Source: a virus | Lineage: Duplodnaviria > Heunggongvirae > Uroviricota > Caudoviricetes | Length of the DNA: 16,161 bases | Strand: one strand, 5' to 3' | IMG/VR virus record: IMGVR_UViG_2737471845_000010 | Coordinates: 1-16,161 of that record | Shown: one piece after another, positions 1 to 16,161 of the stretch | Position numbering within the stretch: position 1 is the first letter of the stretch | How the letters are laid out: each line of letters starts with the position of its first letter | The notes under the pieces: generated by a model | Told to the model about the DNA's origin: nothing | Seen by the model: the letters and a program-made list of their open reading frames with translations, nothing else | Database searches by the model: none | Program-made: the position numbers and the translations under genes

Positions 1-655
1 CCGCCACACGTGCAAACAGCACCTGCAGTTTACTGTAATCGGCCTCATTCGGTAACTGCCACTGGCTGGTACCAAACCAGTGCGAAGCCATGTTTTTCTT
101 TCCGGTGGCTTCAGCTATCTGTTTTGACGTTATCCCCAGTGATTCACGCGCATCACGAAAGTAAGCAATCAGCGGGGCCATTACGTGCTGCTTAAGCTCG
201 CGCCCTTTTGCTGCATAACCGTCACTTTTGAGCTGGTATGACCCCTGATAATGTTCAGCAAACAGAATGCGCTCTGTTGCCGGGAAATATGCCCGTAAAC
301 TTTCCTTATTGCACCCGTTCCAGCGTCCGGACGGCTTCGCCCAGATAATGTGGTTCAACACATTAAAACGTTCACGCATCATGAGTTCGGTGTCAGATGC
401 CAGTCGATGACCACAGAACAGGTAAAGACTTCCGGCAGGCTTCAGTACCCGCCAGAACTGCGCCAGACACTGGTCCAGCCATTGCAGGTAATCATCATCG
501 CCCTTCCACTGGTTATCCCAGCCCTCAGGCTTCACTTTAAAGTATGGCGGGTCTGTGACTATCAGATCGACGGAGTTTTCCGGTAAGGTCCGGATAAATT
601 CCAGGCAATCAGCGTTGATTAACTCACAACTGGATATTTTTACAGTATTAGCCAT
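1..655 (-). CDS. DNA methyltransferase with DPPY motif (N6-adenine/N4-cytosine class, phage Dam-like); 3' end lies beyond the window start
   Basis: Reverse-strand reading frame open from ATG at 655 to the window edge with no stops (not in the ORF track because it has no in-window stop). Translation begins MANTVKISSCELINADCLEFIRTLPENSVDLIVTDPPYF, showing the DPPY catalytic motif and an upstream SAM-binding-like segment. Plus-strand ORFs 10..195 and 350..586 are antisense to it. Confidence 0.85.
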   Translation of the reverse strand, partial: MANTVKISSCELINADCLEFIRTLPENSVDLIVTDPPYFKVKPEGWDNQWKGDDDYLQWLDQCLAQFWRVLKPAGSLYLFCGHRLASDTELMMRERFNVLNHIIWAKPSGRWNGCNKESLRAYFPATERILFAEHYQGSYQLKSDGYAAKGRELKQHVMAPLIAYFRDARESLGITSKQIAEATGKKNMASHWFGTSQWQLPNEADYSKLQVLFARVA

Positions 656-805
656 AGATCAGTAAGCACTTCTCTGATAGGCTCATACCGCTTTTGCGCA
701 AAGCAGATGGGCCTGAGGTTTGCTTGTGATCCCAACGCATGAGCAGATGGCTGGCAGGTGCCGCTAACACCCACCAGCCGCCCATTACCACAAATTAAAA
801 AGCCT

Positions 806-1003
806 TCACTGCGGAAGGCGTCTGTAACAACCGAACTGATAATCTGCCAGACCCGCCATAACAAGCTGGGTCAGTATTAACTGGCAGCGTTCGCGTGAAA
901 GGTAAGTATTCTGCGCAATTTCCCCGACGGTCGCCGGTTCGGTGACGCTTAATTCATTAAACACCACTCTGGCGGTTTTGGTCATATCCTGCTGTTTTAG
1001 CAT
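806..1003 (-). CDS. small (65 aa) putative winged-helix DNA-binding protein, possibly FaeA/PapI-like
   Basis: ATG at 1003 preceded by AGGGA about 8 nt upstream; ends at TGA 806..808. The sequence (…ATVGEIAQNTYLSRERCQLILTQLVMAG…) resembles a small wHTH regulator. The longer tracked ORF up to 1225 is read-through of AT-rich non-coding DNA. Confidence 0.45.
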   Translation of the reverse strand: MLKQQDMTKTARVVFNELSVTEPATVGEIAQNTYLSRERCQLILTQLVMAGLADYQFGCYRRLPQ

Positions 1004-1228
1004 GTCTTTTTCCCTATTCCGGTTAACGTGACATACCAATAACTCTTGTCTGAAAAGCCAGCAAGCTGAAAAACCGGTATTCGTAACCACCAGCGCGTTT
1101 AACGTACTGCACCACTTTTCGGGCACAAAAAACCCGCCTAACGGCGAGCTTAAGCTGTGTAGCGAAGTAACCACTCTTAACACACTAAGCGAAAAAATGC
1201 GGACCGCGTTAGTGATTTTTAGCAAGTT

Positions 1229-1259
1229 TTGCTTTATTTTTCCTACGTACAGTAAAAAT
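1229..1259 (+). promoter_or_regulatory. candidate sigma70-type promoter for the 336-aa gene (TTGCTT, ~18 bp spacer, TAAAAA)
   Basis: AT-rich divergent intergenic region 1004..1320; hexamers read by eye only. Confidence 0.25.
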
Positions 1260-1320
1260 AAGAAATCAATTCCAGCCAGGCTGGCTGAGTTAACACAGGT
1301 CTTAGAATGAGGGAACTTCT

Positions 1321-2331
1321 TTGTACGAAATACATTACGACGTTGAGTCTGAACAGCAAGCTTTTGAATTACTTGAACGTTACCTAAACGGACAAGCTTT
1401 ACCCGAAAAAATTAGTTTCAATGGTTGGCCAAGTCTAACCATCAGGTTGACTGGTGAAAAATTCAACAAATCACTCACACCTTCAGTTATGAAAGGATTT
1501 GTTGAAATGCAATCGCAACTCAATAAGTCTTATGCGCTAGCAAAGTTCGGAACTCCTGATGTCCGCAGGCTAACAAAAGAAGAACTTGATGCTTTAGAAA
1601 TTGAAGTTACAGTAGAGCAAGGTTCATCTCTTGTAGAGATTAACATTGATGGCTTCCTAAGCAAGCTTACGCACGAACTGGTAGGGAAAATGAACGCCAC
1701 AGAGATTGTATTTACGGTTCTCGGTGCTGCCGTTATATGGGGCGGTGTAACCGTCTTCAAACGCTATCTGGATAACCGTAAAGATACTCGGTTGGCTGAA
1801 ATTGCTAAAGAAGGCGACAAAGAACACCTACGCGCAATGCAAGTGATGACACAGGAGGAAACAAAACGCCTCCAAATCATCTCAGAAATGGTGGCTAAAA
1901 AACCTCTACTCGACAATATGGATCGAATGTCTTATGACGCTAAAACCACCATGGTTAAATCTTTCGTGCGTTCAGATTCAGCAGAAATTGACGGTGTCAC
2001 AATAGATTCAGAAACGGCAAAAGAGCTAGTAACAAATGCTCGTCGGCGCTCAGTTGAAATGAGAATAGACGGTATATACCGTATCGAAGAAGTGAATAAT
2101 ACCGACCCCGAAAGCTTCAAAGTTAAGGTTCGAAAGGTCGATTCTGATCAACGTTTGACCTGCGTTGTTCAGGATATATTCCTTGATGAATCAGGGAACA
2201 AAGAAGCCTTACAGCGAGCTGAATGGGAAAGAAAGCCTGTGCATTTAAGCATCAATGCCAAACACATTGATGGAGATATCAAGTCCGCCGTAATTTTACA
2301 TGTGAAAGATGTTGAAGATAAGCCCGAGTAA
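1321..2331 (+). CDS. hypothetical 336-aa protein with one central transmembrane segment; AT-rich inserted accessory gene of unknown function
   Basis: Long ORF with TTG start preceded by GAGGGAA; no in-frame ATG further upstream. Central hydrophobic stretch IVFTVLGAAVIWGGVTVF followed by a basic patch KRYLDNRK. The DNA is visibly more AT-rich than the flanking prophage genes. Convergent with Q. No recognisable catalytic motif. Confidence 0.7.
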   Translation: MYEIHYDVESEQQAFELLERYLNGQALPEKISFNGWPSLTIRLTGEKFNKSLTPSVMKGFVEMQSQLNKSYALAKFGTPDVRRLTKEELDALEIEVTVEQGSSLVEINIDGFLSKLTHELVGKMNATEIVFTVLGAAVIWGGVTVFKRYLDNRKDTRLAEIAKEGDKEHLRAMQVMTQEETKRLQIISEMVAKKPLLDNMDRMSYDAKTTMVKSFVRSDSAEIDGVTIDSETAKELVTNARRRSVEMRIDGIYRIEEVNNTDPESFKVKVRKVDSDQRLTCVVQDIFLDESGNKEALQRAEWERKPVHLSINAKHIDGDIKSAVILHVKDVEDKPE

Positions 2332-2350
2332 TCGGGCTGTCTGGTTTCAA
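2321..2350. terminator. hairpin AGCCCGA-gtaa-TCGGGCT overlapping the stop codon of the 336-aa gene, between convergent genes
   Basis: Perfect 7-bp inverted repeat at 2321..2338 followed by a moderately T-containing tract; lies between the 1321..2331 gene and the 3' end of Q. Confidence 0.4.
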
Positions 2351-2727
2351 GATTCCACTTCGGCATCCATTTCTAAACTTACATCCAACATACTCAGGCA
2401 ACCGTCGATAAACCCTTCAGCCATCTGTATCTCTATACGTATCAATTTCTCATCCTTCCAACGCGCCTTTGCAATCTTGCGCTTGGATATCCTGTATAAA
2501 TAATGTGCCACAAGAAGCGAATGCTCATAAGGCCTTTTTTGCTTTAAACAAGCAAGACAACCTTCAATAATTAATGCGTCACTATCTGAACAAGCCAGGC
2601 GTTTCTTACTGGTATAGGGCAGAAGTCCCTTAAACCCGGCAGCTATAGGTGAATAGTCCACACCCGAGCTATCACTAGCCGCCCATGCCCCCCAACGCTC
2701 AAGAACCATCTGAATATCACGCGCCAT
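2347..2727 (-). CDS. late-gene antiterminator Q (phage 21/82/DLP12 QuuD-like family)
   Basis: Translation MARDIQMVLERWGAWAA…IAAGFKGLL… matches my recollection of Q-family proteins of about 127 aa. ATG at 2727 preceded by GGTGG. Sits immediately downstream of rusA, as in the DLP12-type nin region. Confidence 0.8.
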   Translation of the reverse strand: MARDIQMVLERWGAWAASDSSGVDYSPIAAGFKGLLPYTSKKRLACSDSDALIIEGCLACLKQKRPYEHSLLVAHYLYRISKRKIAKARWKDEKLIRIEIQMAEGFIDGCLSMLDVSLEMDAEVES

Positions 2728-3088
2728 CGTTACCACCTGTAATTTCGTAAATCTTCACACCCAGCCGACCACCAGGTACGCGCTGACCGCGCACAATATT
2801 AATTTCATCAAACTGCTCGTCGTCGATAAGCAACCCCGCATGTGTCAGTGCATCCAGTGGTGCTTTCAGAATATTGTCCAGGTCACGACGGCGCTTATCC
2901 GGTGGCTCTGCAGTAATTTTTATTGCCAGCCTTCCGGACAGATTTAATTTCAGCCGCTGCTGGCGAACAATGAGCGCCACATCACGGCGATAACGCTCAC
3001 CGGCTTTTGATACAAAATATGTGCTGCCACGACGTCGCCAGTAGGTGTTTACCGTCGGCGGGTAAGGCAAAACAAACTCTATACGCAT
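2717..3088 (-). CDS. rusA: RusA-family Holliday junction resolvase
   Basis: Translation MRIEFVLPYPPTVNTYWRRRG…DKRRRDLDNILKAPLDALTHAGLLIDDEQ… carries the RusA hallmark segments (PPS/TVN…Y; RRRDLDN; DAL…AG…DD). RBS AGAGG 7 nt upstream of ATG 3088. Confidence 0.9.
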   Translation of the reverse strand: MRIEFVLPYPPTVNTYWRRRGSTYFVSKAGERYRRDVALIVRQQRLKLNLSGRLAIKITAEPPDKRRRDLDNILKAPLDALTHAGLLIDDEQFDEINIVRGQRVPGGRLGVKIYEITGGNDGA

Positions 3089-3100
3089 CAGTAACCTCTT

Positions 3101-4150
3101 TTACCCGAGCACGCCGGTTGCAAAGGCGTGATCAAGAAAACGAAAAATTAAATCAACCTGGGAACCATGCTTTTCTTCGAACGCCAGCGGATCCGCATGA
3201 AGTTCGTTGTGATGTTCCCGGCATAACGGTAGCGTGAAAATATCGTGGGATTTTGTTCCCATTCCGCCCTGACCATGACCAATCAGGTGATGGGGATCGT
3301 CGGCTGGCTTACCACAGCACGCACACGGCTGTGTCTTTACCCAGCGTGTATATTTCTCATTTATCCAACGGCGACGTTTAGGTCGCTTCATGAAAGATTC
3401 CGGAGACTCCGGATCTACGGCAATGCTGACCACCGTCTTTTCCTGTGGTGCGTTCTGTTGCTGGTGGGCGTGAGGTGGTAGCGCAATATTTTTTGTGCGC
3501 TGCTTCAGTATGCTGGTAGCTGTCTGCTCTCCCGGTACGATGTCGCTTTCGCGGTACAGGGAACGGATTTTTTCCACCGGTAATCCCAGCGAACGGCGTA
3601 ATACTGCTTCCGGTAGCGCGTCCGCCACCTGATTGCAGACCGCCCACCAGGATAATTCAGCCAGCGATAACTCCCGCTCCTGCGTGCCATTCATTGCGTG
3701 ACGGATGACGTCAATCATCCAGGCTGTCAGATTTTGATGAGCAAGTTGCTCTAGCGATTCCGAGGTCTGGTCGCGCAGTTGATTGTCACAGTGCCAGCAC
3801 AACACCATCGCGCCGGTACCGTAACGATGTATGACGATTTCACTGTGATGATAGTCACCATGAGGCCACTGGCAGGATTTGACATGACGCAGGAGCCAGT
3901 CAGATAGTGCACCAGCGCCGCCAGCAGCACGAATCACCCGCTCATCGCTGAAAAATGGCAGTAATGATTTATCTTCCGCCAGCGGCTGGCGAACGGCAGG
4001 AACAGCTCCGGACGGCAGACCGCGCATGTTTTTCGGTTCCGGCTCCACCAGCACTCGAGGGCTATGAAATACCTGCATGGATTCACGGCCAGGTTTAAGG
4101 ACCACCAGCCCAAGTTCCGGTACATGAACAGGTCGAAGCAATACCCGCAC
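3101..4150 (-). CDS. nin-region protein with C-terminal HNH-like zinc-binding motif (DUF968-like)
   Basis: 349-codon ORF; GTG start at 4150 preceded by GGAGG and coupled to the upstream gene's stop. C-terminus contains CACCGKPADDPHHLIGHGQGGMGTKSHD…PLCREHHNELH, a Cys/His-rich HNH-type pattern. Confidence 0.75.
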   Translation of the reverse strand: MRVLLRPVHVPELGLVVLKPGRESMQVFHSPRVLVEPEPKNMRGLPSGAVPAVRQPLAEDKSLLPFFSDERVIRAAGGAGALSDWLLRHVKSCQWPHGDYHHSEIVIHRYGTGAMVLCWHCDNQLRDQTSESLEQLAHQNLTAWMIDVIRHAMNGTQERELSLAELSWWAVCNQVADALPEAVLRRSLGLPVEKIRSLYRESDIVPGEQTATSILKQRTKNIALPPHAHQQQNAPQEKTVVSIAVDPESPESFMKRPKRRRWINEKYTRWVKTQPCACCGKPADDPHHLIGHGQGGMGTKSHDIFTLPLCREHHNELHADPLAFEEKHGSQVDLIFRFLDHAFATGVLG

Positions 4151-4151
4151 G

Positions 4152-4424
4152 TTACCTCCAGATGCGTTGCTGGAATGTGCGGGACGGACGCGGTGGGCGT
4201 TCAGAGTAAGGCAGTCTGACTGAGATTATCCAGTGTCGGAAGTCGAGGCTGAGGTCTTTCTGAAACTCGTAACCACGTCTGCGGTAGTTCTGAATTAGCC
4301 ACTCTGCCTGCTCTTCAGTGCATGGATCATGCTGGAACCAGTCGGTTTTAAATGCGCGCGAACGCCGCCCGTATCTGCTGGCAGGGGCGGTATCAGAATT
4401 GTGTAATTTGGTGTGGTGCGCCAT
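4152..4424 (-). CDS. hypothetical nin-region protein (start uncertain; may extend to TTG at 4478)
   Basis: ORF ends one base before the start of the HNH-like gene, suggesting translational coupling. First ATG is at 4424 (MAHHTKLHN…); the tracked ORF starts at TTG 4478. Neither start has a strong RBS. Confidence 0.45.
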   Translation of the reverse strand: MAHHTKLHNSDTAPASRYGRRSRAFKTDWFQHDPCTEEQAEWLIQNYRRRGYEFQKDLSLDFRHWIISVRLPYSERPPRPSRTFQQRIWR

Positions 4425-4605
4425 CTGTTTTCTCTGCTGGCGCAGCAGGTGCCAGTTGTTCAGGCTGGCGTGCGGCAATATTGTCTCTGATTTCTGTTGT
4501 CGTCAACCGCTTCTGTGCTTCCTCTCTTGATGAGTGAAGCGATTAACTTTACTATTTACTTAACAGGTTTTTCCTGTACCACGATTCCCTATACAGGAGG
4601 CCAGC

Positions 4606-4896
4606 ATGAGTGACGACAAAAAAATTGAGTTCAGCACCAGCGATGTGCTGAATGCTTTGTTGCATCGCCAGCAGAACATGCAACACCTGGCAACACAAGA
4701 AAACGTTGATAACCTCCGTCGTGAGATGGATACACGCCTGAACGTTATAGATAAGCGCCTCGACAAAATGGAGCAAGAAACCGAAAGACGGTTCAACAAG
4801 CTGGAAACCAAGTTTGATCGACTCCAGTGGTTTATTGTTGCTGCAGCTCTGGCTCTCATCTTCAAGGATTACATCTTCAGAATTATTGGTGCTTAG
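4606..4896 (+). CDS. small coiled-coil protein with C-terminal membrane anchor (96 aa), opposite in orientation to the surrounding operon
   Basis: Strong RBS AGGAGG 6 nt upstream of ATG. Charged heptad-like N-terminal region followed by the hydrophobic C-terminal stretch WFIVAAALALIF. Immediately followed by a terminator. Confidence 0.7.
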   Translation: MSDDKKIEFSTSDVLNALLHRQQNMQHLATQENVDNLRREMDTRLNVIDKRLDKMEQETERRFNKLETKFDRLQWFIVAAALALIFKDYIFRIIGA

Positions 4897-4901
4897 TAAA
4901 T

Positions 4902-4929
4902 CCGGCCCCGTTTTCGGGGCTGTCTTTTC
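4902..4929 (+). terminator. rho-independent terminator downstream of the 4606..4896 gene
   Basis: GC stem (G)GCCCCG-tttt-CGGGGC(C) followed by a T-rich tract (tgtcttttc). Confidence 0.6.
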
Positions 4930-5089
4930 ACATCTGCATCAGACTTTCCACCAACTTTTTATTGCCAGCTCCTGAAATCTGATCTACCTTATGCGCGTCA
5001 GAACGGCGCAATGCGCTCGCCTGTGATACGTTTACTTGTCATTGGTGGCAACAGATAACGGCAATTGTTGTTTCTGTTTGTTTCCTTCA

Positions 5090-5124
5090 AAAACCCCGGA
5101 CCGTCAATCCGGGGTTTTTGTTTG
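5090..5124. terminator. bidirectional rho-independent terminator (tR-like) ending the minus-strand early block
   Basis: AAAAACCCCGGA-ccgtcaa-TCCGGGGTTTTTG: perfect 7-bp GC-rich stem flanked by an A-run on one side and a T-run on the other, so it reads as an intrinsic terminator on both strands. Confidence 0.65.
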
Positions 5125-5204
5125 TTATCCCCAGCGGCAAATCGAATACACCATCAGCGCCACCGCCATCGCAATTCCTGCCGTTGTGAATGCTTCAGGC
5201 CAGG

Positions 5205-5567
5205 TCATCGTAAAATATCCTCCACGCTTATCAGTCCGTTTCGCTCCAGGTAGTCCATCACCTTATCCGGCAGTTTGCAGTCCGGCTTCGCTTTCCTCAG
5301 TTGCCAGGTTAACTGCTTTACCTGCATGGTTAACTCGTCGACCAGACGCTGATACCCCACTGGTTTGTATTCATAAAATTTACCAACTGGCGCTGCTGCC
5401 AGCGATTGCAGTGCAATTTCCAGAACAGCAATATCCATCTTATATGCGCGAATGAGGTCATGGTCGATTGTACCTGGTATGCACAGTCTCTGTGATTCAA
5501 TAGTCTCCTCTGCGTGGGCTATTAACTGCTCTTTGGTAAACCGTTCTTCTTTGGTCAAAGTCGCCAT
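5205..5567 (-). CDS. hypothetical early protein (120 aa)
   Basis: ATG at 5567 overlaps the stop of the upstream small gene; GGAAGAG upstream. No recognised motif. Confidence 0.65.
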
Positions 5568-5568
5568 T

Positions 5569-5742
5569 TTACTCTTCCACTTCGTCTTTTATTTCGTAAA
5601 TTGAGTAATTGCAGTGATTAAAGAAAACATCAATTGCCTCGTTTTCTATTTCCTCAGGAGTCGCGTCATCATCCACTTCAAATACATCTTCACGCACGCC
5701 ACCAACAATCCTCGTTTCGATAACTATTTTGAATTTTCGCAT
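5569..5742 (-). CDS. small acidic hypothetical protein (57 aa), below the ORF-track size cutoff
   Basis: Hand translation [65 protein letters not shown] upstream of ATG 5742; fills the gap between neighbouring genes. Confidence 0.5.
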
Positions 5743-5832
5743 TGTCTTACCACCATTTCTGGCAGTCTCCTGATGTTCTGAGGGTGCAGAAATCCCTCCG
5801 GTTAAGGATTTTATTTTCGATAATAATATTGG

Positions 5833-6189
5833 TTATTCTGGTCTGGTTTTTGTCGCCCTGCGTATCCGCGCTTTCACATTGCGCTCAATCTGAATTAGCT
5901 TTTCTATATTTTTACGTCTTTCCCGTTCCTCCTGACGCAATTGTTTTACATCATCTGCCAGTCTGGTTTCTCTTTTCGCCACAGAGAGCATCCAGTCAAA
6001 TGGCTCCACAACTGCACCGCAGATTTTACAACGGACATGACGCTCTTTTTCATCAACCCTGACAGAGGCGTGATGGCAATATGGTTTCTCCGATGGCTCA
6101 TAAAGAAAATTAACCTGATTACGTGGGTCATCCTCTTTTACCGGAAATAAAACAATATTACTTAACTCATCTTCTGGTTTTATTTCCAC
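5833..6189 (-). CDS. hypothetical protein with zinc-ribbon-like motif (CHH…C-x2-C)
   Basis: GTG start at 6189 preceded by AAAGGAGA; the longer tracked ORF (to 6264) would overlap the upstream gene. Contains PYCHHASVRVDEKERHVRCKICGAV. Confidence 0.6.
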   Translation of the reverse strand: MEIKPEDELSNIVLFPVKEDDPRNQVNFLYEPSEKPYCHHASVRVDEKERHVRCKICGAVVEPFDWMLSVAKRETRLADDVKQLRQEERERRKNIEKLIQIERNVKARIRRATKTRPE

Positions 6190-6190
6190 G

Positions 6191-6520
6191 TCACTCTCCT
6201 TTGATGCGAATACCTGCAACACGCAGTGCATGCTCCAAATCAGCCAGATAAAGCCAGCGCCCATGCTCTTTGGGCATCATGACATATTGCTCATCGGCAT
6301 TTATCGGATGACCCCTTCGAAGGTCATAGCAAGTCGGTAAATGCACTGCCCTTGCTTCCAGCTCTGCAATGCGTTTATCTCTGGCTTCCAGTTCGTCCAG
6401 TAACGCCAGCACAACCTGCGGTGTGACTTTCATGCGAAACGCCAGCAGTTTCTGAGGTGTGGACACTGTTTTTATTGCCTCTGCCACATCACGCAACGCC
6501 TGGTTGTTAATCTGATTCAC
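6191..6520 (-). CDS. hypothetical early protein with coiled-coil segment (109 aa)
   Basis: GTG start at 6520 with GAGGTG RBS; start overlaps the stop of the upstream gene (GTGA). LLDELEARDKRIAELEA heptad-like segment. Confidence 0.65.
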   Translation of the reverse strand: MNQINNQALRDVAEAIKTVSTPQKLLAFRMKVTPQVVLALLDELEARDKRIAELEARAVHLPTCYDLRRGHPINADEQYVMMPKEHGRWLYLADLEHALRVAGIRIKGE

Positions 6521-6831
6521 TGCGTCACCTCACGATTCCTCAACCAGATACAAACCGGTCCATCCTCGGTGTCATGAATGGAGCCAATAAACCAGCCCTC
6601 ACCCTCTGGTCGTTCAGGTTCCCATGCGGAAATATCGGGACCATCTGCATCCGGGTTAAAATCATCTTCATCCATACTGCGAATAGTCCACTGAAGATTA
6701 TTTGCCTTCATCCAGGCGTTAAATTCTTCCGTCGAAATATACTCCCGGCCATCACAAAATTTTTCATATTCAGGATGCGTCCAGCAGCCATATTCATCAC
6801 GTTCTACCGGCAGTTCTTTGATTTCAATCAT
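6517..6831 (-). CDS. hypothetical acidic early protein (104 aa)
   Basis: Internal ATG at 6831 preceded by GGAG at suitable spacing; the first ATG of the tracked ORF (6858) has no RBS. Confidence 0.6.
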   Translation of the reverse strand: MIEIKELPVERDEYGCWTHPEYEKFCDGREYISTEEFNAWMKANNLQWTIRSMDEDDFNPDADGPDISAWEPERPEGEGWFIGSIHDTEDGPVCIWLRNREVTQ

Positions 6832-6844
6832 AACATTAACTCCA

Positions 6845-7021
6845 TTAAGATAATGCAAAACAAATTAACCACACCACGACAACCGATGCTATTAACACCC
6901 TGATTGCAAACAGCGGGCTGATATGTCGAAAAGGATTTTCCCAGATAATAAAAGCCGCTGCCAGAAATGCACTGATAAGTAAAACAATAACAAACAGCTC
7001 AATTTTGATTATCCAGAACAT
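6845..7021 (-). CDS. small hydrophobic membrane protein (58 aa)
   Basis: Two predicted hydrophobic helices (IIKIELFVIVLLISAFLAAAFII and LFAIRVLIASVVVVWLICFAL); start overlaps the upstream stop. Confidence 0.45.
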   Translation of the reverse strand: MFWIIKIELFVIVLLISAFLAAAFIIWENPFRHISPLFAIRVLIASVVVVWLICFALS

Positions 7022-7023
7022 AT

Positions 7024-7320
7024 TCACTGCATCGCCTTCTGTAAAATAACCGCATGCCCCAGCTTCTCCGCCAGCGCCAGTTCTGCCTTAGCACCCGCCG
7101 ACCGCTGCCAGCCATTCAGCATGTAAATCGCATCCACGCAACGTATCATCGCCATGCAGATATCCATGTACTGCGACTGAGTCAGTCCGTCCGGAAGTAC
7201 TGCCGGGTTTAAGACGGTATGCCCTTCCCGTTTCAGTTCCTCTTCTGCCTTGTGGAACGCCTCACGGTTGAAATTTTTATACCCGGTCATCGGACCGGCG
7301 ATATAAACCCTCACCCTCAC
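7024..7320 (-). CDS. DUF4406-like protein (nucleoside 2-deoxyribosyltransferase-like fold)
   Basis: GTG start with strong AGGAGGTG RBS, overlapping the upstream stop. N-terminal RVYIAGPMTG…FN…AF motif typical of this family. Confidence 0.7.
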   Translation of the reverse strand: MRVRVYIAGPMTGYKNFNREAFHKAEEELKREGHTVLNPAVLPDGLTQSQYMDICMAMIRCVDAIYMLNGWQRSAGAKAELALAEKLGHAVILQKAMQ

Positions 7321-7709
7321 TCAATCACCTCCTGAAAATTACCCCGATAGAACGCCAGTACACGTTGCATTGATTCGCTGTTACGGCATTCCCGGCAAAT
7401 TATGTTCATGTCTCTGTCGTAGCGACGGATTTCACCATCAGGTAACTTCCGGACCAGTGCCGGGTCAGCTTTCTTCGGAGTTTTACACCACGCCTGATAC
7501 GCCTGTTCTGATACAAAAACACCGTGTTTACCGGATATGTACAAATCACCACAAGCAACCACATCCACAAGACAACGTCTGACCGTATGCCAGCCCGCCC
7601 CCGTTGCCCTCTCCAGTTGCGACATCGTCATGCGTTTGTTCCTGTGTATCAGCCCGATAATTCGCGCCTTCAGTTCTTCCCGCTGTTCGGGTGTAAAAAC
7701 GCTTGCCAT
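7317..7709 (-). CDS. hypothetical protein with predicted HTH segment (130 aa)
   Basis: AGGAGG RBS upstream of ATG 7709; segment MTMSQLERATGAGWHTVRRCL resembles a helix-turn-helix. Confidence 0.7.
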   Translation of the reverse strand: MASVFTPEQREELKARIIGLIHRNKRMTMSQLERATGAGWHTVRRCLVDVVACGDLYISGKHGVFVSEQAYQAWCKTPKKADPALVRKLPDGEIRRYDRDMNIICRECRNSESMQRVLAFYRGNFQEVIE

Positions 7710-7723
7710 GAGTCCTCCTGAAA

Positions 7724-8470
7724 TTACTTCACAACCCTTAAATGGCTGACATTTGAACGCCAGCTCTCCCAGTTAAAATTCACCCAGCGACCACCGTTCA
7801 TGGTCATGCGGTCCATCACGCGCTCGCCAAGCAGCGTATTCATTGCCGTATGGTTCAGGTTCGTCAGCATCCCGACGCTGTGCATCGAGGCTGTTCTGCG
7901 ATCGACTATCTGGTTCAGTGTGACCTGTTCGTTACGCGTATCCCGCTGCATACCAATTTCATCCAGGACAAGCAGGTCAACTTCACACAACCCCTGCAAA
8001 AATTTTTCGCCCGAGTTTTTGTTGTCGTAGTTGCCGTGTAACGCCAGCATCACATCCGCCACCGTCACCACAATCACGCTGCGACCTTTCGCCAGAAGAT
8101 GGTTGCCAATGGCTGCTGCCAGATGATTCTTTCCGGTACCCGGCTTACCGCTGAACACGAAATTTGTGCATCCGGTCATCATTTCTTCCGCGATGGATTT
8201 TGCCTGGCTCAGCGCGTGGCGTTGGCCATCGTTCTTCACCTGGTAATTCGCAAACGAACACTTCTGGTGCAACAGTTGGATACCGGAACGCTTCATAATT
8301 TTCTCCACCCGGATCTGGCGATTCTGGCGGTTAATTTCCTCACTACGCTTTCGCCCTTCTGCAAGCTGCCACTCTCGCCACTCGTCCACTGTCCGGTACG
8401 GCGCGGTTACATGCTGCGGGGCCAGCTTACGGATACGCTCAAGAACACCACCTGCCGCAATATTTTTCAT
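7724..8470 (-). CDS. DnaC/IstB-like AAA+ replication protein (helicase loader; Rac YdaV-like)
   Basis: Walker A motif GKPGTGKNHLAAAIG and Walker B-like LLVLDEIG; positioned immediately downstream of the replication initiator gene. Confidence 0.9.
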   Translation of the reverse strand: MKNIAAGGVLERIRKLAPQHVTAPYRTVDEWREWQLAEGRKRSEEINRQNRQIRVEKIMKRSGIQLLHQKCSFANYQVKNDGQRHALSQAKSIAEEMMTGCTNFVFSGKPGTGKNHLAAAIGNHLLAKGRSVIVVTVADVMLALHGNYDNKNSGEKFLQGLCEVDLLVLDEIGMQRDTRNEQVTLNQIVDRRTASMHSVGMLTNLNHTAMNTLLGERVMDRMTMNGGRWVNFNWESWRSNVSHLRVVK

Positions 8471-8476
8471 AACCCG

Positions 8477-9424
8477 TTACCCCCTGAATCCCGGCGGAAT
8501 TTCGGTATCCGGTTCAGAAATGTGATTCACACAACGCTGTACAGGCGAACGCCCCAGGCGGATGACCAGTTCGTCCCATTTTTCACGAAGCTTTGACGGG
8601 CTCATGACGTTTCTTACCCAGAATGGATCCCGTTGTACCCGACTGAACATTTCGCAAATTTGCCTGTGAGTTCTGCCATCCAGCACCCGCATTGTGCGCA
8701 CGTCATTGGCCCATGCTGTCCAGTTGGGTTCTTTCGGTCGCGTAATCTCGCCATCATCGCTGGCAGCCTGTTCGTAAAGACTCACGATTCGCCCCCAGAT
8801 CCACTGCGCACACGTCAAATCTTCCTGGCTGCCCCACTGGCGTTTTTTCGCACTGAACACAACCGCGTCAGGATGTCGGGTTAAAAAATCCTGTTCAGCC
8901 GTCTCCTCGTCCGGTTGCGAAGCTTCCGGACGAAAAGATCTTTTATCTGACGGATCAGGTTTTAATACTGACGGATCGGGGCCAACCATCGCCCCCCTAT
9001 CCGGCTGTTTTTTATCAATGGTTGATCCATCAAAATTTGAGGGGTCAACCGTTGAGGGGGCAATATTTGACGGGTCATTTTTTGCCTGGCTAATTTTTCT
9101 TTTCGGTTTATATGCCTCACGCGCCGCCGCTGCTGCTGCTTCGAGTTTTTCCACATTAAGACGGTAGATATTGCTTTCATTACGCCCACCGACCTTACGT
9201 TCCTCCTTCGTCAGCCAGCCGTTCTTTTCCAGTTCCGCTATCGCCGCTTTAACCGTTGATTCACTCTTTGCCCCAATCTGACGACGAATGGTCTCCACTG
9301 CAGGCCATGACACACCTTCGTCATTGCTGTAATCTGCAAGGCGAGCCATTACTGCCACCCTGGATAAGATCATGCCGGTGAAGGCACACCCTTCCCAGAC
9401 AAGACCATGAAGCTTGCTGCTCAT
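8477..9424 (-). CDS. phage replication initiation protein (lambda O-like functional analogue) with internal iteron origin
   Basis: GGAG RBS upstream of ATG 9424. N-terminal HTH-like segment; central repetitive DPSN/DPSV/DGST protein segment encoded by the iterons; followed by the DnaC-like gene. Confidence 0.85.
   Translation of the reverse strand: MSSKLHGLVWEGCAFTGMILSRVAVMARLADYSNDEGVSWPAVETIRRQIGAKSESTVKAAIAELEKNGWLTKEERKVGGRNESNIYRLNVEKLEAAAAAAREAYKPKRKISQAKNDPSNIAPSTVDPSNFDGSTIDKKQPDRGAMVGPDPSVLKPDPSDKRSFRPEASQPDEETAEQDFLTRHPDAVVFSAKKRQWGSQEDLTCAQWIWGRIVSLYEQAASDDGEITRPKEPNWTAWANDVRTMRVLDGRTHRQICEMFSRVQRDPFWVRNVMSPSKLREKWDELVIRLGRSPVQRCVNHISEPDTEIPPGFRG
8946..9115. repeat. candidate origin of replication: about five iterons (consensus TGA(C/G)GG(A/G)TC) plus adjacent AT-rich tract, inside the initiator gene
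   Basis: Copies at approximately 8948..8956, 8969..8977, 9038..9046, 9052..9060 and 9068..9076 (TGACGGATC, TGACGGATC, TGAGGGGTC, TGAGGGGGC, TGACGGGTC), followed by the AT-rich stretch 9077..9115. Architecture parallels lambda ori within gene O. Confidence 0.6.
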
Positions 9425-9447
9425 AAAAAACTCCGAACACCGTGCTT

Positions 9448-9873
9448 TTAGTGCATCACCACAGCATTTCCTGCCGGGCCACCACGATTCATCTGATTGA
9501 AACCGGCGATTGCCACTGCGACAAAATCATCAGCGTCTCTCACCAGTCGTTCCCGCGTCTCCACCAACTCCCGAAAATAGACTGAACTGTGGCTGCGCAT
9601 CCGGGCCACCAGCAGAGGTGGCATTGCTTTTTCGATAGCCGGTAACAACGCCTGAATTTTTTTAACCGCATCAGGAGTGTCTTTCTCTACCCAGCGGAAA
9701 ATTTTCTGGGTATTGCGAGCCAGGGCTTCCGGATGGCTATCGTCATACAGTTCAGGAAACGTCATACCCAACTCAAAATAAGCCTGGGTTATTCCAGCTG
9801 CTGGAACTTTTTCACCGTCCGGATGCGCCCAGACATTCATCGCCATGCGGATGTGTTCATGCTTGATTTTCAT
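9448..9873 (-). CDS. YdaT-like (CII-position) regulatory protein
   Basis: Begins MKIKHEHI, as I recall for the Rac YdaT family. ATG overlaps the stop of the Cro-like gene (ATGA). Position corresponds to cII in lambdoid layouts. Confidence 0.7.
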   Translation of the reverse strand: MKIKHEHIRMAMNVWAHPDGEKVPAAGITQAYFELGMTFPELYDDSHPEALARNTQKIFRWVEKDTPDAVKKIQALLPAIEKAMPPLLVARMRSHSSVYFRELVETRERLVRDADDFVAVAIAGFNQMNRGGPAGNAVVMH

Positions 9874-10085
9874 GAATCATTCTTTCCTTCGTTCGAGGTG
9901 CTATCCTGCTTCTTGTAAAGTTCTGGGTTGTATTTCAATTCACCGTTAGTAATTTCATCCAGCTCCATTGCTCGAAGTTTGGGAATAACTGCTTTCCACC
10001 GCACAACAGCCACATGTGAAATTCCAAGAGCCTCAGCTACTAGTCGCTTTTTTTTGAAATAGCGCAGAACATCATCTTTGAACAT
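9870..10085 (-). CDS. Cro-like repressor (DicC/YdaS-like small HTH protein)
   Basis: AGGAGAG RBS upstream of ATG 10085. 71 aa with HTH (RLVAEALGISHVAVVRWKA). Divergent from the CI-like repressor gene across an operator-bearing intergenic region. Confidence 0.8.
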   Translation of the reverse strand: MFKDDVLRYFKKKRLVAEALGISHVAVVRWKAVIPKLRAMELDEITNGELKYNPELYKKQDSTSNEGKNDS

Positions 10086-10114
10086 AAAACTCTCCTGTTA
10101 TTTCGAGCAGGAGG

Positions 10115-10176
10115 GTAACAATAGTTACATAGCAATGTCAACCATAGCAACATCACTTGGTAGTAACATTGGTTAC
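10115..10176. promoter_or_regulatory. OR-like operator region: two GTAAC-N4-GTTAC palindromes between the divergent cro-like and repressor genes
   Basis: GTAACaataGTTAC at 10115..10128 and GTAACattgGTTAC at 10163..10176, the latter directly abutting the repressor ATG. A TTGACA hexamer is present on the minus strand in this interval. Confidence 0.6.
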
Positions 10177-10851
10177 ATGAAAAACACTATCAGCGAACGT
10201 ATTCGGAATCGTCGAAAAGACGTTGGATTAACCCAACAGCAGGTTGCGAAAGCAATCGGCATATCTCGTGTATCCGTAACAAAATGGGAAAATGGCTCTT
10301 CAAAACCTGACGGTGAGAATTTACATCTACTGTCAAAATTGCTTTCCAAATCTCCTGAATGGATTCTTTATGGAAAGGACGGTCACGATAAAACCGATGA
10401 TCTGCGTCTGAATCAGTACCTTTACATTAGTGACAACATCGCCCGGTTGCCCGTTTTAACGTGGGAACAGGCTGGTTATTGGGATATGAGTTGCCCAGTA
10501 ACCGAGATTCCTGGTATTAAGAATTGGGTTGATGTCATGACAAAAACCGCTGAAAACTCTTTTTTATTGCATGTTGAGGGAGATGCGATGACAAACTCTA
10601 ACGGCCTCCCAACCATCCCCGACGGATCTACCGTGCTGATCACACCATGCTCAAGTAACATTAGAGAACTGGCGGGGAAAATAATCTTAATCCAATTGGA
10701 AGGAACGCCAAACGTAACACTAAAAAAAGTTGCGATTGACGGACCAAACATCTATCTGTTGTCACTGAATCCGCTTTACAAACCCATCGAACTGAATGGC
10801 GGTTACACCATTAAAGGTAAAGTTTCACAAATACATCAATACTTAGATTGA
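10177..10851 (+). CDS. CI-like prophage repressor (N-terminal XRE-type HTH plus C-terminal S24 LexA-like domain)
   Basis: HTH segment LTQQQVAKAIGISRVSVTKWENG. C-terminal domain aligns by eye with lambda CI (…EGDAMT…; …VTLKKV…). Start chosen at ATG 10177; the tracked ORF begins at TTG 10078 and would overlap the operators and the cro RBS. Confidence 0.85.
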   Translation: MKNTISERIRNRRKDVGLTQQQVAKAIGISRVSVTKWENGSSKPDGENLHLLSKLLSKSPEWILYGKDGHDKTDDLRLNQYLYISDNIARLPVLTWEQAGYWDMSCPVTEIPGIKNWVDVMTKTAENSFLLHVEGDAMTNSNGLPTIPDGSTVLITPCSSNIRELAGKIILIQLEGTPNVTLKKVAIDGPNIYLLSLNPLYKPIELNGGYTIKGKVSQIHQYLD

Positions 10852-10855
10852 GTCA

Positions 10856-10883
10856 GAACCCGCATTCATTGCGGGTTTTTTAT
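10856..10883 (+). terminator. rho-independent terminator after the repressor gene
   Basis: AACCCGCA-ttcatt-GCGGGTT stem-loop followed by TTTTTT. Confidence 0.7.
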
Positions 10884-10912
10884 GCCCTCAAACGTACCTT
10901 TTGCAACATCGT

Positions 10913-10939
10913 ATTGACTCATGTGGTAACTCTTGTTAC
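10913..10939 (+). promoter_or_regulatory. OL/PL-like element: TTGACT hexamer followed by the third operator palindrome GGTAACtcttGTTACC
   Basis: Same GTAAC-N4-GTTAC half-sites as the two OR sites (10925..10938), located at the head of the plus-strand early-left operon. The -10 element is not clear. Confidence 0.5.
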
Positions 10940-11259
10940 CTTAACAACATACCAACCCACTCCGCCCCACAGAATGCAGGGCAATACTTCGAGTTACCAG
11001 GCAGTGGTCAGGGGGTAAGTAGCCAGCCCGAGGCGTAAGAACATGACGGCAGGGTTCAACTTTAACTATGCAGCAGGTTTTTGTTCCGCTACCCCGGCGT
11101 TAAGGGGAAACAGAGGATTTCTCAGTGGGCGAAGTCAAACATCAGAATGGAAGGCATCCTGGGCTCTGCAAAGAAGCAGCAATGGCGCTTTATATTGACA
11201 TCAGCGCCATTGCCGGACAGCTAAGAATTATCAGGGCGGTAACTAAGCGGTATGCGCCT

Positions 11260-11460
11260 TTACTTCAGAAAGTCTCTTGTGAGTGCACCGAAGATATTGT
11301 CAACGATTTCGTCATCGAACTGCGAAGACTCATCTTCAGTTACAAGGTGACCACAATTTTTGCAGATGGCTCCCGCGAAACTGTCAGAGCCCTGCGGCTT
11401 AAAGGATGTGTCAAAGACTTCGCCACCACATTCTGGGCAAGAAAACTTGATTGTATTCAT
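11260..11460 (-). CDS. small zinc-ribbon protein (66 aa), antisense to the early-left operon
   Basis: Two CxxC pairs (CPECGG … CKNCGH) with an acidic C-terminus; GAGAGGAAA RBS about 6 nt upstream of ATG. The overlapping plus-strand ORF 11125..11481 is the alternative reading and contains several rare AGA/AGG codons. Confidence 0.45.
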   Translation of the reverse strand: MNTIKFSCPECGGEVFDTSFKPQGSDSFAGAICKNCGHLVTEDESSQFDDEIVDNIFGALTRDFLK

Positions 11461-11552
11461 AACCAATTTCCTCTCGAGTAACAGACCCCTCAGAGGATAC
11501 CACCTCGCCTGACGTGGTTAAAAGCAGGCAACGCTAACCACAAGGAGCCGAC

Positions 11553-11750
11553 ATGCAGAAACGAGAACCCGTCATCATCGCGCCAGACTATACCGATGAT
11601 GAACTTTATGAGTGGATGCGCCAGAAAATTAATGCAGCGCAGGATTTGAAATGGGCCAATGAAGCTAGGGCTAAGCAGGCTGAAAATCTGTCCGCTCTGG
11701 AGCAGGATATCACCAGGCTGGAAAAAGCAGCGGCATTAAGCATTGCCTGA
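11553..11750 (+). CDS. small hypothetical early-left protein (65 aa)
   Basis: RBS AAGGAG 6 nt upstream of ATG; coiled-coil-like C-terminus. Confidence 0.65.
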   Translation: MQKREPVIIAPDYTDDELYEWMRQKINAAQDLKWANEARAKQAENLSALEQDITRLEKAAALSIA

Positions 11751-11793
11751 ATGATTACATACCCACGTTAATAGCTAACCAACGAGGCTAATA

Positions 11794-12201
11794 ATGGAAT
11801 TTAAAGATTTACCAAAAGAAATCCAGACAATTGCTGCAACGACTCTCGGTGATAGTCTGGTGAAAATTGACCCGGCATACACCAAAAAAGAAACCATCGA
11901 TAATATGGTTCGTAATGTGCGCAATGCTTTTTCTGGGCTATATGGTTCTGATAATCAAAAGCAGGAAAGCGATGTTAATAAACGGGTAATTTCTGTTTGC
12001 GTGAATGGCCATGTTCTTTCATCAATCAAAACAGAAACGGCGACAGTCTTCGATTGCCTTTGCATTGTACAGAGCCTTGTTGATGCCCTGTTTCGTTCAG
12101 TGAATTTAGAAAATGACGCAAATCTGCGAGGGCGCACAATAGCACATCCATATGCACATACTTTAGGCTCTGTGGATATCAAAGATCCCACAAATCTTTA
12201 A
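11794..12201 (+). CDS. hypothetical early-left protein (135 aa)
   Basis: RBS-like ACGAGG upstream of ATG; 3' end overlaps the convergent minus-strand gene by about 23 bp. Confidence 0.6.
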   Translation: MEFKDLPKEIQTIAATTLGDSLVKIDPAYTKKETIDNMVRNVRNAFSGLYGSDNQKQESDVNKRVISVCVNGHVLSSIKTETATVFDCLCIVQSLVDALFRSVNLENDANLRGRTIAHPYAHTLGSVDIKDPTNL

Positions 12202-12412
12202 TGAAATAGTTAACGCGAATTGTACTTGCTCTTTCAGTTGCTTTCAGAATACGCGTTGAAACTGCTGGCGGTAATTTGGTATTCCATTTATTAAAATCAT
12301 GCCCGGGAAAGTACTCTTCGAAAATACTTTTAACTGCAGACTCGCCTATTGAAATGCTGCTTACCATGCGATTTTGATAAAGGCATTTAGCAATAAGAGT
12401 TGATTTTAACAT
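12179..12412 (-). CDS. hypothetical 77-aa protein encoded opposite to the early-left operon
   Basis: Strong RBS AGGAGGG 4 nt upstream of ATG 12412; convergent 3' overlap with the 11794..12201 gene. Confidence 0.55.
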   Translation of the reverse strand: MLKSTLIAKCLYQNRMVSSISIGESAVKSIFEEYFPGHDFNKWNTKLPPAVSTRILKATERASTIRVNYFIKDLWDL

Positions 12413-12747
12413 TCACCCTCCTGAAGGTTGGTAATTAAGGAGTTCTCCACGGGTGGGGTGGAGTGCGTGCGCCGGACACGGGTGAGCATCCGGCACTGAC
12501 AGTTTACTGAAAGGATATTTCTCTGAAAAGTCAGAGCATAACGCGAAAGCGCACGGCGAGGTTGCTGGTTCATAGATAGCCTGTCGTTAAATTTTCGTCG
12601 ACCGTGCGCTTCCGGTTGTGGCACCCCGCGAAATGGCGCGGCGGTAAGTATGGCGGGGTTATCCTTACCCCCACTGGTGGCACCGGGTTGTCAGGTTGAC
12701 CATACGCCTGAGTGACAACCCCGCCACAACATCTCCATGTTGAGGCT

Positions 12748-12802
12748 TGTGTGAGACCTTTGGCGGCATCAGTTTAATTGCTGGCTGATGTCCGCCCTTT
12801 TT
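12748..12802 (+). ncRNA. dicF: DicF-like small RNA (cell-division inhibitor sRNA family) ending in an intrinsic terminator
   Basis: Sequence …CCTTTGGCGGCATCAGTTTAATTGCTGGCTGATGTCCGCCCTTTTT closely resembles my recollection of E. coli DicF (GGCGG…AUCAGUUU…CCGCCCUUUUU). Long imperfect hairpin GGCGGCATCAG / CTGATGTCCGCC plus T-run. Located directly upstream of a dicB homologue, as in Qin. 5' boundary is approximate. Confidence 0.55.
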
Positions 12803-12985
12803 AAAGTGAATTTTGCGATGCGGTGAATGCGGCTAAGCGCACGCGGAACAGTTAAAAAGGCCAGTTGACTTCCGTATTGGTTCTTATGGGTGGGTTCTCT
12901 GTATCCGGCGTTAATTGTTAACTGGTTAACGTCACCTGGAGGCACCAGGCACCGTATCACAAAATTCATTGTTGAGGACGCGATA

Positions 12986-13174
12986 ATGGAAACGTTATTA
13001 CCAAACGTTAATACGTCTGAAGGTTGTTTTGAAATCGGTGTCAGAATCAGTAACCCTGTATTTACTGAAGATGCCATTAATAAGAGAAAACACGAACGGG
13101 AGCTATTAAATCAAATATGCATTGTTTCAATGCTGGCCCGTTTACGCCTGATGCAAAAAGGACGCTGCCAATGA
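12986..13174 (+). CDS. dicB: DicB-like cell division inhibitor (62 aa)
   Basis: Translation METLLPNVNTSEGCFEIGVRISNPVFTEDAINKRKHERELLNQICIVSMLARLRLMQKGRCQ is near-identical to the E. coli DicB sequence as I recall it. GAGGA RBS; the tracked ORF's upstream extension is not needed. Confidence 0.8.
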   Translation: METLLPNVNTSEGCFEIGVRISNPVFTEDAINKRKHERELLNQICIVSMLARLRLMQKGRCQ

Positions 13175-13374
13175 ATACAGCATTTGCACTCGTTCTGACA
13201 GTTTTTCTTAATACAGGCGAACCAGTCGATCTTGTTATTGGTATACATGACTCAATGAAAGAATGCATGGCTGCCGCAGCGGAACAGAAAATTCCCGGCA
13301 ACTGTTATCCGGTTGATAAAGTTATTCGCATGGACAATAACGAAATCCCGGCAGGACTTAAAACAGCACCGTAA
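13171..13374 (+). CDS. ydfD: YdfD-like small membrane/lysis protein (67 aa)
   Basis: ATG overlaps the dicB stop (ATGA). N-terminal hydrophobic helix AFALVLTVFL, then …CMAAAAEQKIPGNCYPVDKVI…, resembling Qin YdfD from memory. Same gene order as Qin dicB-ydfD. Confidence 0.6.
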   Translation: MNTAFALVLTVFLNTGEPVDLVIGIHDSMKECMAAAAEQKIPGNCYPVDKVIRMDNNEIPAGLKTAP

Positions 13375-13454
13375 TTAATATCCGGTTTCATTTTTATATG
13401 CCAGCAATGGCAGGGATTTGTTCACCATTAAATCTGTAATGAGGTTAAAACAAA

Positions 13455-15917
13455 ATGAGTAAAGTTTTTATTTGCGCCGCCATTCCGGACGAACAGGCAA
13501 TAAAGGAAGAAGGTGCAGTTGCTGTAGCCACTGCCATTGAAGCCGGTGACGAACGCCGCGCCCGTGCCAAATTTACCTGGCAATTCCTGGAGCAATATCC
13601 GGCTGCTCAGGACTGCGCTTATAAATTTCTTGTCTGCGAGGATAAACCCGGCATGCCCCGCCCTGCTATCGACTCTTGGGATACCGAATATATGCAGGAA
13701 AACCGCTGGGATGAGGAATCCGCTTCCTTTATTCCGGTCGAACCAGAATCCGATCCGATGAACGTCAATTTTGACAAGCTGTCCCTTGAAGTACAGAACG
13801 CGGTCCTGGTTAAGTTCGGTACATGTGAAAACATCACCGTTGATATGGCGATTGACGCGCAGGAATTACTGCAGGAAGACGTTGCTACCTTTGACGGGCA
13901 TATCGTTGAAGCACTGATGAAAACGCCTGAAATTAACGCTATGTATCCGGAACGCAAACTGTTCGCTATCGGATGGGTTAAACACAAATGTAATCCGGGT
14001 GCCAAATGGCCCGAAATTCAGGCTGAATTACGTAACTGGAAAAAACGGCAGGACGCAGAGCGCAAAGAGACTGGAAAATACACGTCTGTTGTTGATCTCG
14101 CCAGCGCCAGAGTCAATCAACAGAACACTGAAAACTCAGCAGGAAAAATCAACCCAGTCACTGCCGCCATTCGTCGCGAATACAAGCAGACATGGAAAAC
14201 GCTGGATGAAGAACTGGCCTACGCTCTCTGGCCTGGCGATATTAATGCCGGAAACATTGACGGCAGCATCCATCGCTGGGCAAAAAATGAAGTTATCGAC
14301 AAAGATCGCGAAGACTGGAAGCGCATCTCCGCATCAATGCGCAAACAGCCTGATGCGCTTCGCTACAGCCGCCAGACTATTTTTGGCCTTGTCCGTGAAC
14401 GACCGATCGACATTCACAAAGATCCCGTGGCACTGAACAAATACATCACTGAATACCTGACTACAAAGGGCGTGTTTGAAGATGACGAAGGAACAAATCA
14501 GGGCGCAGCTAATACTCTCTCGTCGCCAGTACCAGAAACTGATGCAGTGGAAACGGCAATTCCGGACAACGAAAAAACCGAATGCAAAGTGGAAGTCGAA
14601 CCATCTGTAGAGCGTGAGGGGCCGTTCTACTTCCTCTTCACCGACAAGGATGGCGAAAAATACGGTCGCGCAAACAAACTTTCTGGTCTGGATAAGGCGC
14701 TGGCTGCCGGGGCTACTGAAATCACGAAAGAAGAATATTTCGCCCGCAAAAACAGTACATACTCAGGTTCACAACAAAATACTGGTGCATCTGACACGAC
14801 CGCACAACCAGAGCCGGTAAAAGTTACCGCTGACGAAGTAAACAAAATTATGCAGGCAGCCAATATCAGCCAGCCTGACGCCGATAAGTTGCTTGCTGCC
14901 TCTCGCGGAGAATTTGTTGCAGGGATTAGCGACCCGAATGATCCGAAATGGGTTAAGGGGATCCAGACCCGCGATTCTGTAAACCAGAACCAGCAAGAAA
15001 CGGAACAAAACAGCCAAAATGCGTTACAAAACGAGCCAGAAACGAAACAACCTGAGCCAGTAGCGCAACAGGAACCGAAAAAAGTCTGCACCGCCTGCGG
15101 TCAGAGCGGTGGCGGCAACTGCCCTGATTGTGGCGCGGTGATGGGCGACGCAACATACCAGGAAACATTCGATGAAGAGAATCAGGTTGAAGTTCAGGAA
15201 AATGATCCGGAGGAAATGGAAGGCGCTGAACATCCACACAAGGAGAATGCTGGCAGCGCTCAGGACCACGCCAGCGATAATGAAACTGGCGGGACGGCAG
15301 ATCCCTTAATTGCGGTGAACGGTCATCACGTTATCACATCCACCAGCAGAGTGTGGTACCACCTGATGATCGACCTTGAAACAATGGGAACCAACACCAA
15401 TGCGCCCATCGTGGTTATTGGTGCGGTTTTCTTCGACCCACAAACAGGGGAAATCGGGCCAGTATTTTATATCGTTATCAGTCTGACTGACGCAATGAAT
15501 ACAGGGGCTGTTCCTGACGGTGGAACCATCAAATGGTGGCTGAAGCAGTCCAGTGAAGCCAGAGCTGCCATTTTAACAGGCCAGGTAAAACTGAAGGATT
15601 CCCTTTCGCGGTTTCGGGAGTTCATCAACGAATACTCAGATGAAAAATTCGTTCAGGTATGGGGTAATGGTGCAACTTTCGATAACGCAATTTTGCGCAC
15701 CTCATACGAACGTCTGGACATCCCCTGCCCGTGGCGCTACCACAACGATCGCGATGTACGCACAATCGTTGAGCTGGGAAAAACAATCGACTTTGATGCC
15801 AGAACCGTTATTCCATTCGAAGGCGTGCGCCACAATGCACTGGATGACGCCCGTCACCAGGCAAAATACGTTTCAGCAATCTGGCAAAAACTGATCCCGA
15901 ATCCGGTTGATTTTTAA
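13455..15917 (+). CDS. large early-left protein (820 aa) with C-terminal DEDDh 3'-5' exonuclease domain; resembles prophage proteins annotated as exodeoxyribonuclease VIII
   Basis: C-terminal motifs MIDLETMGT (Exo I, D-x-E), WGNGATFDNAIL (Exo II), HNALDDARHQAKY (Exo III, H-x-D). Central acidic/Q-rich low-complexity linker containing a CxxC…CxxC zinc-ribbon (CTACGQSGGGNCPDCG). Occupies the position of the recombination/exonuclease gene in the early-left operon. Confidence 0.85.
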   Translation: MSKVFICAAIPDEQAIKEEGAVAVATAIEAGDERRARAKFTWQFLEQYPAAQDCAYKFLVCEDKPGMPRPAIDSWDTEYMQENRWDEESASFIPVEPESDPMNVNFDKLSLEVQNAVLVKFGTCENITVDMAIDAQELLQEDVATFDGHIVEALMKTPEINAMYPERKLFAIGWVKHKCNPGAKWPEIQAELRNWKKRQDAERKETGKYTSVVDLASARVNQQNTENSAGKINPVTAAIRREYKQTWKTLDEELAYALWPGDINAGNIDGSIHRWAKNEVIDKDREDWKRISASMRKQPDALRYSRQTIFGLVRERPIDIHKDPVALNKYITEYLTTKGVFEDDEGTNQGAANTLSSPVPETDAVETAIPDNEKTECKVEVEPSVEREGPFYFLFTDKDGEKYGRANKLSGLDKALAAGATEITKEEYFARKNSTYSGSQQNTGASDTTAQPEPVKVTADEVNKIMQAANISQPDADKLLAASRGEFVAGISDPNDPKWVKGIQTRDSVNQNQQETEQNSQNALQNEPETKQPEPVAQQEPKKVCTACGQSGGGNCPDCGAVMGDATYQETFDEENQVEVQENDPEEMEGAEHPHKENAGSAQDHASDNETGGTADPLIAVNGHHVITSTSRVWYHLMIDLETMGTNTNAPIVVIGAVFFDPQTGEIGPVFYIVISLTDAMNTGAVPDGGTIKWWLKQSSEARAAILTGQVKLKDSLSRFREFINEYSDEKFVQVWGNGATFDNAILRTSYERLDIPCPWRYHNDRDVRTIVELGKTIDFDARTVIPFEGVRHNALDDARHQAKYVSAIWQKLIPNPVDF

Positions 15918-15983
15918 TGTTCACCCCTGATCGCCGTCCCCGAATTATATTGGCGGCGGTCATGCTGTAAGGCACGTGACCAC

Positions 15984-16161
15984 ATGTACGAATTAACTCT
16001 ATCGCCAGCAGAGATTCAAGAGATCACGAAATACGAGCGATACACAAAACAGCAACACCAGTTAAGGCTGCACGGTATCCCATTTGTAATCGGTCCTAAA
16101 AACGAACCAATAGTTCTTCGCAGGGATATTCCACACGGACTGACTACGATGCCAAAAGCAC
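15984..16161 (+). CDS. hypothetical protein, 5' portion only (continues beyond window end)
   Basis: ATG at 15984 opens a frame with no stop to the window end (MYELTLSPAEIQEITKYERYTKQQHQ…); weak RBS. Confidence 0.4.
   Translation, partial: MYELTLSPAEIQEITKYERYTKQQHQLRLHGIPFVIGPKNEPIVLRRDIPHGLTTMPKA

Follow-up and report, generated by a model that had tools for sequence, protein, structure and literature searches.

In a lambdoid prophage represented by 16,161 nucleotides of viral DNA (the window; positions 1 to 16,161 of IMG/VR record IMGVR_UViG_2737471845_000010), sequence comparison identifies a three-part module that is conserved across the Enterobacterales: a winged-helix protein of 63–67 aa, a leader of ~145 nt, and a methylase of ~350 aa. 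We consider it about an even chance that the module is a late, Q-dependent, fail-safe device, in which the winged-helix protein would control the methylase through the leaders in a Com-mom-like manner.

The three parts occur together from Escherichia to Proteus and Plesiomonas. Among 34 loci from different Enterobacterales species, 31 carry a DPPY methylase downstream of the small ORF, 30 of them after 142–153 nt (150 nt from ORF stop to methylase start in the window). Of 1877 methylase records from complete E. coli genomes, 1874 have the full ORF-leader-methylase junction. The ORF with its upstream leader is present in 2143 of 5426 such genomes (~39%), in up to 7 copies per genome, and the methylase in ~35%.

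Position within the late operon

All features in question lie on the minus strand, at the coordinates given by the first-pass annotation. Read in that direction, the order is Q, a head-on 336-aa gene, pR′, tR′, a 116-nt leader (leader 1), the 65-aa ORF, a hairpin, the 150-nt spacer, and the methylase. The antiterminator gene Q (2347..2727, minus strand) is assigned from the RefSeq annotation of a 98.5%-identical locus, L082, and has 73% nucleotide identity to Q of the Stx2a phage Stx2_EH2201. The head-on gene (1321..2331, plus strand), encoding a single-transmembrane protein of PHROG 6191, a family of unknown function, sits between Q and pR′; the small ORF does adjoin the methylase and diverge from this gene, as had been described. 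The full arrangement over positions 1–2400 is present in only 76 of 5426 complete E. coli genomes. The order Q, small ORF, methylase, tRNA or stx genes, and lysis genes recurs in a near-identical E. coli locus, phiP27, SfV, Stx2 phages, mEp460, Pantoea, and Cronobacter.

A putative late promoter pR′, with the Q-utilization region and initial transcribed sequence, is placed at 1150..1212 (minus strand). Its components are CTAACGCGGTCCGC (1199–1212), a −10-like TAGTGT (1182–1187), and GTTAAGAGTGGTTACTTCGC... from 1181 downwards, a block common to phiP27 and many prophages. We infer the assignment from position and from homology to loci where Q abuts the promoter; in Stx2_EH2201 and in loci L069 and L079, the Q gene ends right at the position homologous to ~1220 of the window. 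The intrinsic terminator tR′ (1127..1151, minus strand; AAGCUCGCC-GUUA-GGCGGGUUUUUU) has a fold energy of −14.4 kcal/mol; it was missing from the terminator scan output and was identified by eye, folding, and conservation. A hairpin with a T-run occupies this position in essentially every related locus, irrespective of the upstream sequence, and lies 104–155 nt 5′ of the ORF in nearly all of them. The SfV annotation also places a terminator here. Some related loci retain lambda's TAAATT −10 and the AACGATGGG pause element, and in loci with a lambda-type pR′ the terminator follows these elements by a few tens of nucleotides.

A second terminator-like hairpin, GCCTTC-CGCAGT-GAAGGC followed by TTTTTAATTT, was found by the terminator scan at 792..819 (minus strand), and the TGA stop codon of the ORF sits in its 3′ arm. 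It is retained in relatives despite different loops and C-termini. The T-run ranges from good (E. coli, Salmonella, Enterobacter) to weak (Kluyvera), and Proteus lacks the hairpin.

The ORF is the first gene of a Q-dependent late operon, and the interval 1004–1320 holds the putative late promoter region and tR′. The regulatory linkage proposed earlier is reasonable, with the methylase downstream in 31 of the 34 loci, but the view of 1004–1320 as a plain divergent promoter is not supported. The layout resembles late control in lambda (Q, pR′, qut, 6S RNA, tR′) and the StxS-type short pR′ transcripts (PMC7547250, PMC6266700), with Q followed by a constitutive-type promoter (here assigned by homology) and a nearby intrinsic terminator, and the module occupies the slot where stx genes sit in Stx phages. 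Unlike in lambda, a 1.1-kb head-on gene separates Q from pR′ in the window, the promoter-terminator distance is much shorter than the 194-nt 6S RNA, and another terminator-like hairpin stands behind the first late gene. In Stx2-converting phages, the ORF and its upstream leader sit just upstream of stx.

The winged-helix gene

The 65-aa ORF (806..1003, minus strand) runs from ATG at 1003–1001 to TGA at 808–806. The ribosome binding site previously judged plausible holds up: a Shine-Dalgarno sequence, AGGGA (1011..1015, minus strand), is followed after 7 nt by the ATG, and the arrangement AAGG[G/T]AAAAAGAC-ATG recurs across genera, as do ORF length (62–67 aa) and stop position. An N-terminally extended ORF (806–1225, 139 aa) was rejected, as the extension crosses tR′ and pR′. 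Database entries of 94–110 aa were likewise rejected as the true gene, given the conserved MLKQQDM start and Shine-Dalgarno sequence and the mosaic sequence upstream; gene calls of 72–110 aa should be annotated as upstream start-codon artefacts or C-terminal junction variants.

The homology search proposed for the product returned 286 database homologues and a match to PHROG 331, a phage family of unknown function (E = 1.6e-36, residues 1–64). Median pairwise dN/dS is 0.23, and dN relative to Salmonella is 0.096 with synonymous sites near saturation. The ORF is a real gene under purifying selection, rather than a chance frame. No variation is seen at the protein level in helix 3 (RCQLILTQLxMAGL) or in the N-terminus (MxxxxDMT), whereas synonymous codons vary freely, which rules out nucleotide-level constraint as the cause of the helix-3 invariance. 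A single cysteine is universally conserved.

The winged-helix character suggested for the protein is borne out by an AlphaFold2 model (mean pLDDT 90.5), which has a winged helix-turn-helix of three helices and a beta-hairpin wing (H4-16, H26-33, H37-49, E53-56, E59-62). The top 50 Foldseek matches in the PDB comprise winged helices of IclR, MarR, and O-methyltransferases, with query-normalized TM-scores of 0.75–0.83 for the IclR and OhrR N-terminal domains cited here. The protein shares its H1-H2-H3-wing fold with TrmB/MarR/IclR-type regulators; unlike them, it has no effector or dimerization domain, is only 65 aa long, and has Pfam scores below cut-off. No Pfam gathering cut-off was reached, the best score being that of TrmB (PF01978; 17.6 bits vs 25.6, E = 0.0034). 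RefSeq names the protein “TrmB family transcriptional regulator” (L23 in phiP27, orf47 in SfV); in annotation, “TrmB family” should stand as a fold label only. NCBIfam has no model for the protein, and the PADLOC defense-system models gave generic methylase matches and nothing meaningful for the 65-aa product. The lambda gene orf-64, of the same position and length, is unrelated. A literature search on the small ORF or on regulation of M.EcoGII-type genes found nothing specific.

The resemblance to FaeA/PapI claimed in the first-pass annotation was not recovered. There was no match to Pfam FaeA (PF04703) at E ≤ 1 and no PapI in the PDB profile search, both proteins are absent from the Foldseek top 50, and hhalign gave 1.65% probability against a PapI sequence. 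The setting is a lambdoid late operon, in place of the fimbrial GATC/Lrp phase-variation context of FaeA/PapI. GATC is indeed absent from 1004..1320 (sites occur at 657 and 728), but this absence carries no weight because only ~1.2 sites are expected there by base composition.

The structured leader and the methylase

The spacer between ORF and methylase is filled by leader 2 (650..796, minus strand), for which a consensus structure was derived with RNAalifold from a 30-sequence alignment. It has a 5′ domain with helices P1 and P2 (739–785) and a 3′ domain with P3, P4, and P5 (656–732). In this alignment 86.6% of cells are paired, vs 27–41% with slid partners, and 15 pairs have changes on both sides. 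The G-U pairs fit the sense strand only. A search with covariance model R1 gives a single sense-strand copy in each locus, scoring 98–172 bits (123.5 bits in the window), and the minimum free energy is −63.7 kcal/mol (z = −3.85). Leader 2 is a structured RNA with compensatory base changes that is absent from Rfam: Rfam 15 gave no match at E ≤ 1 over window positions 560–1400, none at the gathering threshold when the whole window was scanned, and none at leader 2 in the Salmonella locus L090. Helix P3 (722–732 with 656–667) is predicted to pair the bases immediately 5′ of the methylase AUG, at positions −12 to −9 and −6 to −1, a prediction supported by covariation and single-sequence folds. The 12 nt upstream of this AUG contain no Shine-Dalgarno sequence.

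A second frame (640..864, minus strand; 74 codons from a TTG start) overlaps the 3′ end of the ORF, leader 2, and 16 nt of the methylase start, and had been taken as a possible remnant of a longer, frameshifted ancestral gene. This proposal is refuted. Across the 107 loci examined, ~14 close E. coli relatives have the frame shut 3 codons before its stop, as do almost all of the other genera, and relatives carry frame-breaking indels in the spacer. The frame has no Pfam or PHROG match, and the comparison suggested for finding an intact longer gene in related prophages turned up no fused homologue in the databases. The stretch is conserved because the structured RNA lies there, and 640–864 should not be called a gene.

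The methylase gene (2..655, minus strand; ATG 655–653) runs past the window start, so that the window holds the N-terminal 218 codons; the full length is 348 aa in the near-identical locus L082. The window portion contains DPPY, scores 63.6 bits with Pfam N6_N4_Mtase (cut-off 26.7), and matches PHROG 6025 (E = 4e-106). The C-terminus lies beyond the window, and the full-length L082 homologue (98% identical) has DPPY near the N-terminus and FFMGSGS, an FxGxG motif, toward the C-terminus, as in beta-class N6-adenine methyltransferases. The product is 89% identical over 218 aa to the enzyme of phage 1720a-02, which passages of PMC5778455 call very similar to M.EcoGII. Membership of the M.EcoGII family is likely on the strength of this homologue, rather than of M.EcoGII's own sequence. 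The order DPPY, target-recognition domain, FxGxG and the prophage setting are shared with M.EcoGII and M.EcoGI of E. coli O104:H4, as those passages describe them (PMC5778455). Enzymes of this type are common prophage cargo and also laboratory reagents. In the same passages they are described as non-specific, deleterious if constitutive, and silent in lysogens, and the silence is put down to ordinary prophage repression with no specific mechanism proposed; an upstream small gene, a leader RNA, or a position relative to Q and pR′-tR′ does not appear in them (PMC5778455). By homology, the methylase here is likely toxic and may be sequence-non-specific.

Proposed control of the methylase

Several features of the module recall the com-mom operon of phage Mu. 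The com gene of Mu-like prophages is followed either by mom or by a non-specific adenine methylase, and the gene that it targets has Com binding sites at its 5′ end (PMC3299994, PMC6483171). As in com-mom and in FluMu hin1523 and Pnme1 nma1821, a gene for a ~60-aa protein shares an operon with, and directly precedes, the gene of a harmful adenine-modifying enzyme expressed late, and the start of the downstream gene is held in RNA secondary structure, here the predicted helix P3. The enzyme is undetectable in lysogens of Mu-like systems (PMC3299994, PMC6483171), and M.EcoGII-type enzymes are likewise described as silent in lysogens. The parts differ, however. Com is a four-cysteine zinc finger, whereas the protein here is a winged helix with one universal cysteine and no match to Pfam Com; the genes are 150 nt apart with no overlap; the leader is larger and two-domain; and, unlike Mu-like hosts, the phages are lambdoid and Q-controlled. 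The controller (C) proteins of restriction-modification systems offer another comparison, as small DNA-binding proteins co-transcribed upstream of an enzyme whose timing they set. C proteins are Xre-type helix-turn-helix dimers that recognize C-box inverted repeats and govern a nuclease gene, whereas the protein here is a winged helix without HTH_3, leader 1 has no clear dyad operator, and tRNA and lysis genes, with no nuclease, follow the methylase in neighboring loci.

Since M.EcoGII-type enzymes are reported to harm the cell when expressed constitutively, the module probably holds the methylase off in lysogens. The off-state would be provided by the two intrinsic terminators, tR′ and the one over the ORF stop codon, and by the sequestered translation start. 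Release would have to await late lytic growth, when Q-modified RNA polymerase reads through, and progeny DNA would then be hypermethylated and so shielded from restriction. The winged-helix protein, as the first product of this transcript, would most likely serve the module as its own nucleic-acid-binding regulator, with leader 2, the leader-1 motif, or both as targets, and would set the timing or level of methylase synthesis. A more specific version, in which the protein is an RNA-binding translational switch that takes Com's role with a different fold, recognizes the two-domain leader and opens P3, confining the methylase to late lytic growth, we regard as rather unlikely; it would amount to a widespread control circuit for hypermethylation of phage DNA. 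Against control of the methylase as the protein's role, two inducible phages, phiSTEC1575-Stx2k and PhiR5_1, have an intact copy of its gene but no methylase, and in E. coli the gene outnumbers the methylase (4070 vs 2530 megablast places), so the protein may have a role of its own. Moreover, an Erwinia remnant methylase has neither ORF nor leader, and the fold is generic, most such proteins binding DNA rather than RNA.

The two phages without the methylase and the surplus of winged-helix genes in E. coli, together with ~5 of 40 evenly sampled records that hold only the ORF part of the junction, would fit an autonomous “moron”-type unit, a single gene placed between a leader-1 promoter of its own and a terminator. 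The protein would then be a DNA-binding transcription factor independent of the methylase, active for example in autoregulation, on other prophage or host genes, or in lysogens, and the methylase a frequent cargo. The gene does have intrinsic terminators on both sides, and its nearest folds are DNA-binding regulators. Furthermore, an alignment of leader 1 from 31 loci (Escherichia to Plesiomonas) revealed a conserved linear motif, CTTGCTG-N12-CAAGAGTTATTGGTATGTCACG (1027..1065, minus strand), which is promoter-like in having two hexamers at a fixed 17-nt spacing (TTGCTG-17 nt-TAYNTG/TATTGG), kept across genera. Leader 1 gave no consensus RNA structure (z = +0.55). However, the −10-like hexamer ends in G and not the near-universal T, and the promoter scan made no call there; the motif occurs once in the 16-kb window, leaving no further copy to serve as a remote operator; and in species other than E. 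coli, leader and methylase nearly always come after the ORF at fixed spacing. We hold this possibility to be doubtful.

Tight co-conservation with the methylase, and a helix 3 held constant in an otherwise diverging protein, could also reflect a partnership at the DNA level, where the protein would target, limit, or shield methylation or read m6A DNA, for example by masking hypermethylated phage DNA from m6A-dependent type IV restriction enzymes. Prokaryotic winged-helix domains are known adenine-methylation sensors, and type IV enzymes of the winged-helix-nuclease kind act on DNA modified by M.EcoGII (PMC11037411). Such a role appears quite improbable, as it leaves the start-sequestering leader unexplained, the top structural matches include no DpnI-type winged helix, and the protein is also found without the methylase. 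Barely credible, finally, is the first-pass picture of a FaeA/PapI-like, methylation-sensitive regulator at a divergent promoter beside a frameshifted longer gene: a winged-helix fold next to an adenine methylase and a frame open for 76 codons upstream of its stop and overlapping the methylase start speak for it, but the protein lacks FaeA/PapI similarity and any fimbrial or Lrp context, 1004–1320 contains no GATC, ORF length and stop position are conserved with no longer fused homologue, and the second frame crosses indels and is closed in most relatives.

Returning to the fail-safe module, the anatomy set out here for the silence of the methylase comprises two terminators, a leader predicted to hide the translation start, and a co-conserved winged-helix protein. 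If that protein controls the leader, the module would be a lambdoid counterpart of Mu com-mom assembled from unrelated parts. The leader would then constitute a new cis-regulatory RNA family.

Gene order and the pR′–tR′ region

The window belongs to a lambdoid prophage. On its minus strand, the small ORF (806–1003; 65 codons, with AGGGA and a 7-nt spacer 5′ of its start) is followed after 150 nt by the ATG of a DPPY methylase at 655, a gene that leaves the window at the window's start. A second frame (640–864, minus strand; 74 codons, TTG start) shares 16 nt with the 5′ end of the methylase gene, and a 336-codon gene (1321–2331, plus strand) is divergent from the small ORF; all of these, and the ribosome-binding site, lie where the first-pass annotation had placed them. 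A stretch of E. coli PapRG-04-4 that is 98.5% identical to the window region is annotated, in order, as antiterminator Q, an opposite-strand hypothetical protein, a "TrmB family transcriptional regulator", a DNA-methyltransferase, a tRNA, holins, endolysin and terminase. In phiP27, Q is followed by L23/L24, which correspond to the small ORF and methylase, right ahead of the tRNAs and stx2e; in SfV, orf47/orf48 are the same pair, after Q. The order Q, small ORF, methylase also occurs in Stx2a phages, phage 1720a-02, mEp460, and Pantoea and Cronobacter prophages. The small ORF is therefore the first gene of a Q-dependent late operon, and it occupies the slot that holds the stx genes in Stx phages.

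In the window, an insertion (approximately 1221–2346) that includes the 336-aa gene separates Q (2347–2727, minus strand) from pR′, whereas Q abuts pR′ in relatives. The 336-aa product is a single-transmembrane protein of PHROG 6191 (function unknown), encoded head-on between Q and pR′; phiP27 carries a GIY-YIG nuclease gene in this slot. The whole 1–2400 arrangement is found in only 76 of 5426 complete E. coli genomes.

A strong hairpin with a T-run lies 104–155 nt 5′ of the small-ORF ATG in almost all related loci, although the upstream sequences are unrelated, and its SfV counterpart was annotated as a terminator by that phage's authors. In the window it spans 1127–1151 (minus strand; AAGCUCGCC-GUUA-GGCGGGUUUUUU; −14.4 kcal/mol). 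We identify it as tR′ because the sequence just 5′ of it aligns, in one locus class, with lambda pR′ (TTGAYT, a TAAATT −10 and the invariant AACGATGGG pause element). The window's upstream class, common to phiP27 and many others, shows a CTAACGCG..CGC block followed by a TAnnnT hexamer and GTTAAGAGTGGTTACTTCGC, and in Stx2_EH2201 and loci L069 and L079 of this class the Q gene ends at the position homologous to window ~1220; the putative pR′ of this class is assigned by position and homology. The region is a pR′–tR′ unit rather than a plain divergent promoter. The absence of GATC from 1004–1320, remarked on earlier, is true and uninformative, because only ~1.2 sites are expected there. A 55-nt stretch that includes tR′ (1128–1182, minus strand) has 85–87% matches in lambda-like phages (434, ev243, Lambda_4C10 and others), in most of which it lies ~2–4 kb from the right end, distant from their own pR′. 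Lambda orf-64 (lambda 44621–44815; 322–516 of locus L127) was rejected as a counterpart of the small ORF: it lies directly after pR′, with equal position and length, but is without sequence similarity.

Between tR′ and the small ORF is leader 1, a stretch of 116 nt in which a consensus RNA structure was looked for and none found. It contains a linear motif (1027–1065, minus strand; CTTGCTG-N12-CAGAGTTAYNTGTRTG, with the E. coli form CAAGAGTTATTGGTATGTCAC) that is kept from Escherichia to Plesiomonas, its two hexamer-like parts always 17 nt apart, and that has no second copy within the 16,161-nt window. The motif is promoter-like, yet its −10-like hexamer has a terminal G; its role may be that of a weak promoter, an operator or an RNA site.

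A minimal winged-helix protein

The small ORF is a real gene encoding a minimal winged-helix protein. A homology search with the 65-aa product matched PHROG 331 (E = 1.6e-36) and found 286 homologues in a large protein set, with a canonical length of 63–65 aa in Escherichia, Shigella, Salmonella, Klebsiella, Citrobacter and Buttiauxella. In a set of 1.8 billion proteins clustered at 50% identity, the family has only 86 representatives and is thus narrow. Median pairwise dN/dS is 0.23; against Salmonella, dN is 0.096 with synonymous sites near saturation.

The first-pass annotation had described a winged-helix-like ORF of the FaeA/PapI class. The fold is borne out by an AlphaFold2 model (pLDDT 90.5) with helices H1, H2 and H3 and a β-hairpin wing; the class is not. 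FaeA was absent from a Pfam search in which every match fell below its cut-off (TrmB, 17.6 vs. 25.6 bits), a PDB profile search did not return PapI, and hhalign against a PapI sequence gave 1.65% probability. Among the matches listed by Foldseek were generic winged helices only (IclR, MarR/OhrR, O-methyltransferase dimerization domains, SelB and viral Z-α-like domains). NCBIfam holds no model for the protein and the Pfam scores are sub-cut-off; the RefSeq name "TrmB family" is therefore a fold label.

Across the family, the N-terminus MxxxxDMT and helix 3 (RCQLILTQLxMAGL) are invariant, while helix 2 and the wing diverge. Synonymous codons of helix 3 vary freely, so the constraint acts on the protein. 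These invariant segments extend to a second E. coli phage allele, ~50% identical to the winged-helix protein, carried by mEp460 (L128 2501–2704), a Stx2c phage (L129), cdtI and Ayreon. In these loci too, leader 2 (153.7 bits) and the methylase come next, at the usual 150-nt distance; their leader 1 retains ~84% nucleotide identity despite the differing protein.

A structured spacer coupled to its neighbors

The 150-nt spacer between ORF and methylase is more conserved than the flanking proteins. RNAalifold and single-sequence folds concur on a two-domain RNA, leader 2. Its 5′ domain (739–785, minus strand) consists of P1 (AUGGGC/GCUCAU) enclosing a 12–13-bp hairpin, P2; its 3′ domain (656–732, minus strand) is a long imperfect hairpin comprising P3 (GGAUCAcAAGC paired with GCUUacUGAUCU), P4 (GGCCcAU paired with AUGaGCC) and an apical hairpin, P5. 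In 30 sequences, 86.6% of cells were paired, compared with 27–41% when partners were slid by 1–3 columns; 15 pairs were changed on both sides (slid partners, 3–12), and the covariation score was 0.154 (slid partners, 0.02–0.09). The P2 sequence is wholly replaced in Proteus and Plesiomonas with pairing kept, and the structure is sense-strand specific because G-U pairs are frequent. The window's copy folds at −63.7 kcal/mol (z = −3.85). A covariance model found exactly one strong sense-strand copy (98–172 bits) in 64 of 66 sources; of the other two, the Stx2k phage has a partial copy (5′ domain only) and PhiR5_1 none. A search of Rfam 15 returned nothing resembling leader 2.

P3 is predicted to pair positions −12 to −9 and −6 to −1 relative to the methylase AUG, a stretch without a Shine-Dalgarno sequence. 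The only GATC sites near the two genes are at 657–660 and 728–731, one on each strand of P3; the former, at −6 to −3 (TGATCTATG), is nearly invariant across genera, a conservation that RNA pairing in P3 suffices to explain. Leader 2 (680–785) also has two AUGRGC-type and two GCYCAY-type segments able to pair alternatively, and in the Mixta locus (L116) a G-to-A substitution in the first segment is accompanied by C-to-U in the third; a switch or pseudoknot is possible.

The spacer is a structured RNA, and this accounts for the second frame, which overlies it. The frameshifted, longer ancestral gene suggested earlier is refuted: the second frame has no homologues in Pfam or PHROG, is closed 3 codons ahead of its stop in ~14 E. 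coli loci (~93% identical) and almost all other genera, and is traversed in relatives by compensating and non-compensating indels. Database proteins of 72–110 aa, considered as the fused gene, are upstream-start extensions or C-terminal junction variants.

The small-ORF stop codon lies inside the 3′ arm of a hairpin with a T-run (792–819, minus strand). This hairpin is retained in relatives despite differing loops and C-terminal residues; its T-run is good in Escherichia, Salmonella and Enterobacter and degenerate in others, and Proteus is without the hairpin. We regard it as a second, lineage-variable terminator.

When a single genome was scanned for each species, 34 loci were found, in E. 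albertii, Salmonella, Klebsiella, Citrobacter, Kluyvera, Buttiauxella, Enterobacter, Scandinavium, Mangrovibacter, Mixta, Proteus, Providencia and Plesiomonas. A DPPY methylase of ~350 aa lies 3′ of the small ORF in 31, and in 30 of these 31 the spacer is 142–153 nt, even at 41–60% small-protein identity. In complete E. coli genomes, the ORF with leader 1 occurs at 4070 places (2143 of 5426 genomes) and the methylase at 2530 places (1875 genomes). The full ORF–leader–methylase junction is present in 1874 records and the methylase in 1877; thus the methylase is essentially never without the ORF in E. coli. In a single Erwinia remnant, the methylase stands by itself, with neither ORF nor leader. 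Conversely, phiSTEC1575-Stx2k and PhiR5_1 have an intact winged-helix ORF without methylase, with other genes next. In phiSTEC1575-Stx2k (L083 3945–4100), the gene is accompanied by only the 5′ domain of leader 2 (P1/P2), and an unrelated HTH-protein gene replaces the methylase; the 5′ domain therefore tracks the small gene, and the 3′ domain tracks the methylase.

Possible control of a probably non-specific methylase

The methylase is a DPPY methyltransferase (Pfam N6_N4_Mtase, 63.6 bits) and, as first proposed, an orphan, because no nuclease gene accompanies it. A full-length, near-identical homologue has DPPY first and FFMGSGS later, the β-class order. The 218 N-terminal residues encoded in the window share 89% identity with the enzyme of phage 1720a-02, which PMC5778455 describes as closely resembling M.EcoGII. 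As described there, M.EcoGII methylates adenine in any context, is silent in the lysogen and, under constitutive expression, harms the cell; its authors surmise that it is turned on when the prophage enters lytic growth (PMC5778455).

In a lysogen, pR′ transcripts would end at tR′, leaked transcription would meet the second hairpin at the small-ORF stop, and any mRNA passing both terminators would have its methylase start buried in P3. Three layers may thus silence a methylase that is probably harmful and non-specific, in keeping with the lack of expression described for M.EcoGII. Q-modified RNA polymerase would read the entire late operon; the winged-helix protein would be translated first, from its good ribosome-binding site, and the methylase next, leaving progeny DNA hypermethylated.

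The winged-helix protein, co-conserved with leader and methylase and invariant in helix 3, is most likely a nucleic-acid-binding regulator dedicated to the module. The weak point of this reading is that the protein is also found without the methylase. It might instead act autonomously, as a moron-like regulator expressed from a promoter of its own within leader 1, where the promoter-like motif lies; given the coupling across genera, we consider this rather unlikely. That it acts at the DNA level as a partner of the methylase, or as an m6A reader (PMC11037411), is improbable. The nearest working analogies are Mu com-mom and the com/non-specific-methylase operons of Mu-like prophages, where Com, a protein of ~60 aa, binds mRNA beside a stem-loop in which the start codon is concealed (PMC3299994; PMC6483171). 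However, the winged-helix protein is not a Com zinc finger, and the likeness is one of analogy only.

Because both genes were already annotated as neighbors in phiP27 and SfV and the methylase family is biochemically characterized, the basic observation is not new. Within Rfam and the literature searched, what is new is the fixed three-part module heading the late operon, a structured leader in which the methylase start is predicted to be sequestered, the second terminator, and the strong coupling, across genera, between the winged-helix protein and the module. Here a small regulator and a leader would together control a harmful DNA-modifying enzyme of the phage, by a mechanism that is plausible and easily tested.

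Follow-up and report, generated by a model that had tools for sequence, protein, structure and literature searches.

A late promoter of the Q21/933W family probably displaced from its antiterminator gene by a cargo insertion

Introduction

Where does late transcription begin in a lambdoid prophage whose antiterminator gene runs straight into a gene of opposite orientation? The question is raised by a stretch of 16,161 nucleotides of a virus of the class Caudoviricetes (IMG/VR record IMGVR_UViG_2737471845_000010, positions 1 to 16,161), which is referred to here as the window. The initial annotation of this DNA saw no late promoter immediately downstream of the Q gene and offered two explanations: either the promoter lies on the minus strand to the left of an inserted gene, or the late operon has been displaced or lost, as in a cryptic prophage. 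The analysis described below indicates that the late promoter, PR', very probably occupies positions 1220..1127 of the minus strand, beyond a cargo insertion of 1.13 kb, and that it belongs to a normal cassette of the Q21/933W family. The analysis established the homology of the module, where it lies, how well it is conserved and that its palindrome varies with the type of Q; promoter activity, Q binding, the pause element and the efficiency of termination are inferred from these findings.

The Q gene and the junction behind it

Q is encoded by an intact 126-aa open reading frame on the minus strand (2347..2727). Its product matches the Pfam profile PF06530 (Phage_antitermQ) with an E value of 4e-50 over profile positions 2–118 of 118, and is 46% identical to Q933W and 48% identical to QuuD of DLP12; the match to the Q21 structure 6P18 is weak and the similarity to Q21 is marginal (E 0.04). 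The gene is accordingly placed in the Q21/933W family. An assignment of PF06530/QuuD to the phage 82 type was considered and discarded, as PF06530 is the family named Q21/Q933W (bioRxiv 10.1101/651190, PMC9388147).

The 3' end of Q faces a convergent 336-aa reading frame on the plus strand (1321..2331), whose stop codon lies 15 nt away from that of Q. A 7-bp hairpin located between the two genes (2321..2338) overlaps the stop codon of the convergent gene; read on the plus strand it ends in a weak T-tail, which is lacking on the minus strand. The 41-nt stretch surrounding it folds with −16.2 kcal/mol (z −3.95) on the plus strand and −13.2 kcal/mol (z −4.67) on the minus strand. The proximity of the convergent stop codon, together with this hairpin, leaves no room for a promoter after Q, and a consensus promoter scan detected no sigma-70-like site on the minus strand between 500 and 2900. 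The late promoter is therefore absent from the position directly 3' of Q, and to this extent the initial annotation was right, although its statement is true of the position only.

A PR'-type module at the far end of the insertion

A PR'-type module is present on the minus strand at 1220..1127, 1.14 kb downstream of Q, where it borders on the insertion at its left. From the Q stop codon to the palindrome of the module the distance is 1139 nt, so that, unlike the textbook layout, the cassette does not adjoin Q. Of the two intervals in which a late promoter had been foreseen, 1004..1320 harbours this module and 656..805 contains nothing promoter-like. In the direction of transcription the module consists of an A-tract, the palindrome GCGGTCCGC, the hexamer TAGTGT, the stretch GTTAAGAGTGG, a leader hairpin and a further hairpin followed by a T-run. 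The pattern GCGGTCCGC-N11-TANNNT-GTTAAGAGTGG is found once in the window (1171..1207, minus strand). Not one of 200 shuffled versions contained it, even when as many as three mismatches were tolerated. A search of the whole window against Rfam returned no match at gathering thresholds, and only chance-level hits within 600..2800.

The anatomy of the module emerges from a comparison of 78 distinct modules. The A-tract (1216..1220, minus strand; −45..−41), which takes the place of a proximal UP element and may act as one, is A in 91–96% of them and marks the upstream limit of conservation, as columns upstream of −46 show none. The palindrome follows at −32..−24 (1199..1207, minus strand) and, on account of its pairing with Q type, is the candidate Q-binding element (QBE). 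The putative PR' −10 hexamer, TAGTGT (1182..1187, minus strand), was assigned on the basis of conservation and of its alignment to TATCAT in 933W and Sp5: A−11 and T−7 are present in 78/78 distinct modules and T−12 in 64/78 (82%), all three being positions that the search pattern left free. The −35 position is taken by TAACGC, at a spacer of 18 nt, which matches the consensus at one position in six by our count, and no −35 hexamer is recognisable. It is because of this missing −35 element that the promoter of the window was not flagged by the consensus scan, which does detect the PR' of 933W type used as a control.

Conservation extends beyond the predicted start into the initial transcribed region, which includes the first leader hairpin suggested by folding (+2..+17; 1159..1174, minus strand). 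Positions +6, +9, +10, +13, +15, +16 and +17 are each at least 95% conserved across the 78 distinct modules, and the stretch is common to 933W, DLP12 and phiP27. As GTTAAGAGTGG was fixed in two of the three collection scans, its conservation is judged from homology-based alignments and from the Q-based sample, in which it occurs in 54/72 cases, with point variants in addition.

Palindrome type follows Q type

The GCGGTCCGC module lies downstream of a Q of the window's type in 110/110 loci, and a second palindrome, TTTACGATCGTAAA, which has the same centre position, is paired with a Q of the 933W/QuuD type in 117/117 loci. The two classes of Q are also distinguished by the residues aligned to the DNA-contacting S93-K94-H95 of Q21, which are either S-K-R or T-F-M, depending on the class; this segment belongs to the DNA-contacting helix-turn-helix of Q21 (PMC6606751). 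Further variants of the palindrome occupy this position in DLP12 and phiP27. The palindrome is likely to be the element to which Q binds, and GCGGTCCGC is an undescribed palindrome variant in an ordinary cassette of the Q21/933W family. When loci were retrieved by the Q protein alone, the module was recovered in all 77 of those with at least 1.5 kb of downstream DNA. A Megablast search of E. coli genomes with the 106-nt module returned 99 genomes, the query being too short for an estimate of prevalence.

The insertion between Q and the module

The cargo has its borders precisely at the Q stop codon on one side and at the A-tract upstream of the promoter on the other. It spans approximately 1.13 kb (1221..2346) and comprises the 336-aa gene, on the plus strand, with its own upstream region (1221..1320), within which a minus-strand hairpin with a weak T-tail (1288..1272) is situated ahead of the promoter module. 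Relatives devoid of an insert display the junction in its plain form, with the Q stop codon joined directly to module position −45. The gap between Q stop codon and palindrome measures −18 to 16 nt in 36 loci, and in LC567830 and other Stx2 phages free of an insert, the counterpart of window positions 1220→1004 starts at the Q stop codon.

Among the viral contigs, 74 of the 110 loci of GCGGTCCGC type and 48 of the 117 loci of 933W type have cargo between Q and the module. The premise that Q always acts directly downstream of its own gene proves too strict, since DLP12, phiP27, cdtI and about half of the sampled related loci carry cargo at this position; adjacency to Q is not a defining trait of the family. 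Two observations had been named in the initial annotation as speaking against it: that the insertion ends in a homologue of PR'/qut, and that this family of Q acts at a distant site. The data point to both.

Late genes downstream and the fate of the late operon

The module stands directly upstream of a small gene on the minus strand (806..1003), encoding a 65-aa wHTH-like protein, and of a DNA methyltransferase gene on the same strand (1..655; PF01555, 3e-17, and L001 annotation). The two are predicted to be first and second in the late transcript, in agreement with the early proposal that they are the first Q-dependent genes. In Stx2 phages, phiP27 and SfV, too, it is this small gene that comes after the module. 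The window ends within the methyltransferase gene, and the late lysis and morphogenesis genes lie beyond it. A guide to this region is provided by L001, a prophage of PapRG-04-4 that is 97.4% identical over 4.2 kb, a degree of identity that no other relative in the E. coli collection approaches: its downstream genes include a tRNA, holins, a lysin, a terminase and a portal.

These data bear on the alternative that the prophage is cryptic, with 1127..1220 an inert remnant and Q uncoupled from the late genes by the insertion. Such a state would be compatible with a promoter that has no −35 match and goes unflagged by the scan, with the lack of visible late structural genes within the window and with the defective nature of DLP12, which shares the layout. 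However, Q is full-length and all invariant positions of the module are intact, the exact palindrome included. The order Q–cargo–PR' recurs in the viral contigs at the frequencies given above and in the complete phage records of cdtI and phiP27, the near-identical prophage L001 possesses lysis, terminase and portal genes, and the lysis operon of DLP12 has been described as controlled by a Q-type antiterminator (PMC7918800). The loss of the late operon contemplated in the initial annotation is, on this evidence, unlikely.

Start site, pausing and early termination

Homology to Sakai Sp5 predicts the transcription start at 1175 on the minus strand, which is the bracketed A of GTTAAG[A]GTGG. In Sp5, dRNA-seq, Term-seq and RNase E data (PMC7547250) put the start 7 nt after TATCAT, a stretch that is annotated as putative pR' in the GenBank records of 933W/Sp5. 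The +1 derived in this way is A746 of the Sp5 locus (L128), the bracketed A of GATAAG[A]GTGG, which corresponds to position 1175 of the window. The derivation uses an Sp5 RNA of 258 nt, extending from PR' to tR', and an RNase E cut between GU and AUU at +173 (PMC7547250).

The position of this start bears on a different parsing of the module, according to which TAnnnT is a sigma-dependent pause element, the real promoter resides in the A-tract (AAAAAT) and GCGGTCCGC is transcribed. The succession of a palindrome, approximately 11 nt and a −10-like hexamer does recall the way in which a pause element is spaced from a Q-binding element; AAAAAT is found inside the A-tract in many loci, and a UUAAG/CUUAA RNA stem is possible only with an upstream start. 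This parsing was rejected once the Sp5 start site had been derived and appears very improbable: the corresponding hexamer of Sp5/933W precedes the start obtained from mapped data by 7 nt, only 59% of modules have the T of AAAAAT, as against 100% for A−11 and T−7, and the element of Q21, the family member of solved structure, lies between −35 and −10 (PMC6606751), as the assignment of TAGTGT to the −10 hexamer would have it.

With TAGTGT taken as the −10 hexamer, the transcribed region shows no convincing conserved −10-like pause element, and +6..+12 is devoid of a kept A2/T6 pair. The hexamer AAGAGT, at −3..+3 (1173..1178, minus strand), has A at position 2 and T at position 6, and to name it as the sigma-dependent pause element is only a guess. 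In the Q-retrieved sample, where one row of the comparison is out of register, T(+3) is kept in every in-register variant and A(−2) in all but two.

The first terminator candidate, tR' (1127..1148, minus strand), is a 6-bp GC-rich hairpin, CTCGCC-GTTA-GGCGGG, at +28..+43, followed by six T residues at +44..+49, and would release a leader RNA of approximately 48 nt. The 51-nt leader folds with −18.4 kcal/mol (z −3.27), and the annotations of SfV and 933W list the corresponding hairpin as a putative rho-independent terminator; the candidate in the window was not flagged by a terminator scan. A leader of this size seems normal for the family, as the T-run of the phage 21 PR' terminator also ends near +46. 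Termination may be leaky, because the homologous hairpin of Sakai Sp5 evidently passes polymerase on to the terminator at +258 (PMC7547250). A second terminator-like hairpin with a T-run is found at the end of the small gene (794..819, minus strand; −9.4 kcal/mol, z −1.65).

If the locus works like those of phages 21, lambda and 933W, the RNA polymerase of the host would start constitutively at A1175 and terminate early. Once made, Q would bind GCGGTCCGC and load onto polymerase still near the promoter, and the Q-loaded enzyme would read through tR' and the next terminator at 819..794. Transcription would then enter the wHTH-like gene, the methyltransferase gene and the lysis and morphogenesis genes past the window. 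A more speculative extension is that Q might also help initiation at GCGGTCCGC promoters, as these carry the palindrome in the place of the −35 element and the fold of Q resembles sigma region 4. That late gene expression instead depends chiefly on early rightward transcripts that read through Q and, in antisense, through the cargo is scarcely credible: the hairpin after Q is without a minus-strand T-run, so that early transcripts may continue into the insertion, but the hairpin with a weak T-tail at 1288..1272 precedes the module, there would be no explanation for a promoter-like module that is strictly conserved and matched to the type of Q, and late transcription starts at PR' in the family members studied (PMC7547250, PMC9388147).

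A cargo slot and a signature for PR'

Recognition of the module removes an apparent anomaly: the locus would contain a normal Q-dependent late switch, with a promoter that inserted cargo has shifted by 1.1 kb. The module also supplies a signature for locating PR' in genome annotation, namely an A-tract, a type-specific palindrome, TAnnnT and G(T/A)TAAGAGTGG. This may be of use for the many E. coli prophages and Stx phages in which published work recognises neither PR' nor qut. pR' regions without a reference site have been reported (PMC6266700), and in a prophage with the same layout of a TrmB-like gene and a methylase, but a different Q, neither PR' nor qut was identifiable (PMC9729726). In some phages (e.g. 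LC567830) such modules precede stx genes, so that Q/PR' specificity classes defined by the palindrome could affect toxin expression.

The 336-aa protein has a central transmembrane helix and matches phrog_6191, a PHROG family of unknown function; it has no match in Pfam, PADLOC or NCBIfam. Its homologues fill the same slot between Q and module in 18 loci. The contents of the slot comprise many unrelated cassettes of one to three genes, mostly reverse-oriented where Q is of the window's type, and several match known or candidate anti-phage defence families. It is conceivable, albeit tentative, that the point at which the Q stop codon meets the PR' A-tract serves lambdoid prophages with Q21/933W-family regulators widely as a dedicated slot for cargo, and that the membrane protein of the window is the product of an uncharacterised defence or exclusion gene. 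A non-exhaustive search of the literature yielded nothing specific on a Q–PR' hotspot. The recurrent slot is a useful hunting ground for new prophage accessory or defence genes.

Comparison with known systems

The Q/PR' system of lambda (6S RNA) resembles the proposed arrangement in its constitutive promoter, early termination and Q-binding site within the promoter. However, lambda Q belongs to an unrelated family (PF03589) with no sequence similarity, and the lambda cassette directly follows Q. Phage 21 (6P18, 6JNX) is closer, as it shares PF06530 and a Q-binding element located in the promoter upstream of the −10 hexamer, between −35 and −10 (PMC6606751). The Q21 element is made up of two direct TGAGCA repeats, with key base pairs at −21 and −13, whereas the window has a palindrome at −32..−24; in addition, PR'21 has a consensus −35, TTGACA, and, by our reading, a −10-like TAAGCT at +2..+7.

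The module aligns with the PR' region of 933W/Sakai Sp5, which reads TTTACGATCGTAAA-N8-TATCAT-GATAAGAGTGGTTAC and continues with a hairpin and T-run. The window and the StxS locus of 933W/Sp5 have in common a palindrome centred near −28, TAnnnT, G(A/T)TAAGAGTGGTTAC and an equally distant GC hairpin with T-run. They differ in the palindrome itself, TTTACGATCGTAAA in 933W and GCGGTCCGC in the window, and in the −35 element, as 933W has a usable one (TTTACG) and the window module has none. In 933W the module directly follows Q, tRNAs and stx are located downstream and the mapped terminated RNA is 258 nt long, whereas in the window 1.14 kb lie between Q and the module, and the genes downstream are the small wHTH-like one and that of the methyltransferase.

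The likeness to DLP12 of E. coli K-12 lies in the overall order, with quuD, a convergent nmpC, PR' and essD-rrrD-rzpD, the module being positioned just before the late genes. The DLP12 module, TTTACGTACGTAAA-N8-TATGCT-GTTAAGAGTGG followed by a hairpin and T-run, has a palindrome of a type different from that of the window. Its cargo is a porin gene interrupted by IS5, the distance from Q to PR' amounts to 2.9 kb, and the lysis genes of this defective prophage come directly after the module. The 190 bp that follow quuD were considered as an 82-like PR' and rejected, as the DLP12 module sits after nmpC.

The Stx2e phage phiP27 displays the series seen in the window: a Q-like gene, cargo, a PR' module, the same small gene, a methyltransferase gene and tRNAs. 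It is 94% identical to window positions 640..1182, with the homology ending at the −10 hexamer, and differs in its palindrome, GGAATTCC, and in its cargo, a GIY-YIG nuclease gene that is co-oriented with Q. In phage cdtI, as in the window, the module comes after reverse-oriented cargo, in this case two genes following Q.

Gene order around Q

The window is taken from a lambdoid prophage of E. coli, with early-right and late genes on the minus strand: a DUF968 gene (3101..4150), a RusA gene (2717..3088), the antiterminator gene Q (2347..2727), a 65-aa wHTH-like gene (806..1003) and a DNA methyltransferase gene cut by the window edge (1..655). Convergent with Q is a plus-strand gene of 336 aa (1321..2331). 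Q is full length and belongs to Pfam PF06530 (E 4e-50), the Q21/Q933W family in the naming of Yin et al. (bioRxiv 10.1101/651190; PMC9388147), with identities of 46% to 933W Q and 48% to DLP12 QuuD. The lysis and morphogenesis genes are beyond the window; in the near-identical PapRG-04-4 prophage, the downstream region encodes a tRNA, holins, a lysin, terminase and portal.

The initial annotation was correct that no late promoter lies immediately after Q: only 15 nt separate the stop codon of Q from that of the 336-aa gene, with a stable hairpin at this junction (2321..2338), and a consensus scan of the minus strand across 500..2900 yielded no sigma-70-like promoter. Its preferred location for the promoter, 1004..1320, also proved right, as a module of the type found at PR', the Q-dependent late promoter, is present at 1220..1127 (minus). 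The suggestion that the late operon had been lost is not supported, since the module is conserved beyond the cargo insertion. The predicted late promoter of the window is thus displaced by cargo, not lost. BLAST against phage genomes delimits the insertion: in insert-free Stx2 phages with a related Q (e.g. LC567830), the counterpart of 1220->640 starts at the Q stop codon, and 1221..2346 is therefore an insertion between Q and its normal downstream sequence.

The predicted PR' module

On the minus strand, the conserved block 1220..1127 reads AAAAA-T-CACTAAC-GCGGTCCGC-ATTTTTTCGCT-TAGTGT-GTTAAGAGTGG-TTACTTCGCTACACAGCTTAAG-CTCGCCGTTAGGCGGG-TTTTTT. The window has a single copy of its core pattern, and 200 shuffles had none. 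Homology to 933W and Sakai prophage Sp5 places an A-tract at -45..-41 (1220..1216), a palindrome at -32..-24 (1207..1199), the -10 hexamer TAGTGT at 1187..1182, the predicted start at A1175, and a terminator hairpin at +28..+43 with a T-run at +44..+49 (1148..1127), all on the minus strand.

The 933W PR' region, identical in Sp5, is TTTACGATCGTAAA-AATCTGCA-TATCAT-GATAAGAGTGGTTACATTGCCACGCAG...CCCGCCGATGCGCGGG-TTTTTTT; its alignment to the window block starts with the palindrome and runs through the T-run. In 933W, TTTACG...TATCAT is annotated in GenBank as a putative pR', and the scan tool detects this promoter. The primary PR' start of Sp5 has been mapped by dRNA-seq (Sy et al., PMC7547250); the 3' end of its terminator tR' lies 258 nt downstream by Term-seq, and RNase E cuts the transcript at GU|AUU at +173 (PMC7547250). 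Both distances put +1 at the bracketed A in GATAAG[A]GTGG, which is 7 nt downstream of TATCAT. In Sp5 some polymerases evidently read past the hairpin homologous to the first terminator of the window and continue to +258.

In the predicted window promoter no -35 is recognisable (TAACGC, 18-nt spacer), and the consensus scan misses it. Folding of the leader, predicted at about 48 nt, gives a small hairpin at its 5' end and the terminator hairpin (-18.4 kcal/mol, z -3.27). This first terminator (1148..1127) has six T's only, three of them able to pair into the stem, and was unflagged by the terminator scan of the window. A short leader is usual in the Q21/933W family, because the terminator T-run of phage 21 PR' ends near +46. 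Our guess for a pause element is AAGAGT at -3..+3, which retains the A and T required by sigma region 2; its position resembles that of TAAGCT at +2..+7 in phage 21, on our own reading of that sequence.

Further hairpins lie in or near the module. A terminator-like hairpin plus T-run at 819..794 (minus) extends over the stop codon of the wHTH-like gene, so that polymerase would have to read through this second terminator to reach the methyltransferase and all that follows it. At 1272..1288 (minus), in the upstream region of the cargo gene just before PR', a hairpin of 7 bp with a weak T-tail could keep early transcripts, antisense through the cargo, out of the late region. Seen from the plus strand, the palindrome with the A-tract complement (1196..1210) resembles a small terminator, a hairpin followed by AGTGATTTTT, possibly a by-product of the palindrome.

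Conservation of the module

A viral-contig scan for GCGGTCCGC-N17-GTTAAGAGTGG returned at least 120 loci. Among the matches listed, 78 distinct modules show A-11 and T-7 to be invariant and T-12 to be present in 82%, all at positions unfixed by the pattern; T-36, A-23 and the A-tract are likewise conserved, and conservation ends at -45. The invariant A-11/T-7 pattern is characteristic of a -10 hexamer and lies at the correct distance from the predicted homologue of the mapped start. In the same 78 modules, positions -22..-19 (window 1194..1197), which are the four bases next to the end of GCGGTCCGCA, tend to form a T-run or an A-run, with T:A splits of 39:39 at -22 and -21, 47:31 at -20 and 46:32 at -19.

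A second sample, retrieved via the Q protein alone, is unbiased as to DNA. Its 77 loci that have 1.5 kb or more of downstream sequence all carry the module; the palindrome is exact in 73 of them and differs by one base in 4. Among the 72 full-length cases, 54 retain GTTAAGAGTGG unaltered and the others show point variants.

Q type and palindrome type

Every GCGGTCCGC module with an upstream Q gene is accompanied by a window-type Q (110/110 among the matches listed) and every TTTACGATCGTAAA module by a 933W- or QuuD-type Q (117/117), and the two palindromes have a common centre at about -28. The two Q classes have the N-terminal half in common and diverge in the stretch that aligns with the Q21 helix-turn-helix. 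Residues S93-K94-H95 of Q21 contact DNA (PMC6606751); at the aligned positions one class has invariant S-K-R and the other T-F-M. We take the palindrome to be a candidate Q-binding element because its type tracks the Q class and the DNA-contact segment differs between classes. The Q21 element, too, is located between the -35 and the -10, but it is a direct repeat and nearer the -10 (PMC6606751). Two further palindrome variants, in DLP12 and phiP27, point to four or more Q/PR' specificity classes with one common transcribed leader. The points where homology to phages with other Q types stops suggest that Q and its putative binding site are swapped together, apart from the leader and downstream genes.

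A recurrent cargo slot

Cargo recurs in a slot that lies between the stop codon of Q and the A-tract of PR'; this slot is the most interesting by-product of the analysis. In the GCGGTCCGC set, among the matches listed, Q abuts the module in 36 loci, whereas 74 of 110 carry inserts of 832 to 1762 nt. These are cassettes of one to three genes, nearly all on the opposite strand, from about a dozen unrelated families, several of which match entries in PADLOC or Pfam that typify anti-phage defence (PDC-S20 KAP NTPase, PDC-S42, TIR-TM, SMEK, NYN and an SDH-type protease). The 336-aa protein has a central transmembrane helix and no match in Pfam, PADLOC or NCBIfam; its sole match is phrog_6191 (function unknown). 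Its cluster occurs in 18 loci among the matches listed, with homologues of 270-351 aa in the same slot.

Inserts are present in 48 of the 117 loci of the 933W-type set; most are ORF6N genes on the strand of Q, and lc/nmpC-like porins occur on the other strand. In strain A8 (L002 7788..8065) and other 933W-type loci with ORF6N genes, this cargo carries by eye a promoter-like TTGACC-17 nt-TATATT and also places a terminator directly after Q. Such loci present a decoy 'promoter right after Q' ahead of the real PR' module, which lies past the cargo.

Comparison with known systems

The literature searched yielded no description of the window palindrome variant, and comparable prophages have been reported without a recognisable PR' or qut site (PMC6266700, PMC9729726). 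Homology to window 640..1182 ends at the -10 hexamer in phiP27, which has a Q-like gene and a different palindrome, and at the terminator in SfV, which has a 250-aa Q. At the equivalent promoter position, TTTACGTACGTAAA follows nmpC in DLP12 (L006 5697..5775) and GGAATTCC follows a GIY-YIG gene in phiP27 (L449, about 2075..1990).

A precedent is DLP12 of E. coli K-12, where quuD is followed by convergent nmpC (with IS5), the PR' module and essD, the last 169 nt after the predicted PR' start; its lysis operon has been described as under Q-type antiterminator control (PMC7918800). Phages phiP27 and cdtI have the same layout of Q, cargo and PR'. Action of Q on a promoter one to three kb away is thus established for the Q21/933W family, and the window cassette is an ordinary member of that cassette family.

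Follow-up and report, generated by a model that had tools for sequence, protein, structure and literature searches.

The window, by which we mean the whole 16,161-nucleotide stretch of viral record IMGVR_UViG_2737471845_000010 that was analyzed, belongs to an E. coli lambdoid prophage whose operon, from the cI-proximal genes to Q, is encoded on the minus strand. It includes O-like (8477-9424), DnaC-like (7724-8470), DUF968 (3101-4150), RusA, and Q (2347-2736) genes, while a cI-like repressor gene (10078-10851) is on the plus strand. A 96-amino-acid open reading frame (ORF) on the plus strand opposes this operon, as the first-pass annotation had stated (Table 1). As judged from sequence comparisons, this ORF is a real gene and not an antisense ORF, because its product is kept as a protein across genera and a long antisense ORF (4560..4865) is not conserved, being interrupted in the Vibrio and Photorhabdus loci. 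The coding strand was chosen by this cross-genus integrity of the ORF; a third-codon-position test was rejected as uninformative, since the sense and antisense frames share their third positions.

Table 1. Features of the cassette and its surroundings, in positions of the window.
Feature	Position	Strand	Basis
Moron cassette: promoter region, gene, and own terminator	4508..4953 (approximate)	+	Comparison with prophage L010
Candidate sigma-70 promoter, TTGATG-17 nt-TACTAT (8/12)	4527..4555	+	By eye, weak
5′-UTR inverted repeat CCUGUA...UACAGG, which could pair with part of the Shine-Dalgarno sequence	4573..4597	+	Weak
Shine-Dalgarno sequence AGGAGG	4595..4600	+	Sequence
CDS, head-neck-stalk-anchor coiled-coil protein, 96 aa	4606..4896	+	Homologue and profile searches
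Head, residues 1-26, MSDDKKIEFSTSDVLNALLHRQQNMQ	4606..4683	+	AF2 helix 11-25; conservation
Neck motif H27-L-A-T-Q-E32, candidate beta-layer	4684..4701	+	Alignment A1, AF2
Heptad-repeat stalk, residues 33-73	4702..4824	+	Alignment A1, AF2 continuous helix
C-terminal hydrophobic tail anchor, QWFIVAAALALIFKDYIFRIIGA	4825..4893	+	Hydropathy, relatives, hhalign
Gene's own intrinsic terminator, 8-bp stem, UUUU loop, UCUUUUC	4903..4929	+	Fold and scan
Bidirectional terminator, prophage backbone, nin-region type	5088..5120	.	Fold, four-prophage alignment

Expression signals and the cassette slot

The near-consensus ribosome binding site (RBS) claimed for the gene is an exact AGGAGG, placed 5 nt 5′ of the ATG. 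A promoter check of positions 4479 to 4605, which the first-pass annotation had proposed as the place to look, returned no plus-strand promoter at the scan threshold (9/12). Inspection by eye identified a weaker candidate sigma-70 promoter that is identical in three E. coli copies, which says little because the copies are 98% identical overall. A different promoter-like site (TTGCAA-17-TAAAAT, 9/12) lies 35 to 55 nt upstream in the orthologous cassettes of Erwinia and of an IMG/VR contig, and a promoter-like site is also present upstream of the Photorhabdus orthologue. A possible upstream LexA box (CTGT...ACAG) was rejected by eye for its spacing of 15 nt instead of 8, and a flxA-type sigma-28 promoter found no match by eye.

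Downstream, the terminator ascribed to the gene was recovered as a hairpin at 4903-4922 (8 bp, 7 of them G-C) followed by TCTTTTC. Its folding energy was −16.2 kcal/mol (z of −4.3), and 0 of 200 shuffled sequences folded as well. The structure is kept in two other aligned E. coli copies (L001 and L011) and is absent from the hokD cassette described below. The second terminator was likewise found as a bidirectional hairpin, whose 13- to 15-bp stem is flanked by an A-run and, opposite it, a T-run and which folds on either strand (−20.7 and −23.0 kcal/mol; z of −4.5 and −4.3). Its proposed place in the signature of the insertion did not hold up. The flank that contains it (4990-5700) is 98.7% identical to that of prophage L010, which carries hokD instead of the window gene, and the hairpin therefore belongs to a common backbone outside the cassette; among four prophages, including the hokD carrier, its stem is kept and its loop varies. 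Terminator-like sites numbered 7 in the region, compared to 2.2 ± 1.3 expected. A search of the whole window against Rfam gave nothing at the gathering score, and the weak Rfam matches within 4200-5400 were rejected, as all of them overlap this same hairpin.

Comparison with L010, a near-isogenic prophage, bore out the view of the gene as an independently organized insertion, since L010 has hokD in the same slot with both flanks conserved. The segment from c. 4470/4508 to 4953/4989 is swapped for an 835-bp hokD segment, and the flanks show 87% and 98.7% identity (blastn and alignment). Homology to L010 ends at ~4470, resumes weakly from ~4954, and is strong from 4990. More than 300 E. coli genomes without the gene match positions 4470-4507 at 100% identity, which places these positions in the backbone. 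In other prophages or strains, RelE/ParD fills the same slot, and because either hokD or RelE/ParD can be found there, we describe the element as a swappable moron cassette of ~450 bp. In the K-12 Qin prophage, the variable slot upstream of DUF968/ydfU has the gene order rem-hokD-relBE-ydfV-flxA.

Prophage contigs from IMG/VR also have related cassettes in this slot, reversed in the same way, and a related insertion is present in the early region of a second type of temperate phage. The cassette is rare: of 5,426 complete E. coli genomes, only 6 contained at least 80% of it, and none of 50,697 phage records did. Like other lambdoid morons, the unit has its own terminator, lies between backbone genes, and is swapped among near-identical prophages; replacement between otherwise collinear phage genomes is seen in the hokD and RelE/ParD exchanges. 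As for its own transcription signals, the terminator is present, and the candidate promoter scores only 8/12 by eye in E. coli, with a conserved 9/12 site in the orthologues. In contrast to the morons that carry hokD or RelE/ParD, the cargo here is a membrane-anchored coiled coil with no toxin-antitoxin pair. The gene is a real, mobile accessory gene, although insertions of this kind are ordinary.

The encoded protein and its family

In the first-pass annotation, the product was a coiled coil anchored in the membrane by its C terminus. The AF2 model (a monomer, pLDDT of 72) agrees, with a short helix at residues 11-25, a break at 26-30, and a long helix at 31-95, and the hydrophobic segment is found at the very C terminus in 45 of 46 relatives. 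Head and neck together are the most conserved part of the family. Within the neck, H27, A29, T30, Q31, and E32 are invariant in alignment A1 and nearly so in the wider family, and the resulting H-x-A-T-Q/R-E motif falls exactly where the helix is interrupted between head and stalk. The stalk, by contrast, varies in its number of RFEQVDK-type heptads (alignment A1), and relatives range from 88 to 155 amino acids. A Foldseek search of the AF2 monomer against the PDB gave no matches.

The anchor reaches a Kyte-Doolittle mean of 1.93 over 19 residues, starting from residue 76, and some relatives carry a canonical transmembrane (TM) segment in place of the hydrophobic tail. It is atypical in that 12 to 13 hydrophobic residues are followed by a conserved K-D/E and then by an amphipathic end; it could instead insert monotopically or at the interface, or even serve as an oligomerization core.

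Homology searches returned 89 homologues (E ≤ 1e-3) across Enterobacterales and Vibrio, and a profile search returned 168 representatives at E ≤ 1e-10, although coiled-coil composition inflates profile scores. Members of the unnamed family occur in prophages of E. coli, on plasmids of Vibrio, in the Photorhabdus chromosome, and in Sulfurimonas and other taxa. No recurrent neighbor family was found among 66 proteins neighboring 20 non-Photorhabdus loci, nor any fused domain among the head/neck-profile matches listed, all of which have at most 95 amino acids. The protein is in this way shown, at the level of sequence, to be a member of a wide family of solo genes. In Photorhabdus, a stable single copy is fixed beside icd in all 14 of the 14 species examined, and in Sulfurimonas the copy lies beside housekeeping genes. 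In Vibrio plasmids, the homologue has terminator-like hairpins on both sides and is the first gene of a block, all read in one direction, that includes ArdC-like and antirestriction genes; a MobC relaxase and T4CP module lies a few kilobases away. Plasmid and chromosomal copies of the family do not have lysis genes nearby.

The gene could also have been a known component of the early operon, and no match of that kind was found. Scans of the protein against Pfam, PHROGs, NCBIfam, and PADLOC gave only sub-threshold coiled-coil noise. Matches to LMP, FliD_C, HA2-like, syntaxin, DUF16, and DUF1664 were rejected as such, and PDB profile matches to influenza HA2 and spike heptad repeats (E ~1e-3) were rejected as compositional. 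A DUF2730 match in one relative (P0134, 33.7 bits) was treated as coiled-coil similarity because it covers the repeat region alone. PADLOC-DB v2 gave no significant defense match, its sole hit being PDC-S32 (E of 0.0089, 13.7 bits). The source labels "DUF1640" and "Hemolysin XhlA" attached to some relatives are not reproduced by current Pfam.

Two known kinds of protein resemble this one in outline. XhlA of Bacillus PBSX-like prophages is also small and phage encoded, with a coiled coil toward the N terminus and a hydrophobic segment toward the C terminus, but the window gene lies in the early region, on the reverse strand, and outside the lysis cassette. The score against the XhlA profile PF10779 (12.9 bits, E of 0.13) is below the gathering score of 34.7 bits, and XhlA profile matches do not have the conserved head and neck of the window family. 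The ElaB/YqjD/YgaM proteins (DUF883) are tail-anchored E. coli inner-membrane proteins that have been reported to bind ribosomes in stationary phase. They act as membrane tethers and resemble the predicted window protein in size (~100 amino acids), in having a helical portion in the cytoplasm, and in their tail anchor at the C terminus, but they do not have a heptad stalk or an A-T neck motif and are encoded by chromosomal stress-regulon genes; no Pfam scan detected a sequence relation to them.

Relation to DUF1640 proteins

MCUR1 and CCDC90B are reported to form head-neck-stalk-anchor trimers. With these proteins and with yeast Put6/Put7, all members of the CCDC90-like DUF1640 family (PF07798), the window protein has in common a head, a coiled-coil stalk, and a C-terminal anchor, together with a candidate beta-layer-type neck motif (A-T-K/Q) where the stalk begins. 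Bacterial members are, like the window protein, small, often prophage or plasmid borne, and uncharacterized; the literature searched described no function or binding partner for them. PF07798 itself did not match the window protein at E ≤ 1 (the gathering score of 33.5 bits was not reached) and did not rank among the leading families in any of 22 relatives scanned; sub-threshold matches were seen only in distant relatives (P0185, 26.1 bits; P0379, 25.0 bits; P0161, 19.5 bits).

Alignment of A1 with A3, which holds 16 PF07798-type proteins, by hhalign gave a probability of 98.1% (E of 8.5e-14) over 59 C-terminal columns, a figure that is partly inflated by the heptads; the anchor motif KFDRLQWF..A..L..FK[DE], common to A1 and A3, is specific. 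By these sequence criteria, the stalk and anchor are demonstrably homologous to those of a subset of PF07798 proteins from enterobacterial symbionts, with the anchor being just one of several types used by the DUF1640 family. One relative, P0185, joins a DUF1640 head to the anchor of the window family, and relatives of P0185 carry PF07798.

The N-terminal half gave a different result. No relation was detected between the head and the DUF1640 head (hhalign probability of 2%), and nothing aligned upstream of the neck; in the AF2 model, the window head consists of one short helix, whereas the DUF1640 head has ~40 residues. According to PMC4786415, the DUF1640 stalk starts with a beta-layer motif, [aliphatic]-A-T-K-[polar]-[DE]. 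The window neck, L-A-T-Q-E-N at residues 28-33, deviates from it at positions 4 and 6 (Q/R for K and S/N/E for D/E), so that the family has Q/R-E-S/E where the published motif has K-polar-D/E. The neck motifs align in register, without significance (probability of 2%). The window protein differs from DUF1640 members in its shorter head, for which no relation was detected, and at these neck positions. For eukaryotic members, a matrix-facing scaffold role has been proposed (PMC7519068; bioRxiv 10.1101/2025.10.14.682030).

A proposed lysogen-expressed tether and its alternatives

We favor, with modest confidence, the interpretation that the gene is a moron whose product acts in the lysogen as a tail-anchored inner-membrane tether, probably trimeric, with a cytoplasmic head. 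The ~450-bp single-gene cassette, with its own RBS, terminator, and probably promoter, occupies in reverse a variable nin-region slot between the replication genes and DUF968-RusA-Q. Since the gene runs opposite to the lytic operon, it would be expressed in the lysogen; once the prophage is induced, antiterminated transcription from pR would pass across it in antisense. The protein is predicted to be tail anchored in the inner membrane, with head and stalk in the cytoplasm, since there is no signal peptide and only 1 to 8 residues follow the hydrophobic segment. The A-T motif may form a beta-layer, from which a trimeric stalk would follow. Such a trimer would hold the conserved head some nanometers off the membrane, where it would bind and hold a conserved partner, a tether or scaffold action analogous to that proposed for the mitochondrial DUF1640 proteins MCUR1 and CCDC90B.

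Superinfection exclusion or another anti-phage activity, whether by blocking DNA entry or an early step or by membrane abortive infection, is a minority possibility that deserves weight, and it is a possible biological role of the tether and not a different structure. The first-pass annotation had likewise suggested a membrane-active effector or an exclusion factor. Many Sie proteins are small and membrane anchored, as this protein appears to be. The reversed moron lies in a slot that elsewhere holds hokD or RelE/ParD, modules of a sort often linked to phage defense, and the family is carried by two prophage types and by plasmids. Set against this context, the only PADLOC signal was the weak PDC-S32 match, at coiled-coil level (E of 0.009), and the bulk of the protein is predicted to be cytoplasmic and not at the face where DNA enters. 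Fixation beside icd in 14 Photorhabdus species and the housekeeping context in Sulfurimonas suggest instead a role in cell physiology.

The alternation of the slot with hokD and RelE/ParD could also be read to mean that the gene encodes a toxic or addiction membrane protein in place of Hok, silenced by an RBS-occluding 5′-UTR hairpin and membrane damaging once derepressed. The 5′-UTR inverted repeat pairs with part of the Shine-Dalgarno sequence, the C terminus is hydrophobic, and there are weak matches to XhlA "hemolysin" profiles. We consider this reading unlikely. The hairpin is marginal (RNA fold of 4556-4625, −14.8 kcal/mol, z of −1.9, with 9 of 200 shuffles as good) and was not seen in divergent orthologues, and neither an antisense promoter nor an antitoxin partner was found. 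Proteins of 96 to 155 amino acids with a conserved soluble head are unlike type I toxins; moreover, conservation is strongest in the head and neck, and Photorhabdus chromosomes stably maintain one copy of the gene.

An establishment or anti-defense function for incoming mobile DNA is suggested by the Vibrio plasmid homologue, which heads its ArdC-like/antirestriction block near the MobC relaxase and T4CP. That association is confined to Vibrio plasmids and does not extend to the prophage, Photorhabdus, or Sulfurimonas copies, and the orientation in the prophage fits lysogenic and not early lytic expression, which leaves this function quite improbable. Least of all do we expect an XhlA-like lysis accessory acting with holin and endolysin at the membrane, the role of XhlA in Bacillus PBSX. 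The two proteins are built alike in broad outline (a short coiled coil, then a TM segment at the C terminus), some Vibrio relatives are source-labeled "Hemolysin XhlA," and weak matches exist to PF10779 (E of 0.13) and to two PHROG families annotated "hemolysin," phrog_1193 and phrog_937 (E of 0.003 to 0.02), but all matches are far below threshold, the labeled Vibrio proteins do not have PF10779 at E < 0.01, and the gene lies in the early (nin/replication) region, opposite the lytic operon and not beside holin or endolysin, with plasmid and chromosomal copies that have no lysis genes nearby.

A bolder form of the tether interpretation, which we regard as doubtful, is that these proteins constitute a new class of mobile one-gene tethers, trimeric tail-anchored alpha/beta coiled coils whose highly conserved 25-residue head would capture, at the inner membrane, a conserved cytoplasmic target, such as a component of DNA entry, replication, or translation. 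Such a class would explain the presence of the family in prophage moron slots elsewhere filled by toxin-antitoxin modules, at the head of the Vibrio ArdC/antirestriction blocks, and as a fixed gene in Photorhabdus. If it were true, prophages and plasmids would gain an exclusion, defense, or establishment function from one protein.

As it stands, the element is an ordinary moron with an uncharacterized product. It documents a variable cargo slot within the nin region of lambdoid prophages from E. coli, which in different strains holds hokD, RelE/ParD, or the window gene and which is useful for mining accessory or defense genes. If the tether interpretation is true, this 96-amino-acid protein, with separable head, neck, stalk, and anchor, would be a small and experimentally tractable starting point for work on the DUF1640/CCDC90-like architecture in bacteria.

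The reverse-oriented gene and its expression signals

The sequence of the window is that of a mosaic lambdoid prophage of E. coli, with the best matches among complete genomes spanning 63-69% of it at 91-95% identity. The O-like and DnaC/IstB-like genes, DUF968, RusA, antiterminator Q, and a series of small nin-type ORFs in the same operon as the O-like gene and Q all lie on the minus strand, and the cI-like repressor gene lies on the plus strand; the first-pass annotation was therefore correct in calling an early-right operon on the minus strand. A second reverse-oriented ORF (1321..2331, plus strand; 336 amino acids) lies just downstream of Q, against the operon strand, and had no Pfam matches at E<=1e-3. 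E. coli PapRG-04-4 carries a 'hypothetical protein' gene at the equivalent place beside Q (locus L010, 1..532), a match in position. ORF 1321..2331 may be another moron.

Positions of the principal genes and of the Shine-Dalgarno site in the window
Feature	Position	Strand	Remark
cI-like S24/HTH repressor	10078-10851	+	
O-like gene	8477-9424	-	
DnaC/IstB-like gene	7724-8470	-	
Reverse-oriented gene, 96 aa	4606..4896	+	inside minus-strand operon
Shine-Dalgarno AGGAGG, exact	4595-4600	+	5 nt 5' of ATG
DUF968	3101-4150	-	
RusA	2717-3088	-	
Antiterminator Q	2347-2736	-	

The near-consensus ribosome binding site (RBS) claimed for the 96-amino-acid gene is an exact AGGAGG, and the terminator claimed as its own was recovered as a hairpin at 4903-4922 followed by a T-tract, with a folding energy of -16.2 kcal/mol (z -4.3) that was matched by 0 of 200 shuffles. 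Terminator-like sites in the region numbered 7, versus 2.2 +/- 1.3 expected. The hairpin at 5088-5120 has a stem of 13 to 15 bp with an A-run on one flank and a T-run on the other, and folding energies on the two strands of -20.7 and -23.0 kcal/mol (z about -4.4). Read as a mark of insertion in the first-pass annotation, this bidirectional terminator sits instead in the shared backbone, its stem conserved and its loop variable among the four prophages compared, and we assign it as a nin-region terminator of the operon, outside the insertion.

A promoter scan upstream of the gene, where the first-pass annotation had looked to 4479..4605, found no promoter on the plus strand. A candidate spotted by eye, TTGATG-17-TACTAT (4527-4555, plus strand; 8/12), is weak evidence. 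A 5'-untranslated-region hairpin pairing with part of the Shine-Dalgarno sequence was marginal (z -1.9) and was not conserved in orthologues. Orthologues in Erwinia tracheiphila (L014, 5937-5965) and in an IMG/VR contig (L057, 4917-4945) carry a promoter-like TTGCAA-17-TAAAAT 35 to 55 nt upstream, and a second IMG/VR contig (L054) and a Pantoea MAG (L017) have a similar sequence there in the alignment; the E. coli cassette is divergent at this site. On the minus strand, back-to-back with the plus-strand candidate, a promoter-like TTGACG-18-AATATT (4477..4506) precedes the small ORF 4152..4424 by ~50 nt, within a 38-nt stretch (4470-4507) identical across >300 E. coli genomes. This site might restart the operon past the 5088-5120 terminator.

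Within the head-coding region, a 9-bp inverted repeat, GTTCAGCAC...GTGCTGAAT (4629..4653), scored as terminator-like on both strands, and a similar hairpin is present at the equivalent place in L057 (5025-5047). The repeat may merely reflect conserved FSTSDVLNA codons. An antisense ORF (4560..4865, minus strand; 101 amino acids) overlaps the gene, reaches 115 amino acids and exceeds the sense ORF in some E. coli and IMG/VR copies, and could mislead gene callers. We rejected it as an artefact that coiled-coil codon usage produces; in Vibrio and Photorhabdus loci it is broken up and the sense ORF is intact. The plus-strand ORF is the real gene, and a solo gene.

An exchangeable, probably autonomous cassette and its relatives

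The 1-kb region around the gene has partial matches in 3,027 of 5,426 complete E. coli genomes and is at least 80% covered in only four. In the PapRG-04-4 prophage, otherwise collinear (87% identity in the left flank and 98.7% in the right flank, 4990-5700), positions c. 4470-4989 are swapped for 835 bp (L010, 2672-3506) carrying hokD and a small ORF; in other E. coli strains the slot holds RelE/ParD. These replacements bear out the claim of an independent insertion. Because 4470-4507 occurs at 100% identity in >300 genomes without the gene, and similarity to the hokD locus picks up again at about 4954, we place the cassette proper at ~4508-4953. It is rare, with at least 80% of its length in 6 of 5,426 complete E. 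coli genomes, and a tblastn search against 50,697 phage records gave no match.

The slot, bordered by the small ORF upstream of DUF968 and by a 120-amino-acid ORF (5205..5567), is polymorphic among E. coli prophages and, with hokD (plus a small ORF), RelE/ParD, or the gene as its content, seems to be a hotspot for cargo. Both hokD and relBE are known from the nin/DUF968-proximal slot, and reverse-oriented morons with their own terminators are well known in lambdoid prophages. Four IMG/VR prophage contigs carry the gene in the same slot, likewise reversed, beside the small ORF, DUF968, and RusA. A relative occurs in three contigs of another temperate-phage type, flanked by DNA polymerase/antirepressor genes on one side and Gp2.5-like SSB/exonuclease genes on the other, and is reversed in two of the three. 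The reversed relatives, in the non-lambdoid contigs L058 (about 4845-5204) and L059 (4677-5138), are an independent case of a comparable insertion.

Searches at E<=1e-3 yielded 89 homologues, all annotated as 'hypothetical', from E. coli, Salmonella, Erwinia, Serratia symbiotica, Photorhabdus, Vibrio, and metagenomes. Querying 1.84 billion representatives with a profile gave 168 matches at E<=1e-10, many of them repeat-driven; full-length relatives number ~30 (85 to 156 amino acids). Each of the 14 Photorhabdus species examined has the homologue immediately downstream of icd (L003, L013, L015-L016, L018-L027; about 6001-6400), followed by one of three different gene sets, and stalk-length variation between species spans 103 to 155 amino acids. 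In E. coli, icd is a classic site of prophage attachment. Vibrio accounts for 43 of the 45 plasmid records carrying the gene, and in the Vibrio plasmid loci examined (L006-L009, L012, L051) the homologue comes first in a block of genes of one orientation that includes ArdC-like zincin and antirestriction genes. On pVHvo-R (NZ_CP045862.1; homologue at 74399-74686), this block lies a few kilobases from topoisomerase, MobC relaxase, and T4CP genes, an arrangement resembling a plasmid leading region. Isolates from shrimp with AHPND are the source of several of the plasmid records. A Sulfurimonas copy adjoins nusA. No recurrent neighbor family was found among 66 neighboring proteins; since, in addition, orthologues share the promoter-like site and terminator-like hairpins bracket the Vibrio copy, the gene travels as its own unit. 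The E. coli copy is carried by an exchangeable, reverse-oriented and probably autonomous cassette with a conserved solo gene.

Protein modules and relation to DUF1640 proteins

Alignments resolve four modules: head, neck motif, heptad stalk, and hydrophobic C-terminus. The head is conserved (..KIEFSxSDVLNALLH.., or ..FTQKDLMxxLLH.. in a second subgroup), and the near-invariant H-x-A-T-Q/R-E-S/E coincides exactly with the break (26-30) between helix 11-25 and a single long helix (31-95) in an AF2 model (22-sequence alignment; pLDDT 72). The stalk consists of RFEQVDK-type heptads whose copy number differs even between close relatives, giving proteins of 88 to 155 amino acids. With the hydrophobic C-terminus (KFDRLQWFIVAAALALIFKDYIF...; Kyte-Doolittle 19-residue mean, 1.93) and a canonical transmembrane segment replacing it in several relatives that share the head, these features uphold the predicted coiled coil with a C-terminal membrane anchor. 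Because the protein has no signal peptide and, in 45 of 46 relatives, the chain ends just 1 to 8 residues past the hydrophobic window, we expect it to be tail anchored, with head and stalk cytoplasmic.

Direct family scans of the protein returned only coiled-coil noise, and Foldseek with the AF2 model gave no matches. The neck resembles the beta-layer motif [aliphatic]-A-T-K-[polar]-[DE] that opens the stalk of DUF1640 membrane proteins (Hartmann et al., eLife 2016, PMC4786415). One profile match, P0185, joins a classic DUF1640 head (MGQVAFDT...SHEVADVATK) to the anchor type of the gene product's family (KFDRLQWFLVASVLVLLFKE), and its many relatives in Arsenophonus, Sodalis, Symbiopectobacterium, and Hamiltonella contain PF07798. 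These combine one conserved head with several interchangeable C-terminal anchor types (at least three in an alignment of 16 PF07798-type proteins), which suggests module shuffling. Long contigs of insect endosymbionts (Arsenophonus, Symbiopectobacterium) carry several distinct PF07798/DUF1640 copies each.

Profile-profile comparison of the two families aligned their 59 C-terminal columns with 98.1% probability (E 8.5e-14), and the N-terminal parts aligned at the neck alone, not significantly. Stalk and anchor are homologous to those of DUF1640 proteins and the neck motif is similar, whereas the head is different and shorter. Since PF07798 itself did not match the protein, we do not file it as a member and consider it a domain-shuffled relative.

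Proposed mechanism and candidate roles

We propose that the protein is tail anchored in the inner membrane with its N-terminus inside the cell, that its beta-layer-capped coiled coil trimerizes it, and that the conserved head would bind a conserved partner and keep it at the membrane, as a tether or scaffold. This mode is put forward by analogy with mitochondrial MCUR1/CCDC90B and yeast Put6/Put7, for which such a mechanism has been proposed (PMC7519068; bioRxiv 10.1101/2025.10.14.682030). The orientation suggests that the gene would be expressed in the lysogen and that, after induction, antiterminated pR transcription would silence it in antisense.

Among candidate roles, exclusion or defense is a tentative possibility, and a toxin or addiction-like function is unlikely. 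Establishment or anti-defense, at which the Vibrio plasmid context hints, is somewhat less probable still. An XhlA-like part in lysis is very improbable; we rejected XhlA membership, the likeness being an architectural analogy. Fixation of the gene in Photorhabdus suggests a physiological role otherwise. We describe the cargo, whose uncharacterized family has no Pfam model, as having the DUF1640-like head-neck-stalk-anchor architecture with a new variant of the head.

Follow-up and report, generated by a model that had tools for sequence, protein, structure and literature searches.

A probable replication origin with its own iteron type inside the initiator gene of a Rac-like lambdoid prophage of Escherichia coli

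The repeats described here lie in a Rac-like lambdoid prophage of E. coli. The window, that is, the whole stretch of 16,161 nt that was analysed (IMG/VR record IMGVR_UViG_2737471845_000010, positions 1 to 16,161), carries the gene order cI / cro / cII-like / O / loader / ... / RusA / Q. The initiator gene is flanked by a CII/YdaT-like gene and a DnaC-like loader gene, and cro and the cII-like gene lie upstream of it on the same strand. The coding regions concerned are as follows.

8477-9424, minus strand: initiator gene, 315 aa (open reading frame and translation)
9110-9424, minus strand: coding region of the N-terminal winged-helix domain, aa 1-105 (AlphaFold2 model)
8546-8902, minus strand: coding region of the C-terminal domain, aa 175-293 (pLDDT 85-92)
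7724-8470, minus strand: DnaC-like helicase loader gene, directly 3' of the initiator gene

The loader matched Pfam IstB_IS21 and Bac_DnaA, PHROG 50 'DnaC-like helicase loader' and, with 489 bits, the NCBIfam model PRK12377, while its score of 313 bits against the NCBIfam DnaC equivalog model was under the cut-off of 357. The candidate origin is placed within the early operon with the loader gene directly downstream, and this loader is of the DnaC type, not the P type.

Over its full length the initiator matched PHROG 391 'replication initiation O-like' (E 3e-113), and Pfam assigned HTH_36 to aa 25-71. No NCBIfam model matched it, and a PDB sequence search gave nothing significant, the best match (E 0.03) being an unrelated enzyme. 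In the AlphaFold2 model aa 1-104 and 175-293 were folded, while aa 107-173 had a pLDDT below 50. The N-terminal domain was modelled as four helices with a beta-hairpin wing (pLDDT 73-88), for which Foldseek returned weak matches (E ~4e-3) to dimeric winged-helix regulators of the PadR/MarR/ArsR type; this domain is presumed to be the iteron reader. The C-terminal domain aligned with that of phi80 gp15 (BLASTP, 35% identity over 124 aa, E 7e-26) and is, judged by this alignment, homologous to it. Megablast of the N-terminal domain plus origin against phage isolates gave no match. Among the phage matches listed at 95-99% identity, only query positions 1-63 were covered, which is a common 63-nt 3' tail, so these are not matches to the part that carries the N-terminal domain and the origin.

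As had been described earlier, the repeats lie inside the initiator coding sequence. They occupy nt 347-478 of the gene, that is, aa 116-160, in the linker between the two folded domains; since this segment is predicted to be disordered, the protein would tolerate an origin there. Their organisation, by comparison, had to be revised. The preliminary description had counted five close copies of a 9-bp motif at a spacing of 14 to 21 bp. Four of these are exact matches to TGASGGRTC (8948, 8969, 9038 and 9068 on the plus strand) and the fifth, TGAGGGGGC at 9053, has one mismatch, but a sixth unit with its centre in the opposite orientation, TTGATCCATCAA at 9022-9033, had been overlooked, and the six copies fall into two classes rather than being equal. 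Nor was the spacing as given: one cluster has steps of 15/15/15 bp (9022-9078), the other a step of 21 bp (8947-8977), with 69 bp between the closest motif starts of the two clusters (8969 and 9038). The features of the region, in the direction of transcription, are listed below.

9079-9112, minus strand: A-rich tract promoter-proximal to the array, encoding KPKRKISQAKN; 60-67% A+T in 30-nt windows
9067-9078, minus strand: iteron 1, coding strand ATGACCCGTCAA
9052-9063, minus strand: iteron 2, coding strand TTGCCCCCTCAA
9037-9048, minus strand: iteron 3, coding strand TTGACCCCTCAA, which fits the family consensus
9022-9033, minus strand: iteron 4, coding strand TTGATGGATCAA, centre in the opposite orientation, containing GATC
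9007-9018, minus strand: degenerate fifth unit, coding strand TTGATAAAAAAC, in register with the array
8978-9006, minus strand: G+C-rich spacer (27-30% A+T) between the array and the conserved AT-rich tract
8968-8977, minus strand: class B repeat 1, GATCCGTCAG, encoding DPS of a near-invariant DPDPSV
8947-8956, minus strand: class B repeat 2, GATCCGTCAG
~8932-8967, minus strand: AT-rich tract conserved in the family; class B repeat 2 and two of three GATC sites lie within it
8902-8938, minus strand: inverted repeat, TCTTTTCGTCCGG-N11-CCGGACGAGGAGA, with 13-nt arms that are 85% complementary, directly after the AT-rich tract

The main array consists of four direct repeats of 12 bp, each with internal dyad symmetry of the TTGA-CCCC-TCAA type, at an exact period of 15 bp. 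With this period, adjacent sites face almost opposite sides of the helix. The fifth unit, 15 bp past iteron 4, retains one half-site only, and the spacer includes a further decayed unit (GGGGGGCGATGGTT in the window, AAGGGGTCAATGGTT in Erwinia and AAGGGGTCAACCATT in Salmonella). Tandem Repeats Finder reported the array at 9030-9077 with period 15 and 3.2 copies. For TGASGGRTC, with a further match at 11484, about 0.39 matches were expected in the whole window, and five were reached in none of 200 shuffles. Allowing up to two mismatches, TTGASSSSTCAA matched four times within 60 bp, a number reached in none of 1000 Markov-simulated windows. Its whole-window total at two mismatches was at chance level (8 matches compared with 7.3 expected), and the significance of TTGASSSSTCAA lies only in the clustering and exact phasing. 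The array units encode NDPSN, IAPST, VDPSN and FDGST and the class B units PDPSV and PDPSD, in line with the DPSN/DPSV/DGST-type segment noted before.

Neither Tandem Repeats Finder nor the repeat scan found a second repeat array in the replication module. DnaA boxes were rejected as a component of the origin: the nine DnaA-box-like matches (one mismatch) in the window exceeded the 3.8 expected, and at least nine were reached in 1 of 200 shuffles, but they were scattered, and near the array there was a single one, at 9147-9155, 70 bp upstream.

The initiator gene was then compared with 69 non-identical homologous genes from ~30 enterobacterial genera. The two-part repeat layout after the N-terminal winged-helix domain was found across this set, and the repeats were retained in SfII, SfIV, Kati, PhiR49_1, Klebsiella P7641 and 78 genomic loci; loss from the initiator genes of related phages had been named beforehand as one result that would speak against an origin. 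In the 69 genes the self-identity of the linker DNA at lags of 15, 30 and 45 was 0.50, 0.46 and 0.43, over a background of ~0.24, and the DNA encoding the N-terminal domain gave no signal at these lags. The number of units per gene is 4-11 in the family, and natural alleles vary by entire units, with 2-5 of the 15-bp type and 1-2 of the 21-bp type; since the iterons must keep the frame, units are gained or lost in 15-bp (5-codon) steps.

Units were gathered by iterative weight-matrix refinement. The best-conserved positions of the window-type units were third codon positions, namely 9 (A, 97%) and 15 (T, 97%), while the 51 units encoded 27 different pentapeptides; the 390 SfII-type units encoded 95. 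Third-position information at iteron positions 9, 12 and 15 was 1.07-1.77 bit, compared with a mean of 0.62 bit at conserved residues of the N-terminal domain. Ser at unit codon 3 was TCA in 27/27 and 323/351 units and in 16% elsewhere in the same genes, a test that is partly circular because choosing units by a position weight matrix favours the consensus. As a guard against this circularity, all linker codons were counted without bias, as follows; the loci are mutually related, so that Fisher p-values overstate independence.

Ser TCA + TCT: linker 85%, rest of the same genes 26%
Ser AGY: linker 6%, rest of the same genes 47%
Lys AAA: linker 93%, rest of the same genes 62%

The unit centre is CCCC or GGGG, and the encoded peptide shifts from DPS to EGS or DGS with the dyad arms kept, which indicates that the site is used in both orientations. 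The free variation of the pentapeptides beside fixed third codon positions indicates that selection acts on the DNA, and the peptide encoded by the iterons appears largely free to vary.

The class B repeats, two copies of GATCCGTCAG 21 bp apart, behaved differently. They were nearly invariant across all subfamilies, including N-terminal domain subtypes with differing array units. Their Asp codon is always GAT, so that a GATC is created, whereas the array units mostly use GAC. Three GATC sites lie at 8937-8977 (41 bp), although GATC is under-represented in the window, and 62 of the 69 relatives have at least two. The class B repeats may serve as initiator sites, belong to the unwinding element or be targets of Dam/SeqA.

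The AT-rich tract that had been reported next to the repeats exists (9077-9115, 60-67% A+T), but it flanks the repeats N-terminally and is not a family-wide feature; the conserved tract is the opposite one, at ~8932-8967. Here A+T reached its maximum of 73% across the 69 genes, 25 nt past the GAT of the first class B repeat and flanked by G+C-rich stretches, and in the window itself it was modest (57-70%). We propose this tract as the unwinding element. It is promoter-distal and followed by the inverted repeat, though a G+C-rich spacer of 25 bp separates it from the array. AAAAGATCTTTTCGTCCG of the window, which closely follows the AT-rich tract, resembles AAAAGATCTTCGTCCG at the corresponding place in phi80 and also AAAAGATTATTCGTCAG of lambda. 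The MAFFT alignment is ambiguous at this right arm, pairing TTCGTCAGA of lambda with a class B repeat instead of the inverted repeat, so the claim is limited to a short similarity with lambda and phi80.

A mirror image of the lambda layout, with six equivalent iterons and the A-rich tract 9079-9112 as unwinding element, would account for the GAYCCSTCA that GATCCGTCAG shares with the array units. In the window that tract is also as AT-rich as the other, and relatives of the window-type subfamily likewise encode a basic, Lys-rich stretch there. Over the 69 genes, however, the upstream side averaged only 50-58% A+T, compared with the bracketed peak downstream, and the SfII-type genes are without an upstream AT-rich tract. 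Class B also departs from the array in its spacing (18/21/24 bp), flanks and Asp codon, and it stays invariant where the array units change with the N-terminal subtype. We therefore consider this layout very unlikely.

The type of the array unit followed the N-terminal domain. Each of two N-terminal subtypes had its own unit, with 6.4 units per gene found by its own model compared with 1.4 and 0.8, respectively, by the other. A third N-terminal type on the same C-terminal domain had neither unit and carried its own GGTCAAAA-type repeats. The N-terminal domain always travels with the repeats, and the resulting cassette occurs in combination with at least two C-terminal domains that are unrelated to each other. 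By these comparisons, repeat type co-varies with N-terminal subtype, as the distinct initiator-origin specificity suggested earlier predicts.

The layout resembles ori-lambda in gene O. In both, the origin, a candidate one in the prophage, lies in the middle of an initiator gene of the early operon, with cro and cII on its upstream side and the loader gene directly after it, and the order along transcription is several dyad-symmetric repeats, then an AT-rich tract, then an inverted repeat; the lambda-ori arrangement proposed before holds in this respect. The lambda and phi80 records annotate iterons inside the initiator gene, those of phi80 being four gp15 binding sites in gene 15. Iteron number also varies among relatives of lambda, with 4 in lambda and 6 in Stx phages (933W and P27 compared; PMC7466680). 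The iterons themselves differ from those of lambda and phi80, in line with the different iteron sequence noted before: they are 12 bp long at 15 bp, compared with 18 bp at ~20-24 bp in lambda and 15-16 bp sites of the CCCGAAAACGGGAA type with a 21-bp period in phi80. The 15-bp period contrasts with the roughly two-turn spacing of lambda, so the geometry of the complex is not readable from lambda. Unlike lambda, moreover, the prophage has HTH_36 rather than Phage_rep_O as the Pfam assignment of the initiator N-terminal domain, a DnaC-like loader in place of P, a G+C-rich spacer between array and tract, and a conserved pair of GATC-bearing repeats at the tract. With phi80 gene 15 it shares the homologous C-terminal domain and the place of the repeats relative to it, whereas the N-terminal domains are unrelated and the phi80 partner gp14 is P-like.

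The closest described relatives are SfII and SfIV of Shigella, Kati and PhiR49_1 of Escherichia and P7641 of Klebsiella, whose initiators, annotated 'primosomal protein' or 'replication protein O', belong to the same whole-length family (55-65% amino acid and ~69-72% nucleotide identity). They have the two-part layout and the class B GATCCGTCAG pair. In contrast to the window, the SfII-group units are GAC-SCR-TCA-AAA-TCT, encoding SDPSK or SDASK, the N-terminal domain is of another subtype, and most of these phages are without a downstream loader gene. The records of these five relatives carry no origin annotation. The K-12 Rac prophage (oriJ, YdaU-YdaV) has the same genomic context, namely a repressor, a cro-like gene, YdaT, an initiator, a YdaV-type DnaC-like loader and YdaW/DUF977, and YdaU shares the last 19 initiator residues (13/19 identical). 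Beyond this tail there is no similarity: YdaU is a DUF1376 protein whose gene has another internal repeat, AAGCAGATGTTCAA, in four copies. Because both the protein family and the repeats differ, identity with oriJ was rejected. An iteron plasmid origin of the Rep_3/RepA type, with intergenic iterons and DnaA boxes, was also rejected, as the repeats lie inside a coding sequence.

The units might instead be initiator sites for autoregulation, for copy-number control of the handcuffing type or for exclusion, with unwinding and helicase loading elsewhere. Initiator sites of iteron plasmids serve control as well, and what the comparison of relatives demonstrates is constraint at the DNA level, not origin firing. 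Against this, the units sit where an O-like gene encodes its linker, with a conserved AT-rich tract and then an inverted repeat behind them, as in the experimentally established origins of lambda and phi80, and the C-terminal domain is homologous to that of phi80 gp15; within 7000-10200, moreover, neither a further candidate array nor a further AT-rich tract was seen. A role in control without origin function is in our view highly improbable. Less probable still is that the repeats are only a low-complexity coding repeat made by slippage, which specifies a flexible linker rich in Asp, Pro and Ser, with no cis role and the origin elsewhere in the prophage: predicted disorder, units that are always in frame and unit numbers that differ between alleles (as slippage or unequal recombination would give) agree with it, but neutral concerted evolution leads to drift between lineages, yet one DNA consensus is kept in ~30 genera in which synonymous sites of the N-terminal domain are largely randomised, and the varying peptide over the most conserved third positions, the extreme synonymous codon choice, the two orientations with dyad arms kept, the tracking of the DNA-binding subtype and the absence of any other array in the replication module all speak against it.

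Taken together, we consider it likely that this Rac-like lambdoid prophage has its replication origin at 8902-9078, or perhaps as far as 9112, where the initiator gene encodes the linker. As such it would add a new specificity type to a textbook arrangement rather than define a system of a new kind, and it overturns no concept. A literature search found no binding, unwinding or replication experiment and no description of this origin type; an earlier in-silico mention in subscription-journal reviews is possible.

By analogy with lambda O and phi80 gp15, transcription from an early rightward-type promoter would run through cro, the CII/YdaT-like gene and the initiator gene. The N-terminal winged-helix domain, probably as a dimer, would bind the four 12-bp iterons (TTGA-CCCC/GGGG-TCAA) at 15 bp, and the initiator on these sites would form a close-packed nucleoprotein complex that destabilises the adjacent AT-rich tract at ~8932-8967. 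The two GATCCGTCAG repeats at the tract, where the three Dam (GATC) sites also lie, may act as auxiliary initiator sites. The C-terminal domain and tail would then recruit the phage DnaC-like loader, which would bring the host DnaB helicase to the opened DNA.

A further reading, unlikely when its three parts are taken jointly, is that the initiation complex is built differently in its packing, its Dam/SeqA gating and its docking tail. Winged-helix dimers may sit every 15 bp on alternating helix faces and in both orientations. Dam methylation or SeqA may act through the two near-invariant GATC-bearing GATCCGTCAG repeats; if so, prophage replication would be coupled to the methylation state of the host in the manner of oriC and P1 oriR. 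The tail ...IP(P/A)GFRG, conserved at the C-terminus, could be a portable docking peptide, in which case one origin cassette would serve either a phage DnaC-like or a lambda-P-like loader or, where a phage has no loader, host DnaC.

DNA similar to the initiator gene occurred in 2986 of 5426 complete E. coli genomes, in 1515 of them at full length (at least 80% covered), and the relatives extend over ~30 enterobacterial genera and serotype-converting Shigella phages. According to a 2025 paper, related O-only lambdoid modules have never been studied, and the start of replication in loader-less lambdoid phages is called not yet understood (PMC12315714); the origin proposed here would give a handle on that question. 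Its coordinates would offer a basis for new lambdoid-type plasmid replicons and for interpreting coverage peaks in induced lysogens. The region also illustrates cleanly how a DNA element constrains synonymous sites within a gene. Together with the unit consensus and the co-varying domain, the origin would allow replicon incompatibility and specificity to be predicted among co-resident prophages.

The initiator has a full-length match to PHROG 391 'replication initiation O-like' and carries Pfam HTH_36 at aa 25-71. Its gene and the surrounding features were located in the window as follows:

8477-9424, minus strand: initiator ORF of 315 aa, which holds all the repeats
9022-9078, coding strand minus: four 12-bp units with an exact 15-bp period
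9007-9018, coding strand minus: decayed fifth unit, in register with the array
Between the array and the class B repeats: G+C-rich spacer of 25-30 bp
8968-8977 and 8947-8956: two copies of class B repeat GATCCGTCAG, 21 bp apart
Around the class B copies: AT-rich stretch, terminating in AAAAGATCT
8902-8938, after the AT-rich stretch: inverted repeat TCTTTTCGTCCGG-N11-CCGGACGAGGAGA
7724-8470, minus strand: DnaC/IstB-like loader gene, downstream of the initiator
Downstream beyond the loader, same strand as the initiator: DUF977, DUF4406, DUF968, RusA and Q
Upstream, same strand as the initiator: YdaT/CII-like gene and cro
Opposite strand: CI-type repressor gene and RecE-like exonuclease gene

On the coding strand, the order was ...AAT GACCCGTCAA ATA TTGCCCCCTCAA CGG TTGACCCCTCAA ATT TTGATGGATCAA CCA TTGATAAAAAAC... 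The preliminary description had reported five copies of a 9-bp motif spaced 14 to 21 bp apart. These repeats are real, but they fall into two clusters with different periods; four of the five copies are exact, the fifth has one mismatch, and a sixth unit was overlooked because its centre is inverted. Exact matches to TGASGGRTC numbered four in the repeat region and one elsewhere in the window (0.39 expected for the whole window). The 15-bp array was also called independently by Tandem Repeats Finder, and its four palindrome-type matches within 60 bp were not reached in any of 1000 simulated windows. The same program called a 21-bp-period tandem repeat (2.9 copies, consensus CAGCCAGAAACGAAACAAAA) at 14991-15050, inside the RecE-like exonuclease gene. 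A DnaA-box-like 9-mer with one mismatch, TTTTCCACA, was found within the initiator gene at 9147-9155, about 70 bp upstream of the array. The whole window holds nine such one-mismatch matches against 3.8 expected (1 of 200 shuffles reached nine), and these were scattered over the window with no clustering at the array.

Conservation in homologous initiator genes of related phages had been named as the decisive test, and the two-part layout was indeed kept in relatives with about 69-72% nucleotide identity from phages SfII, SfIV, Kati, PhiR49_1 and Klebsiella P7641. Scanning a single genome for each species gave 78 loci, which together with the phage loci yielded 69 non-identical genes with the N-domain from about 30 genera. 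The pooled self-identity of the linker DNA was 0.50, 0.46 and 0.43 at lags of 15, 30 and 45, compared to about 0.24 at other lags, and the DNA coding for the N-domain gave no signal at these three lags. Iterative weight-matrix refinement resolved two unit types. The window type (8 genes, 51 units, 4-11 per gene) reads GAC CCC YCA ANN RTT, that is, TTGA-CCCC-TCAA, and the SfII type (61 genes, 390 units, 4-10 per gene) has the consensus GAC SCR TCA AAA TCT. Every unit of both types is in frame, with a dominant spacing of 15 bp, and the per-gene consensus was nearly identical across all 61 SfII-type genes.

The two most conserved positions of the window-type units both fall on the third base of a codon: 9 (A, 97%) and 15 (T, 97%). 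Among the 51 units, 27 different pentapeptides are encoded, with TCA, CCA or TTA (Ser, Pro, Leu) at codon 3 and ATT, GTT or TTT at codon 5. The centre is CCCC in 61% and GGGG in 37% of the units, which indicates that the dyad is used in both orientations; this inversion changes the peptide from DPS to EGS/DGS and keeps the TTGA/TCAA arms. The codon-3 serine was TCA in 27/27 and 323/351 units, compared to 16% elsewhere in the same genes. Since units chosen by a matrix favor the consensus, every linker codon was counted as well. Relative to the rest of the same genes, TCA plus TCT made up 85 versus 26% of serine codons, AGC plus AGT 6 versus 47%, and AAA 93 versus 62% of lysine codons. Third positions of conserved N-domain residues averaged 0.62 bit in these genes, indicating that synonymous sites are otherwise largely randomized. 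By these sequence patterns, selection on the repeats acts on the DNA and not on the peptide. Slippage alone as the source of the repeats would not maintain one DNA consensus across genera in the way observed.

Among close E. coli and E. marmotae alleles, the array contained 2, 3, 4 or 5 units and class B contained one or two GATCCGTCAG units, and the differences were always whole units (compared loci and genes P0012/L090, P0014, P0006/L091, P0013, P0005, and P0016). The two-unit allele is from E. marmotae, whose prophage has lost the DnaC-like loader gene and may be a decaying replicon.

The units were specific to the N-domain subtype. With their own matrix, window-type genes scored 6.4 units, against 1.4 when the other was used; the corresponding values for SfII-type genes were 6.4 and 0.8. 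Outside the linker, the two matrices gave 33 and 10 matches in 48 kb on both strands. A third N-domain type joined to the same C-terminal domain as in the window protein (mEp460_ev081, L017/L018 and P0096) had neither unit and carried its own GGTCAAAA-type repeats; its homology to the window breaks at 8946, immediately past the last class B repeat. At many loci, only residues 1-171/178 (the N-domain and repeats) were common with the window protein, followed by an unrelated C-terminal domain. Subtype-specific units and swapped C-terminal domains show that the N-domain and repeats move as one cassette, the classical lambdoid pattern. The distinct initiator-origin specificity proposed previously agrees with this, each N-domain subtype having its own repeat unit.

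The class B repeat GATCCGTCAG encodes a near-invariant DPDPSV...DPSD, and its conservation extends over all N-domain subtypes. Both window copies have GAT as the Asp codon, as do all sampled relatives in which the Asp is retained, and this creates GATC; in the array units the Asp codon is mostly GAC. At least two GATC sites were present in the class B zone of 62 of the 69 genes. GATC was rarer than expected in the window (40 observed, 58.6 expected), yet clustered at 8937-9027, with three sites within 41 bp and four within 91 bp. Class B may represent auxiliary initiator sites, part of an unwinding element, or Dam/SeqA targets. An adenine methyltransferase gene lies two genes downstream of the initiator in SfII/Kati-type phages and directly downstream in Klebsiella P7641.

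The C-terminal domain of phi80 gp15 is homologous to that of the window initiator (35% identity over 124 aa, E 7e-26), and in the phi80 and lambda records the initiator-binding sites are annotated within the gene, as the window repeats are placed. Beyond those sites come an AT-rich stretch and then an inverted repeat around GAATTC (PMC7466680). With the first class B GAT as alignment anchor, the A+T profile of the 69 genes peaked at 73% at +25 nt between G+C-rich flanks (37-42% A+T), corresponding to about 8932-8967 in the window. The AT-rich tract noted previously (9077-9115) is equally AT-rich in the window, but lies on the promoter-proximal side; the SfII-type relatives examined had no AT-rich stretch at that position, and A+T upstream of the array averaged only 50-58% family-wide. 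The window AAAAGATCTTTTCGTCCG resembles phi80 AAAAGATCTTCGTCCG at an equal distance from the C-domain, a short similarity for which automatic alignment was ambiguous.

The AlphaFold2 model of the initiator (mean pLDDT 67.7) folded aa 1-104 into a winged-helix N-domain (pLDDT 73-88) and aa 175-293 into a helical C-domain (pLDDT 85-92). Residues 107-173 had a pLDDT below 50, and their coding DNA (8906-9106) is the proposed origin. Foldseek matched the N-domain weakly (E about 4e-3) to dimeric PadR/MarR/ArsR-type regulators, a placement that fits the dyad-symmetric sites.

The initiator and its neighbouring genes form the early region of a Rac-like lambdoid E. coli prophage, and the best genome match had 96.6% identity. 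DNA similar to the initiator gene occurred in 2986 of 5426 complete E. coli genomes, in full length in 1515. The window-type N-domain and origin (8900-9424) had no phage-isolate match at megablast level in a collection of 50,697 records, and this subtype was seen only as prophages in bacterial genomes. The K-12 Rac replicon was rejected as an equivalent, as K-12 YdaU is a DUF1376 protein with only the last 19 residues in common; 13 of these 19, in the initiator tail ..VNHISEPDTEIPPGFRG, are identical (window 8477-8539; K-12 Rac locus L001 3418-3474). K-12 ydaU has its own internal repeat AAGCAGATGTTCAA in four copies with spacings of 33/33/12 bp (L001 2972-3063), which are candidates for the oriJ iterons. 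Phages with otherwise different O genes matched the last 63 nt of the initiator gene at 90-95%, placing a module junction inside the 3' end of this gene. The loader after the cassette is lambda-P-like in Salmonella and DnaC-like in E. coli, and Citrobacter and the SfII/Kati-type phages have none there (compared loci L088 3499-4230, L089 3493-3960, L091 3087-3833, and L003 895-1380), and the extreme C-terminus varies with the partner (...GFRG versus ...EGWRDVL or EAWENTL). The tail may be a docking peptide for the DnaC-like loader, although loader-less SfII-type genes likewise terminate in IPAGFRG.

The repeats are periodic, conserved at the DNA level, co-variant with the N-domain and arranged in a lambdoid layout, which upholds the lambda-ori arrangement first proposed for this gene. 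The comparison of sequences supports an origin of the lambda type lying inside the initiator gene and equipped with an iteron and a DNA-binding domain of its own. The initiator would bind the iterons, unwinding would occur at 8932-8967, and the loader would be recruited. A description of this origin type was not found in the searchable literature, and related O-only lambdoid replication modules were described in 2025 as not yet studied (PMC12315714). The window origin is a new, widespread and unstudied example within the well-known lambda-type class, useful yet unsurprising to a specialist.

Follow-up and report, generated by a model that had tools for sequence, protein, structure and literature searches.

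The window, which is the whole stretch of 16,161 bp of phage DNA analysed here, contains three perfect palindromes of the form GTAAC-N4-GTTAC around a CI-type repressor gene, and these are very probably the repressor and Cro binding sites (OR and OL) of the P22-style lysis-lysogeny switch of a common E. coli prophage. Together with two degenerate companion sites they most likely form the operator set of a lambdoid E. coli prophage whose switch is of the P22 type, an assignment that is supported because the half-sites of related loci with the same layout covary with the recognition helix of the proteins expected to bind them. The immunity specificity is a new one of the P22/lambda kind, and conceptually it holds nothing beyond the P22/lambda paradigm.

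Exact palindromes in the window

An exact search for the 14-bp motif GTAACNNNNGTTAC in the whole window gives three matches, located at 10115-10128 (GTAACAATAGTTAC), 10163-10176 (GTAACATTGGTTAC) and 10926-10939 (GTAACTCTTGTTAC). From 200 shuffles of the window that preserve its dinucleotides, 0.01 matches are expected, with a maximum of one match per shuffle, and three matches are reached in 0/200. When up to two mismatches are allowed, seven further matches are scattered over the window against about 4.9 expected, and they look like background. A one-mismatch match at 3091-3104, between RusA and DUF968, was also taken as background, as were two one-mismatch matches in an E. coli prophage of 97.7% identity, where the exact matches along a 50-kb stretch are the same three sites only.

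The first-pass annotation had placed the motif twice in the cro-repressor gap and once past the repressor terminator, and the exact search finds it in just these places. The coordinates given for the OR pair were exact, while the third site had been set one base low, at 10925..10938; the TTGACT hexamer reported beside this site is present at 10914-10919, 6 nt before it. A motif scan of the prophage had been proposed there, and the scan of the window and of the 50-kb homologous prophage returns no exact sites beyond the three. The OR/OL-type arrangement suggested in the same annotation holds, since the sites flank CI-type and P22_Cro genes, their positions are conserved across genera and their half-sites covary with the recognition helix. 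No description of a GTAAC-N4-GTTAC operator was found in literature searches that covered the motif, the operators of ZF40 and the repressor, OR3 and PRM of P22.

Genes and proposed promoters of the probable switch

The repressor gene and the cro-like gene are divergent and 91 nt lie between them, from 10177 to 10085 (Table 1). The cro-like gene, which falls in PHROG 409 (transcription regulation), has an AGGAG Shine-Dalgarno sequence upstream on the minus strand, and its product is the putative lytic repressor transcribed from PR. Among PDB structures the repressor matches full-length lambda CI best (E = 7.8e-14), and the N-terminal domain of P22 C2 is matched with E = 2.6e-12. Other genes identified encode a CII-like (YdaT) protein, O-like and DnaC-like replication proteins and a Q antiterminator.

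Table 1. Genes, candidate operators and proposed promoter elements of the switch, in order of position
Feature	Position	Strand	Description
cro-like gene, 71 aa	9870..10085	-	P22_Cro (PF14549), E = 2.9e-16, 59.4 bits against a cut-off of 30.2
PR -10, proposed	10112..10117	-	TACCCT, read from sequence; shares the first three OR1 bases
OR1	10115..10128	strandless	perfect palindrome GTAAC-AATA-GTTAC; overlaps PR -10
PR -35, proposed	10136..10141	-	TTGACA, read from sequence; 18-nt spacer to -10
OR2	10138..10151	strandless	degenerate TCAAC-CATA-GCAAC; overlaps PR -35 and the expected PRM -35 region
OR3	10163..10176	strandless	perfect palindrome GTAAC-ATTG-GTTAC; adjoins repressor ATG 10177
PRM -10, proposed	10164..10169	+	TAACAT inside OR3; same place as the annotated P22 PRM -10
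repressor gene, 224 aa	10177..10851	+	HTH_3 (E = 2.1e-16) and Peptidase_S24 (E = 7e-17)
repressor terminator, intrinsic	10857..10881	+	hairpin and T-run past the stop codon; dG -17.4 kcal/mol, z = -4.9
OL2	10894..10907	strandless	degenerate GTACC-TTTT-GCAAC; 32 bp upstream of OL1; weak alone
PL -35	10914..10919	+	TTGACT
OL1	10926..10939	strandless	perfect palindrome GTAAC-TCTT-GTTAC; between PL -35 and -10
PL -10, proposed	10937..10942	+	TACCTT; shares the last three OL1 bases; 17-nt spacer

The OR region has a 14-9-14-11-14 layout, with gaps of 9 nt between OR1 and OR2 and 11 nt between OR2 and OR3. Only two OR sites had been recognised in the first-pass annotation, which is right for exact matches, but the degenerate and positionally conserved OR2 completes a tripartite OR. 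The site that had been described as the second OR site does abut the repressor start, as it ends at 10176 and the in-frame ATG begins at 10177; it corresponds to OR3 rather than to a second site because the degenerate middle site fills a P22-like tripartite OR. OR2 (4/10 mismatches to the motif) and OL2 (3/10) are weak matches, and it is only through position and covariation that they become credible candidates for operators. Since OR1 and OR3 are equally perfect as palindromes, the sequence does not tell in which order they are filled.

A generic sigma-70 promoter and terminator scan of positions 9800-11300 called no promoter and also missed the obvious repressor terminator, so promoter positions were assigned from the relatives and from the features annotated in P22. 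Of the 6 consensus positions, TACCCT, TACCTT and TAACAT, put forward as -10 hexamers, match only 3-4, and no PRM -35 can be recognised in the sequence; the overlap of OR with PR and PRM thus depends on hexamers which the scan does not call. Transcription from PR is predicted to start at about 10104 on the minus strand. Its -10 equivalent, TACC(T/C)T or TACATT, is kept in relatives, and so is its -35 equivalent, which reads TGTCAA or TGCAAA on the plus strand.

OR and OL are 811 bp apart and the repressor gene alone lies between them. Hairpins equivalent to the repressor terminator are found past the repressor stop codon in relatives, and OL2 occupies the place of their second OL site (33-35 bp from OL1) and of P22 OL2. 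OL1 is kept in 10 relatives. The hexamer TTGAC(A/T/G) stands 6 nt before OL1 in most relatives and in P22, the deviating loci being L012, with 7 nt, and L015, with TTGATC, and the PL -10 equivalent TAC(C/A)TT is kept in all relatives. Transcription from PL is predicted to start at about 10949. The first ORF past PL (11125-11481) was considered as an N-type antiterminator and rejected, as it shows no similarity to the N_peptide gene found in the Arsenophonus locus; its only match is a PHROG without assigned function.

Conservation of the sites in homologous loci

Homologous loci were gathered by a protein homologue search followed by the contigs encoding the homologues; a contig search with the repressor protein alone had given two irrelevant HTH matches from Firmicutes/Mollicutes. 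Thirteen loci were compared, the window and 12 others with repressors 41-68% identical to its own. Nine of the 12, with repressors of 44-68% identity, come from Salmonella, Hamiltonella, Arsenophonus, Erwinia and metagenomes, and the other three from phages AH07, ST101-KPC2phi6.3 and ZF40. Sites are found at ATG-62 (OR1), ATG-39 (OR2) and ATG-14 (OR3) in 13/13 loci, with the pattern nnAAC-N4-nnnAC at the middle position in every case, counts that, like the p-values, overstate independence, as the compared loci are mutually related. Past the repressor terminator, one to three sites are present in all of the 12 loci except Salmonella locus L005. Across the 13 loci the OR1 spacers are mostly pure A/T and the OR3 spacer always has a G or C.

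The half-site changes with the recognition helix. Wherever the half-site is GTAAC, helix 3 ends in TKW in the repressor and in RW in Cro (VRW in the Cro of the window). Phage mEp390, which has the same layout, combines TGW/SGW (repressor/Cro) with the half-site GTAGG, and its middle site, TCAAG-GATT-CCTAC, has changed in step. P22 and phage 21, again with the same layout, have SQW/SQW and TTAAG, and Morganella phage IME1369_02, in which the layout differs and a leader follows the site, has TQW/CQW and GTAAG. The repressor helix 3 SRVSVTKWE is invariant in 15 aligned homologues, and ZF40 has SRVTITKWE, with conservative changes. One helix-3 position, the residue before Trp, may shift in parallel in repressor and Cro and set half-site positions 4-5, which, if true, would give P22-type phages a simple route to new immunity specificities.

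Variation at short range was followed in a population sample, the best 80 IMG/VR loci of a viral-contig alignment search, all 97-100% identical, 72 of which align gap-free and fall into 43 haplotypes. OR3 and every N4 spacer of the OR sites are invariant among these haplotypes, and the half-sites have only three rare variants (OR1 only one). Spacer base 10931 is the sole variable base of OL1 in the sample, where the common polymorphisms sit in intergenic columns outside the sites.

Probable start codon and predicted leader of the repressor

OR3 adjoins the start codon because the conserved repressor start is 10177 and not 10135. The NCBI (PGAP) annotation gives a 717-nt repressor CDS from the equivalent of 10135, which is probably wrong. 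If the repressor nevertheless started there, the sites would still be operators, the product would have 238 aa with the extension MSTIATSLGSNIGY, the site 10163-10176 would lie inside the CDS, and a conventional transcript, not a leaderless one, would start before 10135. In many database homologues the annotation includes a comparable N-terminal extension, in which NIGY looks conserved as protein, and the population sample shows no variation in the ATG at 10135. This reading is nonetheless unlikely, as the equivalent codon is ATG, TTG, GTG or ATT in different loci, the Hamiltonella locus has an in-frame TAA 8 codons ahead of the conserved ATG, and the seemingly conserved residues of the extension fall exactly on operator half-site bases. 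Polymorphisms in the extension (10135-10176) are nonsynonymous in 3/3 cases against 7/24 in the gene body (Fisher p = 0.04). Neither ATG has a usable Shine-Dalgarno sequence, the GGAGG before 10135 being 21 nt away and too distant. In the homologous P22 region, moreover, the annotated RM transcript begins 4 nt ahead of the c2 ATG.

With the start at 10177, the 14 nt before the ATG are the operator itself and lack GGAG, GAGG and AGGA, which is likewise the case in 13/13 loci. The second spacer base is T, completing TAnnnT, in 13/13 OR3 sites and in 1/13 OR1 sites. The 5' end of the repressor transcript is predicted at 10175-10177, with a leader of 0-2 nt. A leaderless or near-leaderless repressor mRNA is favoured on comparative grounds, since the ATG is conserved, a Shine-Dalgarno sequence is missing, TAnnnT is kept in OR3 and the P22 RM start lies near the ATG. 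If the transcript starts at 10175-10177, the centre of OR2 would be at about -32, on the -35 region, and activation of PRM would not be assured.

An operator that abuts the ATG is not universal in the wider family, as mEp460 and IME1369_02 deviate. In phage mEp460 both the helix and the operators are different, and no site adjoins the start codon. In IME1369_02 the site adjoins a non-start ATG, which is followed by a 24-nt leader with a Shine-Dalgarno sequence.

Comparison with known immunity systems

The immC regions of P22 and phage 21 also have an HTH and S24 repressor divergent from a P22_Cro-family gene, and their annotated sequences share the 14-bp operator cores, the 5-4-5 structure and the gaps of 9 and 11 nt. 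In the P22 record the annotated, experimentally derived OR1-OR2-OR3 run up to the c2 ATG, as in the window, and the P22 PRM -10 TAAGAT occupies core positions 2-7 of OR3, the same positions as TAACAT here (TAnnAT). P22 PL has the same geometry, in which TTGACC is followed after 6 nt by a 14-bp core and the -10 TAAATT lies over the last 3 core nt, and OL2 is upstream of the PL -35 in both. The systems differ in the half-site, (T)TAAG in P22 and GTAAC here, and in the residue before the helix-3 Trp, Q/Q in P22 against K (repressor) and R (Cro) in the window, so the putative specificity of the window is not that of P22 and is heteroimmune to it. The P22 OR3 core ends 2 nt before the ATG, whereas OR3 of the window adjoins it directly, and P22 has three annotated OL sites where the window has one strong and one weak site. 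The window repressor is only ~36% identical to the P22/21 type and has Ala in place of the catalytic Ser, and the cII position holds a YdaT-like gene instead of P22 C1.

Lambda also has a tripartite OR between divergent cI and cro genes and a second operator set at PL beyond the repressor gene. Relative to the predicted PR start, the site centres of the window lie at -17.5, -40.5 and -65.5, which we take to be close to those of lambda OR1, OR2 and OR3. The repressor start codon is without Shine-Dalgarno sequence in both, the lambda cI mRNA from PRM being leaderless. The lambda sites are 17 bp long, in contrast to 14 bp, and lambda OR2 is at -42; the repressor ATG of the window is ~12 bp nearer OR3, which puts OR2 over the PRM -35 region and not beside it. 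The Cro of the window has the P22 fold type, not the lambda Cro type. Phage 434 (ACAA-N6-TTGT) likewise has a 14-bp operator with an uncontacted central spacer, whose composition affects affinity and could tune it here, whereas the length and sequence of its half-site differ and the similarity to its repressor is weak (E = 2.7e-5).

The layout is shared by AH07, ZF40 and Klebsiella phage ST101-KPC2phi6.3, which have the ATG-62/-39/-14 sites, an OL1/OL2 pair and the same half-site GTAAC. The same sites and OL pair occur in mEp390 and Lys8385Vzw with the different half-site GTAGG. The repressors of these phages are only 41-44% identical to that of the window, and no operator analysis of them was found in the searchable literature.

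Proposed mechanism and alternatives

Binding, promoter hexamers, transcription starts, cooperativity and PRM activation are inferred. The CI-type repressor and the P22_Cro-family protein would each bind the 14-bp sites as dimers, through 5-bp half-sites, with OR1 over the PR -10, OR2 over the PR -35, and OR3 holding the -10 of the maintenance promoter and ending at the repressor start. OL1 would act between the -35 (TTGACT) and the -10 (TACCTT) of PL, which would read rightward into the early-left genes, and the weak OL2 would lie just upstream. By analogy with P22 and lambda, repressor in a lysogen would fill OR1 and OL1, and OR2 cooperatively, and turn PR and PL off; at higher levels it would fill OR3 and turn off its own promoter, a negative autoregulation. 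Cro, acting at the same sites, would by the same analogy silence PRM and, later on, PR and PL. The 5' end of the repressor mRNA would lie 0-2 nt before the AUG, and translation would proceed with no Shine-Dalgarno sequence.

Binding by the Cro-like protein only, or by another prophage or host regulator such as the CII/YdaT-like protein and not by the S24 repressor, is very improbable. Cro homologues do accompany the sites in all loci examined, yet the repressor helix 3 is invariant among the aligned homologues and differs exactly where the half-site differs, and the sites lie on PR, PL and the repressor start, which is where P22 has its annotated binding sites for the C2 repressor. The protein encoded beside cro varies between YdaT-type, Phage_CP76-type and absent while the sites persist, which speaks against a CII/YdaT regulator. 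From the shortness of the motif, which has 10 specified bases, and from the promoter scan without any call, one might argue that the three matches arose by chance or through local composition and regulate nothing. This reading is effectively refuted by the shuffles, by the identical positions of the sites in loci whose intergenic regions cannot otherwise be aligned, and by their covariation with the DNA-binding helices.

Catalytic site of the repressor

In the window the repressor residue aligned to the nucleophile Ser149 of lambda CI is Ala (GDAM, GCG at 10585-10587), and Ala is found at this position in 72/72 gapless population copies. The Ala-fixed repressor retains the Ala-Gly bond (EQAGYW), the Lys (TLKK), an intact reading frame and conserved operators; with Ala as nucleophile it does not have the Ser-Lys dyad of RecA-stimulated self-cleavage. 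The repressors of AH07, ZF40, the Klebsiella phage and mEp390/Lys8385Vzw keep the catalytic Ser. The E. coli lineage, with one Salmonella member, may have a switch held by a repressor whose S24 nucleophile is fixed as Ala and which is blind to RecA/SOS, in which case induction would take another route, such as an antirepressor or a different signal. Alternatively, the module may be kept as a permanent immunity or regulatory device. LexA boxes, which might put an antirepressor under SOS control, are absent from the window, and the related prophage has one chance-level match, inside the portal gene. Taken jointly, an SOS-blind switch or permanent immunity device with fixed Ala and, as a second reading, a helix-3 residue that sets specificity are put forward tentatively, with somewhat less than even confidence.

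Distribution and significance

The region is present at >=80% coverage in 702/5,426 complete E. coli genomes, and the immunity type is also found in chromosomal loci of Salmonella, Erwinia, Hamiltonella and Arsenophonus and in isolated phages of Klebsiella, Pantoea and Pectobacterium. For an immunity type of which no experimental study was found, the comparison yields an operator sequence, a layout of the promoters and a start codon that is probably the true one, and it makes heteroimmunity among prophages predictable. It also corrects a recurrent annotation error, in which 238 aa are annotated and 224 aa are likely. The operator/repressor pair should be orthogonal to those of lambda, 434 and P22 and is a candidate for synthetic circuits. 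The more interesting leads are the covariation table of repressor, Cro and half-site and the Ala fixed at the catalytic serine position. No RNA family, DicF included, was returned when the whole window was compared with Rfam at gathering thresholds; ydfC/dicB-like genes are present in related prophages.

Probable operator palindromes of the immunity region
The palindrome GTAACNNNNGTTAC has three exact matches in the whole window, against 0.01 expected from shuffled sequence; none of 200 shuffles had more than 1 match. The first-pass annotation had described these GTAAC-N4-GTTAC palindromes (5-bp half-sites, 4-bp spacer N4) around the repressor gene, and the exact search bears it out, with the third site moved one base up from 10925..10938. 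A scan for further sites, also suggested there, gives no other exact match in the window; an E. coli prophage at 97.7% identity, covered over 50 kb, likewise has these three and no more. With up to two mismatches allowed, the additional hits in the window stay at background level. The second site indeed abuts the in-frame repressor ATG, and the OR/OL-type reading is essentially right, the same layout being found in homologous loci and in P22.

Coordinates of the features in the window (operator and promoter names as proposed)
Feature	Position	Strand	Remark
Cro-like gene	9870-10085	-	P22_Cro family
OR1	10115-10128		exact palindrome
Gap OR1-OR2	10129-10137		9 nt
Upstream repressor start	10135	+	PGAP
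OR2	10138-10151		TCAACCATAGCAAC
Gap OR2-OR3	10152-10162		11 nt
OR3	10163-10176		exact palindrome
TAACAT in OR3	10164-10169		core positions 2-7
Repressor gene	10177-10851	+	224 aa
Repressor codon 137	10585-10587	+	GCG, Ala
T-run hairpin	10857-10881		3' of repressor stop codon
OL2	10894-10907		GTACCTTTTGCAAC, three mismatches
TTGACT hexamer	10914-10919		proposed PL -35
OL1	10926-10939		exact palindrome
Non-coding block	about 11014-11052		about 70-110 nt past predicted PL start
118-aa ORF	11125-11481	+	PHROG 21318, E = 2e-64
Overlapping ORF	11260-11466	-	PGAP

The window is a lambdoid prophage early region. Its minus strand encodes the Q antiterminator, RusA, DUF968, DUF977, a DnaC/IstB-like loader, an O-like initiator, a CII-like (YdaT family) protein and the Cro-like protein; on the plus strand, the HTH_3 and Peptidase_S24 repressor gene precedes small early-left genes and a gene for an exonuclease-domain protein of 820 aa. 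Among solved structures, the repressor best matches lambda CI and the N-terminal domain of P22 C2. The immunity region is present in about 700 of 5,426 complete E. coli genomes (at least 80% coverage, about 97% identity), whereas among isolated phages of the INPHARED collection repressor identity to that of the window does not exceed 45%.

Probable operators in related loci
The compared loci, whose repressor homologues are 44-68% identical, were taken from Salmonella, Hamiltonella, Arsenophonus, Erwinia and metagenome assemblies, with phages AH07, Klebsiella ST101-KPC2phi6.3, ZF40 and mEp390 added; being phylogenetically related, they do not count as independent cases. Each locus has a GTAAC-N4-G(T/G)TAC-like site that ends one base 5' of the conserved ATG; its upstream partner begins exactly 48 bp before it, and a weaker site, nnAAC-N4-nnnAC, lies between them at ATG-39, the remaining intergenic sequence being unalignable. 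Past the repressor terminator, two to three sites are found in all relatives but Salmonella locus L005. The promoter-proximal one follows TTGACx by 6 nt in most relatives (7 nt in L012; TTGATC in L015), its last three bases are also the first three of a TAC(C/A)TT hexamer, and the second lies 33-35 bp upstream, where the window has its OL2 site. The putative OR2 and OL2 are assigned from position and covariation.

Among 43 haplotypes of the population sample, OR3 and every N4 spacer in OR show no variation. One rare variant occurs in OR1 and two in OR2, where one of them turns GCAAC into the better-matching GTAAC; the frequent polymorphisms, at 10111 and 10132, fall outside the sites.

The Salmonella homologue (L005/L006, 68% identity) keeps OR1-OR3, has no recognisable OL site within 260 nt past the repressor stop and carries a different gene (204 aa) downstream, which suggests a mosaic junction directly past the repressor gene. 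In Morganella phage IME1369_02 the operator GTAAGCTTGCTTAC adjoins the ATG of a mere 9-codon ORF, and the true repressor start, with a GGGAG Shine-Dalgarno, lies 24 nt beyond; a leader was apparently inserted between OR3 and the start codon in this lineage.

Recognition helix and half-sites
The repressor recognition helix SRVSVTKWE is invariant in 15 aligned homologues and is kept in AH07 and the Klebsiella phage, being SRVTITKWE in ZF40 and NRVTVTGWE in mEp390. mEp390 and Lys8385Vzw, whose repressor helix 3 ends in VTGWE, have the layout of the GTAAC-type loci with GTAGG/CCTAC-type half-sites in every site, the middle one included. At the residue before the conserved helix-3 Trp, repressor and Cro vary in step with each other and with half-site positions 4-5. 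This covariation is the strongest computational evidence that both proteins would read these sites, and it makes the residue a candidate single-position specificity determinant of P22-type immunity regions. No description of GTAAC-type operator specificity was found in the literature searched.

Residue before the helix-3 Trp and operator half-site (loci L017-L022, L103-L105 and the window)
Source	Repressor	Cro	Half-site
Window, ZF40, AH07	K	R	GTAAC
P22, phage 21	Q	Q	TTAAG
Morganella IME1369_02	Q	Q	GTAAG
mEp390	G	G	GTAGG
Lys8385Vzw	G	E	GTAGG

Comparison with P22 and proposed switch
In the P22 GenBank record, the annotated C2-binding region OR1-3 extends to the c2 start codon; the record also has a feature 'promoter: transcription of C2 gene in lysogen' and puts the '5' nt of RM transcript' 4 nt before the c2 ATG. 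Its 14-bp OR cores, TAAAGAACACTTAA, TAAAGGAATCTTTA and TTAAGATGACTTAA, are separated by the same gaps as in the window. The annotated -10 of the maintenance promoter PRM, TAAGAT, occupies OR3 core positions 2-7, where mEp390 has TAGGAT. The leftward promoter PL of P22 is also built like that of the window, with TTGACC, 6 nt, the core and a -10 over the last three core bases, and P22 OL2 likewise lies upstream of the PL -35. These shared OR gaps, PRM -10 position and PL construction indicate that the window holds a P22-type immC region with different specificity. The T that completes TAnnnT is present in 13/13 OR3 sites versus 1/13 OR1 sites, suggesting that more than repressor binding constrains the OR3 spacer. 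The proposed promoter hexamers are weak, and a generic promoter scan called none of them.

In the proposed switch, the rightward promoter PR would be blocked by repressor dimers on OR1, which covers its -10, and on OR2, which covers its -35; PL would be blocked by repressor on OL1, between its -35 and -10, perhaps assisted by OL2. On OR3 the repressor would autoregulate negatively by obstructing the promoter and start site of its own gene, and Cro would act through the same sites. PR repression, PRM stimulation and then PRM repression at higher repressor are described as common to all known lambdoid repressors (PMC5977221). The OR2 centre is near -32 from the predicted PRM start, as in the annotated P22 arrangement and unlike the -42 of lambda, and repressor on OR2 might or might not stimulate PRM here. 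Since OR1 and OR3 are equally perfect palindromes, the sequence does not tell in which order they would be filled. Spacers are A/T-only in most OR1 sites versus G/C-containing in OR3 sites; spacer composition tunes operator affinity in phage 434, and one may speculate that it does so here. The element reads as an ordinary P22/lambda-type switch; side leads are the Ser-to-Ala change in the repressor, the pattern of specificity at a single position and the misannotation of the start codon.

Catalytic position of the repressor
Ala137 of the repressor (GDAM, versus G(D/E)SM in relatives) aligns with the catalytic Ser149 position of lambda CI in the S24/LexA-type domain; the Ala-Gly bond (EQAGYW) and the Lys (TLKK) are retained. 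Ala is found in all 72 gapless IMG/VR population copies, in an 89%-identical E. coli variant and in the 68%-identical Salmonella homologue, and Ser is kept in an 87%-identical variant and all more distant relatives. Because LexA S119A and equivalent CI mutants do not self-cleave, the repressor is predicted to be neither self-cleaving nor SOS-cleavable. No LexA box able to control an antirepressor was found in the window and the related prophage.

Start codon of the repressor
The NCBI pipeline (PGAP; WP_001394126.1, E. coli M15) places the repressor start at the equivalent of 10135, for a product of 238 aa, and many database entries likewise start it 14 codons too early; in homologue P0020 the annotated start even overlaps the cro ATG. 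The position equivalent to 10135 is TTG, GTG or ATT in other homologues, and in the Hamiltonella locus a TAA interrupts the frame eight codons 5' of the conserved ATG. The seemingly conserved 'T..T....NIGY' of the extension coincides with half-site bases of OR2 and OR3, and substitutions in 10135-10176 are nonsynonymous in 3/3 cases versus 7/24 in the gene body (p = 0.04; 72 gapless loci, 43 haplotypes). Both ATGs lack a Shine-Dalgarno within usable distance. The extension appears to be OR2 and OR3 DNA, not conserved as coding sequence, and from the unconserved upstream start, the substitutions and the Hamiltonella TAA we conclude in favour of 10177. The P22 arrangement predicts a maintenance transcript that starts at 10175-10177.

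Region downstream of PL and related prophage
A conserved non-coding block, (A/C)GAGTTAC...GTAAGTAGCCAGCCCGAGGCGTAAGAACATGACGGCA, recurs downstream of PL in loci L009, L015, L017 and L019; Arsenophonus and metagenome loci share it in part, as do phages AH07 and ZF40. At the equivalent place the P22 record notes a lambda-like early-left leader, and the block may be a leader, nut or processing element. A boxA-like CGCTCTTTAA is present in the Hamiltonella and Arsenophonus loci and was not seen in the window. At the first position after PL two opposite-strand ORFs overlap; the plus-strand one, annotated in phage records, shows no similarity to the N_peptide protein that the Arsenophonus locus encodes there, and the other is annotated as 'ECs_2282 family putative zinc-binding protein'.

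The E. coli M15 prophage (immunity region 97.7% identical) carries IS5 and IS903B insertions and a frameshifted integrase, and is therefore probably defective; a second tail-fibre/hypothetical gene set on its right flank suggests tandem or adjacent prophages.

Follow-up and report, generated by a model that had tools for sequence, protein, structure and literature searches.

Can a lambdoid prophage still respond to DNA damage in the usual way when its repressor carries alanine where S24 peptidases have their catalytic serine? Induction of prophages after DNA damage is a driver of toxin release and of phage spread, and it makes lysogens more sensitive to quinolones and mitomycin; sensitisation of the host to ciprofloxacin was removed once a prophage had been made non-inducible (PMC13320796). 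The question is raised by a CI-like repressor gene in the window, i.e., the whole stretch of 16,161 nt of DNA that was analysed. Altogether, the results indicate that the prophage is very probably not inducible by DNA damage in the usual way, and the repressor is likely to be a natural Ind- allele, non-cleavable and leaving its prophage uncoupled from the SOS response.

The gene encodes a lambdoid master repressor of the lambda CI / P22 C2 type, with the following architecture:

10177..10851, plus strand: cI-type repressor gene, 224 aa (open reading frame; Pfam HTH_3 and Peptidase_S24; PHROG 4)
10201..10365, plus strand: N-terminal HTH region of the repressor (Pfam HTH_3; match to the P22 c2 N-terminal domain)
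10450..10824, plus strand: C-terminal domain of Peptidase_S24 fold, residues 92-216 (Pfam PF00717; AF2 and Foldseek; dN/dS 0.05-0.12)

The gene matched PHROG 4 ('transcriptional repressor', E 1.9e-42). The HTH_3 match covers residues 9-63 (E 2e-16), the N-terminal part also matching the P22 c2 N-terminal domain (E 2.6e-12), and the Peptidase_S24 match (PF00717) extends over residues 92-216 with E 6.1e-17 and 61.8 bits against a cutoff of 23.3. Full-length lambda repressor (3bdn) was found by phmmer against the PDB (E 7.8e-14), and the best Foldseek matches of an AlphaFold2 model (mean pLDDT 81) were lambda repressor, the lambda CI C-terminal domain, LexA and UmuD. Membership of the S24 fold is given by the HMM score above the gathering score together with the LexA/CI/UmuD beta fold of the model, and the assignment as a lambda-CI-type master repressor by the Cro/C1 HTH domain, the divergent cro gene and the repeated putative operators. 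Two other identities were rejected, namely LexA proper (NCBIfam TIGR00498; 26.2 bits against a cutoff of 110.95, the match being confined to the C-terminal part) and DicA (NCBIfam NF007257; 81.7 bits, below the cutoff of 101, with residues 3-88 on profile positions 4-89 of 135). The protein owes its PGAP name, 'LexA family protein', to the S24 domain only. PGAP places the start at the upstream ATG 10135, giving 238 aa; ATG 10177 is used here, the more distant homologues beginning at the equivalent MK(T/N) and a putative operator adjoining this ATG.

Three positions of the C-terminal domain bear on self-cleavage:

10471..10476, plus strand: Ala99-Gly100, intact counterpart of the scissile bond Ala111-Gly112 of lambda CI (phmmer, MAFFT)
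10585..10587, plus strand: GCG, Ala137, in place of the catalytic serine nucleophile (pairwise alignment, MAFFT, codon reading)
10723..10725, plus strand: AAA, Lys183, counterpart of the general-base lysine (phmmer, MAFFT)

The initial annotation had placed alanine at the S24 serine position by eye. This placement held up under formal comparison, in which Pfam, phmmer, MAFFT and Foldseek agreed; no alternative serine could be placed at the catalytic position by HMM, pairwise or fold comparison. In the phmmer alignment to 3bdn, 'hvegdamtn' stands opposite 'evegnsmta' (lambda Ser149), 'vtlkkv' opposite 'ftfkkl' (lambda Lys192) and 'eqagyw' opposite 'vqagmf' (lambda Ala111-Gly112), and identical catalytic columns were obtained by MAFFT with LexA, UmuD and 78 homologues. 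The codon at 10585..10587 reads GCG, as had been claimed, within the motif HVEGDAMTN; its alanine, Ala137 from ATG 10177 and Ala151 from the PGAP start, is aligned to lambda CI Ser149, LexA Ser119 and UmuD Ser60. The Lys-Lys pair of VTLKKV was also correctly suspected to hold the catalytic lysine, since its first residue, Lys183, is aligned to lambda K192, LexA K156 and UmuD K97; it is kept by all alleles examined. The initial annotation made no remark on the Ala-Gly cleavage site, which is likewise intact; among the Ala-type alleles examined, the only exception is a Salmonella variant that has Val-Gly instead. Set against the MEROPS description of self-cleaving S24 proteins, the repressor has the lysine general base and the Ala-Gly bond, and lacks the serine of G-x-S-M. 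A codon-centred 57-nt GCG probe matched exactly in 681 complete E. coli genomes, and Ala137 is therefore not a sequencing error. From the nearest Ser allele (O55:H7 CB9615), the C-terminal domain differs only by A137S, A166V and G208V; consequently, the Ala allele has not newly gained any Ser, Thr or Cys.

The surroundings of the repressor gene are those of an immunity region:

9448..9873, minus strand: ydaT-family gene, 141 aa, CII-like activator (Pfam YdaT_toxin; PHROG 163)
9870..10085, minus strand: divergent cro-like gene, 71 aa (Pfam P22_Cro, E 2.9e-16)
10115..10128, no strand assigned: putative operator GTAACAATAGTTAC between cI and cro (OR) (palindrome scan)
10163..10176, no strand assigned: putative operator GTAACATTGGTTAC adjoining ATG 10177 (OR) (palindrome scan, conservation)
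10857..10882, plus strand: hairpin AACCCGCA-TTCAT-TGCGGGTT followed by a T run (read from the sequence)
10926..10939, no strand assigned: putative operator GTAACTCTTGTTAC, candidate OL/PL (palindrome scan, conservation)

Three perfect copies of the 14-bp palindrome GTAAC-N4-GTTAC are clustered around the repressor gene; when up to one mismatch was allowed, 4 matches were found against 0.31 expected, a number reached in none of 200 shuffles. With a TTGACT -35-like hexamer (10914..10919) just upstream, the region of GTAACTCTTGTTAC is a candidate OL/PL of the operon that reads rightward through ydfA, DicF, dicB, exonuclease and xis. The hairpin, which is conserved in related loci and was missed by a simple terminator scan, is likely the terminator of the repressor gene. 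The ydaT-family product matched PHROG 163 ('CII-like transcriptional activator', E 6.8e-44). A CII-like role has been demonstrated for the YdaT homologue of CP-933P, where the CI/Cro/CII-like switch of PaaR2, YdaS and YdaT is bistable (PMC8630535). Operator GTAACAATAGTTAC did not differ among the nine loci that were compared, Ala and Ser alike, the cro-like gene is nearly identical across Ala and Ser loci, and the putative operators, the recognition helix and Cro are conserved between the two types of allele, which would accordingly form one immunity group.

Downstream, two features of a dicB operon were recognised:

12748..12797, plus strand: DicF-like small RNA (Rfam RF00039, full model length)
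12986..13174, plus strand: dicB, 62 aa, cell-division inhibitor, in the same operon as DicF (Pfam DicB, E 2.2e-37)

The DicF-like RNA scored 45.4 bits (gathering score 48; E 4.4e-08), and dicB was also called in locus L003. The repressor presumably keeps this operon silent. Of the earlier description of the element as 'domesticated Qin-like', the Qin-like operon (ydfA-like gene, DicF, dicB, ydfD, exonuclease) stands, whereas 'domesticated' applies only in part. K-12 Qin is a short remnant; the present element, in complete genomes, is a lambdoid prophage of roughly full length that carries some lesions. In the Ala-type prophages examined these comprise a frameshifted J, a pseudogene for the tail fibre and IS insertions.

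The Ala allele is common. The repressor gene is present in 702 of 5426 complete E. coli genomes, usually once (median one copy per carrier genome), with Ala (GCG) in 686 and Ser in 16, so that about one in eight of the 5426 carries the Ala allele. The 686 comprise the 681 exact probe matches, two matches with one other mismatch (one of them read as GCG) and three on a CGC...ACG haplotype, and the Ser genomes are eight of O55:H7 type (TCG) and eight of ST130 type (TCA). Among the Ser loci read, the codon is TCG in CB9615, L095, L096 and P0006 and TCA in ST130 and P0003; a Salmonella sister lineage encodes Ala by GCA. In an IMG/VR sample, 78 of 80 loci were Ala, all 78 of full length with Ala-Gly and Lys-Lys, in 22 DNA alleles. 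Among the members read (at most 15 per cluster), three 90%-identity clusters, two from E. coli and one from Salmonella, were uniformly Ala, the largest of them also containing O55:H7-type Ser alleles, and two clusters were uniformly Ser. The ST130-like Ser allele is also frequent in draft assemblies, with listed members on 270, 133, 106 and more contigs. Carriers of the Ala allele include ST131, O111:H8 and E. albertii, and many of the listed genomes are ST131 or belong to other heavily sequenced lineages. At least three integration sites were found for Ala alleles (potB/potC, ompW and yccA), with surroundings that fall into at least 18 right-flank and at least 26 left-flank sequence clusters.

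Several searches at first suggested other conclusions or were uninformative. A 57-nt TCG probe in the window background gave no exact match, but the suggestion that no close Ser allele exists was discarded when a CB9615-derived probe found Ser alleles; the first probe stayed blank because two further linked SNPs in the Ser alleles break the 28-nt megablast word. In a collection of 50,697 phage records, the best match to the repressor was 43.5% identical. This absence was rejected as support for non-inducibility, since Ser alleles are likewise missing from the collection. A scan of a genome contig collection returned only two irrelevant HTH matches, E. coli being represented there by one genome. 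A literature search on catalytic-serine loss in prophage repressors and on the WP accessions found no paper on the Ala allele; the 'pr' repressor reported from E. coli Nissle is a different, small gene.

The history of codon 137 suggests more than a single accident. The site is Ser in nearly all of about 70 more distant homologues and requires 3 parsimony steps on the allele tree; on this reconstruction, the nucleophile codon has changed at least three times within a small clade, the Salmonella Ala (GCA) being independent. The O55:H7 Ser allele carries TCG at codon 137 and differs from the window allele by only 4% in DNA (dS 0.105 for CB9615). Recombination and repeated mutation were both considered as the origin of GCG where it occurs on the CGC...ACG haplotype or in the divergent allele P0002; a 53-nt stretch around codon 137 is identical between the window and P0002, and GCG may have reached the divergent E. 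coli backgrounds by short recombination tracts rather than repeated mutation. The C-terminal domain is under strong purifying selection (dN/dS 0.05-0.12), as low in Ala as in Ser alleles, in a range that covers the Ala-Ala pair of window and P0002, which lie dS 0.55 apart. A common allele on many mosaic backgrounds, together with at least three changes of the codon, makes it more likely that the Ser-to-Ala change was selected than that it was accidental. A plausible benefit is that a non-inducible prophage spares its host under DNA damage while immunity is still provided.

Mechanistically, a single T-to-G change (TCG to GCG) has replaced the serine nucleophile with alanine. The Ala protein would still dimerise and bind its operators, repressing cro/ydaT leftward and the ydfA-DicF-dicB-exonuclease-xis/int operon rightward. 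With activated RecA bound, it would be unable to attack its own Ala99-Gly100 bond, and would therefore behave as Ind- in the manner of LexA S119A, with the prophage uncoupled from SOS. The predicted loss of RecA-stimulated self-cleavage is based on homology and on what engineered mutations do in related proteins: LexA S119A, which serves as the standard non-cleavable variant, retains binding to activated RecA (PMC3159453), induction is blocked by a non-cleavable 933W CI (PMC8951638), and non-cleavable Ser-to-Ala S24 entries (1jhh, 6a2s, 8s7g) were among the Foldseek matches. Any residual induction would have to arise from stochastic flipping of the bistable CI/Cro/YdaT switch or from a trans-acting factor. 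Such behaviour agrees with that reported for O157 Sakai prophages with repressors devoid of the peptidase motif; these prophages are not mitomycin-inducible and show spontaneous induction (PMC2669165).

An alternative, which the initial annotation had also offered, is that the repressor does not cleave itself and the prophage is nevertheless SOS-inducible through an antirepressor from its own or a co-resident prophage. Antirepressors are known from the Gifsy phages, 186 (Tum), N15 (AntC) and P22 (Ant). Action in trans across prophages has also been documented (PMC3121763), and the constrained, intact C-terminal domain in many prophage backgrounds suggests active phages. Moreover, ash and Rha-family genes lie at the far end of the ST131 prophage, and an ORF6N-domain pseudogene directly follows Q in the E. 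coli 1303 prophage. ORF6N is an N-terminal domain that occurs in phage antirepressor proteins. Against this, Pfam, PHROGs and PADLOC searches of all plausible ORFs of the window found no known antirepressor family, a CTGT-N8-ACAG site is absent from the window, and a consensus-scored scan that recovered the sulA box as a control gave no LexA box beside ash/Rha or ORF6N, nor any LexA-like site in the 1303 prophage. Neither the window nor these two complete prophages thus yielded an antirepressor with an adjoining LexA box. The only good LexA-like site (window 628-647) was rejected as a basis for this route because it falls within a DNA methyltransferase gene, at its 5' end, and is present in Ser-type prophages as well. 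The antirepressor-controlled lambdoid repressors known so far are also short and without an S24 domain, and we regard this explanation as unlikely, although a small antirepressor that such searches do not recognise, or one that acts in trans, may still operate.

Continued cleavage of the Ala protein, with a neighbouring residue or water as the nucleophile or by a co-resident Ser-type S24 protease in trans (a homoimmune Ser-type repressor or another CI), could account for the retention of Ala-Gly and Lys in essentially all Ala alleles, in three lineages and more than 35 protein variants, and for a C-terminal-domain dN/dS at the low level of Ser alleles. LexA, lambda CI and UmuD are known to cleave intermolecularly in vitro. 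Cleavage in trans is a slow reaction, however, in which each enzyme is specific for its own substrate. Replacing this Ser by Ala is, moreover, the textbook route to non-cleavable S24 proteins, no new Ser, Thr or Cys has appeared relative to the nearest Ser allele, and a median of one gene copy per genome means that a homoimmune Ser partner is normally absent; cleavage therefore appears very improbable. Neutral decay would instead have let the nucleophile drift in already defective prophages, the frequency of the allele reflecting clonal expansion of hosts such as ST131. The prophage lesions, the many ST131 or heavily sequenced carriers and the roughly one-fifth of nearest HTH+S24 cluster representatives without canonical Ser or Lys fit this account. 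Yet drift would not be expected to strike one codon at least three times while sparing Ala-Gly, Lys and a domain with dN/dS of 0.05-0.12. Both independent changes led to Ala, the least fold-disturbing substitution, none of the 78 IMG/VR Ala loci was disrupted or truncated, and at least three integration sites with dozens of mosaic contexts do not describe one clone. Decay is accordingly judged a poor explanation.

In contrast to these rivals, a repressor blind to the SOS signal remains the favoured reading, although some features could speak against it. The retained Ala-Gly and Lys with low dN/dS could reflect a remaining cleft function, but they are also explained if the domain serves dimerisation in a structural capacity only. 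Likewise, phages that are still mobile, which requires some induction route, would more readily account for the spread over many prophage backgrounds. On the allele tree, the O55:H7 Ser alleles are nested in an otherwise Ala group, so that a long Ala state followed by reversion to Ser is one equally parsimonious history. From this comes a more speculative and rather doubtful idea, in which codon 137 would be a reversible toggle (TCG <-> GCG) by which one immunity group loses and regains its SOS inducibility. If true, it would explain the constraint on Ala-Gly, Lys and the cleft in 'dead' alleles, whose catalytic apparatus could be kept ready for reversion; alternatively, the Ala protein could engage activated RecA through the cleft as a decoy or sensor, or could engage an antirepressor through the same cleft.

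One natural base change is thus predicted to sever the link between DNA damage and induction while leaving immunity intact. It raises the questions of how 'grounding' a prophage benefits the host or the phage lineage, how SOS-blind lambdoid prophages move between backgrounds, and what share of prophages annotated with a 'LexA family / S24 peptidase' repressor is really inducible. These questions are directly testable because nearly isogenic Ser and Ala alleles exist in one immunity group, e.g., O55:H7 CB9615 versus ST131 or 1303. For annotation pipelines and predictions of inducibility, the catalytic dyad needs to be checked in addition to the domain match.

Among known systems, the repressor resembles lambda CI and P22 C2 (MEROPS S24) in its HTH and S24 fold, linker Ala-Gly, lysine general base and divergent cro with putative operators between; by sequence as well as by fold its best match is lambda CI, at an identity of only about 24-28% (Foldseek). 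It differs from both in that the CII analogue is a YdaT-family protein and the nucleophile is Ala, for which reason RecA-stimulated self-cleavage is predicted to be absent. A predicted lack of SOS cleavage is shared with Gifsy GfoR/GtgR, DicA (Qin), RacR, PaaR2 and the O157 Sakai Sp4/6/9/10 repressors, and the location of the gene between cro/ydaT and the dicB operon is that of the short non-cleavable lambdoid repressors; the resemblance to DicA lies in the N-terminal domain (NCBIfam, 81.7 bits). Those repressors, however, have about 135-150 aa and no S24 domain, whereas here the whole domain is kept and the nucleophile alone is changed. The Sakai repressors, lacking the S24 domain altogether, are consequently an analogy and not the same protein. 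Unlike in Gifsy, no LexA-controlled antirepressor module was found when the window and the prophages of 1303 and ST131 were scanned. Nucleophile loss is already common in the wider S24 repressor family: about 19 of the 99 nearest 50%-identity HTH+S24 cluster representatives lack the canonical Ser or Lys, and four others have Ala in an aligned G-D-A-M-like motif. Most relatives that lack the nucleophile or Lys are also without Ala-Gly, which indicates old degeneration; the present allele differs from them in that a Ser allele of 96% DNA identity still circulates and all other catalytic features are intact. Finally, its chemical lesion is that of LexA S119A, which folds and binds DNA and activated RecA (PMC3159453), and the expected phenotype, a non-inducible prophage, is that of non-cleavable 933W CI (PMC8951638). 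Whereas LexA S119A, lexA3(Ind-), lambda cI ind- and non-cleavable 933W CI are laboratory alleles, the Ala137 allele is natural, common and recurrent.

In the repressor of this prophage, an alanine occupies the position of the S24 catalytic serine. By Pfam, HTH_3 was assigned to residues 9-63 (E 2e-16) and Peptidase_S24 to residues 92-216 (E 6.1e-17; 61.8 bits, gathering score 23.3), and a phmmer search of all PDB sequences matched the full-length lambda repressor 3bdn (E 7.8e-14) together with lambda C-terminal fragments. In the phmmer alignment, HVEGDAMTN over EVEGNSMTA places Ala137 (codon GCG, 10585..10587) on lambda Ser149, VTLKKV over FTFKKL places Lys183 on lambda Lys192, and EQAGYW over VQAGMF places Ala99-Gly100 on the lambda Ala111-Gly112 scissile bond. 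The same three columns were obtained when the repressor was aligned by MAFFT with LexA, UmuD, lambda CI and 78 homologues. The alanine, read by eye in the initial annotation with a formal alignment against S24 family HMMs proposed as the check, is thus borne out by both alignments and by the codon; the Lys-Lys pair was also correctly placed, its first lysine being the aligned residue, and the intact cleavage site is a point that annotation did not contain. In a Foldseek search of the PDB, the AlphaFold2 model of the repressor (mean pLDDT 81, below 50 only in the linker at residues 70-84) was matched best by lambda repressor and by the lambda C-terminal domain including the region of the cleavage site, as well as by LexA and UmuD.

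The window is the entire 16,161-bp contig JUDN01000076.1 (assembly GCA_000798515.1) and comprises a lambdoid prophage early region, with the following features.

Features of the window
10177..10851, plus strand: repressor, 224 aa from the ATG at 10177
10115-10128: putative operator, perfect GTAAC-N4-GTTAC, between cro and repressor
10163-10176: putative operator, perfect GTAAC-N4-GTTAC, between cro and repressor
10926-10939: putative operator, perfect GTAAC-N4-GTTAC, just past the repressor's terminator hairpin and adjoining a TTGACT hexamer
12748-12797, plus strand: DicF-like small RNA immediately 5' of dicB (Rfam RF00039, full model length, 45.4 bits, gathering score 48, E 4.4e-08)
1321-2331, plus strand: 336-aa ORF between Q and the methyltransferase, on the strand opposite to theirs (phrog_6191, function unassigned)
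7317-7709, minus strand: DUF977 protein (PHROG 142 'Ren-like exclusion protein', E 8e-42)
Plus-strand genes: repressor, small ORFs, DicF, dicB, ydfD, large exonuclease, DUF4224 gene (directly preceding the integrase in related loci)
Minus-strand genes: cro, ydaT-family (CII-like), replication genes, nin-region genes, RusA, Q, start of DNA methyltransferase

The PGAP start of the repressor is the ATG at 10135 (238 aa); numbering from 10177 was preferred because distant homologues start at the matching residue and a palindromic operator abuts this ATG. The DicF-like RNA is missing from a gathering-threshold scan of the window since it scores below that threshold. The 336-aa ORF, with no match in Pfam or PADLOC, seems to occupy a slot for variable cargo (a moron), as the related locus L016 holds a different 467-aa ORF and a D12 methyltransferase there, and the DUF977 gene in the replication/nin region is a possible superinfection-exclusion gene.

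The repressor gene is flanked by three perfect 14-bp palindromes, GTAAC-N4-GTTAC. With one mismatch allowed, four matches were found against 0.31 expected, a number reached in none of 200 shuffles. From their position and by comparison with lambda, Qin and CP-933P (PMC8630535), the palindromes would represent OR and OL, and repression would extend to the operon on the right-hand side of the repressor, which includes the DicF-like RNA and dicB. The nine Ala and Ser loci compared, Salmonella and Enterobacter among them, all have exactly the same OR-distal palindrome (10115-10128). They also resemble each other closely in the other two palindromes, in the recognition helix and in Cro, except that the Salmonella locus yielded no OL palindrome. 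Given this similarity, nearly all compared Ala and Ser loci probably belong to one immunity group.

The Ala state is a real, common allele. The repressor gene, always annotated as 'LexA family protein', was found in 702 of 5426 complete E. coli genomes, 686 with Ala and 16 with Ser.

Codon 137 in complete E. coli genomes
Exact match to a 57-nt probe with the codon at its centre: 681 genomes, GCG (Ala)
Probe match with one other SNP: 2 genomes, GCG (Ala), one of the two read
CGC...GCG...ACG haplotype: 3 genomes, GCG (Ala)
O55:H7 type (CB9615, RM12579, DEC5A/D, others): 8 genomes, TCG (Ser)
ST130 type: 8 genomes, TCA (Ser)

These counts take in clonal lineages, and the resulting 43:1 ratio of Ala to Ser is valid for complete genomes only, because draft assemblies contain many members of an ST130-like Ser cluster. 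In an IMG/VR sample of 80 loci, 78 were Ala and two Ser; all 78 Ala loci are full length with Ala-Gly and Lys-Lys, and they comprise 22 DNA and 11 protein alleles. With up to 15 members of each cluster read, three 90%-identity clusters of a 15-billion-protein collection were uniformly Ala, namely the main E. coli/E. albertii cluster, that of the P0002 allele, and a Salmonella cluster (several serovars and subspecies diarizonae), and two were uniformly Ser (ST130-like and Enterobacter). The O55:H7-type Ser alleles, which share about 95% identity with the protein of the window, fall inside the threshold of the main Ala cluster and are not among its listed members. A further E. coli allele of the ST130-type Ser lineage, P0009 (132 aa), ends early through a frameshift immediately ahead of the G-D-S-M motif (…ENSFYCA*), a second, cruder natural route to loss of the repressor's protease part. 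No close relatives of the repressor were found among 50,697 sequenced phages; since Ser alleles are equally absent, this is uninformative and was dropped as evidence on inducibility.

The Ala allele has spread beyond one clonal prophage, as several integration sites and many flank clusters attest. In E. coli 1303 its carrier is a lambda-like prophage some 48 kb long between potB and potC. The set of head and tail genes there is full, but two IS elements are present, and a tail-fibre gene and, after Q, an ORF6N-domain gene are pseudogenes. In ST131 it lies in a prophage adjoining ompW, in which J is frameshifted and lom carries an IS, and the P0002 allele lies in a prophage at the yccA site. 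The Ser alleles occupy the rspB (Qin) site in O55:H7 and yccA in ST130. Across the IMG/VR loci, the right 1.5 kb forms at least 18 sequence clusters and the left replication region at least 26.

Between the window allele and the O55:H7 Ser allele, 4% of nucleotides differ (dS 0.105); codon 137 of the latter reads TCG, so the Ser/Ala difference is a single T-to-G transversion. Their C-terminal domains differ only by A137S, A166V and G208V, and no replacement nucleophile was gained in the Ala allele. P0002, at dS 0.55 from the window allele, also has Ala (GCG), and Salmonella has Ala through GCA in a completely different codon context and is therefore independent. In a neighbour-joining tree with the codon masked, P0002 (Ala) branches first from the Ser outgroup, followed by a trichotomy of O55:H7-type (Ser), C8-type (Ala) and main group (Ala). 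Fitch parsimony requires three changes at site 137, which ranks it in the top ten for changeability among the 136 C-terminal-domain sites; in nearly all of about 70 more distant homologues it is Ser, the exceptions being one degenerate Arsenophonus sequence and truncated entries. The E. coli pattern may reflect repeated S-to-A mutation, one S-to-A change plus a reversion, or short recombination tracts. The window and P0002 share an identical 53-nt stretch around codon 137, and a linked CAT/CAC site hints at recombination, but the linkage is broken by the CGC...GCG...ACG haplotype. Purifying selection on the repressor is strong throughout, with dN/dS of 0.05-0.12 in the C-terminal domain and 0.12-0.6 in the N-terminal part, Ala-Ala comparisons included and nearly identical pairs, whose counts are too small for a meaningful ratio, excepted. 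Lys183 is present in every sequence examined, and Ala-Gly in all but one Salmonella variant (Val-Gly). Recurrence together with constraint would point to selection for Ala, a signal that recombination could inflate.

By analogy with characterized proteins, the Ala137 protein is most likely a natural Ind- CI-type repressor. It is predicted to fold, dimerise and bind its operators, and would probably still bind activated RecA, as LexA S119A does (PMC3159453), yet be incapable of self-cleavage, which would uncouple the prophage from the SOS response. Residual induction would then arise from stochastic switching of the CI/Cro/YdaT circuit, for which precedents exist in O157 Sakai Sp6, Sp9 and Sp10, whose repressors lack the peptidase motif and which are induced spontaneously and not by mitomycin (PMC2669165), and in the bistable CP-933P switch (PMC8630535).

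SOS induction of the Ala-type prophage could alternatively proceed through an antirepressor, a reading to which the small size, diversity and trans action of such proteins (PMC3121763) lend room, the window being one contig; it is nevertheless unsupported. No window ORF matched an antirepressor family in Pfam or PHROGs, or any PADLOC entry, and no CTGT-N8-ACAG site occurs in the window. A consensus-scored LexA-box scan, which recovered the sulA box as positive control at 18/20, found no such box near the ORF6N pseudogene of the 1303 prophage or near the following genes of the ST131 prophage, a possible but unsupported antirepressor candidate.

Candidate genes in locus L023
306-1135, E. coli ST131 NZ_OX637964.1: regulator genes of the ash and Rha families at the far end of the Ala-type prophage, beside split ompW

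The one good LexA-box-like site in the prophages scanned, TACTGTAAAAATATCCAGTT (window 628-647, 16/20 to consensus, a score reached by one of 300 shuffles), is a putative LexA site that overlaps codons 3-9 of the N6_N4 DNA methyltransferase gene (minus strand, start at 655) and is kept in the related loci L016, L020 and L022, in Ser-type and Ala-type prophages alike. A weaker, probably coincidental palindrome lies within coding sequence at the dicB/ydfD junction (window 13163-13182; L016, 12282; L022, 22266, as TGCTGTATTCATTGCCAGCA), with 12-14 of 20 positions to consensus.

If the Ala allele is indeed Ind-, a host-level benefit is plausible, because lysogens of a non-inducible prophage are no longer sensitised to ciprofloxacin and mitomycin (PMC13320796). 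A resident Ala-type prophage would in addition protect against Ser-type relatives, which belong to its own immunity group, and SOS would not lift that protection. The Ala and Ser alleles offer a clean natural experiment on SOS-blind prophages, although one unsurprising in principle.

Replacement of the S24 nucleophile by alanine is the standard laboratory route to non-cleavable S24 proteins. Escape from SOS cleavage is also well known for the prophage repressors of Gifsy and Sakai Sp4/6/9/10 and for DicA, RacR and PaaR2, theirs by absence of the whole domain. Among the 99 nearest 50%-identity HTH+S24 representatives, about 80 have both Ser and Lys, and about 19 lack one or both. An Ala is present in four others, most of them also without the Ala-Gly site; nucleophile loss is frequent in the wider S24 repressor family. 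A literature search found no paper on the Ala allele of this repressor. What is particular here is a recent one-base change whose Ser precursor still circulates, strong constraint on all other catalytic and structural features, repeated change of the codon in E. coli and Salmonella sister lineages, and high prevalence of the Ala allele, ST131 included.

Follow-up and report, generated by a model that had tools for sequence, protein, structure and literature searches.

Convergent overlapping small genes in the early-left operon of lambdoid prophages: a putative defence and self-immunity pair

Two small genes that meet tail to tail in the early-left operon of an E. coli prophage are, as comparison of their sequences shows, a widespread and conserved two-gene module of temperate phages. 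They lie in a stretch of viral DNA of 16,161 nucleotides (Caudoviricetes; IMG/VR record IMGVR_UViG_2737471845_000010), here called the window, in which a plus-strand gene for a 135-aa protein and a minus-strand gene for a 77-aa protein share their last codons. By analogy with opposite-strand pairs studied in other phages, the 77-aa gene may encode a small defence protein expressed in the lysogen and the 135-aa gene a self-immunity partner made early in the lytic cycle. We hold this reading tentatively, at a little short of an even chance. The features of the locus are the following:

10078-10851, plus strand: CI/DicA-like HTH-S24 repressor gene, preceded in order by a Cro-like gene on the minus strand
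11260-11460, minus strand: ECs_2282-family Zn-ribbon gene (NCBIfam NF047912, E 1.1e-15)
11494-11530, minus strand: copy of a promoter-like element (nhmmer E 4.7e-9), directly upstream of the ECs_2282 Zn-ribbon gene
11553-11750, plus strand: ydfC, immediately before the pair in gene order
11786-12423, no strand assigned: two-gene cassette, with approximate limits from blastn breakpoints against the empty-site phages Tritos and vB_EcoS-813R8
11794-12201, plus strand: 135-aa gene, an open reading frame with ATG (PGAP WP_000394520.1; phrog_1363; homologues found)
11794-11970, plus strand: N-terminal domain of about 59 aa (MEFKDLPKEIQ...), common to early-left proteins with other C-termini
11971-12198, plus strand: partner domain of about 75 aa (residues ~60-135), homologous to stand-alone first genes of the pL operon in other Enterobacterales prophages
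12179-12201, both strands: tail-to-tail overlap of 23 nt, comprising the last 7 codons of each gene
12179-12412, minus strand: 77-aa gene, an open reading frame with ATG (PGAP WP_000920491.1; phrog_10348)
12416-12422, minus strand: Shine-Dalgarno sequence AGGAGGG of the 77-aa gene, 3 nt (TGA) ahead of the ATG at 12412-12410
12501-12529, minus strand: weak candidate sigma-70 promoter of the minus-strand cargo gene, TTTTCA-17-TAAACT (8/12), inferred by eye
12748-12797, plus strand: DicF sRNA (Rfam RF00039, full-length match), a downstream neighbour in the same operon

The genes of the window follow the order Cro-like gene (minus strand), repressor (plus strand), Zn-ribbon gene (minus strand), ydfC, the pair, DicF, dicB, a DUF1482 (ydfD-like) gene and exonuclease VIII; on the near-identical E. 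coli chromosome matched to the window, the integrase comes next. Repressor, ydfC, DicF, dicB and the ydfD-like DUF1482 gene on one strand make up the order of a dicBF-type operon, as in the Qin cryptic prophage (ydfABC-dicF-dicB-ydfD), and the window is thus of the Qin type of lambdoid prophage. The K-12 version of the operon is repressed by DicA (PMC10448788). The 135-aa gene is therefore part of an early-left operon under repressor control, which the 77-aa gene faces from the other strand. DicF matched at 45.4 bits (E 4.4e-8), 2.6 bits under the Rfam gathering score of 48; at gathering thresholds Rfam gave no match in the window, and DicF surfaces only under an E-value threshold. A terminator-like hairpin lies within it (12765-12792). 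The original prediction, made from the letters alone, had located the genes in the early-left operon beside the immunity region, which was right in outline, and had described a 77-aa minus-strand gene with an AGGAGGG ribosome binding site and a convergent overlap of about 23 bp, all of which is confirmed, the overlap being exactly 23 nt. On the near-identical E. coli chromosome PGAP calls both genes, each as a hypothetical protein, and both are also present in the sequenced coliphage Evi.

In E. coli the pair occupies a polymorphic slot. The window segments 11553-11810 and 12424-13200 are contiguous by blastn in two loci with an empty site (L002 and L003), and with phages Tritos and 813R8 as the reference, the two genes form a discrete insertion of ~640 bp between ydfC and DicF. 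The Qin prophage of K-12 likewise has nothing between ydfC and dicF (PMC10448788). The slot can also be filled differently. A second cassette encodes a 201-aa protein, in which a 66-aa extension is added to the N-domain and the partner domain; its gene converges on an unrelated gene for 63 aa and overlaps it by 23 nt. In the 201-aa variants a recombination breakpoint falls exactly where the overlap begins. In a third cassette, a 208-aa protein with the same N-domain and another C-terminus abuts an unrelated 69-aa minus-strand gene. The three cassettes (77-aa pair, 201/63 aa and 208/69 aa) were found in 656, 8 and 662 of 5426 complete genomes, respectively. All three share the region upstream of the minus-strand gene, and the AGGAGGG region of the 77-aa gene also precedes the alternative 63-aa cargo gene (L010/L011). 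Since otherwise identical flanks occur without the pair or with another cassette, the pair is an accessory module and not part of the operon core.

Neither protein had been recognised in the original prediction, and neither proved recognisable by database search, the only matches being to PHROG families of unknown function: phrog_10348 for the 77-aa protein (E 1.1e-47, residues 1-77) and phrog_1363 for the 135-aa protein (E 3.8e-47, residues 1-130). Pfam (E up to 1), NCBIfam and PADLOC returned nothing usable for either of them, no relative was detected among the solved structures of the PDB, and a literature search on WP_000394520.1 and WP_000920491.1 found no mention.

The 77-aa family is uniform in length. 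Homologues of exactly 77 aa, with 55-72% identity, occur in Klebsiella, Raoultella, Dickeya, Xenorhabdus, Morganella, Yersinia, Serratia and Salmonella, and an exhaustive HMMER search of a 1.84-billion-protein library gathered 163 clusters, nearly all of 74-80 aa. The product is predicted to be a soluble five-helix protein: the AF2 model has five helices with a mean pLDDT of 96.7, and the sequence contains no TM-like segment (maximum 19-residue hydropathy 0.59). The gene shows a pN/pS of 0.27 in pooled close comparisons with the overlap excluded. In E. coli the protein has a size of 8.9 kDa and a pI of 9.5, whereas the Serratia homologue is acidic by residue count on its sequence; this variation of net charge within the family argues against DNA binding. 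Distant members can stand alone. One solitary homologue, 43% identical, lies in a non-prophage context on a Psychrosphaera chromosome (L016), and two further distant members are also solitary, one in L167 and one in another place. For a few distant members the context came from direct contig look-ups; three scans of viral contigs with single proteins gave none.

The 135-aa protein is a composite. Its residues 1-66 match phrog_9419, phrog_2151, phrog_6937 and phrog_33007, and the N-domain recurs in 208-212-aa proteins (P0077/P0082) and in Stx phages, for instance as part of PA2 gp25, which have no convergent gene. AF2 confidence is low over this domain. The partner domain has 36-43% identity to the partners in five other loci (L004-L008), and its profile search yielded 82 clusters, mostly of 75-80 aa. 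Its AF2 model, a beta-hairpin plus helices, reaches only moderate confidence (pLDDT 68-84), and its pN/pS is 0.36, again in pooled close comparisons with the overlap excluded. An N-terminal ClpX-type C4 zinc finger (PF06689) takes the place of the N-domain in Citrobacter, where the partner domain overlaps by 51 nt an uncalled 78-aa member of the 77-aa family. The partner domain or the N-domain also occurs without the 77-aa gene, in the 201-aa variants and in Stx phages. An N-like antiterminator was considered for the partner, since it would suit the position after pL, and was rejected because the protein is not basic or arginine-rich. A P-loop in the motif EANxSG[KR]T was rejected as well, the residues being wrongly spaced and the domain of insufficient size.

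The original prediction had named lack of conservation as grounds for its own refutation, and it withstands this, since the pair is kept in related and in distant prophages with its 23-nt overlap. Some prophages with identical flanks lack it. With HMMs of both families run against the six-frame ORFs of 165 fetched loci, we found 37 distinct convergent protein pairs, and the overlap measured 23 nt in 146 hits, 26 nt in 5 and 51 nt in 1. They came from Escherichia, Serratia, Klebsiella/Raoultella, Dickeya, Proteus and Citrobacter genomes and from unassigned viral contigs. Every 77-aa homologue in the prophages of Dickeya, Serratia and Klebsiella/Raoultella converges on a gene for 77-79 aa, with the 23-nt overlap, and the CI repressor stands immediately upstream of the pair. 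In six of the loci (L004-L009) the 77-aa gene faces the early-left operon as it does in the window. A far more distant pair, in a read-archive assembly (L165), has kept the 23-nt overlap, its partner matching the HMM at E 1.8e-11. The C-termini of both proteins co-vary because the overlap is dual-coding. The overlap also contains a palindrome, which follows from the K-D-L codons; we rejected it as a bidirectional terminator, since it is AU-rich, has no U-run and is not conserved in other genera.

Overlapping genes are co-inherited anyway, so conserved pairing alone is no proof of a functional link. The two genes could be functionally unrelated accessory genes that stay linked for no other reason than the 23 nt common to their 3' ends, which recombination could not part without harm to both, and this would agree with the solitary occurrence of each family and with the breakpoint of the 201-aa variants at the very start of the overlap. 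An accidental overlap would nevertheless be expected to decay, yet the pairing persists at 35-45% protein identity and across differing operon contexts. The putative reciprocal expression logic, with one gene under repressor control and the other independent or in the repressor operon, recurs as well. For these reasons we consider mere co-inheritance unlikely, although it is the alternative that survives best.

Evidence for this expression logic comes from the regions upstream of the two genes. In L008 a TTGACC-18-TATTAT promoter is followed by the partner as its first gene, the promoter region carries operators, of which ACAGATAAAACTGT is identical to one in the cI-cro region, and a terminator follows cI. 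Being first after the promoter and sharing an operator with the cI-cro region, the L008 partner is therefore expected to be an immediate-early, CI-repressed gene. Outside E. coli, the 77-aa gene is preceded by a conserved element of ~75 nt, which shows little or no variation at its TGnTATnnT positions and from which the ATG lies 31-34 nt downstream. On sequence grounds, we read this element as an extended -10 promoter signature with a short leader. It is common to phages with different repressors and operators, and across loci it precedes not only 77-aa genes but also Zn-ribbon genes and a 147-aa gene. A different layout is found in L165, where the 77-aa homologue is the third gene of an HTH-repressor operon and the partner begins in an OL-like region with the same TACCTnnnGGTAT repeats as the OR-like region. 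Both layouts would lead to the same logic, by which the 77-aa protein is made in the lysogen and the partner only after derepression.

In the window, the nhmmer profile of the element has one match (11530-11494, minus strand), which does not lie at the 77-aa gene. Upstream of the 77-aa gene the conserved element is absent and no sigma-70-like site passes the promoter scan. The candidate TTTTCA-17-TAAACT, at only 8/12, is below the threshold of the scan, and its sequence is kept upstream of all three E. coli cassette types. With no convincing promoter found for the 77-aa gene, the argument is at its weakest where the window itself is concerned. The element of the other genera carries covarying inverted repeats, and one 3' arm covers the Shine-Dalgarno sequence. 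Its RNAfold z-scores are weak in both orientations, and the evidence from wobble pairs and mismatches points both ways. These repeats could be operators, 5'-UTR or Shine-Dalgarno-sequestering hairpins, or an antisense RNA.

We hypothesize that this accessory module of temperate phages works as a 'non-contiguous operon'. In the lysogen, the 77-aa gene would be transcribed from a promoter of its own or, in one lineage, as a member of the repressor operon. Its product would act by binding another protein, most probably so as to interfere with superinfecting phages. The partner would be made only once the repressor is lifted, and by neutralising the 77-aa protein it would allow the prophage's own lytic cycle to proceed. 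Early-left transcription, running antisense through the 77-aa gene, would in addition lower the expression of the 77-aa protein, so that convergent transcription would contribute to the change from one state to the other. We infer the timing of expression, the defence activity and the binding between the two proteins from the arrangement of the genes and from the systems compared below.

The original prediction had suggested exclusion or host-control functions and mutual regulation by collision or antisense transcription, and these ideas agree with what is known of the opposite-strand pairs Tai/Ati, Tab/anti-Tab and TERi. In phage phi80, taiEcA lies on the opposite strand and interrupts the late operon that contains the adjacent atiEcA, an arrangement described as a 'non-contiguous operon' (PMC11364771). 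Tai is made in the lysogen, its level falls when the operon is transcribed, and it is bound by the cognate Ati (He et al. 2024, PMC11364771); Tai/Ati also occurs in Salmonella prophages (PMC11364771). Like the pair described here, Tai/Ati places an opposite-strand gene within a lytic operon of a lambdoid E. coli prophage. However, tai/ati belongs to the Q-dependent late operon whereas our pair belongs to the early-left operon, and TaiEcA, at 26 kDa, is much larger than the 8.9 kDa of the 77-aa protein. When the 77-aa and 135-aa proteins were compared by tblastn with 50,697 phage records, no phi80 appeared among all 12 records found or among the 40 of 73 matches listed.

Tab/anti-Tab of the Pseudomonas phage JBD26 consists of a minus-strand tab gene with its own promoter and an adjacent plus-strand atab in the lytic operon (Patel et al. 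2024, PMC10884400). The convergent layout is that of our pair, and it serves defence and counter-defence there; the differences are a late operon, a Mu-like phage, other proteins, and tab and atab genes that are not described as overlapping. In the Listeria phage phi10403S, the gene for TerI, a protein of 65 aa, lies on the minus strand within the early lytic module, where it overlaps an ORF of the other strand (bioRxiv 10.1101/2025.02.27.640495). TerI is constitutively transcribed and targets the terminase, the self-immunity genes anti-TerI1/2 lie in the early operon, and the conserved TERi promoter is found with four alternative unrelated cargo genes (Azulay et al. 2025, bioRxiv 10.1101/2025.02.27.640495). 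This conserved promoter with alternating cargo parallels our promoter-like element and the three E. coli cassettes. The host of TERi is Gram-positive, and its likeness to our pair was judged from the layout as described.

BstA/aba of the Salmonella prophage BTP1 also combines a defence gene with its cognate self-immunity determinant (Owen et al. 2021, PMC8585504). Compared by description, BstA is a large protein and aba a DNA element, whereas our pair would consist of a small protein and a putative protein partner. The bstA gene adjoins the cI repressor. The original prediction had likened the pair to SieB, which serves superinfection exclusion in lambda, P22 and Rac, and the likeness proved to be positional only: in both cases an accessory gene sits near the immunity region, within the early-left operon or next to it. 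The SieB protein is larger and belongs to the membrane, and its gene in lambda is co-oriented with pL. Our proteins match no Pfam family at E up to 1, and the 77-aa protein is small, predicted to be soluble and devoid of a TM-like segment.

Three features of these systems recur in our loci. A small opposite-strand gene is embedded in a repressor-controlled lytic operon; by sequence, the partner lies in a lytic operon behind repressor control (L008, L165 and the window); and, as in TERi, a conserved promoter or slot is combined with alternating unrelated cargo. Homology gives another picture, as no match of the pair to Tai, Tab, TerI or catalogued defence proteins was found and PADLOC was negative. 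The resemblance to Tai/Ati, Tab/anti-Tab and TERi, drawn by analogy, is therefore one of layout and presumed mode of working and not of family membership.

It is tempting to go further. The 77-aa protein could represent a new family of all-helical prophage defence proteins of 8-9 kDa with no relative detected among solved structures, provided with a cognate self-immunity domain of ~75 aa through a fixed dual-coding overlap of 23 nt, and distributed across Enterobacterales prophages, including those of EHEC O157, and sequenced coliphages. It would then be one cargo of a portable, conserved extended -10 promoter cassette by which genes expressed in the lysogen are set opposite to the early-left operon, and the multi-domain plus-strand proteins (N-domain, partner domain and extension) would be concatenated counter-defence modules. 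We regard this extended proposal as possible, with the balance of probability leaning against it.

Apart from co-inheritance, two other explanations give the pair a function of a different kind. It might be a device controlling lysis-lysogeny or the early operon, in which the 77-aa promoter opposes pL/dicBp by convergent interference or antisense RNA, or both proteins are switch regulators. Such a role would account for promoters that face each other at a distance of ~450 bp, the two genes having no terminator between them, for the immediate-early position of the partner after pL, and for the covarying inverted repeats upstream of the 77-aa gene, if these are operators or Shine-Dalgarno-sequestering hairpins. 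We nevertheless find it distinctly improbable: the module is dispensable, the slot being empty in Tritos and 813R8 and filled with unrelated cargo in other prophages, the net charge of the 77-aa protein is not conserved, which argues against DNA binding, and its distant members are solitary outside prophages.

A toxin-antitoxin-like or host-control module, in which one protein affects growth, division or proteolysis and the other counteracts it for the benefit of prophage maintenance or host physiology, is to our mind quite improbable too. The tight linkage of two small proteins would fit such a module, and so would operon neighbours, DicF and DicB, that are host-control factors (PMC10448788); the ClpX-type zinc finger of some partners hints at a link with proteolysis. 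On the other hand, the genes are convergent, unlike co-transcribed type II toxin-antitoxin systems, neither protein matches a toxin-antitoxin family in Pfam or NCBIfam, and neither is a short hydrophobic toxin of type I. Finally, the reading of the minus-strand ORF as a shadow ORF opposite the 135-aa gene region, in favour of which only the missing promoter in the window can be quoted, is already effectively refuted by an overlap of merely 23 nt, a strong ribosome binding site, constant-length homologues across genera and beyond, and the high pLDDT and low pN/pS given above, so that sequence conservation and structure prediction together indicate that both genes are real.

If the defence and self-immunity reading is true, ~12% of complete E. 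coli genomes, and many prophages of Klebsiella, Serratia, Proteus, Dickeya and Citrobacter, would carry an undescribed miniature defence pair, and a known kind of architecture would have been assembled from proteins for which no relative was detected in Pfam, PADLOC or the PDB. The pair is small enough for quick genetic and structural work, with Evi, which carries it, and the related Tritos, which has an empty site, on record as starting points. For the biology of DicF and DicB, the consequence is that dicBF transcription in pair-bearing strains has to pass through a gene on the opposite strand. The conserved element with swappable cargo, together with the polymorphic slot between ydfC and dicF, offers a route to small lysogen-expressed genes missed by defence catalogues. 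The 'non-contiguous operon' logic would then reach from the late operons of Tai and Tab to the immediate-early pL operon of lambdoid phages.

The family of the 77-aa protein reaches well past the convergent pair. A solitary 79-aa homologue lies on a Psychrosphaera (Alteromonadales) chromosome (locus L016, 3989-4228), with a chemoreceptor gene on one side and a glycoside hydrolase gene on the other, and a metagenomic member is found upstream of an HU-like gene (locus L167, 91-321). In a distant phage (locus L165), the repressor operon includes a 110-aa gene followed by the homologue of the 77-aa gene, and TACCTnnnGGTAT-type operators are repeated in both intergenic regions (2019-2104 and 3440-3570). 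Judged from its translation, the product of the 110-aa gene resembles a lipoprotein bearing an HNH-like motif.

Within Qin-like E. coli prophages, the slot between ydfC and the DicF sRNA is polymorphic, being either empty or occupied by one of three alternative convergent cassettes.

Convergent cassettes of the ydfC-dicF slot
11794-12412 of the window, plus and minus strands, genes of 135 and 77 aa
second cassette, genes of 201 and 63 aa
third cassette, genes of 208 and 69 aa
compared loci: E. coli L010 and L011, 4001-4775, and L169, 2013-2849

The MEFKDLPKEIQ N-domain is common to the plus-strand proteins of all three cassettes; the small minus-strand proteins (77, 63 and 69 aa) are mutually unrelated, and the 23-nt overlap recurs in the cassette carrying the unrelated 63-aa gene. 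At locus L171 (3001-4932), the plus-strand N-domain gene is broken by an IS3-family element with transposase genes at 3224-4437 on the minus strand, and a minus-strand gene of 77 residues called at 4699-4932, a candidate 77-aa family gene by its position, remains intact. The putative counter-defence gene might have been inactivated by the IS3-family element in a resident prophage.

Domains of the plus-strand protein also recur elsewhere. In Citrobacter, fusion proteins (P0113 and P0147, the latter at 4001-4420 of L012) join the partner domain to a ClpX-type C4 zinc finger (PF06689) at the N-terminus, and the cognate 78-aa family gene, missed in the annotation of the assembly, shares 51 nt with the partner gene. 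In Stx-converting phages, 147-aa proteins share the N-domain of the pair's plus-strand protein (37-39% identity, residues 1-125), as in phage PA2 gp25 (L173, 2501-2944) and other Stx2a phages. Their genes lie in the early-left operon, 3' of DUF2303, and no minus-strand gene converges on them.

Downstream of the pair, DicF is matched over its full length; the score of 45.4 bits falls slightly short of the Rfam gathering score (48), and a default Rfam scan therefore misses it.

12748-12797, plus strand, DicF sRNA
12765-12792, DicF terminator hairpin

A sub-threshold STnc100-like match (34.9 bits versus 47) follows DicF at 12795-13018, in and before dicB. Upstream of the pair, a TGA at 11748-11750 ends ydfC early, at 65 aa. 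The codon is AGA in the matched E. coli genome, and the ydfC proteins of phages Tritos and 813R8 have Arg there, reading on to 72 aa. This TGA is a nonsense change that costs the last 7 residues.

In other genera the 77-aa genes are preceded by a conserved element of extended -10 type, and the window also holds a copy of it.

11494-11530, minus strand, conserved element, sequence TGCCTGCTTTTAACCACGTCAGGCGAGGTGGTATCCT, upstream of the Zn-ribbon gene 11260-11460 (minus strand)

Before 77-aa genes (e.g. L008 4929-5001, L093 3926-4002, L012 4681-4611), the element contains covarying inverted repeats. The first alternates between GCCTG/CAGGC and CCAC/GTGG; the second, whose 3' arm covers the Shine-Dalgarno sequence, occurs in four compensatory versions (CTTGG/CCAAG, CCTTC/GAAGG, CCTCT..GAG/CTC..AGAGG and CCTTATTGG/CCAAGCAAGG). 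Operator, SD-sequestering hairpin and antisense-strand RNA are candidate roles; RNAfold gives weak z-scores whichever strand is folded.

The window copy is a putative promoter that would drive the gene of an ECs_2282-family putative zinc-binding protein. Many E. coli copies of this Zn-ribbon gene (about 30 viral-contig loci, e.g. L017 4883-4990) carry a codon 14 nonsense change, GAA to TAA, with the upstream promoter element still intact. Elsewhere among the surveyed loci, the element stands before a 147-aa gene (L012 5089-5532) and, as a weak match, before a 170-aa gene (L094). It has the look of a portable promoter serving genes that oppose the early-left operon.

Follow-up and report, generated by a model that had tools for sequence, protein, structure and literature searches.

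Comparative evidence for an autonomous structured RNA domain in the DicF leader of lambdoid prophages and in P1-like phages

The DNA analysed here (the window, 16,161 nucleotides of the IMG/VR virus record IMGVR_UViG_2737471845_000010) is, judging from its sequence, a lambdoid prophage of Escherichia coli. It is 100% identical to the genome sequence NZ_CP059835 across the 851 bases tested. In the annotation of NZ_CP059835 the early-left genes run from Cro/CI-type regulators and an HTH repressor through small early genes, including ydfC, and two hypotheticals to a gap. The gap is followed by dicB (12987-13175), a DUF1482 gene, an exonuclease and an integrase, and no PGAP feature is annotated between the 77-aa gene that precedes it and dicB. 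The part of the gap from the 77-aa gene to DicF, 12413-12747, is the region under study; it is read on the + strand, like the early-left (PL-type) operon.

An earlier note on this DNA had placed the region where the prophage Qin carries ydfC. Qin, in fact, has ydfC followed by the same spacer of 340 nt (ydfC ends at 1649041 and dicF starts at 1649382 in K-12), and ydfC of the window is found upstream of the leader, at about 11553. It appears as a 65-aa frame (11553-11750) in the list of open reading frames of the window, and as a gene of 219 nt in the PGAP annotation at the matching place in NZ_CP059835. A two-gene insertion (11794-12201 on the + strand and 12179-12412 on the - strand), absent from Qin and from phage Tritos, separates ydfC from the leader. 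The two inserted genes are convergent, encode 135 and 77 aa and overlap by 23 nt at their 3' ends; they match phrog_1363 and phrog_10348, both of unknown function, and the pair looks like a moron-type insertion. A mosaic joint lies at about 12423/12424, as the homology to phages without the 77-aa gene begins at window position 12424 (base 275 of the query).

The description of the region as GC-rich, structured, repeat-dense and non-coding is borne out. Its G+C content is 0.51–0.59 over 12475-12775, compared to 0.37–0.45 in the flanking genes, and every repeat that had been listed is present: GCCGGA/TCCGGC (12471-12476/12489-12494, repeat I21), ACCCCGC/GCGGGGT (12623-12629/12653-12659, I12), GGGG...CCCC (12655-12658/12669-12672) and two direct copies of GTGGCACC, at 12618 and 12677 (D5). 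GCCGGA/TCCGGC is the invariant hairpin of the leader module that we call A, and GGGG/CCCC is helix P3a of the conserved fold described below. The pairing of CCCCGC with GCGGGG is not conserved; K-12 reads AACCCGC, and CCGCG pairs locally with CGCGG. The second copy of GTGGCACC is peculiar to the window, GAGGACACC being found elsewhere.

The absence of a convincing + strand reading frame is likewise confirmed, the longest being 31 aa with a GTG start. It is very improbable that the region is a decayed protein gene, as the earlier note had considered, or a promoter or operator that serves the 77-aa gene at the level of DNA. A 72-aa frame with a GTG start does lie on the - strand (12406-12624), and the 77-aa gene, which has a strong Shine-Dalgarno sequence, needs a promoter somewhere upstream of 12412. 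However, no conserved ORF was found in the homologous regions, the substitutions are compensatory changes in RNA helices whose G-U pairs fix the + strand, and the same sequence occurs in many phages without the 77-aa gene. The consensus scan of 12413-12750 found no sigma-70-like site on the - strand and no recognisable promoter upstream of the 77-aa gene.

Comparison with K-12 identifies 12413-12747 as the untranslated leader of DicF, homologous to the ydfC-dicF spacer of Qin. The two are 93–95% identical, and a three-way alignment of the spacer from the window, K-12 and phage Tritos has a mean column identity of 93%. The leader is matched in 4425 of 5426 complete E. coli genomes, at least 80% of its length being covered in 3504 of the 5426. 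The surroundings correspond to the dicBF operon, with a repressor, small early genes including ydfC, the leader, dicF, dicB and an exonuclease. K-12 Qin and the window share the order leader, DicF, dicB, DUF1482 gene (at the position of ydfD) and exonuclease, as well as the long stem and the structured core described below. They differ in the two genes that the window adds between ydfC and the leader, and in the seed region of DicF.

In K-12, the polycistronic transcript from which DicF is excised initiates at dicBp, as Ragunathan et al. 2023 (PMC10448788) report in confirmation of Faubladier et al. 1990. A species of 190 nt owes its 5' end to RNase III, and the 53-nt DicF is produced by RNase E; inactivation of RNase E causes the longer form to accumulate, and loss of RNase III abolishes it (PMC10448788). 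No internal promoter was found in the dicBF operon, and the DicF-terminated transcript is prominent in K-12, where the core is intact (PMC10448788). The reading of the region as a precursor leader processed to release DicF, which the earlier note had put forward, is thus already published for the K-12 homologue, and the identity between the two spacers extends it to the window. The alternative of an additional small RNA holds in part, as the 5' 120–130 nt of the 190-nt species form a separately conserved structured domain. In the literature searched, the leader figures as a processing substrate, with no description of a conserved folded domain or of its presence in P1 or other phages. The 340-nt leader of DicF has hitherto been treated only as sequence to cut away.

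DicF was among the first bacterial small RNAs to be described. The DicF of the window (12748-12797) matches RF00039 over its full length with 45.4 bits (E = 1.6e-08, permissive Rfam search), under the gathering score of 48, and is clearly homologous to it by sequence, with a divergent 5' half. Its 5' single-stranded half reads UGUGUGAGACCUUUGGCGG, compared to UUUCUGGUGACGUUUGGCGG in K-12, and it may therefore pair with a different set of targets. A weak, sub-threshold match to STnc100 (34.9 bits, gathering score 47) spans the whole DicF-dicB spacer (12795-13018), and a partial STnc100 match lies upstream of tciA in the ban operon of P1 (L004, 3842-3961). This suggests a second conserved non-coding element 3' of the DicF terminator.

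Searches with the leader alone reveal that it is a mosaic of modules (Table 1). Hairpin A3 looks boxB-like, its 5' half (CCCUGAAAA) being common to lambda boxB. Module B, also called stem B, is an imperfect duplex of about 24 bp whose covariation support is weak, since few pairs vary in it. The 5' end of the 190-nt precursor, predicted by counting 190 nt back from the K-12 DicF 3' end, falls at about 12609, in the 3' arm of the duplex. This makes module B the likely RNase III processing stem, cut near 12609. In K-12 itself, the covariance-model match starts 3 nt 5' of the base at which this 190-nt count ends. The base of stem B, CAUAAC at 12537-12542 with GUUGUG at 12615-12620, competes with helix P1 of the core. 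The 3' strand of the linker hairpin, AUGUUGAGGC (12737-12746), is a near-copy of the 5' strand of P1; linker-type pairings are similar in many, not all, variants. By analogy with the K-12 literature, the RNase E site that generates the DicF 5' end should lie just downstream of the linker.

Table 1. Features of the DicF leader and its borders in the window. Paired strands are separated by a slash.
Feature	Position	Strand	Basis or remark
Shine-Dalgarno sequence AGGAGG of the divergent 77-aa gene (12179-12412)	12417-12422	-	Read from the sequence
Module A, three hairpins	12424-12536	+	Also occurs alone in phage phi367
Hairpin A1, CTCCAC/GTGGAG	12445-12463	+	Swapped for a different hairpin in a second sequence type
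Hairpin A2, GCCGGA-N12-TCCGGC	12471-12494	+	Invariant
Hairpin A3, CUCUGA-AAAG-UCAGAG	12521-12536	+	Most copies CCCUGA/UCAGGG, one compensatory change
Module B, long imperfect duplex (12537-12559 with 12598-12620), apical part variable	12537-12620	+	RNAalifold (16 sequences), single-sequence fold
Conserved 5' flank of the core, GUGCGCUUCC here, GUGCUCUC(A/U) or GCGCUCUUUU in other types	12605-12614	+	
Core, four-way junction with putative pseudoknot	12615-12730	+	RNAalifold, pair counts, model R1 (150 bits)
Core helix P1	12615-12622/12723-12730	+	
Core hairpin P2	12626-12630/12637-12641	+	
Core helix P3, encloses P3a	12643-12645/12682-12684	+	
Variable hairpin P3a	12655-12658/12669-12672	+	
Core P4 (9+3 bp) with invariant loop	12685-12693/12713-12721, extended by 12694-12696/12706-12708	+	
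Putative pseudoknot, GUAUGG with CCAUAC	12648-12653/12700-12705	+	Added to the RNAalifold helices
Linker with alternative hairpin (12723-12732 with 12737-12746, AUGUUGAGGC)	12723-12746	+	Inverted repeat I6
DicF-type sRNA with divergent 5' seed, terminator hairpin (12765-12792) and T-run	12748-12802	+	Rfam, terminator scan

The 3' third of the leader, corresponding to the 5' two thirds (120–130 nt) of the 190-nt precursor, contains the conserved domain. Folding of the single sequence gave z = -2.67 relative to shuffles on the + strand and z = -5.42 on the - strand. As the + strand value is only moderate and the other strand does better, thermodynamics alone cannot settle the structure, and the case rests on comparison. 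The helices contain many G-U pairs, which are A-C mismatches on the opposite strand, and their frequency assigns the structure to the + strand.

The analysis of folding and covariation across homologues yielded a conserved multi-helix structure supported by covariation. About 200 loci were collected from scans of IMG/VR. From a MAFFT alignment of 27 sequences, RNAalifold independently predicted P1, P2, P3 with P3a, and P4. With the pseudoknot included, 95.3% of the cells pair, and 16 of the 38 pairs carry changes on both sides. None of 500 shuffles matched this, and controls in which the pairing was slid gave 1–6 compensatory pairs. The covariance model R1 finds exactly one match in each of 97 loci (97/97) and scores 150 bits in the window and in K-12 alike. 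In the alignment of these loci 97.0% of the cells pair and 16 of 32 pairs are compensatory, compared to 2–5 in the slid controls. The pseudoknot is nearly invariant, with a single compensatory change (GCAUGG/CCAUGC in phage P1) and one wobble, and we consider it plausible. Comparative sequence analysis thus provides good support for the core, about 116 nt long, as an autonomous, strongly conserved structured RNA domain.

The core corresponds to no Rfam 15 family, either in the window or in four other contexts, at gathering or permissive thresholds; what the Rfam searches of the window and of four related loci returned was DicF and a weak STnc100 match. As an autonomous structured RNA, the core is described neither in Rfam 15 nor in the literature searched. 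A tRNA-like reading was discarded, since ARAGORN found no tRNA and the only related Rfam match was mascRNA at chance level (15.8 bits, E = 4.1). A MITE-like repeat, suggested by the flanking inverted repeats of 8 nt, was likewise rejected, as the core is present in a single copy per prophage, in a constant context, and has compensatory changes in its internal helices.

The core is the most widespread module of the leader. It occurs without modules A and B in phage cdtI, 2H10, Stx2c phages, Salmonella phage F1055, a phage deposited as an Actinobacillus phage, P1, P7 and P1-like phage-plasmids. In phage P1 it overlaps a feature annotated as 'dicF-like region'. Across the phage, plasmid and E. 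coli collections, the hosts include Escherichia, Shigella, Salmonella and Klebsiella. The core is always co-oriented with the early operon; in lambdoid and P1-like phages it is part of the early-left or ban leader. In 2H10, a near-consensus PL-like promoter precedes it by about 270 nt. It follows the repressor gene at about 350 nt in cdtI, F1055 and pPE4, and the C1-controlled ban promoters (Pban) at about 40 nt in P1 and P7. Model R1 detected no further copy on the PR side, whether in the window, the 2H10 genome or the 97 loci. On the PR side of the immunity region of phage cdtI (L007, 40-228, - strand), there are above-threshold matches to the C4 antisense RNA (68.4 bits) and to isrK (60 bits), which are unrelated to the core.

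The core is also tied to a terminator. A hairpin followed by a T-run begins 40–80 nt after P4 (30–70 nt past the core) in 118 of 124 unique instances, and in four of the remaining six a T-run follows a hairpin that is long or mutated. An adjacent terminator is absent only in IMG/VR contigs of the L081, L252 and L060 type. There, the core is located within about 1.8 kb of G+C-rich sequence (about 4000-5820 in L081), in which no convincing ORF or Rfam match was found and which may be a larger non-coding region. In Qin-type leaders the terminator that follows the core is the 3' hairpin of DicF itself, so that the conserved unit, core plus DicF-type terminator, corresponds to the 190-nt RNA of K-12. 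Stem B is missing from the copies of the cdtI and P1 types, in which the linker measures only about 12 nt. No protein gene is common to the lambdoid and P1 contexts, which points to a host partner or to an RNA that acts alone.

A natural deletion separates the core from the rest of the leader. In phiSTEC1589-Stx1c (L340, 2686-2702), modules A and B and DicF are kept, while the core is exactly replaced by the four bases AAUA, in the junction GGUUGUG-AAUA-ACAAC. The AAUA junction is common to 38 IMG/VR contigs (L344-L381). It can form a boxB-like hairpin, with a 5-bp stem and the loop GAAUA, directly 3' of a boxA-like stretch. Since stem B and DicF can be retained when the core is lost, DicF biogenesis as such does not depend on the core.

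The phages with the deletion differ from those with the core in the antitermination protein N. With tblastn queries of four N types (lambda, phi21-like, 933W-like and the STEC type), N was detected in 22 of the 25 core-deletion loci that have at least 2.5 kb of upstream sequence. It was found in none of the 153 core-bearing loci, within -5 to +3 kb. PHROGs matches revealed no N-like protein among the early-left genes of the window, 2H10 and F1055, and a screen for arginine-rich motifs returned only repressors and spurious ORFs, and no N. When loci are clustered by upstream context, N is present in none of 20 core clusters and in two of five deletion clusters; both large deletion clusters have N, and the three consisting of single loci do not. 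The association between core and N holds in this sample, which comprises few independent lineages, and is phylogenetically shallow. Several different N types share the one deletion junction, which makes cognate recognition of the boxB-like hairpins doubtful. The core, tied to a terminator, tends to be absent where N is present and is common to lambdoid prophages and P1-like phage-plasmids of Enterobacteriaceae.

These observations suggest a model of how the leader might work. An early-left polycistronic transcript (PL-type, the dicB operon) would cross the leader on the + strand. RNase III would cut stem B near 12609, giving a precursor of about 190 nt, from which a cut by RNase E in the linker would yield DicF. 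The core with its DicF-type terminator hairpin would represent an ancestral unit heading the early operons of temperate phages without N. In this unit the core would influence, in cis, the RNA polymerase that transcribes it, either by itself or by way of a host factor. It would set the choice between stopping at the DicF terminator, which gives the small RNA, and read-through into dicB, the exonuclease gene and then the excision and integration genes. In the Qin type, stem B would sequester the 5' strand of helix P1, and cleavage by RNase III would let the core close.

A role of the core in cis, in the decision between termination and read-through at the DicF terminator, in the manner of the put RNAs of HK022, is our tentative proposal, to which we give somewhat less than an even chance. 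We infer it from the persistence of DicF and stem B without the core, from the terminator that follows the core and separates an early promoter from the early-left genes, and from the occurrence of the core in phages that have neither N nor a shared protein. The invariant loops imply a specific partner. Against this role count the single copy of the core, with none on the PR side, the shallow association with N, for which four N types were searched, and the L081, L252 and L060 type without an adjacent terminator. As the DicF-terminated transcript is prominent in K-12 with its intact core, constitutive strong antitermination is unlikely. Since P1 competes with stem B in Qin-type leaders, it is uncertain that the full core folds co-transcriptionally; its strands double as the base of stem B and the partner of the linker, and P1 may thus form only after RNase III cleavage. 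A more specific possibility is that the core represents a novel cis-acting RNA class, carried by most E. coli genomes in lambdoid prophages and P1-like phage-plasmids, which would alter the host elongation complex without a phage protein. As a second and structurally unrelated counterpart of put, it would decide between a DicF-type small RNA and read-through into the genes for the cell-division inhibitor, recombination and excision; we regard this as on balance unlikely.

It is conceivable, with a chance of perhaps one in four in our judgement, that the core instead serves as a maturation or stability domain of DicF, which would protect the 190-nt precursor and position RNase E at the linker. 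The alternative pairings (stem B or P1, P1 or linker) would then determine the order in which RNase III and RNase E act. Inactivation of RNase E leads to accumulation of the 190-nt species, which is stable (PMC10448788), the predicted 5' end of this species lies 6 nt before helix P1, and both competing pairings (CAUAAC/GUUGUG and 12723-12732/12737-12746) are present. However, N-encoding phages retain stem B and DicF without the core, the cdtI and P1 types have no stem B and only the short linker, and a protective structure would need neither invariant loops of 20 nt nor a pseudoknot.

Rather improbable is a third role, as a sensor or binding domain, either a riboswitch-like aptamer acting on the terminator or a part of the 190-nt RNA to which a host protein would bind in trans. 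The junction supported by covariation, the invariant unpaired nucleotides and the pseudoknot would suit such a function, as would the intrinsic terminator directly 3' in about 97% of instances, and the presence of the core in unrelated phage types that have only the host in common. A covariation-supported, aptamer-like fold followed by an intrinsic terminator is what a riboswitch would present. Yet no conserved, mutually exclusive pairing between core and terminator was found, and neither a ligand nor a partner can be named, the linked genes having no common metabolic theme. As for an expression platform, the linker hairpin competes with helix P1 and does not touch the terminator. An antiterminator pairing of riboswitch type with the DicF stem was rejected, because the candidate, CCGCCA/UGGCGG, can form in the Qin type but is disrupted by mismatch in the cdtI type and is missing from P1.

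Whatever its function, the core is a well-supported, uncatalogued family of structured RNA, suited to inclusion in Rfam and to structural study. If it controls termination, as we propose, this would explain how N-less lambdoid phages and the ban operon of P1 pass the terminator at the head of their early operons. It would be the second antitermination or attenuation device made of RNA only, beside put as the single known example. Such a switch would be present in more than 80% of complete E. coli genomes, where it would govern toxic prophage genes (dicB, kil-like) and excision.

Among known systems, the lambda-type nut sites resemble the core in their position in the PL leader. The boxA consensus is GCUCUUUA. 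The stretch of 8–10 nt directly 5' of P1, conserved across types, is GCGCUUCC in the window and GCUCUCAG, GCUCUCUU or GCUCUUUU elsewhere, which agrees with boxA at 4–7 of 9 positions, depending on type, and is a loose match, too weak for an assignment. The core is about eight times larger than boxB, and the phages that bear it have no N (0/153). The put sites of HK022 (putL and putR) yield antiterminator RNAs that act in cis, without the help of protein factors, and suppress termination by binding the zinc-binding domain of the beta' subunit of RNA polymerase. Like the core, they belong to the early-operon leader RNA of a temperate coliphage without N, have no dedicated phage protein and lie upstream of terminators that have to be passed for early gene expression. 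However, put has about 70 nt, two stem-loops and two copies (PL and PR), whereas the core has about 116 nt, a four-way junction with a pseudoknot and a single copy, and model R1 has no match in the HK022 genome at E up to 10. We therefore rejected membership of the core in the put family, from which it differs in fold, size and copy number.

The Listeria SAM riboswitches SreA and SreB are coupled to terminators, and their terminated product acts as a small RNA. Their ligand sets them apart from the core, which has no known ligand or conserved antiterminator pairing, and DicF is released by RNase processing. The overall arrangement is nevertheless alike: in both cases, a conserved structured 5' domain is followed by an intrinsic terminator, and the terminated RNA, DicF in the case of the core, has a trans-acting role as a small RNA.

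Follow-up and report, generated by a model that had tools for sequence, protein, structure and literature searches.

The element at positions 12748–12802 of the 16,161-nt stretch of viral DNA analyzed here (the window) is best described as a rare, genuine relative of DicF and KilS, which, judged by its sequence (UGUGUGAGACCUUUGGCGGCAUCAGUUUAAUUGCUGGCUGAUGUCCGCCCUUUUU, plus strand), combines Qin-type surroundings with the stem of KilS and a loop of a third type. We consider it probable that the element encodes a terminator-derived sRNA of the DicF/KilS family whose target range has changed and which is predicted to act on neither ftsZ nor xylR. Among prophage sRNAs, DicF is the textbook inhibitor of cell division, and in annotation 'DicF-like' matches are taken as ftsZ inhibitors. 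The results showed that the diversity of the family at this locus goes far beyond the K-12 allele: the Rfam threshold misses two of three types (the window allele and KilS), and at least one recurrent hairpin type lacks complementarity to ftsZ and xylR.

The E. coli prophage that carries the element is Qin-like, and the element has a ydfC-like gene upstream and dicB downstream. Over 1 kb around it, the sequence identity to prophages of E. coli tcmA_3, E9, and TUM1881 is 99.9%. The prophage of tcmA_3 is annotated as lambdoid and integrated beside yccA; it also encodes Q, RusA, Hok, a replisome organiser, YdaT, Cro, and a cI-like repressor. The gene order there is ydfC, a hypothetical gene, an unannotated gap in which the element lies, dicB, a DUF1482 gene, an exonuclease, and an integrase. 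The order in the Qin prophage of K-12 (ydfABC, dicF, dicB, ydfD) matches this one, and the element thus occupies the site by which DicF is recognized, between ydfC and dicB in the dicB operon of a lambdoid prophage. In the window, the ydfC-like gene (11553–11771) carries a CGA to TGA change at codon 66, by which the last seven residues are lost in comparison with tcmA_3.

Divergence from K-12 Qin is found mostly within 12725–12797, whereas the flanks are 95–100% identical. The identity to K-12 is 35% in the 23 nt before the 5' end, 57% (8 of 14 positions) in the tail, and 76% in the hairpin. The original prediction stated that the 3' terminator and the flanking bases match those of DicF; this was true of UUUGGCGG, CCGCCCUUUUU, and the outer DNA, but not of the 5' tail or the 23 nt that precede it. 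The upstream region (12611–12724) corresponds by homology to the sequence by which the 190-nt DicF species of K-12, an RNase III product, is extended at its 5' end. Two hypervariable patches were also observed within DNA that is otherwise 95–100% identical to that of K-12: 12663–12684 (59% identity), which lies in the tip of a predicted hairpin in the upstream structured region, and 12861–12890 (37% identity), an indel patch in the dicB leader.

Features of the element and its surroundings, with positions in the window.
Feature	Position	Strand	Basis and remarks
ydfC-like gene, upstream in the same operon	11553..11750	+	premature stop, 7 codons short
Conserved structured upstream region	12611..12724	+	95–98% identical to K-12 except patch 12663–12684
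Divergent segment before the predicted 5' end	12725..12747	+	35% identity to K-12
Predicted single-stranded 5' tail, candidate seed UGUGUGAGACCUUU	12748..12761	+	Rfam alignment; unpaired probability ~0.9
Type C terminator hairpin (predicted)	12762..12796	+	arms GGCGGCAUCAGUU / GGCUGAUG-U-CCGCC, loop UAAUUGCU; folds and terminator scan
C and five-U tract	12797..12802	+	intrinsic-terminator tail; same in K-12 DicF and KilS
Conserved terminator-to-dicB leader	12803..12985	+	90–100% identical to K-12 except indel patch 12861–12890
dicB, 62-aa cell-division inhibitor, first downstream gene	12986..13174	+	translation; annotated DicB in the 99.9% identical NZ_CP059835.1

In the predicted fold, a short single-stranded 5' region is followed by a Rho-independent terminator hairpin and a U-tract, as expected of DicF. 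The 5' end of the tail was set by alignment with the Rfam DicF model and K-12 dicF and is therefore a predicted one. The stem is near-perfect and comprises 13 bp, in which 12762–12774 pairs with 12783–12796 (with a bulged U at 12791), and it encloses a loop of 8 nt. This is in agreement with the original prediction that the internal segment differs from that of DicF and forms a near-perfect hairpin, the alignment to K-12 dicF placing the differences in the loop and the 3' arm. For a 66-nt stretch around the element, the fold had −25.4 kcal/mol (z = −3.9), an energy not reached by any of 200 shuffles. At mature length, the fold of the window allele reached −21.0 kcal/mol vs −15.9 kcal/mol for K-12 DicF, and with this stronger stem the 3' half would be buried. 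The hairpin was also recovered by a consensus terminator scan. Double changes were found in two pairs of the stem, which is no more than in shuffles and not significant. Sequence conservation and thermodynamics are thus what point to the structure, and the stem appears to be kept mainly through sequence identity.

Judged from the sequence, the element has the GC-rich stem-loop followed by a run of U residues that defines an intrinsic (Rho-independent) terminator. It could be an intrinsic terminator only, i.e. a tL-type stop that separates the ydfC block from dicB and has interchangeable hairpin variants, where the tail would be a spacer and the transcript would have no role in trans. The canonical stem and U-tract, the greater strength of the stem in comparison with that of K-12, and its conservation by sequence with little covariation would all be consistent with this explanation, which is taken up again below together with the distribution of the hairpin.

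In a sensitive scan of 1 kb, the Rfam DicF model (RF00039) matched 12748–12797 over its full length (model positions 1–52 of 52) with 45.4 bits and E = 1.6e-8, so that the resemblance to DicF that had been predicted was recovered as a full-length match below the threshold. The gathering score of RF00039 is 48 bits, and the window allele lies under it; thus, a default Rfam scan is silent on the element, and the scan of the whole window at gathering thresholds gave no match. With the same model, K-12 DicF scored 76.7 bits and KilS 39.1 bits. Complementarity to the ribosome-binding region of ftsZ is the function that defines DicF, and in silico the 3' part of the window allele did not display such complementarity.

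The 3' part of DicF pairs with the ribosome-binding region of ftsZ and its 5' end with xylR; both pairings have been confirmed by compensatory mutations and are Hfq-dependent (PMC5069750). In our analysis, whole-molecule duplex folding gave unrealistic full-length duplexes, and a local score consisting of the local duplex and accessibility was used instead. The noise floor of this score is −5 to −9 kcal/mol, and weak sites are therefore not callable. The local score recovered the published sites of K-12 DicF in ftsZ (nt 32–53 with −29 to −7), xylR (nt 6–15 with +8 to +19), and pykA. Under the same conditions, the window allele reached −1.6 kcal/mol with ftsZ, vs −7.2 kcal/mol for K-12 DicF. 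This value and those for xylR (−5.9 kcal/mol), pykA (−6.5 kcal/mol), and manX (−6.2 kcal/mol) are at noise level, like the values of arbitrary allele-target pairs.

The same picture was obtained when only the duplexes were scored and compared with those of 500 shuffles. The 3' half of K-12 DicF formed a duplex of −27.8 kcal/mol with ftsZ (0.4% of shuffles as good), whereas that of the window allele reached −14.9 kcal/mol (63%). The 5' tail of K-12 DicF paired with xylR at −16.7 kcal/mol (0/500 shuffles), whereas the tail of the window allele gave −7.0 kcal/mol (57%). The short form of KilS paired with yncL −38 to −27 in a 12-nt duplex with a total of −7.3, and the best value of the window allele was −3.1, at another site. 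With its different tail and its closed hairpin devoid of CUCC, the window allele is predicted to leave ftsZ and xylR, the best-validated pair of DicF targets, unrepressed. The suggestion that the changes in the element could alter its target range is thereby strengthened, as in silico the pairing with both mRNAs was no better than that of shuffles. In the 40 translation-initiation regions that were scored from the prophage and the neighbouring chromosome, no site for the window allele stood out, and a search of the window for cis targets, in which the loop and the 5' tail were each used as reverse complements, returned the element itself and chance-level matches only.

The possibility was also considered that the element controls cell division via ftsZ through a pairing site other than that of DicF. 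In a scan of 801 nt of ftsA–ftsZ, the 5' tail paired with −300 to −287 inside ftsA (12 bp, −15.9 kcal/mol, 5% of shuffles as good) and the loop with ftsZ +154 to +167 (12 bp, −16.0 kcal/mol, 11% of shuffles), these percentages being uncorrected for multiple tests; moreover, the sRNA adjoins dicB, which encodes an inhibitor of the FtsZ ring. However, G-U pairs are abundant in both duplexes, neither is near the start codon, and they are marginal in comparison with shuffles. In addition, the validated DicF–ftsZ duplex is not conserved, and the RIL-seq partner of the sister allele KilS is yncL and not ftsZ. It is thus very improbable that the element acts on ftsZ in this way, and we prefer the reading that an sRNA from this locus would have targets other than ftsZ and xylR.

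Among the 5,426 complete E. coli genomes, the K-12-type DicF 57-mer was present in 3,967 (6,398 places) and the KilS-type 63-mer in 1,430 (1,433 places), while the 41-nt hairpin of the window, designated type C, was found in 139 (18 identical) at 176 places. The exact 55-mer of the window occurred in 11 of these genomes, which were from varied hosts, and in 7 IMG/VR contigs; another 7 genomes were identical across positions 8–55 of the 55-mer. The description of the element as a DicF-like variant is hence upheld, since these counts, with 11 genomes for the exact 55-mer vs 3,967 for the K-12 type, exclude identity to a common allele. The locus in the window is not the only one with the altered internal sequence, which is a conserved hairpin type present in the 139 genomes. 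The other type C alleles, which are from E. coli prophages, have the same 41-nt hairpin with at most 1–2 substitutions.

When IMG/VR was scanned with the conserved flank downstream of the element, 120 loci with 31 distinct alleles were obtained, and a scan with the type C hairpin gave 87 contigs. The hairpin was near-invariant in the 87 contigs, the variation being restricted to one loop position (A/C/U), one stem position (A/G), and rare singletons. At least 10 unrelated 5' tails were found in combination with the type C hairpin (at least nine of them in alleles other than that of the window, e.g. GCUGUGUGAAGUACCAGUU and CCAUGUUGAUUACCUUUU), and the hairpin occurred with both Qin-type and Rac-type upstream regions. 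The gene downstream was dicB at 68 of 73 DicF-type loci and kilR at 21 of 23 KilS-type loci; the 74 type C loci were followed by dicB in 31 cases, by kilR in 9, and by neither in 34, mostly by a third ORF. Thus, tails, hairpins, and downstream genes reassort, and the cassette is modular. Since the hairpin has remained near-invariant despite the many tails, contexts, and genes with which it is combined, the data argue for purifying selection on the hairpin type and not for decay.

These observations bear on two of the alternatives. If the element were a decaying, non-functional remnant of DicF that arose by recombination in a cryptic prophage, the rarity of the allele (11 genomes), its recombinant appearance, with a Qin-type upstream region and KilS-type hairpin arms, and the premature stop in the neighbouring ydfC would be accounted for. 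However, the mature sequence is the same in all 11 complete genomes, whose hosts differ, and in the 7 IMG/VR contigs, the hairpin is intact and stronger than that of K-12, and the early genes, dicB, the exonuclease, and the integrase are intact in the prophage region. We thus find it very unlikely that the element is such a remnant. The alternative that the element serves solely as a terminator would be in accordance with the highly variable 5' tails, which are what unconstrained sequence would look like, and with the result that no target was found among those scored. It is nonetheless unlikely on the evidence of the loop: the 8 nt of the type C loop varied at a single position among the 87 contigs, and a terminator does not constrain its loop. 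Furthermore, experiments have confirmed DicF and KilS, the sister alleles found at this position, as Hfq-associated sRNAs, and the existence of discrete, internally conserved hairpin types fits selection on the sequence better than drift. We therefore retain the reading of the element as a probable sRNA.

At most of the 34 type C loci that are followed by neither dicB nor kilR, an ORF beginning MLNVAIENQNGWNYSAPAPHKTGAG... takes the place of these genes (for example at locus L144). This third ORF starts approximately 150–180 nt after the start of the leader, and it may encode another host-killing or division-inhibiting protein.

A broader pattern may underlie the distribution of the alleles. 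We tentatively propose, as a possibility that we rate at somewhat less than even, that the DicF position in lambdoid prophages is a recombining 'seed-swap' cassette, of which only the DicF type is aimed at ftsZ. In such a cassette, a conserved terminator scaffold and leader would be combined with discrete hairpin types (DicF, KilS, C, and D) and with interchangeable 5' tails. If this is true, type C, which is found in 2.6% of the complete E. coli genomes, would be a distinct regulatory RNA with host or phage targets of its own, and prophages would diversify the regulation of their hosts through the exchange of modules of 15–40 nt. This pattern of a conserved scaffold with swapped seeds is a more interesting lead than the allele itself. 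Within the literature accessible for full-text search, we found no paper containing the type C hairpin sequence and no description of the scaffold pattern, and on DicF-like variants or alleles we found only a 2016 mSystems paper and a 2009 modelling paper.

K-12 DicF is produced from the dicBp transcript as a 190-nt species generated by RNase III and a 53-nt species generated by RNase E (PMC10448788), and it is both RNase III/E-processed and Hfq-dependent (PMC5069750, PMC10448788). By analogy, the element of the window would be the stem-loop that ends the first part of the early-left (dicB) operon of the prophage, and it would be transcribed with this operon. The 3' end would be formed by termination at the U-tract, as in DicF, and the C with the U-tract is presumed to serve as a site for Hfq binding. 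Processing would release an RNA of approximately 55 nt and perhaps also a longer form of approximately 190 nt. The released RNA would then act in trans by base pairing via its 14-nt 5' tail, and possibly via the 8-nt loop, and would regulate mRNAs other than those of ftsZ and xylR. The RNase E site of K-12 (AU-rich, AUCAAU/UUUCUGG) is replaced at 12725–12747 by a segment that can pair with the 5' tail in the unprocessed transcript (folds contain a small hairpin at 12742–12760), and the mature 5' end is therefore uncertain.

In the predicted fold of the 190-nt precursor of K-12, the segment GGCGGUAAGUAUGGCGGGGU (locus L002, K-12 Qin, 3277–3296) pairs near-perfectly with the ftsZ-binding 3' half of DicF (3414–3434). 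The window retains this segment but not its pairing partner. Co-evolution of the pairing with the hairpin was considered and found to be unsupported, as the segment is the same across hairpin types; judged by the folds, the pairing may be a coincidence or a property of the K-12 type alone.

The leader of approximately 190 nt travels with the sRNA cassette in front of three unrelated genes, i.e. dicB, kilR, and the third ORF, and it has the look of a conserved RNA element that would regulate the toxic downstream gene in cis. Within the leader, at approximately 12913–12935 (GTTAATTGTTAACTGGTTAAC), repeated GTTA/TAAC motifs were observed. Motifs of this type are criteria for ArcA sites in the report on sRNA-17, a 193-nt prophage sRNA of E. 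coli K1 RS218 from an mEp460-like prophage (PMC7719688). A K-12-type dicF–dicB locus is present in the phage mEp460_ev081, and sRNA-17 might be derived from this region.

We also obtained DicF-like pattern matches in Verrucomicrobia and WOR-3 MAGs (loci L004, L005, L008, L011, L012, L014, and L015). These were rejected as unrelated, as they appear to be conserved coding sequence; the opposite strand, translated by eye, reads like what we take to be the chaperonin GroES (...KGGIIIPDTAKEKPQEG...).

If the alleles are expressed, different E. coli strains would produce different small-RNA regulators from one and the same genomic slot. This would bear on strain-specific physiology and on the regulation of virulence, and it would provide a natural system for the study of sRNA seed exchange. 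If they are not expressed, the locus would amount to a variable terminator.

Among known systems, the leader can be compared with STnc100 (RF02076). The window aligns at 12795–13018 with the whole of the 206-nt model, as does the K-12 leader. The window match reached 34.9 bits, but the gathering score is 47, and the leader is thus not a member of STnc100 by the Rfam criterion; the match concerns the leader and not the sRNA. The full-length sub-threshold scores were 34.9 and 34.4 bits, and the leader was also observed at loci L002 (3433–3642) and L140 (approximately 7230–7405, minus strand).

K-12 DicF (RF00039, b1574) is found in Qin at the same site as the element of the window, after ydfC and before dicB, and the two have a common layout of a 5' tail of approximately 14 nt, a terminator hairpin, and CCGCCCUUUUU. 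The upstream precursor region and the downstream leader of K-12 Qin are 90–100% identical to those of the window outside the patches. The tail, by contrast, reads UUUCUGGUGACGUUU in K-12 DicF and UGUGUGAGACCUUU in the window, and the loop with the 3' arm reads ...UUUUACUCCGUGACUGCUCUGCCGCC in K-12 DicF and ...UUUAAUUGCUGGCUGAUGUCCGCC in the window. More precisely, the K-12 loop ACUCCGUGA corresponds to AAUUGCU and the 3' arm CUGCUCUG to CUGAUGU. This replacement closes the internal loop of DicF in the window allele, and the stem, which is interrupted in DicF (−15.9 kcal/mol), has thereby become near-perfect (−21.0 kcal/mol). Both the CUCC anti-Shine-Dalgarno motif and the xylR seed of DicF are absent from the window allele. 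An allele of Salmonella shows another combination, in which a window-like tail (UGUUGUGUGAGAG) is joined to a DicF-like hairpin that retains CUCC.

KilS was detected by RIL-seq with yncL as its partner and confirmed by northern blotting (PMC8175672); DicF is unmentioned in this study by Bar et al. (2021). KilS (b4833; annotated with 98 nt) occupies the equivalent site in the Rac prophage of K-12, upstream of kilR and in a Rac-type upstream context, and the downstream leader is common to the KilS locus, where it precedes kilR, and the window. The window element is not located in a kilR 5' UTR, the gene downstream here being dicB. The stem arms of KilS (GGCGGCAUCAG / GCUGAUGUCCGCC) and its U-tract are identical to those of the window allele, and its tail (GCUGUGUGUAGUCC) is UGUGUG-rich and related to that of the window. 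The mature sequences differ in the loop, which is UUUUUUUCUUGAAGUUCG in KilS and 10 nt shorter in the window. The candidate seed of KilS, UGUGUGUAGU, pairs with the yncL 5' UTR, whereas the window reads UGUGUGAGAC, with which this pairing is lost in silico. Thus, as far as sequence comparison can tell, the mature region of the window element is nearer to KilS than to DicF.

Follow-up and report, generated by a model that had tools for sequence, protein, structure and literature searches.

A probable intact dicB–ydfD pair of the Qin type in the early-left region of a lambdoid prophage

Does the gene pair at 12986–13374 on the plus strand of this DNA form an intact module for cell-division inhibition and lysis, and is it placed under the control of a prophage repressor? 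An earlier note on the locus had proposed both, and we therefore examined the pair together with its surroundings in the whole stretch of 16,161 nucleotides, hereafter referred to as the window. The window represents the early region of a lambdoid prophage. Its minus strand encodes the Q antiterminator, RusA, a DUF968 protein, a DnaC-like ATPase, a replication-initiator-like protein, a YdaT-like protein and Cro, and its plus strand encodes a CI-like repressor followed by an early-left operon. In this direction the order is cI, the operator/promoter region, a zinc-ribbon gene on the minus strand, ydfC, a gene for a 135-aa protein, a second minus-strand gene, a DicF-like hairpin, dicB, ydfD and an exonuclease gene.

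The first gene of the pair, dicB (12986–13174, +), runs from an ATG at 12986–12988 to a TGA at 13172–13174 and encodes a 62-aa cell-division inhibitor in a frame without frameshift or premature stop; a Shine–Dalgarno sequence (GAGGA) was read at 12974–12978. The product matches K-12 DicB at 89% identity and is the same protein (100%) as WP_042973094.1, which carries the annotation "cell division inhibition protein DicB" in E. coli tcmA_3. It matched the DicB families of both Pfam (PF05358; 129.1 bits, E = 4.9e-38, residues 1–62 of 62; cutoff 27) and NCBIfam (NF049927; 128.8 bits, full length; cutoff 100), which bears out the proposal that DicB is full length. Seven residues differ from the K-12 protein (K2E, T20R, Q36H, K43Q, P57Q, C60R and A61C), all of them at positions that vary in other alleles (29 alleles from 83 dicB copies). 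Cys61 is the sole rare residue among the seven, and position 61 is elsewhere occupied by W, A, C or R.

The second gene (13171–13374, +; ATG at 13171–13173) encodes a YdfD-like product of 67 aa. It is 73% identical to the 63-aa YdfD of K-12, so that 27% of the positions differ, and has the same sequence (100%) as WP_001090192.1 of E. coli tcmA_3, for which the RefSeq name is "DUF1482 family protein" rather than "lysis protein YdfD". Residues 4–61 matched Pfam DUF1482 (PF07358; 80.9 bits, E = 5.9e-23; cutoff 25). Two cysteines have been noted as conserved in the YdfD family (PMC8835842), and both are kept here as C32 and C45; the EQKIPGNCYPVDKVI core is likewise identical to that of K-12 YdfD. 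The variant departs from the K-12 form at both ends. At the C-terminus, four extra residues (KTAP) follow Leu63, at which the K-12 protein ends. This tail could matter, because removal of one C-terminal residue (deltaC1) or the substitution L63A weakens killing by K-12 YdfD (PMC8835842). At the N-terminus, V14N and S15T reduce hydrophobicity, with a Kyte–Doolittle 19-residue maximum of 1.58 compared with 2.00 in K-12. The description of this product as a small membrane protein is thus not established, given that its hydrophobic stretch is short and weaker than that of K-12.

The two genes overlap by ATGA at 13171–13174, where the dicB stop meets the ydfD start, and the second gene has its own Shine–Dalgarno sequence (AAGGA at 13158–13162). 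Together, the overlap and this ribosome-binding site are consistent with translational coupling of ydfD to dicB. PHROGs matches for the pair products were phrog_1251 and phrog_1092, the latter being that of the YdfD-like product (127 bits). Alignment of both products to K-12 DicB and YdfD revealed no inactivating substitutions, and each product is related to its K-12 namesake; the K-12 identity, the DUF1482 match and the ATGA overlap support the naming of the second gene as YdfD-like. We also considered longer in-frame open reading frames, one starting with GTG at 12890 (94 aa) and one with ATG at 13117 (85 aa), and the homologues all favour the starts at 12986 and 13171. Two antisense open reading frames (12769–13077 and 13077–13301, both on the minus strand) were rejected as genes, being used by no homologue annotation.

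We then compared the operon with the dicBF locus of K-12. Both follow the order ydfC, dicF, dicB, ydfD and exonuclease gene, both have the ATGA overlap and a near-identical dicB leader, and in both the operon lies downstream of an immunity region of the cI/cro type. The window differs from K-12 in having no ydfA or ydfB (tblastn of K-12 YdfA and YdfB against the window gave no match), in a truncated ydfC, in the insertion of the 135-aa gene and of two opposite-strand genes, in a different hairpin allele of DicF, and in a YdfD of 67 rather than 63 aa. In the ydfC homologue (11553–11750, +), codon 66 reads TGA in place of AGA (11748–11750), a single A-to-T difference from both tcmA_3 and MG1655 that cuts the product from 72 to 65 aa; K-12 YdfC aligned by tblastn with 97% identity over 72 aa, past this stop. 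Downstream of ydfD, the 820-aa exonuclease gene (13455–15917, +) is intact in the window but disrupted by IS2 in MG1655; its product has an Rv2179c-like 3'-5' exoribonuclease domain (Pfam, 228.8 bits, residues 636–810) and is annotated as "exonuclease" in tcmA_3 and in a K-12-like locus. The two opposite-strand genes within the early-left operon encode a zinc-ribbon (CxxC) protein of the ECs_2282 family (11260–11466, −; NCBIfam) and a protein assigned to phrog_10348 (12179–12412, −; PHROGs), and their transcription would be antisense to the dicF–dicB transcript. The annotation of phage Evi instead calls a plus-strand open reading frame (11125–11481) across the zinc-ribbon gene.

Taken together, these comparisons suggest that the dicB–ydfD pair is an intact allele of the known lambdoid (Qin-type) pair of E. 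coli prophages, located in the early-left, PL-equivalent operon, and we put the probability of this reading at roughly 0.88. Counted against it were the 27% divergence of YdfD, its lower N-terminal hydrophobicity and KTAP tail, a DicF hairpin stronger than that of K-12, a PL promoter that was not called, and the two antisense genes.

To place this allele among its relatives, we surveyed 80 IMG/VR loci encoding DicB relatives together with annotated loci, which yielded 83 dicB copies and 29 DicB alleles. A ydfD-like open reading frame lies directly downstream of dicB in 83 of 83 copies; the ATGA overlap is found in most of them, and alleles encoding a 60-aa DicB have TGAccATG at the junction. 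Crude pairwise dN/dS values were about 0.40 for dicB and 0.22 for ydfD, and YdfD's C-terminal domain (residues 29–63) was its most conserved part (dN/dS about 0.16). These values are consistent with purifying selection on both genes. The 67-aa form with KTAP is the commoner one among the sampled alleles, and the 63-aa form of K-12 is in the minority.

The pair is also widely distributed. With a 761-nt query covering DicF, the dicB–ydfD pair and the beginning of the exonuclease gene, similar DNA was detected in 4631 of the 5426 complete genomes of E. coli (about 85%), with a median of two locations in each; the features annotated there were named dicB and ydfD or DUF1482. This agrees with published reports of the dicBF locus as widespread, and often multi-copy, in E. 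coli prophages (PMC5069750, PMC6832061). Similar DNA was also found in deposited phage genomes, for instance in PPompW prophages and Stx2a-converting phages. A scan of contigs with the YdfD-like protein, a single-protein query that reaches close relatives only, returned one locus, from E. albertii. The tcmA_3 prophage with identical dicB and ydfD alleles has a different immunity repressor (11500–12144 of the tcmA_3 locus, L001), in whose S24-like domain the motif DDTM, as read from the unaligned translation, apparently stands at the G-x-S-M position.

Comparison with phage Evi (LR597642) delimited the pair as a unit. Homology of Evi with the window extends across DicF and the dicB leader, breaks off about 15 nt short of the dicB start codon, sets in again about 25 nt beyond the ydfD stop and reaches into the exonuclease gene (window 12970–13400 compared with 6790–7110 of the Evi locus, L003). 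Between these flanks Evi encodes a 73-aa FtsZ inhibitor of the KilR family (NF008465, 140 bits); the family was assigned by NCBIfam, and Pfam gave no match for this Evi "Kil protein". Judged from this alignment, dicB–ydfD is a discrete, exchangeable cassette. Since Evi carries KilR between homologous flanks, the slot appears to serve a division inhibitor in lambdoid phages. KilR, known from the Rac prophage, resembles DicB as a small division inhibitor of the early-left region and occupies the same slot in related phages, but it has no sequence relationship to DicB, and kilR is a single gene lacking a ydfD partner. DicB works through MinC, which KilR and lambda Kil do not require for their action on FtsZ.

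Upstream of dicB, the window contains a variant allele of a DicF-like sRNA (12748–12803, +), with a hairpin formed by GGCGGCATCAG and CTGATGTCCGCC and followed by T5. The Rfam DicF model (RF00039) matched at 12748–12797 over its full length (1–52) with 45.4 bits (E = 2e-08), below the gathering score of 48; at gathering thresholds Rfam gave zero matches in the whole window, and DicF surfaced only in the E-value search. Its position upstream of dicB and its 3' hairpin followed by a U-run are as expected of DicF, which has been described previously (PMC5069750). The flanks and the stem are conserved relative to K-12, but the loop reads UUUAAUUGCUGG where K-12 has UUUUACUCCGUGA, and therefore the CUCC that faces the ftsZ Shine–Dalgarno sequence is gone. 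The gain predicted for cofolding with the ftsZ leader is −16.3 kcal/mol for K-12 DicF and −7.4 kcal/mol here, and by predicted energies the loop-only duplex with ftsZ is reached by a fraction of 0.49 of shuffles here compared with 0.05 for K-12. Duplex energies of the whole molecule with ftsZ were not discriminating, as shuffled controls gave similar values.

The hairpin with its T5 doubles as a predicted intrinsic terminator in front of dicB, and a terminator scan marked a terminator-like site at 12765–12792. Its fold energy is −21.0 kcal/mol, compared with −15.9 kcal/mol in K-12, and read-through into dicB may be low because of this greater stability. The hairpin of the window type was found exactly in 50 IMG/VR contigs. 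Among dicB-linked loci (L004–L084) we distinguished hairpin classes of the K-12 type, the window type, a type with GGCGGGTATCC...GATACCCGCC and an E. albertii type, with flanks conserved across them and stems that co-vary. The CUCC loop is confined to the K-12 class; among the other classes, ftsZ pairing was computed for the window type only. Given the variant DicF, the absence of ydfA and ydfB and the premature stop in ydfC, we consider the term "complete module" used in the earlier note too strong.

The non-coding DNA on either side of DicF is also conserved. The dicB leader (12804–12985, +) is near-identical to those of K-12 and phage Evi, from which it departs in a 14-nt insertion and in one short variable patch. 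A weak Rfam match to STnc100, a Salmonella sRNA family (12795–13018; 34.9 bits, with a gathering score of 47), spans this leader and the first dicB codons; the leader may represent a conserved structured RNA that Salmonella prophages also have. Upstream of DicF, a non-coding stretch of about 330 nt (12413–12747) is GC-rich and highly conserved with K-12, and self-complementary segments such as GGCGGGGTTATCCTTACCCC are evident in it.

We next considered how the operon may be controlled. The CI-like repressor (10177–10851, +; 224 aa, with its start at 10135 or 10177) has HTH_3 and Peptidase_S24 domains in Pfam. Divergent from it lies a gene for a Cro-like repressor (9870–10085, −; P22_Cro, Pfam 59.5 bits), the product of which is 39% identical to K-12 DicC. 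The cro/cI intergenic region (10115–10176) holds two operator-like palindromes of the form GTAAC-N4-GTTAC (10115–10128 and 10163–10176), and a third, OL-like copy (10926–10939; inverted repeat I4) lies 75 nt past the cI stop. With up to one mismatch allowed, this pattern has four matches in the window, compared with a chance expectation of 0.31, and none of 200 shuffles reached four; the three exact ones all lie in the immunity region. Exactly three operator sites were found in 76 of 80 loci encoding the same repressor. The upstream CI-like repressor and the operator copies, including the one just after cI, speak for the proposed repressor control of dicB–ydfD.

From position only, a PL-type promoter of the dicF–dicB–ydfD operon would be placed beside the third operator. 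A −35-like hexamer (TTGACT, 10914–10919) adjoins the OL-like site, the best −10 candidate (TACCTT) matches 3 of 6 positions, and a scan for consensus sigma-70 promoters called nothing at this presumed PL. Between cI and the operator lies a likely cI terminator (10857–10881, +), read from the sequence as a hairpin of AACCCGCA and TGCGGGTT with a T-run, to which the terminator half of the Rfam Trp_leader model matches weakly. This chance-level terminator match was the only one in an Rfam E-value scan of 10840–12760 for put/nut-like antitermination RNA.

The alignment of the CI-like repressor to lambda CI (3bdn) places QAG on the A111–G112 cleavage site and LKKV on Lys192, and it places Ala at the position of Ser149 (VEGDAMT here compared with VEGNSMT in lambda; codon GCG at about 10585–10587). 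Loss of the serine nucleophile should abolish self-cleavage in LexA/CI proteins. The suggestion that the repressor may be non-cleavable is accordingly reasonable, with Ala replacing the catalytic Ser while the Ala–Gly site and the Lys are kept. Ala is present in 75 of 77 close relatives of the repressor in IMG/VR, and Ser in the other two, which argues that the nucleophile-less form is the prevalent allele and not a sequencing error. Because the nucleophile is missing, repression would more probably be relieved by an antirepressor or by stochastic switching between CI and Cro than by direct SOS cleavage. A Rem-type antirepressor was not found in the window (tblastn of K-12 Rem, no match), and an open reading frame at 4152–4478, beside the DUF968 gene, was considered for this role and has no similarity to K-12 Rem.

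As an early-operon repressor that is probably not cleaved through RecA, the protein resembles DicA of Qin and GfoR/GfhR of the Salmonella Gifsy prophages, which are non-cleavable and relieved by antirepressors. It differs from DicA (135 aa) in being a 224-aa HTH + S24 protein, 54% identical over the HTH. DicA is reported to lack the Ala–Gly bond required for RecA-mediated cleavage (PMC10448788), whereas in the repressor here the S24 domain is complete, with Ala–Gly site and Lys in place, and only the Ser nucleophile is missing. We tentatively advance, as a rather doubtful extension of the main reading, that this CI is naturally nucleophile-dead, so that the division block would be lifted independently of direct SOS cleavage, by way of an antirepressor or of stochastic switching, and that the variant DicF, having lost the loop opposite the ftsZ Shine–Dalgarno sequence, may have other targets than K-12 DicF.

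What the pair might do in the cell, beyond the identity of its genes, is modelled on the literature for the K-12 homologues, and this holds for filamentation, lysis and phage exclusion alike. While the repressor occupies the OL-like site, the operon would be silent; upon derepression, transcripts passing the DicF hairpin would yield DicB. DicB would bind MinC and bring it to the septum, where FtsZ rings would be dismantled and the cells would become filamentous, and it may also exclude phages that inject their DNA through ManYZ. These steps follow studies in K-12 of the DicB–MinC–FtsZ interaction, of ManYZ-related exclusion and of control by DicA, DicC and Rem (PMC10448788, PMC6832061). YdfD, probably translationally coupled to DicB, could inhibit IspG of the MEP pathway and lyse dividing cells, an effect that DicB would offset by halting division; for K-12 YdfD, IspG binding, lysis and its prevention by DicB have been reported (PMC8835842).

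Three other explanations were weighed against this evidence. The pair could consist of silent passengers, with transcription ending at the DicF hairpin and the nucleophile-less repressor never removed, so that both genes, in practice not expressed, would be remnants of a domesticated prophage. The strong hairpin with T5 directly upstream, the Ser-to-Ala change in the repressor, the ydfC nonsense change and the failure to find a Rem-type antirepressor in the window fit such a view. We nevertheless regard it as very improbable, since both genes show the signature of purifying selection and are intact in every sampled allele, and the neighbouring early genes in the window all have open frames. 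Moreover, the same arrangement of DicF hairpin and dicB in K-12 still gives DicB-dependent phenotypes upon promoter derepression (PMC10448788), and an antirepressor could sit outside the 16-kb window. A different possibility concerns the second gene: the 67-aa DUF1482 variant might not be a lysis protein like that of K-12, but act more weakly, or differently, or on another target, leaving the pair with division inhibition only. Its 73% identity to K-12 YdfD, its RefSeq name, the lower N-terminal hydrophobicity due to V14N and S15T, and the KTAP that follows L63, where deltaC1 and L63A reduce killing by the K-12 protein (PMC8835842), would all accord with this. The low dN/dS of residues 29–63 (about 0.16) and the identity of the cysteines and the EQKIPGNCYPVDKVI core argue the other way, and the prevalence of the 67-aa form among the sampled alleles suggests that it is the normal functional version and not a defective one; we therefore consider this explanation unlikely, though less so than silence of the whole pair.

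The strongest of the three, which we rate at somewhat below even odds, is that the module mainly serves the lytic programme of the phage, in an early takeover of the host comparable to that by lambda Kil or Rac KilR, with benefits to the host (exclusion, stress response) being secondary. The early-left position between the immunity region and the exonuclease/recombination genes points in this direction, as do the presence of kilR in the same slot of phage Evi and of similar DNA in PPompW prophages and Stx2a-converting phages. On the other side, DicB of K-12 shields its host from ManYZ-dependent phages (PMC6832061). A lytic role is compatible with the main explanation, and sequence cannot tell the two roles apart. 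The reading of the pair as an intact Qin-type allele is the one that we prefer.

The dicB–ydfD module is already known and very common, and its K-12 counterparts have been characterised experimentally, so that the present finding has little significance past correct annotation. The comparative points, namely the linkage of the pair and its swap with kilR, the 67-aa YdfD, the DicF classes and the Ser-less repressor, could steer the choice of alleles while leaving the identity of the module unchanged. Among the 83 copies surveyed, dicB and ydfD always move as one cassette, and the usual YdfD of prophages is a protein of 67 aa, whereas the one that has been studied, from K-12, has 63 aa.
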